Origin: Phycisphaera mikurensis NBRC 102666
GTDB taxonomy: Bacteria > Planctomycetota > Phycisphaerae > Phycisphaerales > Phycisphaeraceae
Direction of reading: 5' to 3'
Length of the DNA: 32,000 nucleotides
Assembly: GCF_000284115.1 (NCBI RefSeq)
Contig: NC_017080.1
Location: 2,640,001-2,672,000 of the forward strand
Part shown: positions 1 through 32,000 of the stretch, piece after piece
Layout of the letters: each line of letters opens with the position of its first letter
Position numbering within the stretch: position 1 is the stretch's first letter
Position numbers and translations under genes: made by a program
The notes under the pieces: generated by a model
Databases searched by the model: none
The model's input: the letters and a program-made list of their open reading frames with translations, nothing else
Told to the model about the DNA's origin: nothing

Positions 1-452
1 ACACCCGCTTCAACGTGGTCGTGCGCCCTGGCGACATCATCCGCGTCCCCAACGAGAACGCCGGCTTCTGCTACTTCACCGGGCAGATCGCACGCGGTGG
101 CGCGTACAACGTCCCCGGCGAGAACCGCCTGACGCTCAAGCAGGGCATCGCCGCCGCCGGCGGCCTGGGCCCGCTGGCCAACCCCAAGCGGGTGGACCTG
201 GTGCGGCGGATCGGCGACGACACGGAGGCCACCATCCGCCTCGACGTCAAGGCCATCTACGACGCGACGCAGCCGGACATCTACCTGAAGGTCGAGGATC
301 AGATCAACATCGGCACCTCCTTCTGGGCGGTCCCCCTGGCGATCGTCCGCAACGGCCTCCGCCTGACGTACGGCTTCGGCTTCATCGCGGACCGCAACTT
401 CGGCAACGACATCTTCGGGGCTCCGCCCCGCGACGACGGCTTCCGCCGCTGA
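1..452 (+). CDS. Polysaccharide export protein, C-terminal fragment (Wza/EpsE/GumB-like); 5' end lies outside the window
   Basis: Frame 3 is open from the window edge (TRFNVVVRPGDIIRVPNE...) and stops at TGA 450-452. The VVRPGDII.VP motif and the following SLBB-like segment are typical of periplasmic polysaccharide export proteins. The gene sits at the head of the EPS/exosortase cluster. Confidence 0.7.
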   Translation, partial: TRFNVVVRPGDIIRVPNENAGFCYFTGQIARGGAYNVPGENRLTLKQGIAAAGGLGPLANPKRVDLVRRIGDDTEATIRLDVKAIYDATQPDIYLKVEDQINIGTSFWAVPLAIVRNGLRLTYGFGFIADRNFGNDIFGAPPRDDGFRR

Positions 453-542
453 CCGCGGCGGCGGCGCCCGAGCGGGCGTCACCGCCGGCGGATCCCCAAC
501 CGCGGCCGCAACGGGCCCGTGACCCCGGTCGCGGGCCCGTGA

Positions 543-2810
<2,268 letters not shown>

Positions 2811-2905
2811 ACCCCCGTTCCCGTGCCCCCCGGGCATCTCCCGGCCGCGACGGCCGGGCTTCCGTTCCGCTCCCGCCCGCCACCGCGGGCCACCCCCACC
2901 CCGCC

Positions 2906-5900
2906 ATGGCTGCCAGCGTCAACAAAACCTTCGTCGCCATCCTCGTCGCCGTGCTCGTCGCGGTGGTCGGCCTCGCCGGCGGCGTCTATTGGAAGCTGTA
3001 CCACCGCACCGCCGACCAGCTGCGGGTGGAGGGCGAGAAGCACCTCATCGAGGCCCGGCGGCACGCCGCCGAGGTCGACAGCCTGGAGGGCGACGCGGCG
3101 CTGCAGAGCTACCGCCGGTCCGGCGAGGAGTACGAGCAGGCCACCAGCCTCTTCGGGCAGGCCTTCACCCGCGAACCGACGAACCTGGAGATCCTCCAGA
3201 ACTACATCGACTCGCTGTCGCAGATGCACGCGCCCAACCGGATCCGCGCTCAGGAGTTCCATCAGGAGCTCCTGGCCAAGCGGAAGCTGGCGGTGGAGCT
3301 CAGCGGCGACCAGCCCGAGCGGCTCGACGCTTACTTCGAGAGCCTGATGGCGATGGTGCCCTGGGCCGGCGAGGGCGTCTACCAAGCCGTCTTCCGGGAG
3401 GCCGAGCAGCGGCTGGCGACCAACCCCGACGACGCGATCTCCCGCAAGTACCGCGCCATCGTCGGCACCCACCGGCTCAACGAGAGCACCGACCTCACCG
3501 AGCAGCGGGCCATCCTCGACGACGTGGAGCGGGCGCTGGAAGAGTCGCCCGACGACCCCGAGCTGCACCTGGCGATGGCGCGCTACCAGCTGTTCGAGGC
3601 CGGGCGGGTGGAGCTCGACGACGCCGCCTTCGACGCCGCGATGCAGGCGGCGATCGAGGCGATCGAGGCCGCCACGCCGGGCGCTTCGGAGGATCGGACC
3701 GTGCTGCTGGGGCAGAACGAGGCCCGCCTGCGGGCGCTGCGGATGCTGCGGACCTCGGCCGCACGCGCGGCCGGCCGCGGGGTCGCCGCGGCGCGGATCG
3801 AGGCGCTGACCGCCCGTGCCGACCAGCTGGAGGCCCAGCTCGCCGAGGAGATCGGGCGGCTGGAGGCCTCCATCGCGAGCGATCCGACCATCGACGACCT
3901 CGTGCGGACCGCCGACTTGCTGACGGCGGTGGACCGCGAAGCCGTCGTGCTCGAGGGCGACGTCGCCTCCACGGGCGGCCTCAAGCGGACCGAGGCGCTC
4001 GTGCGTCGGGCCATCGCGAGCGAGCCGCTGAACGTCTCCTACAAGGTGATGCTGGGCAACCTTCTGCGGCTGCGGCAGCAGCACGACGAGGCGCTGACCG
4101 TCTACCGCGAGGCGGACGCGCTCGAGGCCGTGGGCCCCGCGGAGATGATGCTCCGCTCGGACGCCCGCCGGCGCCAGGCCCGCTTCGAGATCGCGAGCAT
4201 CGAGCTGATCAAGGCGGAGGCCGCCTCCGACCCCGCCGAGCGCGAGAGGCTGCTCAAGGGCGCCGAGGAAGCCGTCGACGAGCTGGTGAACGCCGAGCAG
4301 CGGACGGCGCGGGTCCTCCTGCTCGAGGGCAAGATCGCCCTTCTCCGCAAGCAGACCACGCGGGCGATGCAGAGCCTCGATCGCGCGGTGCAGATGTACG
4401 CCGACGCCGGCCAGCCCAACGTGGAGGCGATCCTGCTCTCCGCCCGCGCGCGGCAGAGCGAGCAGCAGTACGGGGCCGCCGCCGAGCGCCTCGAGGAGCT
4501 GCTCCGGGCCTACCCGCTGGAGCGGAGCCCCTCCACCGAGCAGCGGATCCGTCGCCAGCTGGCGGAGATCTACCTCGCCTCGAATCGACCCCAGGAGGCC
4601 GCGGGCCAGGTGGACCGCCTCGCCGAGATCGCCGCCGAGGACGCCTCGGTCGCGGCGCTGCGCGGACAGGTGGCGCTGCAGAACAACGAGCCCGACAAGG
4701 CGGCGGCGGTCTTCGAGGCCGCGGGCTTGATGGGCAACCCCGGCATCGTGCGCCGCCTGGCGCAGGCCTACCGCGCCAACGGTCGCCCGGAGGAGGCCAC
4801 CGGCTTGCTCTCGGGCTTCCTCGACGCCAATCCCGCCGACCCCGGCGTGCTCGCGGAGTTGATGCCGGCGCTGGACGAGGACGCCCGCGCGTCCCGCATC
4901 GCCGCGGCCGAGGCCGCCGGGCTCGCCGAGGAGACGGCGATGCTGCTCCGCGGCAGCAGCGACCCCGCAGACCGCCAGCGGCTCGTCGACTCCCTCGCGG
5001 CGCGGGACGGCGGCGGGATCGAGGAGCAGCTCCGCCGGGCCACCCTGTGGGAGCGGCTCGAGGAGCCGGAGAAGGCCGCGGCGGCCTACGACCGCGCCCG
5101 CGCGATCGATCCGAACCACCCGCGGGTCCTCCTGGAGGACCTGCGGATCGCGCTGGAGGCGGGAGAGATCGAACGGGCCCGCCGGCTGGCCAGCACCGCG
5201 AGCGAGGAGAACCTCGACCTCGCCGGCGGCCGCTTCATCCGCGGCCAGGTGGCGGCGGCCCAGGGCGACACCGGCACCGCGATCGTTCTCTACAAGGAGG
5301 GCCTGCGGGAGCGACCGATCTACGACCAGGGTTGGAAGACGCTCGGCGACCTGCACCTCCGCGAGGGCGACCCCAACCAGGCCGCCGACGCGTACAGCCA
5401 GGCGACGCGCCAGCGGCCCGACAACGTCGGGGCGCTGCTGGGGCTCGCCGAGTCCCAGCGGATGCGTGGCCGCGAGGGCGCCGCGCTCGCGGCGCTGCGT
5501 GAGGCCGTGTCCGTGGTGCCCGAGAACGCCGGCGTGCGGGAGCGCTACCTCGCCTACGAGATCGCCCGCGGCGACGCGGAGCGGGCCCTGGCCTTCCGCC
5601 GGGAGCGGGCGGCTCAGCGTCCCGACGACGCCGGCAACCAGCTCGCGCTGGCACGGCTGCTCGTCGATCGGCAGCGGCCAGCGGAAGCCTTCGAGGTGCT
5701 CGACGCACTCGATGCCGCGGGCGACGTCGGCGTCACCCGCGCGTCGGCCGCGACCCGCGCCTCGCTGCTGGCGGAGGTCCGGGGCGACGACGAGGGCATC
5801 GCCTCGTTCCGCGGCTACCTCGCGGAGCGTGGCGAGGCGGCCGAAGCCGCGGACTACAGCGCCCTCGGGCGGCTGCTGGCCGCGGCCGGCGAGGCGGACG

Positions 5901-7558
5901 AGGCGCTCGCGGCCTACCAACGAGCCGCCGAGATGGAATCGCCCGACGACCCCCGCCGCGCCGCCACCCGCGAGCTCGGCGACTACCTCTTCGCAAGCGG
6001 CGACCCGGTGGCGGCCGCCGCCGTGTACCGCGACCTGCTCGCCTCGGACGCGCTCGCGCCCGAGGACCGCCAGCGGATCGCGCTGCGGCAGGCCGAGACC
6101 CTGGTCCGCGCCGGGGACGCGCCGGCGGCCGAGGCGCTGCTGAAGGACCAGGAACCCACCGCCGAGAGCGAGCTGCTCGTCGCGATGATCGCCAGCGGCC
6201 GCGGCGACGCGGAGGCGGCGAGGGCCTCGGTGGAGCGTGCGCTCCAGCTCAACCCCGAGTCGTCGGCCGCGTACCTGCAGCGGGCACTCCTGCCCGGCGC
6301 GGATCCGCAGCAGGCGCTTGCCGACGCGGAGCGTGCCGCGAGCCTCGACCCCGGCGACGCGGCCGCCGGGCAGCTGCGGACCGAGCTTCTCCTCCGGCTG
6401 GGGCGGCGCGAAGAGGCCACCGCGGCGCTGCGTGAGCGGCTCGACCAGAACCCCGGCGACGTCCGCGCCCGCGTCCGGCTCGCGGAGCTGCGCGCCGCCG
6501 ACGGCGAGCGCGACGACGCGGAGCGGCTGATCGAGGCGGGCCGACGCCTGGACCCCGACAACCCGGTCTGGGACCGCTTCGCTCGGCAGCTCGCGGCGTC
6601 CTCGCCGGATGCCGCGACCGCCACCGCGGCGTTGGAGGCGATGCTGGCCGAGAGCGGCGACCCCGCGGTGCTCGCGCGCCTCGCCCGCCGCCACCTCGAC
6701 GGAGGCGACGACGCCTCGGCGCTCGCGGCCTTGGACGGGTCCCCCGCCCTCGTGCAGGAGAGCCCGGAGCTGCAGGCGATCCGCGGCCGCGCCCTGGCCG
6801 CCGGTGGAGACACCGAGGGAGCCCGCAACGTGCTCCGCCTCGCGGCGGAGCGGAGCCGGGGGATCGGGGAGCTGGGCGGCGTGCTCAACGAGGCCGCGGC
6901 CGTTCTCGATCCAGAAGAGGCCGTGACGCTCGCCGAGGCCGCACCGAGCACCTTCGACGAGGCCTCGCTGGAGCTGGTGCAGGCCGCCGTGCTGATGAAC
7001 CATCAGCGCTGGGGTGCCACCGTGGCGCTGCTGGAAGCCCCCGATGCCGCCAGCCGCGACGCCGAGGGCGACCTGCTGGCGCGGCGGGACCGCTCGCTCG
7101 CCACCTCGCTGCAGAGCCTCGGCCGCGCGGAGGAGGCCAAGGCACGGTACGAGGCGCTCCTCGCGGAGCAGCCCGAGGACGTCGGGGCGCTGAACAACCT
7201 CGCGTACCTGCTCGCCGTCGACCTCGACCGCCCGGGCGAGGCGGTGCCCCTCGCGGAGCGTGCGCGGGACGCTTTGTCCCAGGGCGTCCCGCCGGTGCAG
7301 CGGGCGGCGGTGCTGGACACGCTGGGCTGGGCGCAGCACCTCGCGGGCGACGAGACCGCCGCCCGCGCGACGCTCGAGGAGAGCCTGCGCCTCGCGCCGA
7401 TCCCCGCGGCACACCTCCACCTCGCCCGCGTCTACCGGGCGATCGGGCTCGACACGCTCGCCGACGACCAGGCCCGGCGGGCGCGCTCGCTCGCGAGCGA
7501 GCGGGGCGACGCGGCGGTCCTCGAGGAGGTCGAGGCTTTCGAGGCCGCCGCGGGTTGA
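2906..7558 (+). CDS. Giant membrane-anchored TPR-repeat protein (PrsT-like, exosortase-locus associated), 1550 aa
   Basis: The ORF is 2807..7558 with its likely start at ATG 2906 (MAASVNKTFVAILVAVLVAVVGLAGGVYW, a single N-terminal TM helix). The rest is Ala/Leu/Arg/Glu-rich helical repeats with recurrent TPR-like A..Y..AL..dP.n patterns. It lies immediately downstream of the exosortase, as the TPR protein does in PEP-CTERM loci. Confidence 0.8.
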   Translation: MAASVNKTFVAILVAVLVAVVGLAGGVYWKLYHRTADQLRVEGEKHLIEARRHAAEVDSLEGDAALQSYRRSGEEYEQATSLFGQAFTREPTNLEILQNYIDSLSQMHAPNRIRAQEFHQELLAKRKLAVELSGDQPERLDAYFESLMAMVPWAGEGVYQAVFREAEQRLATNPDDAISRKYRAIVGTHRLNESTDLTEQRAILDDVERALEESPDDPELHLAMARYQLFEAGRVELDDAAFDAAMQAAIEAIEAATPGASEDRTVLLGQNEARLRALRMLRTSAARAAGRGVAAARIEALTARADQLEAQLAEEIGRLEASIASDPTIDDLVRTADLLTAVDREAVVLEGDVASTGGLKRTEALVRRAIASEPLNVSYKVMLGNLLRLRQQHDEALTVYREADALEAVGPAEMMLRSDARRRQARFEIASIELIKAEAASDPAERERLLKGAEEAVDELVNAEQRTARVLLLEGKIALLRKQTTRAMQSLDRAVQMYADAGQPNVEAILLSARARQSEQQYGAAAERLEELLRAYPLERSPSTEQRIRRQLAEIYLASNRPQEAAGQVDRLAEIAAEDASVAALRGQVALQNNEPDKAAAVFEAAGLMGNPGIVRRLAQAYRANGRPEEATGLLSGFLDANPADPGVLAELMPALDEDARASRIAAAEAAGLAEETAMLLRGSSDPADRQRLVDSLAARDGGGIEEQLRRATLWERLEEPEKAAAAYDRARAIDPNHPRVLLEDLRIALEAGEIERARRLASTASEENLDLAGGRFIRGQVAAAQGDTGTAIVLYKEGLRERPIYDQGWKTLGDLHLREGDPNQAADAYSQATRQRPDNVGALLGLAESQRMRGREGAALAALREAVSVVPENAGVRERYLAYEIARGDAERALAFRRERAAQRPDDAGNQLALARLLVDRQRPAEAFEVLDALDAAGDVGVTRASAATRASLLAEVRGDDEGIASFRGYLAERGEAAEAADYSALGRLLAAAGEADEALAAYQRAAEMESPDDPRRAATRELGDYLFASGDPVAAAAVYRDLLASDALAPEDRQRIALRQAETLVRAGDAPAAEALLKDQEPTAESELLVAMIASGRGDAEAARASVERALQLNPESSAAYLQRALLPGADPQQALADAERAASLDPGDAAAGQLRTELLLRLGRREEATAALRERLDQNPGDVRARVRLAELRAADGERDDAERLIEAGRRLDPDNPVWDRFARQLAASSPDAATATAALEAMLAESGDPAVLARLARRHLDGGDDASALAALDGSPALVQESPELQAIRGRALAAGGDTEGARNVLRLAAERSRGIGELGGVLNEAAAVLDPEEAVTLAEAAPSTFDEASLELVQAAVLMNHQRWGATVALLEAPDAASRDAEGDLLARRDRSLATSLQSLGRAEEAKARYEALLAEQPEDVGALNNLAYLLAVDLDRPGEAVPLAERARDALSQGVPPVQRAAVLDTLGWAQHLAGDETAARATLEESLRLAPIPAAHLHLARVYRAIGLDTLADDQARRARSLASERGDAAVLEEVEAFEAAAG

Positions 7559-7594
7559 TGCGCGTCCACCGCCCCCGCGAAGCGGGCACCGCGG

Positions 7595-7652
7595 GCGCCC
7601 GATTTTCCGCGGACCGCCGCTCGCCGTGCCGCTCCGCGGGCACGGTCCGCGG
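7595..7652. repeat. REP-like hairpin element, copy A (GCGCCCGAT-N3-CCGCGGACCGC-N22-GCACGGTCCGCGG)
   Basis: The 46-nt hairpin at 7607-7652 has stem sequences identical to the hairpin at 16203-16248, and both are preceded by the same GCGCCCGAT 9-mer. It is intergenic, downstream of the TPR gene stop. Confidence 0.5.
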
Positions 7653-7767
7653 GAAGGCGGTTGCCTCTCGACCCGGTACGGTTGATCCTGCGTAGGAGCC
7701 GCGAGGGCTCCTGACCTCCCCGCCTTCCGGCTTTTCGATCCCGCTTTCCTCGCTCACGCGTAACGCC

Positions 7768-10218
7768 ATGACCGCCAACCCCCTCTCGACGATCCCGCCG
7801 ATCGGGCCGACCACCGGCATGACCGCCCCGCCGATGTCGGCGAAGTTCAAGCCGGTCGACCCGGTCCGGCTGCTCCGCCAGCACCTCCTGTTGCTCGTCA
7901 TCGCCGGGCTCTTGGGCGGCATCGTCGGCGGCGGCCTGTGGTACGTCTGGCGGACGTACGCGCCGCTGTACGGCAGCAAGGCCCAGCTGCTGGTCACCGG
8001 CACGCCGCGCGACGCGACGCAGATCGTGCAGTTCGGGACCAGCTCCAGCGAGCTGTCCGAGATCGAGAACTTCATCAAGAACCAGCTGCCGGTGCTCAGC
8101 TCCGACGACCTGCTGCGCAGCGCCGTCAACAACCCGCAGGTCAAGCAGACCACCTGGTACAAGCAGTTCGGCGGCGACGTGCAGCGGGCCGCGGAAGCCC
8201 TCCAGGAGGACCACTTCACGGCGAGCGCCGACCGCGGCTCCTCGCTGATCAACCTCCAGGTCAACATGTCGCTGCCGGCGGACGCGCAGCAGGTGCTCGG
8301 CGGGATCATCGAGGCCTACCTGACCAAGCGGCAGATCGATCAGGCGAACCTCTCGGCGCTCTCGGCGCAGGCGATGACCCGCGACCTGCGGTCGGCCGAG
8401 GACGAGATCCAGCAGCTGGAGATGGCTTACCAGAACTTCATCCGCGACAACGACCTGGCGACGGTGCAGAACCAGAACTCGGAGGTCGCGATGGAGTACA
8501 GCGCGTTGACGACCCGCCGGCTCGAGCTCGAGCTCGAGCTCAACGCGGCCATGGGCTCCACCGCCGCGATGATGCAGGCGGAGGCGGAGGACCCGGACCG
8601 CGCGATGAGCGAGAACGAGGAGGCGGCGCTGCGGCTGTACCCCTCCGTCGCGAGCCGGGAGGAACAGCTCAAGCAGCTCCAGGAGGAGATCAACGTGCAG
8701 GCGGGGCTGGGCCGCGGCGAGCAGCACGCCATCCAGCGGAGCCTCGCCCAGCGGGTCGAGGCCGTGGAGCGGGAGCTGGCCGCCACGATGGCCAACGAGC
8801 TGCGGAAGTACCGGGCGACCCAGCTCGCCCTCGCCGAGCAAGCGGTGGAGGGTCTGAAGGCGACGGCCGCCGAGATCGAGGGCAAGGCCCGCGTGGCCCA
8901 CGAGCGGATGAAGGACTACAGCCGGAAGCTGACGCAGGTTGCCGAGATCCAGAGCAACCTGGAGCTGGCGCGGGCCAACCGGGCGGACGCGCAATCGGAC
9001 CTCCGGGACCGCCGCATCTTCAACGCCCGCGAGGACATCACCCGCGTCCAGCGGCAGACCAACCCCACGCGGGCGGAACTCGTGTCGCCCAAGCCTCTCG
9101 TGGTCATCCCCGGCGTCACCATGCTCTTCCTGGGCCTCACCGGAGGCCTGCTGTTCGCCCGCGAGATGCTCGACCAGCGGGTGAAGAGCCCGGCGGACCT
9201 GAAGATGCTGCCCGACGTCGCGCTGCTGGGCGTGCTCCCCGACGCCGCCGAGGACCCCTCCGGCGAGAAGTCGGTGGAGCGTGCCGTGGAGCTCGCCCCC
9301 GCCGGGCTGATGGCCGAGGCGTACCGCCAGGTCCGCACCTCGCTGCTCGCGAAGATGGACCGACGCGGCTACAAGACGCTGCTGGTCGTGGGCGGCCAGC
9401 CCGAGAGCGGGGCTTCCTCGGTGGCCCAGAACCTTGCCGCTTCGCTGGCTTACAACGGCCGCCGCGTGCTGGTGCTCGACGTGAACTTCCGGCGCCCGCG
9501 GCAGCACGAGCTCGCCGGCATCGCCAACTTCCACGGGCTCGTCAACGTCCTCGAGGAGGACGCGCCCTGGGCCGCCGCGGTGCACCAGGTCGAGGACATG
9601 TCGCTGTACGTGCTGCCCACCGGCGAGGCGAGCGAAGCCCACCCCGAGATGCTCGAGGGCCAGGCCTTCCGCGGCCTGCTCGGCGAACTGGAGACCGAGT
9701 ACGACCTGGTCGTCATCGACGCGCCGCCGGCGCTCTTGACCTCGGACAGCCAGCTGCTCGCGAAGCAGGTCGATGCGATCGCCATCGTGGTCCGCGCCAG
9801 CCGCGACCCGCGCGGCATGGTCGAGCGGATGCTCCGCCGGCTCGACGGCCAGCGGGCCGACGTGCTCGGGGTGATCCTCAACGGCGTCAGGTCGGCGGCG
9901 GGCGGCTACTTCCGCAAGTCGTACCAGGAGTTCTACGACTACCGCGAGAACGACAAGAAGCGGCCCGCCGGCGCCGACCGCCGGAGCCGCAAGCCGGTGG
10001 CCGCGGCGGCCGCGGCGGCCGGACCGGCCGCCCACGACGGGGACCTCAGGCCCGAGCCCGCCGACGACGACCTGCACGGCGTGATGACCGCCGAAGAGCG
10101 GGAGGGGCTCTCCTCGCCGGCGGCCGCGCTCAGCTTCCCGCCGCCAGAGACCGAAGACGAGCCGGGCATCGAGGATTCCTTCGAGATCGGGCTCGACGAC
10201 CCGCCGAAGCGGGATTGA
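7768..10218 (+). CDS. Polysaccharide chain-length determinant (Wzz/GumC-like) fused to a BY-kinase-like P-loop domain with degenerate Walker motifs
   Basis: The start is ATG 7768. The N-terminal TM helix (LLLLVIAGLLGGIVGGGLWYVW) is followed by a long coiled-coil periplasmic region and a second TM (VVIPGVTMLFLGLTGGLLFA). The CpsD/MinD-like domain carries VVGGQPESGASSVAQNLA, VLVLDVNFRRP and LVVIDAPP. A Tyr cluster (GGYFRKSYQEFYDY) lies at 9907-9942. Confidence 0.8.
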   Translation: MTANPLSTIPPIGPTTGMTAPPMSAKFKPVDPVRLLRQHLLLLVIAGLLGGIVGGGLWYVWRTYAPLYGSKAQLLVTGTPRDATQIVQFGTSSSELSEIENFIKNQLPVLSSDDLLRSAVNNPQVKQTTWYKQFGGDVQRAAEALQEDHFTASADRGSSLINLQVNMSLPADAQQVLGGIIEAYLTKRQIDQANLSALSAQAMTRDLRSAEDEIQQLEMAYQNFIRDNDLATVQNQNSEVAMEYSALTTRRLELELELNAAMGSTAAMMQAEAEDPDRAMSENEEAALRLYPSVASREEQLKQLQEEINVQAGLGRGEQHAIQRSLAQRVEAVERELAATMANELRKYRATQLALAEQAVEGLKATAAEIEGKARVAHERMKDYSRKLTQVAEIQSNLELARANRADAQSDLRDRRIFNAREDITRVQRQTNPTRAELVSPKPLVVIPGVTMLFLGLTGGLLFAREMLDQRVKSPADLKMLPDVALLGVLPDAAEDPSGEKSVERAVELAPAGLMAEAYRQVRTSLLAKMDRRGYKTLLVVGGQPESGASSVAQNLAASLAYNGRRVLVLDVNFRRPRQHELAGIANFHGLVNVLEEDAPWAAAVHQVEDMSLYVLPTGEASEAHPEMLEGQAFRGLLGELETEYDLVVIDAPPALLTSDSQLLAKQVDAIAIVVRASRDPRGMVERMLRRLDGQRADVLGVILNGVRSAAGGYFRKSYQEFYDYRENDKKRPAGADRRSRKPVAAAAAAAGPAAHDGDLRPEPADDDLHGVMTAEEREGLSSPAAALSFPPPETEDEPGIEDSFEIGLDDPPKRD

Positions 10219-10281
10219 CGGCCCTCGCCCGCTCGTCCGGGTCCCGCTCCGGGGCGGGCTCGAGGCGGCCGCCACCCGCTG

Positions 10282-11346
10282 GTGCTCGCCGCTCCTCCTC
10301 CCGATCCTCCTCCCGGTCCCGTGCCTGAACCCCGCCACCTCCTCGTCACCGGCGCCGCCGGCTTCATCGGCTCGCACCTGGTGCGGCGGCTGCTTGCCGC
10401 GGGGCATCGGGTCACCGGCCTGGACGACCTCTCCACGGGCTCGGCCGAGAACCTCGCGGAGCTTCCCGGCGGCGCACGCTTCCGGCTGCACGAGGGCGAC
10501 GCCGCGACGCTGCTGCGGTCCGCCGCGTTGGAAGGCACGATCGACGGCGTCTTCCACCTCGCCGCGTCGGTGGGGGTGGCGCGGGTGGTCGACGCCCCCT
10601 CCGCGTCCGCCGAGAACAACCTCGACCAGAGCCGCGCCGTGCTGCGCTTCGCCCGGGAGCGGGGAGCGGCGCTCCTGCTGGCCTCCAGCTCGGAGGTCTA
10701 CGGCAAGTGCCCGGCGTTGCCGTGCCGCGAGGCCGCCGACCTCTGCTTCGGCCCCCCCACCGCCAGCCGCTGGAGCTACGGCCTCGCCAAGGCGCTCGAT
10801 GAGCACCTCGCCCTCGACGCCGCGCGAAGCGGCGGCGGTCGCGTGATCATCGCGCGTCTTTTCAACGCCATCGGCCCCGGCCAGCTCGGCCGCTACGGAA
10901 TGGTGGTGCCCCGGTTCGTGACGGCCGCGGCCGCAGGCGGCGAGCTGGAGGTCTACGGCGACGGCTCGCAGGCCCGCTGCTTCTGCGACGTGCGCGACAC
11001 CGCCGCGGCGTTGGAGCGGCTCCTGCTCGGCCCGGCGCCGGCCCATGAGATCTTCAACGTCGGCGGCGACGAGCCGGTGACGATCGCGGCGCTCGCGGAG
11101 CGGGTGCAGCGGCGGGCGCGGGCCCTGGGCCTCCCAGGCGGCACCATCGTCCACCGGCCTTACGAAGAGGTGTACGGCGCCGGCTTCGAGGAACCGCGGC
11201 GGCGTGTGCCTGACCTCGGACGCGTCCGGGCGGCGGGTTGGGCGCCGCGGATCGGCCTCGACCAGACGCTCGATGCGCTGCTGCGGCCGCTGGCGGCGGC
11301 GCGGTCCGCGGGTGGAACGATTCAAGCGGTGGGGGTGCCCGCTTGA
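10282..11346 (+). CDS. NAD-dependent nucleotide-sugar epimerase/dehydratase (extended SDR)
   Basis: The protein has a Rossmann motif (LLVTGAAGFIGSHL), the catalytic ASSSEVYG and Y-G-L-A-K (YxxxK) motifs, and RLFNAIGPGQ and VYGDGSQARCFCDVRD. GTG 10282 is the only plausible start upstream of the GxxGxxG motif. Confidence 0.85.
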   Translation: MLAAPPPDPPPGPVPEPRHLLVTGAAGFIGSHLVRRLLAAGHRVTGLDDLSTGSAENLAELPGGARFRLHEGDAATLLRSAALEGTIDGVFHLAASVGVARVVDAPSASAENNLDQSRAVLRFARERGAALLLASSSEVYGKCPALPCREAADLCFGPPTASRWSYGLAKALDEHLALDAARSGGGRVIIARLFNAIGPGQLGRYGMVVPRFVTAAAAGGELEVYGDGSQARCFCDVRDTAAALERLLLGPAPAHEIFNVGGDEPVTIAALAERVQRRARALGLPGGTIVHRPYEEVYGAGFEEPRRRVPDLGRVRAAGWAPRIGLDQTLDALLRPLAAARSAGGTIQAVGVPA

Positions 11347-11393
11347 GCGAGAACGAGCCCCTCCTCGCCGCTCCTCCGCTCGCGGAGACCGCC

Positions 11394-12731
11394 ATGAGTG
11401 AGCCGCTGGGCCTGCTGGACGTGCTGTCGCCGTACGTCGGCGTGCTCGTCGTCGCCTTCCTGGTCACGGTCGTGGTGACCCCGTGGCTGCGCGGCCTCGC
11501 AGTGACTCACGGCATCGTCGACGTGCCCGATCTGCAGCGGAAGAACCACGCGCTGCCGGTGGCCTACCTCGGCGGGGTCGCCATCTTCCTGGGCTTCTCC
11601 ATCGCCGCGATCGCGGTGACCGCCTTCCCGGCGATCGGCGGCTTCGGCCAGGTGCGGGAGGGACGACCGCCGATCCCCTTCCCGCTCTCGATCCTCGCCG
11701 GGGCCGCCGTCATCACGATCACCGGCCTCTTCGACGACGTCGGGACCATCCGCGCCCGCGTAAAAGTCGGCGGGCAGCTCTTCGCCGCCGCCGCCCTCGC
11801 CTACGAGAACATCGGCGTTCACCTCGCCGAGAACGCCTTCGGAGTCATCGGCCTGCCCTGGCGGGAGCTCAACGCTTTCAGCCTCTTCGGCAGCCCCCTC
11901 GGCGACAGCCTCGTCTACGCCGGCGGGACCTTCCTCATCGCGGTGATGGTGCTGGGGGCCTGCAACTCGGTGAACCTGCTCGACGGGCTCGACGGGCTCG
12001 CCGCGGGGGTGGTCGCGGTGGCGATGACCGGCTTCCTCGTGCTCTCGCTGATCGTCGCTTCCCGCGCGGCCGATCCCAGCGGCGTGCTGCTGCTGCACCT
12101 CTGGGACCCCGTGCGGATCATCATGTGCCTCGCCACGATCGGGGCGATCCTGGGCTTCCTCCCGTACAACTTCCGCCCGGCGAGCATCTTCATGGGCGAC
12201 GCGGGCTCGCTGCTGCTCGGGTACCTGGCCGCGACCAGCATCCTGCTGTTCTCCGACACCGGCGCGCAGTCGCTGCTGCTCGTGACCGCGGCGCTGATCG
12301 TGTTCGCCGTTCCGATCACCGACACCTCGCTGGCGATCATCCGCCGCAAGCTCCGCGGGATGCCGCTCTTCGCACCCGACAACCAGCACATCCACCACCT
12401 GCTGCGGCAGAGCGGCCTGTCGGTCCGCCAGTCGGTCCTGGTGATGTACGCCGCGGGCGTCGGCTTCGCGTTGCTCGGCGTCGGCATGGTGGCGGCCGAG
12501 CTGCAGTGGCGCTACATCCTGGTGGTGTTCTGCGTGCTCTACGGCAGCATCATGGCGACGGCGTTCAAGTACGGCAGCCTCCAGCACAGCCTCGACCTGC
12601 AGCGCAAAGCCGCCGCCTCGGACCCGATCGCTCTGCCGGCCGGCCCCGCTGCGGCGGGCGCGAGCGCGGCCGCCCCGCCGCCGGGTGGCGCCCCGGCGCC
12701 CGCCGCGGAGGCGGCGCTGCCGGAGGCCTGA
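11394..12731 (+). CDS. Glycosyltransferase family 4, polyprenyl-phosphate sugar-1-phosphate transferase (WecA/WbpL/MraY-like priming enzyme)
   Basis: The protein is polytopic and carries the family motifs GLFDDVGTI, NSVNLLDGLDGLA, FMGDAGSLLLGY, PITDTSLAIIRR and PDNQHIHH. ATG 11394 (MSEPLGLLDV...) is preferred. An alternative TTG at 11343 would overlap the upstream stop as TTGA. Confidence 0.85.
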   Translation: MSEPLGLLDVLSPYVGVLVVAFLVTVVVTPWLRGLAVTHGIVDVPDLQRKNHALPVAYLGGVAIFLGFSIAAIAVTAFPAIGGFGQVREGRPPIPFPLSILAGAAVITITGLFDDVGTIRARVKVGGQLFAAAALAYENIGVHLAENAFGVIGLPWRELNAFSLFGSPLGDSLVYAGGTFLIAVMVLGACNSVNLLDGLDGLAAGVVAVAMTGFLVLSLIVASRAADPSGVLLLHLWDPVRIIMCLATIGAILGFLPYNFRPASIFMGDAGSLLLGYLAATSILLFSDTGAQSLLLVTAALIVFAVPITDTSLAIIRRKLRGMPLFAPDNQHIHHLLRQSGLSVRQSVLVMYAAGVGFALLGVGMVAAELQWRYILVVFCVLYGSIMATAFKYGSLQHSLDLQRKAAASDPIALPAGPAAAGASAAAPPPGGAPAPAAEAALPEA

Positions 12732-12872
12732 CCGCGGCACCGGAGCCCGGGTTGCGGATCTTTGCGGTTTCTGGCAGACTGCCGCGTTCCGGCGTCGTCG
12801 GCGGTCCCGCTTGGTTATGGGGCGGCCGCCGCTGTTCATCCACCACCCCCAGGCACCCGACCCGCCCCGCCC

Positions 12873-13151
12873 ATGGCCAACTCCGCCTCCGCCAAGAAGC
12901 GCATCCGCCAGAACGTCAAGTCCCGCGCCCGCAACCGCTGGCGCAAGGCCGGCTACCGCACGGAGATCAAGGCCTACGACGAGCTGATCCTTCACGGCAG
13001 CGTCGAGGACGCCCGAGCGAAGCTCGACAGCCTCTACAAGCGGCTCGACCAGGTCGCTTCGACCCCGGCCCTGCACAAGAACACCGCCTCGCGTCTGAAG
13101 TCGCGGCTCGCCGCCCGGCTCAACGCCAAGCAGGAAAACGCGGCCTCGTGA
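12873..13151 (+). CDS. rpsT: 30S ribosomal protein S20
   Basis: MANSASAKKRIRQNVKSRARNRW...ALHKNTASRLKSRLAARLN is a canonical S20 sequence. The start is ATG 12873, inside the longer track ORF 12762..13151. Confidence 0.9.
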   Translation: MANSASAKKRIRQNVKSRARNRWRKAGYRTEIKAYDELILHGSVEDARAKLDSLYKRLDQVASTPALHKNTASRLKSRLAARLNAKQENAAS

Positions 13152-13585
13152 GCCGTTGGGGCCGCCGGGGGTGAGGCCGCATCGCGAGCGGTCTCGGTCG
13201 GCTCTTCCACGCCGCGATCGTCGGGAGCTGCGGGACCCGACCTCATTCGAGGCGGCCGATGCCCGGGTGCCACGCTTGTGGGGCGAGGTGTTCGCAGGAC
13301 ACGCGGCCGATCCACGCCGCTCCTGGCGTCGCCTCCGGCGAGCGCCGGCTCGCGAGCGGCGTGGCACCCCGACTGGGGCCTGGTGAACGCCGGAGCTCTT
13401 GTCGGGTTGGCTCGGGGCAGATCGTGGACGTCTGCGGCGCACGAACGGAGCGACTCCGCAGCGACACGGCTCCGAGCGTCCGGCCAACGGCCCGAGCGCC
13501 AGGACCGCGGGGCTCCATCATCCGACGCGGTGCGATGCGACCCCGGGGCCGCGGAGTGCGAGCACCGCCTGCAAGAGGATGTGCT

Positions 13586-14152
13586 TCAGACCGTGCTGAT
13601 GTCCTCGATCTTCTCGCTCACGAGCGTCTCGACCTGCCCCTCGTGCCGCTTCACGAGCTCCTGCACGTCGTCCTTGTAGCCCTTGACCTGGTCCTCGGAG
13701 AGGCTGACGTCGTCGCTCTTCTCCATCTGGTCGAGCGCCTTGTTGGCGTCGCGCCGGGCGTTGCGGATCGTGATCTTCGCCTGCTCGCCCATGGCCTTGA
13801 CCGACGCCGAGAGCTGCTTGCGCCGGTCGCCCGAGAGCGGGGGAACCGAGAGCCGGACGGTCTTGCCGTCGACCATCGGGTTCAAGCCCAGGCCGGCACG
13901 CTCGATGCCCTTGGCGATCTCCTTCGCCGTCGAGGGATCGAAGGGCTTGATGAGGATCTGCGTCGGCTCGGGCACCGTGATCATCGCGAGCGAGCGCAGG
14001 TCGGAGGTCGCGCCGTAGGCGTCGACCTTCACGAATTCCACCAGGCCCGCCGAGGCCCGCCCCGTGCGGATGCCACGCAGCTCGTGCCGGAGGTACTCCA
14101 CGCCCTTCTCCATGGCCTCTTCGGCCTCCAGCATCGTTTCGTCGGGGTCCAT
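13586..14152 (-). CDS. frr: Ribosome recycling factor
   Basis: The full-length 188-aa protein has MEKGVEYLRHELRGIRTGRAS, LDxVKVDAYG-type and IRNARRDANK motifs characteristic of RRF. Confidence 0.95.
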   Translation of the reverse strand: MDPDETMLEAEEAMEKGVEYLRHELRGIRTGRASAGLVEFVKVDAYGATSDLRSLAMITVPEPTQILIKPFDPSTAKEIAKGIERAGLGLNPMVDGKTVRLSVPPLSGDRRKQLSASVKAMGEQAKITIRNARRDANKALDQMEKSDDVSLSEDQVKGYKDDVQELVKRHEGQVETLVSEKIEDISTV

Positions 14153-14174
14153 GCACGCAACCTAGCGGTTGCAT

Positions 14175-14600
14175 CTGCTTCGCGGGTGGTCCGTCGCTTC
14201 GCTGCGCTCGCTCTTGTTCCTCGTTTGCGCCTCCGACCGGGCAGAGCCCGGTCTGCGGGTGGCGCGTGTTGCCACGAACGGCACGCGTGCGCGGCGGCAC
14301 GCGAGGGGTGAGCGTCACCAGCTTGGGCACACGACGCGTGACGCACGCCCGCGTCGGTCGCGGACGACGCATCACGTGGACAGGGGAGCGAGCACGGTCC
14401 GCGGCACGCTGATCGGGCGACTCCACGAGGTGGTGCGGACGGGGCCTCGCATCAACCCGGATCGCGGACCGACTCGCTGTTCTCGGGCAGACGTGCCGGC
14501 AGTGGCAACACGCCCCACCCGCAGCCGGGGGTTCCCCCCGGCGGAGGCGGAAACGGGAAGCAAGAGCGAGCGCAGCGTCGCGAGGATCACCCCGCCGCAG
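14175..14600. repeat. Long inverted-repeat (MITE-like / structured RNA) element filling the pyrH-frr spacer
   Basis: The left arm (about 14175-14290) is the reverse complement of the right arm (about 14487-14600). The core 14195-14275 vs 14502-14582 matches at 66 of 81 positions by hand alignment. Each arm has its own perfect sub-hairpin with a different sequence. The central roughly 196 nt is unique. Confidence 0.7.
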
Positions 14601-15423
14601 GCGGGAGCGCAGCGCCCACGACGGTTCCGATCTTCTCACCGCGGACCGCGGCGGCGATGTTGCCGGGCTTCTTCATGTCGAAGACGAGGATCGGGATGTC
14701 CCGCTCGCGGCACTGCGCGAAGGAGCCGGTGTCCATGATGTCCAGGTCGCGGGCGATGGCTTCGTCGAAGCTGAGCGTCTCGAATCGGACGGCGTCGCCG
14801 TGCCGCTTGGGGTCCTTGTCGTAGACGCCGTCGACCTTGGTCGCCTTGAGCAAGACATCCGCGTTGATCTCGGCGGCGCGGAGGCTCGCGGCGGAGTCGG
14901 TGGTGCAGAAGGGGTTGCCGGTGCCGCCGACGAAGATGACCACGCGCCCCTTCTCGAGGTGTCGGATCGCCCGGCCGCGGATGAACGGCTCGGCGACCGA
15001 GGAGACGGCCAGCGCCGAGAGCACGCGGGCGGGCTGACCCAGCGACTCGAGGCCCTCCTTGAGCGCGAGCCCGTTGATGACGGTGCCCAGCATGCCCATC
15101 TGGTCGGCCACGGCCTGGTCGATGTGGCCTTCGGCGGCGAGCGTGGCCCCGCGGATGATGTTCCCGCCGCCGACGACCACGGCCACCTGTCCGCCCTCCT
15201 TCACCGCCGCGGCGACCTCGCCCGCGATGACCTGCAGCTCGTTGCCGTCGATGCCGAAGCCGTTTGCTTCGCAGAGGGACTCGCCGCTGAGCTTCAGGAC
15301 GACGCGGCCGTAGCCGGGGGGCGGGGAGTGGGCGGGGAGGTTCTGGATCAAGGGGTTCTCTGGCGTTCCGAAGCGGCCTCGCGGCGTTGCGGAAGCTACC
15401 GCGCCGCGGACCGCGGGCTCCAT
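14587..15423 (-). CDS. pyrH: Uridylate kinase (UMP kinase)
   Basis: YGRVVLKLSGESL, VVVGGGNIIRG, DQMGMLGTVINGLAL, GGTGNPFCTTDSAASLRAAEI and LLKATKVDGVYDKDP are canonical PyrH motifs. ATG 15423 gives an N-terminal extension of about 27 aa. An in-frame TTG at 15351 is an alternative start. Confidence 0.9.
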   Translation of the reverse strand: MEPAVRGAVASATPRGRFGTPENPLIQNLPAHSPPPGYGRVVLKLSGESLCEANGFGIDGNELQVIAGEVAAAVKEGGQVAVVVGGGNIIRGATLAAEGHIDQAVADQMGMLGTVINGLALKEGLESLGQPARVLSALAVSSVAEPFIRGRAIRHLEKGRVVIFVGGTGNPFCTTDSAASLRAAEINADVLLKATKVDGVYDKDPKRHGDAVRFETLSFDEAIARDLDIMDTGSFAQCRERDIPILVFDMKKPGNIAAAVRGEKIGTVVGAALPPAAG

Positions 15424-15459
15424 CGGCCAGAAGCGGCAACCCTCCGCGGCGGTGGCCGC

Positions 15460-16146
15460 TCAGTGACGACGGAAGAGGTCCGCGACCATCGCCCAGTCCT
15501 CGGCCCCGATGCCCAGGTCCTCGGGGCCGCGTGGCCAGCCGGGATCCGCGGACCGGGGCCGTTTTGCGGGCTCCGGGCCGGCGGTCCGCGGCGTCGGCCT
15601 CGGCTTCACCACCGGGCCGGCCGCGACGGCGTCCGCCGTCGCGGCCTCCACCTCGGCGAGCAGATCGCCGCCGATGCCCATCGCCCGCATCCAGCCCTCC
15701 GCCTGACCGGGGATCCGCTCGGGCGCGGCCGGCCGGCGTACCCCCCGCTCCCGCAGCGGCTTGCGGGCGTGCGCGGCGAGCTTCCGGACGAAGGATTCGG
15801 TGTCGACCGGCCTGACCTTGCGCTTCTTGGCGGCCCGCCGGATCTCGCGGTCGTCGGTCACGACGGCGAGGCGCCGCGGGGCCGAGGCCTCCTCGATGAG
15901 GCCGATCAGCACGTCGTCCGCCGTCCGCGACGGGCCCGCGTACCGCATCCTCGCCGGCCCGCCCGCGTCCCCCGCGACCGGCCCGCCGGGCTTCACGCCG
16001 CCGTCGGCGACGACGATGACGCTGCCCGCGCCGCGGTCCCAGCGGCTGCCGACGAGCAGCTCGCACAGCCGCCGCTCGTTCAGCCCGGCCAGCACCGGCG
16101 GCATCGCCGCGTGCAGCAGGTTGTAGCAGTCGATGAGCAGCCGCAT
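15460..16146 (-). CDS. NYN/PIN-like domain protein, YacP/Rae1-like putative ribonuclease with a Pro/Arg/Ala-rich C-terminal tail
   Basis: The start is ATG 16146 (MRLLIDCYNLLHA...), inside track ORF 15460..16950. The pattern LLIDxYNLL ... VIVVADGG ... TADDVLIGLIEE ... AVVTDDREIRRAAKK matches the YacP-like (DUF901, COG3688) fold. Confidence 0.7.
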   Translation of the reverse strand: MRLLIDCYNLLHAAMPPVLAGLNERRLCELLVGSRWDRGAGSVIVVADGGVKPGGPVAGDAGGPARMRYAGPSRTADDVLIGLIEEASAPRRLAVVTDDREIRRAAKKRKVRPVDTESFVRKLAAHARKPLRERGVRRPAAPERIPGQAEGWMRAMGIGGDLLAEVEAATADAVAAGPVVKPRPTPRTAGPEPAKRPRSADPGWPRGPEDLGIGAEDWAMVADLFRRH

Positions 16147-16188
16147 CGCGGCGGACCCTACGACGGCCGGCGCGGCGGGGAGGCGCCT

Positions 16189-16248
16189 GCGCCCGATCGG
16201 ACCCGCGGACCGCGGCCGGCGGGGGCCCCGAGCCCGCACGGTCCGCGG
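16189..16248. repeat. REP-like hairpin element, copy B (GCGCCCGAT-N5-CCGCGGACCGC-N22-GCACGGTCCGCGG)
   Basis: It has the same 11-nt left and 13-nt right stem sequences and the same 46-nt hairpin length as 7607-7652, with a different 22-nt centre. It is intergenic, just downstream of the HMA-MauE stop on the minus strand, so it may act as a terminator/stabiliser hairpin (no U-tract). Confidence 0.5.
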
Positions 16249-16262
16249 CTCCAGCCGGCTTG

Positions 16263-16991
16263 TCAGTCCGCCAGCCACAGCACCAGCATCACCGCGGCCA
16301 TGGCGGCCATCGTCAGGTTCTCGATCAGGGTCGCTCGGGTCATCGGCAGGTTGAGCGCGGTGCCCAGGCAGGCGCAGCGGATGGACTGCTTCCCGAGCAG
16401 CGCCCGGAGCACGCCCACGGCGCCGAACCCCATGATCGCGAGCGTCATCGCGTTCGTGACGACCGGGAACAGGGCGAGCAGATACGCAAACCCCAGCGCC
16501 AGTTCCACGAAGGGGTACGCGTACGCGTAGGCCTTCGACCGGCGGGCGAAGAGGTCGTAGCCGCGGAAGGTGCTGACGAAGCCGGGCAGGTCCAGCAGCT
16601 TGAAGAAGGAGAAGACCAGGAAGAAGCCCGCCATGAAGTGCCGCATCATCGGCATCGCCTCCCACCGGCCGGTGGCGGCGGCGACGGCCAGCACCACCGC
16701 GAGGAGGTAGCCGACGATCAGGTACAGCGGGAACAAGCTGGGCTCCGCCTCCGGCGGGGGAGAAGCCGCTGGGGTCTCGGCGGACGCCTCGGCGAGGTGG
16801 TAGGCGCCGGCACCGGCAACGGCGTCGTCGAGCTCCTCCAGCGGGACGTGGCGGTCCATTCGCACCGACGCCCGCGGCGGGTCCAGCGTGACGGTCGCTC
16901 CCTCGACGCCATCGACCCGGTTCAGCGCGTCCTGGATCTTCGCCACGCACGAGGCGCAGTGCATGCCGGTGACGGCGTAATCGTGCTTCAT
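16263..16991 (-). CDS. Heavy-metal-associated (HMA) domain fused to a MauE/DoxX-like four-TM membrane domain
   Basis: The start is ATG 16991 (MKHDYAVTGMHCASCVAKIQDAL...), giving a GMxCxxC HMA fold. Hydrophobic helices follow, ending with the MauE-type Cys pair motif IRCACLGTALN. The ATG overlaps the upstream multicopper oxidase stop (ATGA at 16988-16991). Confidence 0.8.
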   Translation of the reverse strand: MKHDYAVTGMHCASCVAKIQDALNRVDGVEGATVTLDPPRASVRMDRHVPLEELDDAVAGAGAYHLAEASAETPAASPPPEAEPSLFPLYLIVGYLLAVVLAVAAATGRWEAMPMMRHFMAGFFLVFSFFKLLDLPGFVSTFRGYDLFARRSKAYAYAYPFVELALGFAYLLALFPVVTNAMTLAIMGFGAVGVLRALLGKQSIRCACLGTALNLPMTRATLIENLTMAAMAAVMLVLWLAD

Positions 16992-18511
16992 CGCGAGGCG
17001 AGCCTTTCGGTGGTGAGGCCGGCGGCCCGCATCTCCTCGGGCGACACGGGCAGCGCCTGCGTCGCCCGCGGGCCGCGGTACATGCCCGGATCGGTGTTGT
17101 TCGCGAGCATCTCGTCGGTGACGTTCCGCCGGATCTTCAGCAGGTTCGCCATCCCCGCAACGCTGACCTTGCCGTAGGGCCCCATGCCCTTGTACATCGG
17201 TCGGCTGTTCTCGGGGATCGGGTGCATCGGCCGCCCGGTGCGGTCGTTCATGCCGGCGTTGCCCATGGTCATGAAGTCGGGCAGGAGCTCCTGGACCTTC
17301 TCGTCCAGGCCTGCGGGGTTCATCCCGACCGTGTTCGTGAAGTGCATCATCTGCGTCATGATGTGGTGGGTCATGTGGCAGTGGAAGACCCAGTCGCCCT
17401 CGTAGATGCCGACGAGTTCGATGTCCTTGGTCCGCCCGACGGGCACGAAGATGGTCGCTTGGATGTCCTGGTCCTCGGGGGGGATCCGGCGGCCGTCCTC
17501 GGCGGTGACGGCGAACTCGTAGCCGTGCAGGTGGATCGGGTGGTGGTGCACGGCGGAGAGGTTCCCGAAGCGGATCCGCACGCGCTGGCCCAGGCGGGCG
17601 ACCAGGGGCTCGGTGTCGGGCATCACGTGGGCGTTCATCGTGAAGAGGTTGAACATCATCGAGAACGGGTCGGGCCGGTGCGTCCCGGGCGGCATGAACC
17701 AGGTCTGCAGCATGATCGCGAAGTCGCGGTCGACCTCGGGGCCCAGGGCCCCGGGCCCGCTCGCGGGGTACAGCTCGCGGCGCGGATGCACGATGAACAT
17801 GCCGGTGAGCCCCATGCCCTCCTGGGTCATGGTGTCGTGGTGGCTGTGGTACATGAACGTGCCGTTCTGGCGGATCGTCCACTCGTACTTGAAGGTCTCG
17901 CCGGGGAGGATCGGGGCCTGCTCCAACCCGCTCACGCCATCCATCCCGTGCGGGAGGATGAAGCCGTGCCAGTGGACCGTCGTCGGCGCCGGCAGCCGGT
18001 TGGTGACGTAGATGCGGACCCGCTCGCCCTCGACGGCCTCGATGGTCGGGCCCTGGGTGACGCCGTTGTACCCCCACGTGTACGCCTCCAACCCCTCGGC
18101 GAAGCGGTGCTGCACCTCTTCGGCGATGAGGTGGAAGACCTTCACGCCGTCGCGGATCTCGAACGGCAGCGAGCCGTTGTTGGGGGTGACCACCGGCGTG
18201 TAGTCCACGCCGGGCCGGCCCGGCGGCAGCGGCTTGTCGGGCTCAATCCGCTCCCAGTCCTCGTAGGCCTTGGCCAGGGTGGAGCCGGGAGCCATCTTCG
18301 CCCGCCACTCGTCGCCGGAGGTGTCGCGGAGGAGGTGCGCGTAGGGGTTGTTCTCCGGCAGGTGCTGGCCGGCTGGGGTGGTTCCGGGGGTGCTGGGGGT
18401 GTCAGGCTGCGTGGCGGCGGCGCGGGCGAGGGAGGGCGCCGCGGCGAGGGCGGCGGCGGTCCCGCCGAGCGTGGCGGTGCGGAGGGCGTTTCGTCGGGTG
18501 AGGTCGGGCAT
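16988..18511 (-). CDS. Tat-exported multicopper oxidase (CopA/CueO-class) with a Met-rich C-terminal region
   Basis: The start is ATG 18511 (MPDLTRRNALRTATLGGTAAALAA, a twin-arginine signal). All four copper-ligand motifs are present: VHWHG, YHSHH, HPIHLHG and HCHMTHHIMTQMM. The C-terminal roughly 90 aa is Met-rich (FMTMGNAGMNDRTGRPMHP...MYKGMGPYG). Confidence 0.9.
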   Translation of the reverse strand: MPDLTRRNALRTATLGGTAAALAAAPSLARAAATQPDTPSTPGTTPAGQHLPENNPYAHLLRDTSGDEWRAKMAPGSTLAKAYEDWERIEPDKPLPPGRPGVDYTPVVTPNNGSLPFEIRDGVKVFHLIAEEVQHRFAEGLEAYTWGYNGVTQGPTIEAVEGERVRIYVTNRLPAPTTVHWHGFILPHGMDGVSGLEQAPILPGETFKYEWTIRQNGTFMYHSHHDTMTQEGMGLTGMFIVHPRRELYPASGPGALGPEVDRDFAIMLQTWFMPPGTHRPDPFSMMFNLFTMNAHVMPDTEPLVARLGQRVRIRFGNLSAVHHHPIHLHGYEFAVTAEDGRRIPPEDQDIQATIFVPVGRTKDIELVGIYEGDWVFHCHMTHHIMTQMMHFTNTVGMNPAGLDEKVQELLPDFMTMGNAGMNDRTGRPMHPIPENSRPMYKGMGPYGKVSVAGMANLLKIRRNVTDEMLANNTDPGMYRGPRATQALPVSPEEMRAAGLTTERLASR

Positions 18512-18552
18512 GGATGACTCCGGACTGCGGCCGGGGGAGGGGAGTGGGCGGG

Positions 18553-20253
18553 TCAATTCATCGCCATGGGCGGCGCGGCGGGGCCGGTCGCGAGCTTGGG
18601 CGGGACCGAGCCGTCGAGCAGCTGTTGGAGGTCGGCGTAGGCGAACCAGTAATCGCGCAACGCTTGGAGGTAGGCGCGGCCGGCGTCGATCTGGTGACGC
18701 TTGGCGCTCAGCAGCTCGAAGGGCGTGACCGCCATCGCGTTGTACTGCAGCTGGCTCTCGGCCACGAGGGCGGTGTGCAGCGGCAGCACCACGTCGCGGA
18801 GGTAGGCCGCCCGCTCCCGGGTGGTCTGCAGCCGGACTTCGGCCATGCGGGCCATCGAGCGGACCTGGGTGGCGGTGGAGAGGAAGGTCTCCAGCCGCTG
18901 GCGGAGGCGCGAGGCCTCCTCCGGGCGGACGCCCTGCCCCAAGTCGAAGACGGGCAGCGGCGTTGCGACCGACGGCCCCAGCCCGAACTCGCCCGAACCG
19001 GCCCCCTTCTCGGTGGTGATGCCCACATTGAGGAAGGGGAACATGGCCAGGACGTTGCGGAGCTTGAGCCGGGCGGCCTGGGCCTCGATGAGGTGCCGCT
19101 GTCCGGCGAGCGCCAGGCTGCGTTCGACCACGAGGCGCTCGACCGCCGCGGACCGCTCCTGCGAGGGGACCAGCGGGTCGGGAAGCCCGGCCCCGCCGGG
19201 CTCGGAGAGGGCGCCGAGCCAGTCCAGGTCCGGCATCGCGGGCGGCGGACCCGCGGCGGCGCCGGCCGTCCCGCTCCCCGGCGGCATGGAAAGATTCTCC
19301 GCCAGCGGCGGGCCGGCCAACACGGCCGCGGCTCCCTCCGCGGATTCCGCTTTTGGAGCAGGCGTGGGGGCGGGCACCTTCGCGACCTCCTCCGGCACGA
19401 GCACCGGGCTGTCGCCGTGCTCCATCCCGGGAACCGCGTCGGCCGCGCGTCCCTCCGCCGTCGTTGCGGCGGGCGGGCCGACCGGCGACCCGTCCGTGGG
19501 CACCGTCCACGCGGTCATCGAGCCGGACAGACTCATGATCCGGTTGAGGGCCTCCCTGGTTTCGCCGAGCCGCTCGAGGGCCAGGTTCAACCGGAGCTTG
19601 GATTCTTCGTAGAGCGTCCGTTCGCGGAGCACCGGCAGCTGCGGGATGTTGCCGGCCTGGCGGAGCCGCTCGGCCGTGAGGTACGAGGCCTCGGTGGCGG
19701 TGACGACGGCCCGCTCCATGTTCACGAGCTGCCGTTGCGTGAGGAAGGCGACGTAGGCCCGCCGGGCGTCGCCGATGGTGGCCAGGACCGCGGCGGAAAC
19801 CCGCCGCTTGGCCGCTTCGAGCTGCTCGCCCTGAATCTCACGCCGAAGCGGGATCGTGAAGACGCTGATCAGGTTCTGGAAGAGCGCCCCCTCGAAGCTG
19901 ACTCCCGCGTCGAAGAACCACGTGTCCCACGCGAGCACGGGGTTGTCCGGCAGCCCGGCCTGGATCAGCTGACCCCGGGAGATACCCAGTTCCTCGTAGA
20001 CGGCCTGAAGGTCGCGGTTGTGCAGGATCGCCACGCGGACGACCGCCTCGGCGGTCAGCGGCTGCGCCAGCGTCTCGCGGACGATGCGGTCGGCCTCGCG
20101 GTCGGCCTCGGGGGTGCGGGTCCAGGCCGGCGAGACCCCGCCGCGGCTCTCCGCGGTGTCGGCGACATCGCCGAAGCCCGCATCGCGCGGGGCGGATGTG
20201 CAGGCGGACGCGGCCAGCGCGAGCATGGTGGTGGTGAAGAGCAGCCGCTTCAT
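18553..20253 (-). CDS. TolC-family outer membrane efflux protein (OMF) lipoprotein, without adjacent MFP/RND partners
   Basis: The start is ATG 20253 (MKRLLFTTTMLALAASAC, a lipobox-like signal). Two OEP-type repeats are present (AILHNRDLQAVYEELGISRGQLIQAGLPDNP... and ...LQYNAMAVTPFELLSAKRHQIDAGRAYLQALRDYW). They are separated by a Pro/Ala-rich insert of about 110 aa. Confidence 0.8.
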   Translation of the reverse strand: MKRLLFTTTMLALAASACTSAPRDAGFGDVADTAESRGGVSPAWTRTPEADREADRIVRETLAQPLTAEAVVRVAILHNRDLQAVYEELGISRGQLIQAGLPDNPVLAWDTWFFDAGVSFEGALFQNLISVFTIPLRREIQGEQLEAAKRRVSAAVLATIGDARRAYVAFLTQRQLVNMERAVVTATEASYLTAERLRQAGNIPQLPVLRERTLYEESKLRLNLALERLGETREALNRIMSLSGSMTAWTVPTDGSPVGPPAATTAEGRAADAVPGMEHGDSPVLVPEEVAKVPAPTPAPKAESAEGAAAVLAGPPLAENLSMPPGSGTAGAAAGPPPAMPDLDWLGALSEPGGAGLPDPLVPSQERSAAVERLVVERSLALAGQRHLIEAQAARLKLRNVLAMFPFLNVGITTEKGAGSGEFGLGPSVATPLPVFDLGQGVRPEEASRLRQRLETFLSTATQVRSMARMAEVRLQTTRERAAYLRDVVLPLHTALVAESQLQYNAMAVTPFELLSAKRHQIDAGRAYLQALRDYWFAYADLQQLLDGSVPPKLATGPAAPPMAMN

Positions 20254-20693
20254 CGTCCGGCCTCCGTCTCGCTGGCTCGATCCGCGTTCTCCGTGAACCC
20301 GCTGCGGGGCCGGTTCTTCATGCCCGGCTCCGGGGCGTCCGGTTGGAACAGGGGCGCCCGCTCGGAGGCCTCCTTCACCTCGCCGGTGTCCGATTCCTCC
20401 ACGCCCGGGGGCAGCTCCCGGGCGTCCCAGGCGGCGTCCATCATCGGGAGCACCGGCTGGGGGTCCACGGCGGCGGTCGCGGCTGGACCGCGGCCGGTGG
20501 GCGCGATCGCCAGCCACGGCGCCGCCACCGGCATCATGCCGGCGGGTGCGTCGGGCTCGGCGGGGTTGCCGACGACGAGAGCGTCGTCGATGATCTGCTG
20601 CGTGTCGGTGCAGCCGACGGGCGCGAGGGCCAGCAGGGCGAGGGCGGGGCTGAGGAGTTTGATGACGGCCTCCGGGAAGACGCTGCGGGACAA
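20250..20693 (-). CDS. Hypothetical small secreted/lipoprotein with Met-pair motifs
   Basis: The track ORF is 20250..20774. Its GTG 20774 start would overlap the upstream gene by 32 nt, so in-frame TTG 20693 is preferred. That start gives the signal-like SRSVFPEAVIKLLSPALALLALAPVGC. The mature part contains GMMPV, LPMMD and PGM. The stop overlaps the OMF start (ATGA 20250-20253). I recognise no homolog. Confidence 0.45.
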   Translation of the reverse strand: MSRSVFPEAVIKLLSPALALLALAPVGCTDTQQIIDDALVVGNPAEPDAPAGMMPVAAPWLAIAPTGRGPAATAAVDPQPVLPMMDAAWDARELPPGVEESDTGEVKEASERAPLFQPDAPEPGMKNRPRSGFTENADRASETEAGR

Positions 20694-20742
20694 ACGGGTC
20701 CGCCCGCGGGCTGCGGGCGGGCCCCATCGGGGCGAAGGGTGT

Positions 20743-21054
20743 TCAGGCGGCCATGGCGCGGCACGCTTCTGCACAGCGACGCGAGCTGTCCGCGCACGTC
20801 TTGCAGTGCTCGTGGTCGTGCTGCTCGCAGTTCTCGGCGCACCGCTCGCACGCCTTCGCGCACAGCTCGCAGGCCTCCCTGGAGAAGGGGCCTTCGCTGG
20901 CGAGCAGGGTGGCGCAGGCCCGGCAGGCCGCGGCGCAGTCGATGCAGCAGGCGGGGCAGTCGTTGGAGCTTTCCATCCCGGCCATCTTCGCGAGGCAGTG
21001 GTCGCAGTCGGCGGCGCATTCGAGGCAGGTCTGGATGCAGTCGGCGTTCTTCAT
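20743..21054 (-). CDS. Cys-rich four-helix-bundle copper-binding protein (DUF326 / Csp3-YhjQ-like)
   Basis: The start is ATG 21054 (MKNADCIQTCLECAADCDHC...). The protein has 20 Cys in 103 aa, arranged as repeated CxxxCxxC / CxxC helix-face motifs and ending ...CKTCADSSRRCAEACRAMAA. There is no signal peptide. It is the first gene downstream of the CsoR box. Confidence 0.85.
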   Translation of the reverse strand: MKNADCIQTCLECAADCDHCLAKMAGMESSNDCPACCIDCAAACRACATLLASEGPFSREACELCAKACERCAENCEQHDHEHCKTCADSSRRCAEACRAMAA

Positions 21055-21112
21055 CTTCGTTCGCGTTCCTACGTTGGGATCTCGGAAAACCCGACGCCAC
21101 GTTGGTGTCGGG

Positions 21113-21127
21113 TACCCCACGGGGGTA
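21113..21127. promoter_or_regulatory. CsoR operator (TACCCC-ACG-GGGGTA inverted repeat) in the csoR / copper-operon divergent promoter region
   Basis: This is a perfect 6+6 inverted repeat, TACCCCACGGGGGTA, centred in the 116-bp divergent intergenic region (21055-21170). It has the TACCC...GGGTA architecture known for CsoR operators and lies 44 nt upstream of the csoR ATG. Confidence 0.7.
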
Positions 21128-21170
21128 TTCAGAGGATCGGTAGCGCGGCGCATGCCGCGGGTCAAGCTCG

Positions 21171-21500
21171 ATGGCGAAAAAGACGCGACACAAGGGCGAT
21201 GAAGCCGGTCGACCCGCGAAGACCCTGCACGTCGACGCCGAGCACAAAGCCGCCGTCGGGCGCCGCCTCCGCCGCATCGAGGGACAGGTCCGCGGCATCG
21301 AGCAGATGATCGAGGAGGATCGCTACTGCGTGGACATCCTCACGCAGATTGCCGCGGTCCACAGCGGCCTGCGGGCGGTGGCGAAGGAGACGCTCCGCCA
21401 CCACCTCCGCCACTGCGTCCGCGACGCGATGGCGAACGACCCCGGCTCGCTGGAGCGGACGATCGAGGAGCTGCTGGAGGTGTACCACCGGGTTCGCTGA
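21171..21500 (+). CDS. csoR: CsoR-family copper-sensing transcriptional repressor
   Basis: The 109-aa protein has RLRRIEGQVRGIEQMIEEDRYCVDILTQI and the x-C-H-C ligand set (YC ... RHHLRHC) typical of Cu(I)-sensing CsoR (DUF156 family). Confidence 0.9.
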   Translation: MAKKTRHKGDEAGRPAKTLHVDAEHKAAVGRRLRRIEGQVRGIEQMIEEDRYCVDILTQIAAVHSGLRAVAKETLRHHLRHCVRDAMANDPGSLERTIEELLEVYHRVR

Positions 21501-21635
21501 CGCTCCCGCTCCGCGGGCTGCGCCCGCGTAAGGCGGTGGACACGGCGGAAGAGCGAATCGGAGGCGTCGCCGCCAGCGCCGGGGAGCCGGTTGCACCGCG
21601 ACCCGAGCCCGGCCTCGCGGCCGCCCGGCAGCGCC

Positions 21636-22292
21636 TCAGAGCAGCGTGAAGAGCTCGCTGCGCACCATCCCGAAGCAGGCGTCCCGGCGGGCCACCGGGC
21701 GTTGCTCGCGGGTGCCGGGCACGCGGCGCCAGTCGATGAGCCGCCGGTTCGGGCAGCCGGTCTGCCACCGGAAGAAGCCGTGCATCAGGCGGAGCCAAAC
21801 GCGGGCGTGCAGCCGGCGGAGGCGCCCGCCGGGCTCGACGAAATCCACCAGCAGCCAGGTGCCGCCGGGGCGGACGGCGCCGAGCCAGGCGGGCAGCCCG
21901 CGGCCGAGCTGCTCCGCGTCGAAGCAGTCCAGGAAGAAGGCCGTCACGAGAGCGTCGAAGCCGTGCTCCTGAAGAGGGTGCTCCAGCGCGTCCGCGCGGA
22001 CGAAGGCGACGCGTCCCCCCGCTTCAGGGGACGCGTCCGCCACCCGCCGCCGCTGCCGGGCGAGCATCGCGCCGCTGAGGTCGACGCTCACGAAGCGGCA
22101 CCGCGGCCGGGCGCGGCACATCGCCGCGAGCAGCCGGCCGTCGCCGTCGCCGAGCACCAGCACGCGGCCTTCGCCGGGGAGCCGATCGAGCAGAGCGACC
22201 CGCGCCCGATGGAGCCGATCGCCGAAGGCCAGCCACTCCAGGCCCCGGTAGAGCCCGGCGAGCCGGTCGTAGCCGCGGCGGGCGGCGCTCAC
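21636..22292 (-). CDS. Class I SAM-dependent methyltransferase
   Basis: The start is GTG 22292 (VSAARRGYDRLAGLYRGLEWLAFG...). Motif I is VLVLGDGDGRLL, followed by VSVDLS, FVRADAL and FDALVTAFFLDCF. The start overlaps the upstream gene stop (GTGA 22289-22292). Confidence 0.75.
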   Translation of the reverse strand: MSAARRGYDRLAGLYRGLEWLAFGDRLHRARVALLDRLPGEGRVLVLGDGDGRLLAAMCRARPRCRFVSVDLSGAMLARQRRRVADASPEAGGRVAFVRADALEHPLQEHGFDALVTAFFLDCFDAEQLGRGLPAWLGAVRPGGTWLLVDFVEPGGRLRRLHARVWLRLMHGFFRWQTGCPNRRLIDWRRVPGTREQRPVARRDACFGMVRSELFTLL

Positions 22293-23206
22293 GGGAGGCC
22301 GAGCCCTTCCTTGAGCCACCCCCAGGCCAGGGCCGCGGCCGCCGGCGGCACCAGCAGCGCGGCGTCCGCCTTCCAGCCGCCGGGATCGAGAAGCGCCCGG
22401 CCGTGGCCACCCGTCGGCCGCAGCGGCGCCGGCCGGCAGGCTCCGGCGGCAAGGGGAGCCAGCGCGGCCGCTCCCGCGAGCAGCGGCACCGCGAAGAGGC
22501 CCGGGAGGACGCCGCACGCCAGGCCGCCCGCCCCGCCGAGCGCCACCAAGCCGAGGAGCCGGCGGGCCAGGCCCGCCCGCGGCGGCTTCGCGTCGGCGTC
22601 CGCCGCCGCCTCCCGCGCCGTCACGACCAGGCAGTTCGCCCCGAACAGCAGCCCCGCGAGAACCACCGCCAGCGCCAGCGGGAAAGACGGAACCTCCGAC
22701 GCGCACGGCAACGCCACGCCGGCCGCGAAGAGCAGGCCCACCCGCAGCTCCTTGGTCCAGCCCCGCGGCGGCGACGCCGGGCCGTGCACGCGGAGCGCGT
22801 AGAGCAGCACGAGCGCCGCGAGCACGCAGCCCGCCCCGAGCAGCCTGGGCTCCAGCCCGCCGGCCGCCACGGCGACCGCGGCGAGGAGCGCGGCCGCCCA
22901 GACCAGCGCCAACCACCCCGCGTGCTCGGCGTGGAGCCGGTGGCGGAGCAGGTGCGGCTTCGCGGGATCCAGGCGCCGCGCGTCGAGCCACCGGTCGCCG
23001 GCGTAGATCAGCCACACCACCAGGCCCAGGGCCAGCGCCTCGGGCGGGCGCGGCCACCGGTCGGAGAAGGCCCGAAGGAAGAGCGTCTGCCAGAGCAGCG
23101 CGACCGCCACCGCGTCCAGCGAGAGCGCGTTGATCGCGGCCCCCGCCCCCGCCGCCGCGGGGGCGGCTGCGGGGGCGGGGGCCTGCGCGATGGTCTCGGT
23201 TCTCAT
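22289..23206 (-). CDS. Hypothetical polytopic membrane protein (possibly a distant UbiA-superfamily-like protein)
   Basis: The start is ATG 23206 (MRTETIAQ...), inside track ORF 22289..26158. There are about 7-8 hydrophobic helices, and a loop motif WLIYAGDRWLDARRLD (DxxxD) follows the second helix. No canonical NxxxDxxxD motif is present, so the family assignment is weak. Confidence 0.5.
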   Translation of the reverse strand: MRTETIAQAPAPAAAPAAAGAGAAINALSLDAVAVALLWQTLFLRAFSDRWPRPPEALALGLVVWLIYAGDRWLDARRLDPAKPHLLRHRLHAEHAGWLALVWAAALLAAVAVAAGGLEPRLLGAGCVLAALVLLYALRVHGPASPPRGWTKELRVGLLFAAGVALPCASEVPSFPLALAVVLAGLLFGANCLVVTAREAAADADAKPPRAGLARRLLGLVALGGAGGLACGVLPGLFAVPLLAGAAALAPLAAGACRPAPLRPTGGHGRALLDPGGWKADAALLVPPAAAALAWGWLKEGLGLP

Positions 23207-23392
23207 GACGTTCCGGCCCCGGCAGCGGAGGGTACGGAGCCGATGCCCCGCGGACGCCGGTGCCGGCGGCCAGCCGCGACCGCCTCGTTCATCGGCGCCG
23301 GGATCGAGGCGTCGCGGAGCTGCGGAAGGCCACCGGATGCCGGTAGGCTCGGCGGTCCGGGCTCCCGCGTTCGCCCCCGTCCTCCCGTTCCC

Positions 23393-25495
<2,103 letters not shown>

Positions 25496-25750
25496 GCATC
25501 GCGCGGCCGAGCCGCCGGATCCAGCGCCCGGCCGCGCGGGCGGGCCCGCGACGACGTGCCGCTGGCGGGCGGGATCGCGACGACGCTCGCGACGCGCGCC
25601 GCCCGAAGCCGGCGTGCGACCGCCCGCGCGCCGCGGGCGACGCCCCACGCCTTCTCGATGCGATCCTCGGGGGTCGCGCCCGACGCGGCTCCCGCCGGGT
25701 GCGGCGCCGGAACCGCCGGCGGATCCGCAGCGTAAAGTCCGGAACCAAGG

Positions 25751-26176
25751 ATGCTCGCCGCGCTCCCCGTCACGCCCGCCCACGCCTTCCGCTGGCTCCT
25801 CGCCGCGGCCGTGGCCTTCGCGAGCCTGGGGCTGTGCCCGTGCCCGGCCCCCGCATCGGCTCAAGCGATCGCGGCCCAGGCGGAGCCGCACGGTTGCTGC
25901 GAGACCGGGGAAGCGCCCGCCGCGCCGGCGATGCCCGACGAAGACTGCAGCCACTGCGTCCCCGCGGAGACGCCGGTGCGGCTGGCCGCCGGCGACCATG
26001 CGGTGGAGCGGCTGGTGCCGGCGGGGTCGTTCCCGCTGCCCGACGCGCTGCCCGATGCCGCCGGCGCGTGGCCCGATCGGTCGGCGGCCTCGGGGCGGGA
26101 GGCCCGGCCGCTGGCCCGACCCGGGCCGGCCCCTGCGCAGACGCTGCGTGCTCTCCACGCGTTGCTGCTGATCTGA
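25751..26176 (+). CDS. Hypothetical small secreted protein with HGCC and CSHC motifs
   Basis: The start is ATG 25751, preceded by AAGG. The signal-like N-terminus is FRWLLAAAVAFASLGLCPCPAPASAQA. Third codon positions are strongly G/C, consistent with coding. It sits directly upstream of the Cus-like operon. I recognise no family. Confidence 0.5.
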   Translation: MLAALPVTPAHAFRWLLAAAVAFASLGLCPCPAPASAQAIAAQAEPHGCCETGEAPAAPAMPDEDCSHCVPAETPVRLAAGDHAVERLVPAGSFPLPDALPDAAGAWPDRSAASGREARPLARPGPAPAQTLRALHALLLI

Positions 26177-26382
26177 TCCAAGACGGCTGCTTGCCGGAGT
26201 CCGCGCCGGTCCGCCGGTTGGCGCGTCCGCCGGTCCGCGGCTTCCGGCATCGCCTCCCCGCGCGGTGATCGCGTGCCCACGCCCTCCCGGCGTCGGGCGC
26301 GTCGCTGCTCTCGCTCCCTCCCCCGCCCGGGGTGCCGCACGCGTCGTGCGCGTCCCGGCTCGCTCCTCCCTGGAACCACCCG

Positions 26383-27018
26383 ATGAAGCTTTTCCTCCTC
26401 CCCGCTCTTGCCCTCCTCCTCGCCGCCCCCGCGCTGCCTTTGGCCGCCGCGGAGCCTCCGCAGCCGCGGAACGTCTACCCGCTTCCCCACGACCCGGTGA
26501 GCGGCGAGCCGCTCGCCGGGGTCGATCAACCCGTCTACCGGACGCACGAGGGCCGCCGCTTCCACTTCGCCTCCGAGGCGTCGGCGGAAGCCTTCGCCGC
26601 CGCGCCGGGCGATTTCATCCCGGCCGTCGACGAGAGGCTGATCGCCACCCAGTCGCGGGTCTACCCGATGCAGACCTGCGCGGTCGCGGGAGGGGCGCTG
26701 GGGTCCATGGGCGAGCCGGTTGACGTGCTGCTGGGCCACCGGCTGGTGAAGCTGTGCTGCGCCGGCTGCAGGGGCGCGGCCGTGGCGGATCCCGAAGCCG
26801 CGATCGAGAAGCTCGACGCCGCCGTGCTCGCCGCTCGCCCCGCCGGCGACGCCGCGGAGACGTGCCCGGTGACGGGGATGAAGCTGGGCAGCATGGGCGA
26901 GCCGGTGGACATCGTCTTCGCCGGCGAACTGGTCCGCTTCTGCTGCGGCGGTTGCACCTCGAAGTTCCTCGCCAACCCCGCGATGCACCTCCAGAAGATC
27001 GAAGGGGCGGGATCGTGA
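26383..27018 (+). CDS. Periplasmic protein made of three tandem YHS/TRASH-like modules (first module lacks all Cys)
   Basis: The start is ATG 26383 (MKLFLLPALALLLAAPALPLAAA, a signal peptide). Modules 2 and 3 are YPMQTCAVAGGALGSMGEPVDVLLGHRLVKLCCAGC and ETCPVTGMKLGSMGEPVDIVFAGELVRFCCGGCTSKFLANP. Module 1 is YPLPHDPVSGEPLAGVDQPVYRTHEGRRFHFASEASAEAF. The stop overlaps the cusC-like start (GTGA 27015-27018). Confidence 0.7.
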   Translation: MKLFLLPALALLLAAPALPLAAAEPPQPRNVYPLPHDPVSGEPLAGVDQPVYRTHEGRRFHFASEASAEAFAAAPGDFIPAVDERLIATQSRVYPMQTCAVAGGALGSMGEPVDVLLGHRLVKLCCAGCRGAAVADPEAAIEKLDAAVLAARPAGDAAETCPVTGMKLGSMGEPVDIVFAGELVRFCCGGCTSKFLANPAMHLQKIEGAGS

Positions 27019-28427
27019 GAGGGCCGACCGTGACGCTCGCGACGCTCCTGCTCACCGGCTGCTCGTCTCCGCTGCGGGACGGCGGGTTCGATGCCTGGAT
27101 CGACGCCGACCCGCGGGCTTGGTCTGCGCCCGGTTCGCCCACGACGCACCGGCTGGGCGACCTCCTCCCCGAGGAGCCGGCCGGGGCGGTGCCCGCCGAC
27201 GTGGAGCGGCTCGTGGAGCTGGCGCTCCGCCGCAACCCGGCGATCGCCGCGGCCGAGCGACGGGTCGAGCGGCTGCGTGCACGCCGACCGCAGGTCGAGT
27301 CCCTCGACGACCCCATGCTGACCGTCTCGCCCATCGGCGACATGGCTCAGACCGCCGCGGGCGAGGTCGGCCTGATGGCCGGGCTCTCGCAGAAGTTCCC
27401 CTTCCCCGGCAAGCTCGAAGCCCGCGGCGACGCCGCGGACCGGGCGGCGGCGGCGGCGCTGGCGGACCTCGCAGACCGGCGGCTGCAGGTCGCCGCGGCG
27501 GTGCGGCGGGCCTGGTGGTCGCTGGCCTACGCCCGCCAGGCGGTGGGTGTGGTGAACGAAGACGTTCAACTGCGTGAGCGGCTCCGCGACTCCGCGGCGG
27601 CTCGATATCGGGCCGGTGCGGCCGAGCGGGCCGACGTGCTGCGGGCCGGGGTGGAGGTCGATGCGCTCCGGCAGGACCTGCTCGAACTCCGCCGGCAGGA
27701 CCAGACGGCGGCGGCGAGCCTCAACCGGCTGCTCGATCGGCCCGCCGACGCGGCGCTGCCGGATCCGCCGGCGGCGACGCTCGCGGACGCCGCGGGCACG
27801 CTGGACGGGCTGCTCGCCGCCGCCGCGAACCACCCGCGGCTGGCGTCGCTGAAGCAGGACATCGCCGCCGCGCGGGACCGGCTCCGGCTGGCGAAGCTCG
27901 ACCGCTGGCCCGACCTCACGGTGGGCGTCAGCTTCGCTGACGTCGACGACGAGGGCCTCGCCCCCGCCGCCACCGGAGAGGACCAGCTCTACCTCAACCT
28001 GGGGATCAACCTGCCCCTGTGGCAGGACCGCCGCGACGCGGCCGAGGCCGAGGCGCTCGCCGGCCTGGGCGAGGCCGCGGCGATGTACACCGACGAGCAG
28101 AACCGGCTGGCCTTCGCGGTCGCCGACGCGCTCGCCCGGGTCGCCCAGCGCCGCGACGCCGTTGCCCTCTACGACGCCGACATGGTGCCCGCCGCGGAGG
28201 AGGCCGTCGCTTCTTCCGCGGCCGGCTACCGCTCGGGCCAAACCGACTTCATCGCCCTCATCGACAACGCCCGCCGCTTGACCACGCTCAAGCTGATGCG
28301 GCTGCGGGCGGTGACGCAACTGCAGCAGGACCTTGCGGACCTCCGCGAGGCGGTGGGCACGCCCGAAGCGTCGCTGCGCGACCCCACCCCCCAAGGGGCG
28401 TGGCACCCGGCCACGGAGACACCATGA
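27015..28427 (+). CDS. cusC: Outer membrane efflux lipoprotein (TolC/CusC family)
   Basis: The start is GTG 27015, giving RGPTVTLATLLLTGC (canonical lipobox L-T-G-C). It has OEP repeats (LVELALRRNPAIAAAERRVE..., YRAGAAERADVLRAGVEVDALRQDL..., YRSGQTDFIALIDNARRL). It is translationally coupled on both sides. Confidence 0.85.
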   Translation: MRGPTVTLATLLLTGCSSPLRDGGFDAWIDADPRAWSAPGSPTTHRLGDLLPEEPAGAVPADVERLVELALRRNPAIAAAERRVERLRARRPQVESLDDPMLTVSPIGDMAQTAAGEVGLMAGLSQKFPFPGKLEARGDAADRAAAAALADLADRRLQVAAAVRRAWWSLAYARQAVGVVNEDVQLRERLRDSAAARYRAGAAERADVLRAGVEVDALRQDLLELRRQDQTAAASLNRLLDRPADAALPDPPAATLADAAGTLDGLLAAAANHPRLASLKQDIAAARDRLRLAKLDRWPDLTVGVSFADVDDEGLAPAATGEDQLYLNLGINLPLWQDRRDAAEAEALAGLGEAAAMYTDEQNRLAFAVADALARVAQRRDAVALYDADMVPAAEEAVASSAAGYRSGQTDFIALIDNARRLTTLKLMRLRAVTQLQQDLADLREAVGTPEASLRDPTPQGAWHPATETP

Positions 28428-30151
28428 AGACCTTCCTCCTCGCCTTGGCGGCCGTCACGCTCGTGCTCGTCGGCGTCCTCGCCGGCCCGCCGCTTCGCGT
28501 CGCCCTCGCGTCCTGGCAAGACGCCCCCGAGCCCGCCGCCGAAGGCGGCGGAGCCAAAGCGCAGCTTTGGCAAAGCGGGATGCACCCCTGGATCATCACC
28601 ACCGAGCCGGGCAACTGCCCGATCTGCGGGATGAAGCTCGAGCCCATCGACCCCGCGAAGCTCACCGGCGAGATCGCCATCGACCCGGTGGTGGTTCAGA
28701 ACATCGGCGTCCGCACGGCTCCGGTCGTCCGTGGTCCCGCCGTTGCGACCCTCCGCACCGTGGGCACCGTGGAGGTCGCCGAGCCCAACGTCCACGACGT
28801 GAATCTCCGCGTCTCCGGCTGGATCGTCGACCTCTTCGTCGACTACGAGGGGGCGGAGGTCGCGGCCGGCGACGAGCTGTTCACGCTCTACTCGCCGCAG
28901 CTCTACGCCGCCGCGGAGGAGTTCCTGCTGGCGGCGGGCGGGGGCTCCGCCGACGACCCGCTGCGGGGCTCGGCCCGGGACCGGCTGCTGAACCTGGGGC
29001 TCACCGAGTCCCAGGTTGACGCGCTGCGGGAGGCCGGCACCACCGAGCGGAACATGCCCGTCGTCAGCCCCGCCACCGGGACCGTCACCGAGAAGATGGT
29101 CAACGAGGGCATGAACGTCCAGCCGGGGATGCGGGTGTTCCGCATCGTCGACCTCTCCACCGTGTGGGTGCAGGTCACGCTCTACGAGTCGCAGCTGAGC
29201 GGCGTGGAGGTCGGCCAGCCCGCCACCCTGACGGTCGCCAGCCTGCCCGGCGAGACCTTCGAGGGCGAGCTGTCCTTCATCGACCCGACGCTGGACCCCC
29301 GGACCCGGGCCGTGCAAGCCCGCCTGGTCTTCGAGAACCCCGGGAACCGGCTCAAACCGGGGATGTTCGCGGACGTAACGCTCCGCAACGTGCTCGCCGA
29401 GGAAGCCGTGCTCGCGCCGCGGGAGGCGGTCGTCAAGACCGGCGCCCGCGAGCTGGCCTTCGTCGCCAAGGGCGGCGGACGCTTCGACCCCCGCGAGGTG
29501 GAGACCGCCGGCGACGTGGCCGACGGGAGGGTGCGCATCGCATCGGGCCTGGAGCCCGGCGAGAACGTGGTGACCAGCGGGCAGTTCCTGCTCGACAGCG
29601 AGGCGAGTGTGCGAGCTTCGCTCGCACGGATGGTCGGCGGCGAGGGCGGCGTTCGTGCCCGGGTGCCGCGCCCGCTCGGAGGTGGATCGGGAGAAGCGGG
29701 GAATCCCCAATTTCTGGAGGACGTGGCACCCGGGCGGGAGGAGACCGTTCCCTTGGCCAAGGCGTACCTCCAGCTCCAGACCAACCTCACGCGGAACGAG
29801 CCCGCGGGCGCCCCCGCCGTCGCGGAGGCCGCCCGCTCGCTCGCCGCGGCGTCCGACGGCCGCACCGCCGAGCTCGCCGCCGCCGTCGCCGAATCCGCGG
29901 ACCGCGTGCCCGCGGACGCCGATCTGGCCACGGTCCGCGGGTCCTTCGAAGCGATCTCCCTCGCCGCCGTCGAGCTCTTTGAGGCGGCCCCGCCGGCGGG
30001 CGTCGGCCCGCTCGCCGTCGCGCACTGCCCGATGGTCGACAAGGACTGGCTGCAGGCCGGCGCCGCCATCCGCAACCCGTACGACCCCTCGATGCTCACC
30101 TGCGGCACCGTGCTCCGCACCCTCCCCGAAGGAGCCGCCGATGCTCGCTGA
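28424..30151 (+). CDS. cusB: Efflux RND periplasmic adaptor (CusB-like) with an N-terminal metal-binding domain and a C-terminal DUF3347-like domain
   Basis: The start is ATG 28424 (ATGA overlap with the cusC stop). It has a signal/TM followed by MHPWIITTEPGNCPICGMKLEP (HMBD). The MFP core follows (AIDPVVVQNIGVRTAPV, VSGWIVDLFVDYEG, SPATGTVTEKMVNEG, VTSGQFLLDSEA). The C-terminal roughly 150 aa ends AHCPMVDKDWLQAGAAIRNPYDPSMLTCG. Confidence 0.9.
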   Translation: MKTFLLALAAVTLVLVGVLAGPPLRVALASWQDAPEPAAEGGGAKAQLWQSGMHPWIITTEPGNCPICGMKLEPIDPAKLTGEIAIDPVVVQNIGVRTAPVVRGPAVATLRTVGTVEVAEPNVHDVNLRVSGWIVDLFVDYEGAEVAAGDELFTLYSPQLYAAAEEFLLAAGGGSADDPLRGSARDRLLNLGLTESQVDALREAGTTERNMPVVSPATGTVTEKMVNEGMNVQPGMRVFRIVDLSTVWVQVTLYESQLSGVEVGQPATLTVASLPGETFEGELSFIDPTLDPRTRAVQARLVFENPGNRLKPGMFADVTLRNVLAEEAVLAPREAVVKTGARELAFVAKGGGRFDPREVETAGDVADGRVRIASGLEPGENVVTSGQFLLDSEASVRASLARMVGGEGGVRARVPRPLGGGSGEAGNPQFLEDVAPGREETVPLAKAYLQLQTNLTRNEPAGAPAVAEAARSLAAASDGRTAELAAAVAESADRVPADADLATVRGSFEAISLAAVELFEAAPPAGVGPLAVAHCPMVDKDWLQAGAAIRNPYDPSMLTCGTVLRTLPEGAADAR

Positions 30152-32000
30152 TCCCAACGCCAGGGAAGGCTTCACCGCGAAGCTGATCCGCGCCTGCGTG
30201 GCGAACCGCTTGCTCGTGCTGCTGCTCGCCGCGATCACCGCCGTGGGTGGCGTGTACGCCGCCCGGCACATCACCGTCGACGCGCTGCCGGACCTCTCCG
30301 ACGTGCAGGTCGTCGTGCGCACCGAGTTCCCGGGCCAGGCCCCGGGCATCGTGCAGGACCAGGTGACTTACCCGCTGACCACCGCGATGCTCGCGGTGCC
30401 CGACGCCGAGGTCGTGCGCGGGTATTCGATGTTCGGCACGAGCTTCGTGTATGTCCTCTTCGAGGACGGGACCGACCTGTACTGGGCGCGGAGTCGCGTG
30501 CTGGAGCAGCTCTCGACCGTGGACTCGCGCCTGCCGGAGGGGGTGACGCCGGAGCTGGGGCCGGATGCGACGGCGGTGGGCTGGGTCTACCAGTACGTGC
30601 TGACGACGGGGCCCTACTGCCCGGAGCACCCCGAGGGGCTTTGGCGGGACGAAGCCGGCGACTGGTCCGCGGAGAAGCCTGACGACCCGGAGGCGGAGCG
30701 CGTCAAGGTCTTCGACCACGACGCCGAGGTCTGCCCGCTGGACGGGACGCCGCTCGCGCAGGCCGACGCCTCGCTCGCCGAGCTGCGGAGCCTCCAGGAC
30801 TGGTACCTGCGGTACGAGTTGACGACGGTGGAGGGCGTGAGCGAGGTCGCCGCCATCGGCGGCTTCGTGAAGCAGTACCAGGTCACGATCGACCCCAACC
30901 GGCTGCTGGCGTACGGGCTCCCGCTGGGCAGAGTCCGCGAGGCAATCCAGCGGAGCAACCGCGACGTGGGCGGCCGCGTGGTGGAGCGCGGCGAGACCGA
31001 GTTCATGGTCCGCGGCCGCGGCTACCTGGGGACGGGAGACCCCACGGACGGGTCCGCGGAGGACACACTGGGCCGGGAGCAGACCGACCGCGTCCTCGAA
31101 GACCTGCGTTTGATCTCGCTGGGAACCGATGAGGACGGCTCGCCAATCTACCTCCGCGACGTCGCCGACGTGGCCATCGGCCCGGAGATCCGCCGCGGCG
31201 TGGCCGAGTGGGACGGGGAGGGCGAGACCGCCGGCGGCGTGGTCATCATGCGCTTCGGCGAGAACGCGCAGGCGACGATCGACCGCGTCCGCGACCGGCT
31301 CTTCGAGCTGGAGGAGGGCCTGCCGCCCGGCGTCGCGATCGACGTCGCCTACGACCGCAGCGACCTCATCGAGCGGGCGATCCACACGGTCTCCGAGACG
31401 CTGCTCGAGGAGATCCTCGTGGTCGGCTGCGTCATCCTGATCTTCTTGGCTCACGCCCGCAGCGCCTTGGTCGCCGCGCTGGTGCTGCCCGCCGGGGTGC
31501 TGCTGACGCTGGGCGTCATGTACGCGCTGGGCCTGAACGCGAACATCATGAGCCTGGGCGGGATCGCGATCTCGATCGGCGTCATGGTCGACAGCTCGAT
31601 CGTGATGGTCGAGAACGCGCACAAGCACCTCGAACGCGAGCACCACCGGCGCGAGGCGGGCGAGCCGCCACGCAGCCACGCGTCGGTGATCGCCGACGCC
31701 AGCGCGGAGGTCGGCCCCACGCTGTTCTTCTCGCTGCTGATCATCATGGTCAGCTTCCTGCCGATCTTCGTGCTCGACGGCCAGAGCGGCCGGCTCTTCA
31801 AGCCGCTGGCCTACACCAAGACCTTCGCCATGGCGGCCGCCGCGGGCGTGGCCGTCACGCTGATCCCGGTGGTGATGGTGTACACGCTCCGCGAGGGCGG
31901 CCCCCGGAAGCGGGTCGCGGCGCTCTGCGCGGCGGGAACCTTCGTCCTCTTCGCCCTCCTCCCGCTGGGGGCGCTGGAGGACAGCCGCTGGCTCGTCGCG
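30141..32000 (+). CDS. cusA: Heavy-metal efflux RND permease (CusA/CzcA family), 5' part; continues beyond the window
   Basis: The start is ATG 30141, preceded by GAAGGAG, and it overlaps the cusB end by 11 nt. The frame is open to the window end and is absent from the ORF track because it has no stop. The sequence aligns to CusA throughout: DALPDLSDVQVVV, GPDATAVGWVYQY, LRSLQDWYLRYEL, GLNANIMSLGGIAISIGVMVDSSIVMVENAHK and VGPTLFFSLLIIMVSFLPIF. The Cu/Ag assignment rests on context. Confidence 0.95.
   Translation, partial: MLADPNAREGFTAKLIRACVANRLLVLLLAAITAVGGVYAARHITVDALPDLSDVQVVVRTEFPGQAPGIVQDQVTYPLTTAMLAVPDAEVVRGYSMFGTSFVYVLFEDGTDLYWARSRVLEQLSTVDSRLPEGVTPELGPDATAVGWVYQYVLTTGPYCPEHPEGLWRDEAGDWSAEKPDDPEAERVKVFDHDAEVCPLDGTPLAQADASLAELRSLQDWYLRYELTTVEGVSEVAAIGGFVKQYQVTIDPNRLLAYGLPLGRVREAIQRSNRDVGGRVVERGETEFMVRGRGYLGTGDPTDGSAEDTLGREQTDRVLEDLRLISLGTDEDGSPIYLRDVADVAIGPEIRRGVAEWDGEGETAGGVVIMRFGENAQATIDRVRDRLFELEEGLPPGVAIDVAYDRSDLIERAIHTVSETLLEEILVVGCVILIFLAHARSALVAALVLPAGVLLTLGVMYALGLNANIMSLGGIAISIGVMVDSSIVMVENAHKHLEREHHRREAGEPPRSHASVIADASAEVGPTLFFSLLIIMVSFLPIFVLDGQSGRLFKPLAYTKTFAMAAAAGVAVTLIPVVMVYTLREGGPRKRVAALCAAGTFVLFALLPLGALEDSRWLVA

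Follow-up and report, generated by a model that had tools for sequence, protein, structure and literature searches.

The spacer between pyrH and frr in Phycisphaera mikurensis NBRC 102666 holds, with high probability, two copies of a dispersed noncoding gene-end repeat, both old and diverged, that face each other head to head ('-> <-'). The element is best read as a non-autonomous selfish repeat of a MITE/REP-BIME-like kind, and its dispersal, in copies 50-85% identical to each other, suggests that it has been mobile. This repeat explains both the atypically long pyrH-frr spacer and the odd PyrH C-terminus of this planctomycete, and no fewer than six housekeeping genes have had their final codons replaced by it. 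The matter is relevant for annotation, as C-terminal extensions made by a repeat otherwise pass for lineage-specific protein features. A search of the literature found no paper describing this repeat family. The family further connects, in a way that can be tested, the placement of stop codons with the rare tetranucleotide CTAG and an IS630-family element within a genome of 73% GC; it is this association with CTAG and with the IS630 element that most deserves to be followed up.

An inverted pair of repeat units fills the pyrH-frr spacer

Positions at this locus are those of the window, the whole stretch of 32,000 nucleotides that was analysed; positions elsewhere in the genome are those of the chromosome. 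The features discussed below are the following.

13586..14152, minus strand: frr (ribosome recycling factor) coding sequence; ORF with a Pfam RRF match (E = 5e-51), ATG at 14152-14150
14157..14172, minus strand: short hairpin GCAACC-GCUA-GGUUGC immediately before the frr start, seen in the sequence and as a predicted stem in the fold
14171..14293, plus strand (antisense to the pyrH-frr mRNA): left arm, one unit copy; covariance model match 14178-14289, 114.9 bits; nhmmer E = 8e-22
14235..14253, no strand: left sub-hairpin, from the sequence, the repeat search and family-wide covariation
14294..14483, no strand: centre of the composite, unique in the genome
14484..14617, minus strand (operon sense): right arm, one unit copy; covariance model match 14488-14599, 107.7 bits
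14524..14542, no strand: right sub-hairpin, from the sequence, the repeat search and family-wide covariation
14587..14613, minus strand: repeat-derived 3' end of pyrH, AALPPAAG codons plus TGA; same nucleotide motif and peptide in the CrtI-like and UDG genes
14587..15339, minus strand: pyrH (UMP kinase) coding sequence; Pfam AA_kinase match (E = 2e-34)

The pyrH reading frame is open up to 15423 and the start at 15339 is provisional. Just upstream of it, an ORF on the minus strand (15460-16146) resembles the YacP-like NYN family weakly, scoring 22.0 bits where the Pfam cut-off is 24.6.

A long inverted repeat had been pointed out at this place in an earlier note made by eye, and a repeat search recovers it with ungapped arms at 14182-14293 and 14484-14595 (112 nt each, 77% complementary, 190 nt apart). 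The hand count given there for the core, 66 matches in 81 positions between 14195-14275 and the reverse complement of 14502-14582, is exact on recount. When one indel of 8-13 nt is allowed, the arms reach ~14171 and ~14617 with 100 matches in 139 aligned columns; at these gapped boundaries they are 123-134 nt long and the composite measures ~447 bp, rather than the 426 bp first proposed. Equally exact on recount is the observation that 8 of the 15 core mismatches fall inside a sub-hairpin (14236, 14238, 14242-14244, 14246, 14250 and 14252) both versions of which are still self-complementary: the left one reads GACCGGG-CAGAG-CCCGGTC (14235-14253) and the right one GCCGGGGG-TT(C)-CCCCCGGC, also given as GCCGGGGG-TT-CCCCCCGGC (14524-14542). 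The idea that this sub-hairpin has been kept by compensatory change is borne out in the two arms and across 13 members of the family described below. The left arm is a short 5' variant of the repeat unit, with its TGA mutated to TGG, and the right arm is the long 5' variant GCTGCGCTCCCGCCTGCGGCGGGGTGA.

The distance between the pyrH stop codon and the frr ATG is 434 nt, as had been stated. The pyrH TGA (14587-14589) lies inside the right arm, as was also claimed, although the overlap was underestimated: not ~4 but 8 preceding codons are inside the arm. The description of the whole as one element has to be amended as well. Repeat DNA does fill the spacer, but it consists of two unit copies plus a 190-nt centre that occurs once in the genome and elsewhere matches stretches of 22 nt at most. 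ORFs lying in or overlapping this centre (14266-14409 on the plus strand and 14375-14590 on the minus strand) gave no match in a Pfam scan. Like a MITE, the composite has terminal inverted repeats and is small and noncoding (~447 bp, the ORFs in it or overlapping it being without Pfam match). Among the three options that had been put forward for it, a MITE-like insertion, an RNA processing or stabilising structure and an sRNA locus, the first fits best; no target-site duplication was found for it, nor could an autonomous element with matching termini be shown.

A dispersed family with a conserved block and a covarying hairpin

The arms belong to a family with 15 full-length copies, 2 truncated copies and ~12 weak or fragmentary matches in the 3.88-Mb genome, all of them chromosomal, as collected by BLAST, iterated nhmmer searches and a covariance model (R1) for which 13 distinct copies served as the seed; nhmmer returned 23 matches in the genome itself. 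Many of the weak matches comprise the core hairpin with its flanks alone. The repeated entity is the arm unit and not the 447-bp composite, which as a whole is found once. The unit is noncoding and ~112-145 nt long. It begins upstream of the ungapped arm with GCTGCGCTYCCGCCTGCGGCGGGGTGA, the short variant being devoid of 8 nt of that head, and it runs ~17 nt beyond ...GCCGGCAC to a total of ~145 nt. Read 5' to 3', it is composed of a TGA-bearing head, a near-invariant block of ~25 nt (TCGCGTCGCTGCGCTCGCTCTTG), a hairpin and a conserved tail (GTGGNGCGTGTTGCCACTGCCGGCAC).

The hairpin, of 7-8 bp and set in CCTCCG-[stem-loop-stem]-CTGCGG, is the sole fold consistently predicted among the unit copies. 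Across the 13 copies 85% of cells are paired compared with 68% in shuffles, 5 of 8 pairs have changed on both sides, and the covariation score is 0.40 against 0.17, with 0 of 500 shuffles as high, a control that overstates significance given that the same alignment both defined and tested the hairpin and that the copies are related. When the test is repeated in slid registers, pairing falls to 28-52%. It should also be considered that short DNA palindromes can stay perfect through template switching without selection. Conservation of the block TCGCGTCGCTGCGCTCGCTCTTG together with a covarying hairpin is what one would expect if a protein such as a transposase or recombinase recognises the unit, or if a local nucleic-acid hairpin is formed.

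Most family copies are single units. Only three '-> <-' pairs exist in the genome (pyrH-frr, 407.2 kb and 3172.5 kb), each with a centre unrelated to the others. The right, sense arm at pyrH-frr is closest to the copy at 407235 (85-90% identical) and the left, antisense arm to the copy at 700952 (80% identical), while the identity of the two arms to each other is 75% over the model region. With respect to the family consensus, the arms have 2 derived states in common and 17 private ones (11 and 6).

Several of the other loci have peculiarities of their own. In the pair at the 407-kb locus the arms measure 148 nt and the centre 78 nt, and both convergent genes end within the arms; a 588-bp unit made of the CrtI-like 3' end plus one inverted pair is present three times in tandem there (407200-408800), a triplication that leaves two pseudo-3'-ends between the two convergent genes. 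The third pair (3172540-3173039) also lies between convergent genes, one of them flgH; its left copy is devoid of the central hairpin and its centre contains an intact copy of the 46-nt palindrome described below. Right after the single unit that follows ppc, at 700780-700850, the 5' motif recurs as CTGTGCTTCCGCCTGCGGCGGGGG, and this unit is bracketed by a direct repeat of ~24 nt, a situation not found for any other single unit. Between the units at 556.8 kb and 559.3 kb there are ordinary genes (acyl-CoA synthetase-like and acetyltransferase-like, as read from the sequence by eye) and no transposase, and a composite transposon was rejected for these units. An integron attC-like reading of the family was likewise discarded by inspection, as the genes before the units are housekeeping genes without relation to each other, the units alternate in orientation and R''/R' core sites are absent. 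A sigma-54 promoter in the GGCAC region was also discarded by eye, since both the spacing and the -12 element vary among copies.

Outside this genome no convincing member of the family was recovered. BLAST of the arm in 40 relatives and the family model in 150 genomes of the class gave no convincing copy; in 100 genomes of the same family the model produced one marginal match (E = 0.006), and the pyrH loci of 50 relatives contained no copy (best E = 0.04). Plasmid and phage collections gave no family match. Among the ~250 other Phycisphaerae genomes searched, the repeat family was thus found in this genome only.

Units are placed at gene ends and donate stop codons

For eleven of the 13 distinct units, the stop codon of a protein gene that runs in the same direction lies no more than a few nt from the unit's start, the extragenic position at gene 3' ends that is typical of REP elements. 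The proteins concerned are PyrH, an SDF symporter, a CrtI-like amine oxidase, PEP carboxylase, FlgH, a DUF2071 protein, enolase, a UDG/DUF4130 protein, MnhG, the protein encoded upstream of the unit at 556810 and the product of a 469-aa ORF, this last ORF and its unit having been separated later by an IS. One further unit follows tRNA-Thr, and the sole unit without gene-end placement is the antisense arm at pyrH-frr. Under a strict gene filter, 6 of the 13 units count as placed at a stop codon, whereas random positions do so at a rate of 2.2% (P = 2e-7); a manual count of at least 10 of 13 against a rough intergenic-only null of ~0.28 gives P ~3e-4 by back-of-envelope arithmetic.

Six genes run into the unit and end at its TGA. 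The tails encoded by the unit read ...GAALPPAAG* in PyrH, ...DAALPPAAG* in the CrtI-like oxidase and ...DLLPPAAG* in the UDG protein, these three having (A/L)LPPAAG* in common, and variant unit-derived tails are present in the SDF symporter, the DUF2071 protein and MnhG. A unit thus lies at the stop codon of a gene in its own direction or shortly behind it, and its 5' end bears a TGA that can be in frame; a gene running into the unit gains a short tail, typically (A/L)LPPAAG, plus a new stop.

The pyrH-frr spacer of relatives is short

Frr is 56-73% identical to the Frr of same-family genomes, and PyrH is at most 76-77% identical to the nearest PyrH, from Phycisphaeraceae MAGs in the genome and metagenome collections. 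In 25 genomes of the same family the pyrH-frr spacer measures 12-170 nt with one exception of 512 nt, and across 89 Phycisphaerae loci of the genome and metagenome collections its median is 94 nt (interquartile range 65-127 nt). The exception is the closest same-family relative (G024, L029 986-1486), where the spacer harbours an unrelated inserted small ORF that starts MKRRLRRLVCVLLVVIGIGIPGCEN... and looks lipoprotein-like; no inverted repeat was detected in that spacer and its fold is no better than those of shuffles.

The PyrH proteins of relatives end in GT[RKTL]V followed by 1-5 residues, the nearest ones in GTRVG*, GTRVGS* and GTRVGI*. In P. mikurensis the protein ends in GTVVG followed by AALPPAAG*. 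These short spacers and short tails in relatives indicate that the spacer has been expanded here and that the 8-residue PyrH tail and its stop derive from the repeat, an origin that had been suspected for the tail and that also agrees with the presence of the same motif and peptide at the end of other genes. In terms of events, a pair would have landed in an originally short pyrH-frr spacer, adding 8 residues to PyrH and bringing the spacer to 434 nt. It is plausible that removal of 14171-14613 restores the ancestral arrangement, reading ...GTVVGNR-TAG, 9 nt and the frr ATG; the boundaries 14171 and 14613 used in this reconstruction were taken from the family alignment and are uncertain by ~2 nt. 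The small hairpin at 14157-14172 is probably a leftover of the original spacer. A CTAG is included in it (14162-14165), and its TAG is possibly the original pyrH stop codon.

CTAG and a resident IS630-family element

CTAG is extremely rare in the 3.8-Mb chromosome (553 sites, 0.145 per kb), and genome-wide TGA and TAG account for 81% and 15% of stop codons, respectively. Against this background, 4 of the 5 native stop codons beside units are TAG (P = 0.002 with respect to the 15%), and four units, the left arm among them (5 nt, at 14162-14165), have a CTAG 0-5 nt beyond one of their ends. The same tetranucleotide is used by a resident IS630-family element of 1258 bp with two ORFs (HTH_32 and DDE_3), present in 7 copies that are 98.8-100% identical (1341637-1342894, 1702923, 2688615, 2746529, 3246031, 3438715 and 3579835). 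All seven are inserted in CTAG with a TA duplication (CTA|IS|TAG), and the element is therefore probably active. The copy at 1.3416 Mb is located exactly on a stop-codon/unit junction.

There is also similarity in sequence between the two. Next to the terminus on the transposase side of the IS, nt 17-60 are similar to the 3' half of the unit over a common block of 25-44 nt, for which local alignment gives z values of up to 8.9 and nhmmer E = 0.006 against the IS. The 18-mer TCTGCGGGTGRGGCGTGT, with up to one mismatch, has 13 genomic occurrences, of which 7 are IS ends, 5 are in units and 1 is elsewhere. This CTAG-targeting element of the same genome is the best lead on how the unit spreads.

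In its strongest form this lead would make the units, and the pair, MITE-type derivatives of the IS630/Tc1-mariner family that the transposase of the resident IS630-family element mobilises in trans. The direct repeats CCTGCGGCGGGGTGA and TCTGCGGGTGGGGCG in each long arm would be putative transposase sites (IR/DR-like), and landing in CTAG would explain stop-codon placement in DNA of 73% GC. The enrichment of CTAG and TAG at unit boundaries, the insertion of 7 of 7 IS copies in CTAG with one of them exactly on a unit boundary, the block of 25-44 nt and the near confinement of the 18-mer to IS ends and units (12 of 13) all speak for it. Nevertheless, no TA duplication at (C)TA(G) abuts both termini: the unit termini are 0-5 nt off CTAG and the pyrH-side end has no TA. 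The outer (5') ends of the unit are not significantly like the terminal repeat of the IS (z of at most 2.7), single units prevail over inverted pairs, and the 99% identity of the IS copies denotes recent spread whereas units at 50-85% identity are old. Taking both sides together, an origin of this kind is a tentative possibility that we consider doubtful.

Neither the pair nor the single units have at their outer ends a direct repeat that could represent a target-site duplication. Y1_Tnp genes are present at 3.006 Mb and 3.574 Mb, and a RAYT link was rejected since no unit match lies near either of them. No GTAG-like 5' head of the REP type appears in the family alignment, where the unit is ~112-145 nt long with one 19-nt hairpin. 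A 46-nt palindromic element (CCGCGGACCG-N26-CGGTCCGCGG) has ~700 copies in the genome, 680 of them with the exact 46-nt geometry; further copies in the window are at 7607-7652 and 16203-16248, and a degenerate 47-nt copy with 3 mismatches and a 27-nt spacer occupies 14358-14404 in the centre of the composite. Association between this palindrome and the units was discarded, as a palindrome copy lies less than 400 nt away from 3 of 16 units, where chance would give ~2.4.

Predicted consequences for the pyrH-frr mRNA

The RNA of 14140-14620 on the minus strand has a predicted folding energy of -317.9 kcal/mol against -236.4 +/- 6.5 for dinucleotide shuffles (z = -12.5; none of 100 shuffled sequences folds as well). 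According to this model, the pyrH-frr mRNA could fold into an imperfect duplex of ~110-130 bp that would bring the pyrH stop near the frr start. A duplex of this length would be a plausible RNase III substrate and the genome contains an RNase III gene, so that cleavage or changed stability of the transcript is possible. Ribosomes finishing pyrH would have to melt the outer duplex, and because the partner strand of the duplex ends 19 nt before the frr ATG some coupling is conceivable.

These predictions raise the question of whether the structure is a selected cis-acting RNA element of the operon (an RNase III site, a stabiliser of the pyrH 3' end or an attenuator) co-opted from repeat DNA. REP, ERIC and Correia repeats have RNA-level effects of this type in other bacteria. 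QMITE copies have likewise been proposed to affect neighbouring genes via ribonuclease processing (PMC5896051). The very stable predicted fold (z = -12.5), the presence of the RNase III gene, the position of the duplex base near the pyrH stop and the frr start, and the fact that the pyrH-frr pair is the only '-> <-' pair of the genome between co-directional genes are all in agreement with such a role. On the other hand, the arms are not co-evolving: with 2 common against 17 private derived states there is no sign of the selection for the long duplex to be expected of a dedicated RNase III or stabiliser structure, the arms are only 75-77% complementary, and 8 of the 15 core mismatches break the long duplex yet keep the local hairpins. 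As far as sequence comparison goes, the arm-to-arm duplex is not conserved in the way the block and the hairpin are. Moreover, nothing comparable is present in this spacer in any related genome examined, and a scan of both strands of the spacer returned no terminator-like site. We therefore regard a selected cis-acting function as unlikely. A more ambitious version would see the unit as a gene-end module of an undescribed kind that homes to stop codons via the rare CTAG/TAG and swaps in its own tail and TGA, and that, as an inverted pair, folds out of the mRNA to keep the pyrH stop and the frr start adjacent, preserving or regulating Frr-PyrH translational coupling; this is an improbable proposal, to be held as speculation.

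An independent sRNA gene or antisense RNA locus within the spacer would find a precedent in Coxiella, where MITE copies give rise to sRNAs (PMC5896051), and the centre of the pair is unique to the pyrH-frr locus. Such a gene is nevertheless very improbable: the Rfam 15 scan of 13900-14900 gave, at E up to 1, a single unrelated chance match (E = 0.59) outside the element, no sigma-70-like promoter and no terminator-like site were detected on either strand of the spacer, and the locus is not conserved in relatives. Finally, a recent local inverted duplication or a chance GC-rich palindrome is refuted, for although high-GC DNA yields many short chance inverted repeats (13 minor ones in the repeat search here), a pair of 112-nt arms with 77% complementarity and z = -12.5 is far beyond shuffles, 15 full-length copies occur at unrelated loci, and each arm is nearer to a remote copy than to its partner with few derived states in common, in accordance with the earlier note's view that the pair is no recent duplication.

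Comparison with known repeat systems

The gene-end repeat described here resembles, in the first place, those bacterial MITEs and small mobile sequences that overlap gene 3' ends, namely QMITE1 and QMITE2 of Coxiella burnetii (PMC5896051) and RU-1/ERIC, RU-2 and RU-3 of enterobacteria (PMC2759123, PMC2229807). Like these, the unit is small, noncoding, hairpin-forming, dispersed and lineage-restricted, and it resides in 3' UTRs and intergenic spacers, often overlapping ORFs so that the C-terminus is altered and a stop is provided. It differs from them in that no target-site duplication was detected for it, in that the repeated entity is a single asymmetric unit, with 3 inverted pairs only and unrelated centres, in its ~15 full-length and strongly diverged (50-85%) copies, and in its very tight placement relative to stop codons and CTAG.

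The REP, BIME and REPIN elements of proteobacteria are comparable as well, being extragenic, just past stop codons and within operons, with a conserved hairpin maintained by compensatory change, and occurring singly, in inverted pairs or as mosaics that include other repeats. REP/BIME elements are known to stabilise mRNA. Unlike REP, the unit is 3-4 times longer with only 19 nt of hairpin, has no GTAG-type head and reaches a copy number of tens rather than hundreds; unlike REPIN, it is not found beside the Y1-transposase (RAYT-like) genes of the genome.

The Correia elements (NEMIS) of Neisseria are inverted-repeat inserts between co-transcribed genes whose transcript hairpin is cleaved by RNase III, altering expression of the neighbours. 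They measure 100-155 bp and have 26-bp terminal repeats, a TA duplication and hundreds of copies. The pyrH-frr composite is similarly an inverted-repeat element between presumably co-transcribed genes with a long, here predicted, transcript hairpin, but its arms are 123-134 nt, it has no TA duplication and RNase III cleavage is in this case hypothetical. With IS630/Tc1-mariner elements and their MITEs the unit has in common the CTAG association and, through the resident IS630-family element, a block of 25-44 nt, and the two direct repeats of each long arm recall the IR/DR elements of that superfamily; the termini are nonetheless dissimilar, a TA duplication is absent, and the current IS copies are far younger than the units.

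Altogether, the repeat is not a system of a new type but a new family among the MITE/REP-like repeats, for which overlap with the ends of ORFs has been described before, and it joins the small set of bacterial repeats that donate stop codons to the genes into which they have come to lie.

Follow-up and report, generated by a model that had tools for sequence, protein, structure and literature searches.

Five co-directional genes on the minus strand, divergent from a plus-strand csoR gene, probably form a CsoR-repressed copper-stress operon in Phycisphaera mikurensis, composed of two modules that are conserved separately. The genes lie in the window, i.e., the whole 32,000-nucleotide stretch of DNA that was analysed (Table 1). 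Three of the products (MCO, OMF and HMA-MauE) match NCBI proteins of this species with 100% identity. Because the GC content of the window is about 72%, genes were called from codon-position GC, and their identities were checked by Pfam, NCBIfam and PDB searches, which agreed with the five identities assigned in an earlier sequence-only reading of this DNA. Starting from the operator, the gene order is csp3-like, small lipoprotein, outer-membrane factor (OMF), multicopper oxidase (MCO) and HMA-MauE. The tight layout described in that reading is present: an ATGA overlap at 20253-20250 joins the stop codon of the lipoprotein gene to the start codon of the OMF gene, another one at 16991-16988 joins the MCO stop to the HMA-MauE start, and the OMF and MCO genes are spaced by 41 nt. 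Judging by these overlaps and short gaps, the five genes are presumably co-transcribed. A survey of the window genes found no P-type ATPase, MFP or RND gene inside the operon. The separate cusCBA-like set that had been pointed out nearby was also found, and it includes an OMF of its own.

Table 1. Features of the csoR region and the neighbouring cus cluster (positions in the window)
Feature	Position	Strand	Characteristics
HMA-MauE	16263..16991	-	242 aa; PF00403 + PF07291
MCO	16988..18511	-	507 aa; Cu-oxidase_3 + Cu-oxidase_2; TRRNAL twin-arginine signal
OMF, TolC/NodT type	18553..20253	-	566 aa; PF02321, E 1e-17; lipobox AASAC
Small Pro/Ala-rich lipoprotein	20250..20666	-	lipobox APVGC; GTG start at 20666
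csp3-like	20743..21054	-	103 aa, 20 Cys; DUF326 match
Candidate CsoR operator	21113..21127		TACCCCACGGGGGTA (TACCCC-ACG-GGGGTA)
csoR	21171..21500	+	109 aa; PF02583, E 9e-30
YHS protein, then OMF, CusB-like and CusA-like genes	from 26383		about 5 kb from the operon

Based on its sequence, the csoR product is a Cu(I)-sensing repressor of the CsoR/RicR type. RicR was its top NCBIfam match, and the Cys...His-x3-Cys ligand positions (RYC, HLRHC) are kept in its alignment with the structures 4M1P and 4ADZ. The candidate operator sits in the 116-nt divergent intergenic region between csoR and csp3 and precedes the csp3 start codon by 58 nt and the csoR start codon by 43 nt. It consists of two perfect 6-nt inverted arms with a 3-nt spacer, and nowhere else in the window does this sequence occur without a mismatch. 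We take this GC-rich inverted repeat to resemble known CsoR boxes. The relaxed pattern TACCC-N5-GGGTA gave 11 matches in 1.4 Mb (the window and related loci), 10 of them intergenic beside csoR and the 11th at a cut contig end (L041). The motif was found beside csoR in L013, L028, L037, L052, L064 and L069, as well as in L084, L085, L087, L169 and L174. It separates csoR from OMF-MCO in two Planctomycetota and four Alphaproteobacteria loci, from csp3 or HMA-MauE in L085 and L087, and from csp3 in L169 (the plasmid locus) and L174. The recurrence of the same operator in Planctomycetota and Alphaproteobacteria makes the proposed CsoR control of the operon plausible. The accompanying statement, which assigns copZA to classical CsoR regulons, takes too narrow a view: RicR, a CsoR-family repressor of mycobacteria, governs the genes of an MCO, a Cys-rich Cu(I) sink, a lipoprotein and a permease (PMC3944814).

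The csp3-like product aligned over its full length with B. subtilis Csp3 (5FIG; phmmer, E 3.4e-14), and other Csp3 structures were also matched in this search; the TIGR04401 match (29 bits) was under the cutoff of that model. No signal peptide was found on the 103-aa product. These features suggest a cytosolic Cu(I) storage protein folded as a Cys-lined four-helix bundle. The known Csp3s of B. subtilis (YhjQ), M. trichosporium and S. lividans have an equal length, the same bundle pattern and likewise no signal peptide. Unlike them, the gene in the window directly follows a CsoR operator and shares an operon with genes for copper handling in the envelope; its position next to the operator is seen again in L085, L174 and the plasmid copy.

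The combination of csoR with csp3-like and HMA-MauE genes occurs without OMF-MCO genes in L085 and L086, and that of csoR with HMA-MauE in L087. All six genes were found in L174, a distant relative with 44-66% identity and a reshuffled order (csoR, then csp3, HMA-MauE, lipoprotein, OMF and MCO), and partial sets in L001 and L028. Furthermore, the 81-kb plasmid of P. mikurensis contains a paralogous csoR-csp3-lipoprotein-OMF-MCO cluster (L169, 76-90% identity), in which a P1B copper ATPase gene immediately follows the MCO gene, i.e., occupies the position of HMA-MauE on the chromosome. The absence of an ATPase, emphasised in the sequence-only reading, is therefore true of the chromosomal operon but describes one variant and not the system. 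That reading had also considered that a P-type ATPase immediately adjacent in related genomes, with this arrangement a one-off rearrangement, would speak against its proposal. A P1B ATPase does adjoin the plasmid paralog and is located within 10 kb in 26/80 related loci, whereas the recurrence of the ATPase-less arrangement in L001, L028 and L174 excludes a one-off.

HMA-MauE combines an N-terminal CxxC HMA domain with a five-helix MauE/DoxX-like membrane domain (AF2 model, pLDDT 89.6), and solved structural relatives were found for the HMA part only. It has more than 5,600 homologs, whose alignment contains the invariant motif RCACLG..LNLPMT, and its CxxC and CxC Cys pairs are predicted on one membrane face. 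Elsewhere, the protein occurs in heavy-metal contexts under HMA-AraC regulators, beside MCOs, CusA, P1B ATPases and DUF305. MauE/DoxX relatives are tied to thiol redox chemistry and not to transport, which counts against reading the protein as an exporter.

We suggest the following role for the first module (csoR, the operator, csp3 and HMA-MauE) in the cytoplasm and inner membrane. As cytosolic Cu(I) rises, CsoR would leave the operator, a step suggested by family knowledge and operator conservation, and both divergent promoters would fire. Csp3 would take up Cu(I) in its Cys-lined bundle by analogy with its characterised homologs, and HMA-MauE may handle Cu(I) at the inner membrane with its cytosolic CxxC domain and a cytoplasm-facing CxC/Asn/Met motif of the membrane part. 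We favour export of Cu(I) to the periplasm by HMA-MauE, given that the plasmid paralog has a P1B copper ATPase in the same position. The replacement of the ATPase is nevertheless positional and nothing more, since HMA-MauE co-occurs with nearby P1B ATPases in L085 and L087. It is possible, if rather doubtful, that HMA-MauE is not an exporter and acts either as a Mer-like importer, bringing periplasmic Cu(I) in for storage in Csp3, or as a quinone-linked thiol/disulfide oxidoreductase, repairing or re-oxidising thiols damaged by copper. Its tight pairing with the high-capacity sink Csp3 under CsoR, an architecture similar to MerT/MerP fusions (with weak NCBIfam MerTP and MerT-CopZ matches via the HMA domain), the link of the MauE/DoxX family to redox maturation of methylamine dehydrogenase (Pfam description) and the two Cys pairs on one membrane face agree with such a role. 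However, the protein at this position in the plasmid paralog is an exporter, copper import under copper stress would be counter-intuitive, and neither a thioredoxin-like MauD partner nor mau genes were found nearby in the window.

The MCO contains the copper motifs HWH180, HSH222, HxxHxH322-329 and HCHxxxH377, of which motifs 2 and 3 are only about 100 aa apart. The two-domain MCOs 2ZWN, 3G5W, 3GDC and 7RAB were among its top PDB sequence and fold matches; the AF2 model was of low confidence (pLDDT 67). The enzyme is a putative cuprous oxidase of the Tat-exported two-domain type and, by analogy with other two-domain MCOs, probably a trimer. Its C-terminal extension is Met-rich (11 Met in residues 391-507) and could plausibly bind Cu(I). 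Assignments to the CopA/PcoA type (137 bits against the TIGR01480 cutoff of 479) and to the CueO type (96 bits against a cutoff of 525) were rejected.

The OMF is a lipoprotein outer-membrane factor of the TolC/NodT type, in which PF02321 (OEP) matches two stretches corresponding to two repeats and a Pro/Ala-rich insert spans about residues 245-370. The lipobox Cys is invariant in its family, whose median length is 472 aa. No conserved Met/His cluster indicating copper passage was found in the OMF family, which counts against an exit of copper through it. The small lipoprotein is about 138 aa long if translated from the GTG at 20666 (a TTG at 20693 could serve as the start instead), has the lipobox ...LAPVG/C and matched no Pfam or NCBIfam family. 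With six Met in 137 aa, the Met-motif label given to it earlier is weak. Its homologs, with 45-80% identity, were found directly upstream of the OMF in L002, L003, L004, L169 and L174, and its N-terminus weakly resembles the HPANP-motif lipoproteins that precede OMFs in other phyla (hhalign probability 74%). In at least 41 of 65 loci, the OMF is closely preceded by a gene for a small lipoprotein or an HMBD protein, with a 4-nt overlap in 26 of them.

The OMF-MCO pair is a near-obligate, widespread cassette. The two genes adjoin on the same strand in 54 of the 55 loci with both flanks, covering at least 10 phyla, with the OMF upstream of the MCO in 41 cases and downstream in 13, and the adjoining OMFs are homologs of the operon OMF and not of the CusC-like one. 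MCO homologs were found on 375 plasmids; in both annotated plasmid regions inspected (Phaeobacter and Simkania), the gene right before the copper oxidase belongs to the TolC family, and in Simkania the pair stands alone next to a Tn3 transposase. In addition, tblastn located the pair on S. meliloti pSymA. As observed earlier, the OMF has no dedicated MFP or inner-membrane pump, and a CusA-like gene was found within 10 kb in only 12/80 related loci. Based on the above, the second module (small lipoprotein, OMF and two-domain Tat MCO) would act in the envelope, where the MCO may oxidise periplasmic Cu(I) to Cu(II), and the dedicated OMF with its translationally coupled lipoprotein may provide a pump-independent exit or docking at the outer membrane.

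It seems unlikely that the operon mainly makes and places an active oxidase, with Csp3 and the HMA domain loading Cu before Tat export and the OMF exporting or anchoring the MCO at the surface, where Mn(II), Fe(II) or phenolics would be oxidised, a role of the kind proposed for Pedomicrobium moxBA. Tat substrates do leave folded, but a TolC-type channel would hardly let through a folded MCO that is probably a trimer. Many members of the MCO family are labelled 'manganese oxidase' by JGI. Ridge et al. are said to have found in 2007 that Pedomicrobium moxA, a relative of this MCO, is essential for Mn(II) oxidation, and reportedly proposed that the TolC-like MoxB acts in secretion; given the finding on moxA, this MCO could have a substrate other than Cu(I). 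The Met-rich tail, however, resembles those of cuprous oxidases, and the relatives in S. meliloti and M. xanthus serve in resistance and are induced by copper. As for maturation, B. subtilis Csp3 is needed for Cu delivery to the MCO CotA (PMC9484137), whereas elsewhere csp3 and HMA-MauE stand under CsoR without any MCO, and CsoR derepresses at copper excess and not at copper need.

Quite improbable is a mere juxtaposition of five independent copper-resistance genes sharing a CsoR promoter, in which the OMF would be a spare partner for CusBA-type pumps elsewhere (e.g., the nearby set at 5 kb or one encoded by the plasmid), with HMA-MauE functionally unlinked to the others: the modules are separate in many genomes and reshuffled between relatives, the cassette is mobile on plasmids, and cusCBA-like genes lie nearby in the window and some related loci, but the OMF keeps to the MCO far more regularly than to CusA-like genes, the window cus cluster has its own OMF, the six-gene set is kept in L174 despite rearrangement and low identity, and ATGA overlaps couple lipoprotein to OMF and MCO to HMA-MauE.

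The two-module copper-stress operon is not a wholly new system. The sequence-only reading did not recognise it as a described one, yet its OMF-MCO core has a homologous counterpart on S. meliloti pSymA (45.5% identity for the MCO, 27-36% in two segments for the OMF), and relatives induced by copper, with genetic evidence, have been reported (PMC6266702, PMC3107203). The nearest described arrangements are the S. meliloti MCO operon, M. xanthus MXAN_3424-cuoB and also Pedomicrobium moxBA, in which, as in the window, a TolC-family OMF gene adjoins that of a Tat MCO of the same sequence family on the same strand, without an MFP or pump. The 'MCO operon' of S. meliloti CCNWSX0020 (Omp, CueO, azurin-like protein and chaperone) is induced by copper, and a model in which Cu(I) is oxidised in the periplasm and then leaves across the outer membrane was already put forward for it (PMC6266702), so the same route suggested for the window is not new. 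In M. xanthus, MXAN_3424 (OMF)-cuoB is under the copper sigma factor CorE (PMC3107203), in contrast to CsoR here. The window also differs in its companions (Csp3, a small non-HMBD lipoprotein and HMA-MauE instead of azurin-like and CopZ-like proteins) and in the OMF insert of about 100 aa, unlike the S. meliloti and M. xanthus relatives.

The M. tuberculosis RicR regulon (ricR, mymT, lpqS, mmcO, rv2963 and socAB; PMC3944814) similarly places a Cys-rich cytosolic sink, a lipoprotein, an MCO and a membrane protein, without a P-type ATPase, under a CsoR-family Cu(I) repressor. The likeness does not go beyond function and logic: MymT does not belong to the Csp3 proteins, the RicR genes are scattered loci and not one operon, and mycobacteria have no TolC-type OMF. 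CsoR-copZA and CsoR-cueA divergons (csoR-cueA, PMC5057107) share the divergent csoR, the inverted-repeat operator and an HMA-domain protein among the targets, and the plasmid paralog, like them, includes a P1B ATPase. Unlike these divergons, the chromosomal operon has no ATPase or free CopZ; its HMA domain forms one protein with a MauE-like membrane domain, and csp3 is its first gene. The CopA/PcoA-CopB/PcoB and CueO systems likewise pair a periplasmic, Tat-dependent MCO that has Met-rich segments with an outer-membrane protein for copper resistance, but the MCO in the window is of the two-domain type, and at the outer membrane a TolC-type OMF takes the place of CopB/PcoB.

By its sequence, the operon would be a lineage-specific (Phycisphaerae) combination of known copper-resistance parts with one uncharacterised membrane protein. 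Two points appear to be new. The first is the location of csp3 directly behind a CsoR operator; csp3 genes are said to be rarely copper-regulated (PMC11672702). The second is HMA-MauE, which represents a large uncharacterised family and may take part in Cu(I) handling at the inner membrane.

Gene content, operon layout, conservation of a CsoR operator and the co-occurrence of two gene modules are the directly observed features of the copper locus. Five co-directional minus-strand genes, encoding a Csp3-like protein, a small lipoprotein, an outer membrane factor of the TolC type (OMF), a multicopper oxidase (MCO) and an HMA-MauE protein, were found next to a divergent csoR. Genes were called by codon-position GC, because the window has about 72% GC and mechanical ORF lists are full of false frames. 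These calls, together with Pfam and NCBIfam, confirmed the arrangement proposed in the sequence-only reading, and the two ATGA overlaps (20253-20250 and 16991-16988) and the 41-nt OMF-MCO gap proved to be exactly as described there.

Positions of the copper operon and of other features in the window (window-relative coordinates)
Feature	Position	Strand	Pfam/NCBIfam match
Csp3-like protein	20743-21054	-	DUF326
Small lipoprotein	20250-20666	-	
OMF	18553-20253	-	OEP
MCO	16988-18511	-	Cu-oxidase_3/_2
HMA-MauE	16263-16991	-	HMA plus MauE
csoR	21171-21500	+	Trns_repr_metal
CsoR operator	21113-21127		
Hairpin	20700-20723		
NYN/YacP-like gene	15460-16146	-	NYN, weak, below cutoff
141-aa ORF	25751-26176	+	
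YHS protein	26383-27018	+	
Exosortase-type cluster	1-12731		
816-aa protein	7768-10218		

Genes with no copper link flank the operon on both sides: a methyltransferase, a membrane protein and acetyl-CoA synthetase upstream, and rpsT, frr, pyrH and the weak NYN-domain gene downstream. The latter begins 116 nt after HMA-MauE, a gap with no recognisable terminator, and transcription may read through into it from the copper operon. At the matching position in the related locus L001, the genes downstream of the copper genes run on the opposite strand. Scanning of 15300-21700 gave zero promoter-like sites, and terminator-like sites occurred at chance level. The 76-nt spacer between csp3 and the lipoprotein gene contains a GC-rich hairpin with an 8-bp stem (CCGCCCGC...GCGGGCGG), which would lie just within the lipoprotein gene if the start were at 20693; its folding energy did not differ significantly from that of shuffled sequence (z = -1.4).

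The CsoR protein belongs to PF02583 (103.4 bits, cutoff 22.8), and in alignments with the CsoR structures 4M1P and 4ADZ its RYC and HLRHC segments coincide with the ligand positions, the Cys and His-x3-Cys being conserved. These residues would be the Cu(I) ligands of the x-C-H-C signature. The operator adjoining csoR is a GC-rich inverted repeat, TACCCC-N3-GGGGTA (TACCCCACGGGGGTA), located where the sequence-only reading had placed it, and it is the sole exact match to this pattern within the window. The same motif occurs beside csoR in at least 11 other loci. The relaxed pattern TACCC-N5-GGGTA, scanned over 1.4 Mb comprising the window and the related loci (L-numbers), gave 11 matches; ten lie in csoR-flanking intergenic regions and the eleventh at the cut end of contig L041. 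The box is situated between csoR and OMF-MCO in Planctomycetota (L013, L028) and Alphaproteobacteria (L037, L052, L069, L084), between csoR and csp3 or HMA-MauE in L085, L087 and the window, and upstream of csoR-P1B (P1B, copper ATPase) in L064. As is usual for the family, Cu(I) would release the predicted CsoR from the operator.

The first gene behind the operator encodes a protein with 20 Cys that is, by sequence, a full-length Csp3 homolog: it aligned with B. subtilis Csp3 (5FIG) over residues 5-103 (E 3.4e-14). Its N-terminus (MKNADC) contains no signal sequence, and the score against TIGR04401 (Csp1) fell below the cutoff, as expected for a Csp3-like protein lacking a Tat signal. By family analogy, Csp3 would buffer cytosolic Cu(I). 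It has been stated that csp3 is rarely copper-regulated (PMC11672702). The position of csp3 directly behind a conserved CsoR operator in several genomes is a modest but real novelty and provides a testable case of a copper-induced Csp3.

The last gene of the operon encodes a protein matching PF07291 (MauE) with 55.4 bits (cutoff 27) at residues 115-237. In its AF2 model (pLDDT 89.6), a ferredoxin-like HMA domain at the N-terminus is joined by a linker to five membrane helices. According to the positive-inside rule, the invariant RCACLG..LNLPMT segment between helices 4 and 5 is probably exposed on the cytoplasmic face, on the same side as the HMA domain. Solved structural relatives were found for the HMA part alone, and the membrane domain has no solved or named relative. 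Neither P1B-type ATPase domains nor a MerT fold were detected, only the HMA domain matching those families. The family has more than 5,600 homologs, and the neighbours at the loci examined are copper or heavy-metal genes; we consider HMA-MauE a general metal-homeostasis membrane protein on the basis of these neighbourhoods. In three of four long planctomycete-type contigs it adjoins a divergent csoR, and in two of those three the small ORF between them is Csp3-like and very similar to that of the window. Low-GC, probably Bacteroidota, metagenome loci (L089-L168) have another organization: a same-strand gene for a 190-aa HMA-AraC regulator typically precedes HMA-MauE, and the neighbours include DUF3347/HMA periplasmic proteins, three-domain MCOs, CusA, P1B ATPases, DUF305 and a TonB-type receptor. 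These HMA-AraC plus HMA-MauE loci look like a separate, apparently undescribed metal-response unit. In the literature searched, we found no functional study of HMA-MauE, including any of MauE with copper. Its role as a recurrent CsoR target is likewise new, if modestly so, and concerns a large family present in metal-resistance contexts in both Planctomycetota and the low-GC metagenome loci.

It can be speculated that HMA-MauE hands Cu(I) on at the inner membrane or moves it across, in either direction. That it is an importer or a redox protein is a serious, if doubtful, alternative. No mau genes and no thioredoxin-like (MauD-type) gene were found in the window or at any HMA-MauE locus examined.

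The MCO carries a twin-arginine signal and the copper motifs HxH, HxH, HxxHxH and HCHxxxH...M at 180, 222, 322-329 and 377-388, which are invariant in the family alignment. Only the Cu-oxidase_3 and Cu-oxidase_2 domains were matched in Pfam. The spacing of about 100 aa between motifs 2 and 3 and the PDB sequence matches, which include two-domain laccases (2ZWN aligned to residues 125-387), indicate a two-domain enzyme with a C-terminal extension that is conserved and contains 11 Met. The best Foldseek E-values also fell on two-domain MCOs (3GDC, 2ZWN, 7RAB), but the AF2 model was poor (pLDDT 67) and the structural alignments had a TM of ~0.4 and a high rmsd, so that they lend weak support. The protein scored far below the cutoffs of the CopA/PcoA class (TIGR01480, 136.8 vs 478.95 bits) and the CueO class (NF008205, 95.9 vs 525 bits). 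Two-domain MCOs are homotrimers with trinuclear copper sites at the subunit interfaces.

The OMF, a lipoprotein of the TolC/NodT type, matched PF02321 (65 bits) in two stretches corresponding to two OEP repeats. All 66 family members compared share its lipobox Cys18. At 566 aa, the P. mikurensis protein exceeds every other member of this set (median 472) owing to a Pro/Ala-rich insert of about 100 residues between the repeats (residues ~245-370). The closest Phycisphaerae relatives (560-584 aa) share this insert. Pfam and gene calls revealed no MFP, RND or ABC gene in the operon; unlike the OMF of a typical tripartite pump, this one is not encoded with an MFP and an inner-membrane pump. Functionally, it may depend on a pump encoded elsewhere.

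In at least 41 of 65 loci the OMF gene is immediately preceded by a small ORF, which overlaps its start by 4 nt in 26. The product is usually a lipoprotein in which an HPANP-like motif follows the lipobox, often with a His/Met-rich stretch and an HMBD copper-binding domain (CPMHPEV...CPKCGM). The window lipoprotein is encoded at this position with the same kind of translational coupling, and close homologs of it occur in L002, L003, L004, the 81-kb P. mikurensis plasmid (L169) and a distant relative with the full gene set (L174). Since its N-terminus aligned only weakly with the HPANP group (hhalign probability 74%, partly driven by the signal peptide), we regard the equivalence as positional and plausible. 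With this proviso, the small lipoprotein is a third conserved member of the envelope module.

An MCO alignment, scanned against one genome per species, yielded 80 loci from Planctomycetota, Myxococcota, Verrucomicrobiota, Alpha-, Beta- and Gammaproteobacteria, Poribacteria, Binatia, KSB1, Gemmatimonadota, Rhodothermia and Desulfobacterota. Counted from the MCO side, a same-strand OMF homolog directly adjoined the oxidase in 75 of the 80 loci; among the 55 with both flanks the figure was 54, with the OMF upstream in 41 and downstream in 13. This OMF is a homolog of the operon's OMF and not of the CusC-like one; a word-index search for OMF homologs gave at least 23 matches. Within 10 kb of the MCO, CusA-like genes occurred in 12, P1B ATPases in 26 and csoR in 10 of the 80 loci. 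MCO homologs were found on 375 plasmids. The RefSeq annotation of a Phaeobacter plasmid reads 'TolC family protein - copper oxidase', and genes for copper-binding and azurin-family proteins come next. On plasmid pSn of Simkania negevensis (Chlamydiota; L172, 4587-7218), the TolC-family and copper oxidase genes share 8 nt and have no further companions: a DUF2231 gene lies on one side and a recombinase/Tn3 transposase on the other, with merA-merR nearby. This appears to be a minimal mobile cassette. The same pair is reportedly the moxBA of Pedomicrobium described by Ridge et al. in 2007; 'manganese oxidase' labels at JGI on members of the MCO family fit that description.

Pairs of this type are known from Sinorhizobium meliloti and Myxococcus xanthus, and the adjacent, co-directional window genes, the envelope core of the operon, belong to the same cassette. 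A homologous pair is present on pSymA of S. meliloti 1021. In strain CCNWSX0020, copper strongly induces the 'MCO operon' (Omp, CueO, azurin-like protein, chaperone), for which oxidation of periplasmic Cu(I) followed by copper export across the outer membrane was proposed (PMC6266702). In M. xanthus, the OMF gene MXAN_3424 has a CorE-dependent promoter upstream of it and is followed by cuoB (PMC3107203). The ORFs tested downstream of the Myxococcus locus L062 gave no Pfam matches to support a CorE gene, so equating the Myxococcus loci with cuoB rests on the published description. Copper induction and a role in copper tolerance are reported for these relatives only (PMC6266702, PMC3107203). The OMF-MCO pair is thus a conserved, mobile and already reported cassette of at least 10 phyla. 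In this light, the route put forward in the sequence-only reading, oxidation of Cu(I) and expulsion across the outer membrane, is reasonable but not new, as the S. meliloti proposal predates it (PMC6266702).

The two modules were found in several other arrangements. In L174 (64% GC), csoR and the box are followed by csp3 - HMA-MauE - lipoprotein - OMF - MCO, the proteins being 44-66% identical to those of the window. L028 contains csoR, the box and OMF - MCO - HMA-MauE, and there a gene for an HMBD protein immediately precedes that of the OMF; L001 contains OMF - MCO - HMA-MauE. In P. mikurensis itself, the plasmid contig L169 (81,240 bp) carries csoR, the box and csp3 - lipoprotein - OMF - MCO (76%, 90%, 80%, 81% and 90% identity to the chromosomal proteins). 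The chromosomal position of HMA-MauE is occupied there by a gene for a 777-aa YHS-HMBD-P1B ATPase, followed by OEP-MFP-RND genes. The sequence-only reading had named an ATPase gene right beside the operon in relatives as grounds against its proposal, and the plasmid supplies it in part. The substitution gives positional, not functional, support for placing HMA-MauE at the inner-membrane step.

The paralogous copper island spans L169 1-21737 and includes a gene for a 130-aa protein between the P1B ATPase and OEP-MFP-RND genes; on the other side, a YHS protein (82% identical to that of the window) lies beside a CusC-like OMF (93%). Four CsoR-box matches (2177, 6100, 8708, 9127) suggest a larger plasmid CsoR regulon, including genes with no known copper function: Rieske, DUF2231, sulfotransferase, ion channel and amino-acid permease genes.

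The window also contains a chromosomal cus cluster, in which a secreted protein with tandem YHS/TRASH metal-binding domains directly precedes OMF, CusB-like and CusA-like genes. No CsoR box with fewer than two mismatches was found for this chromosomal YHS-cus cluster, in contrast to the plasmid, where the small ORF preceding the YHS paralog has a box upstream of it. Just upstream of the cluster is an ORF for a 141-aa protein with a signal-like N-terminus and Cys/His motifs (GCCETG, CSHC), for which Pfam gave no match. Small proteins with a related C-terminal ...TLRAL..LL tail precede the RND clusters in L169 (130 aa) and L002 (155 aa). The first 12.7 kb of the window have no relation to the copper genes and form a polysaccharide cluster of the exosortase (EpsH) type, with genes for exosortase-DUF3485, a 1583-aa protein, a Wzc-like P-loop protein, an epimerase and a 462-aa membrane protein. 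The Wzc-like protein (816 aa) was considered as a P-type ATPase and rejected.

In the most likely mechanism, which also takes in the CsoR, Csp3 and HMA-MauE steps proposed above, the MCO would oxidise periplasmic Cu(I), as expected for its family. The lipoprotein-OMF pair might offer an outer-membrane route for the oxidised copper, or for the oxidase itself, with no MFP or pump; one speculative possibility is that a trimeric oxidase docks on the trimeric channel. The logic parallels that of the mycobacterial RicR regulon, where a CsoR-family repressor controls a Cys-rich sink, a lipoprotein, an MCO and a membrane protein (PMC3944814). A joint reading of both modules, which we consider unlikely to hold as a whole, combines a new copper translocator or copper-thiolate redox protein with a pump-less lipoprotein-OMF-MCO complex. 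HMA-MauE would found a new class of inner-membrane Cu(I) translocators that are independent of ATP, or would be a redox protein handling copper-thiolates; it would work with Csp3 as a primary CsoR target and could replace the CopA ATPase. The lipoprotein, the trimeric OMF and the presumably trimeric MCO would form an MFP-less complex with the oxidase on the periplasmic end of the channel, through which Cu(II) exits. If true, a TolC-type channel would here be operated in a new manner.

Quite improbable, in our estimation, is that the operon serves MCO maturation or that the MCO is a surface oxidase; support for this reading comes from the delivery of copper by B. subtilis Csp3 to the oxidase CotA (PMC9484137). 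Mere juxtaposition of independent genes is very unlikely.

That OMF and MCO are paired near-obligately and without a pump, in many cases together with a small lipoprotein encoded upstream, is a modest but real addition to what was known, and the main review of copper homeostasis leaves the working of a pump-less OMF channel unaddressed (PMC7558416). A TolC-type channel that is nearly always encoded beside a two-domain copper oxidase, with neither adaptor nor pump, constitutes a widespread mobile copper-resistance cassette. P. mikurensis, with two paralogous operons of 76-90% identity that differ in carrying HMA-MauE or a P1B ATPase, provides a natural comparison.
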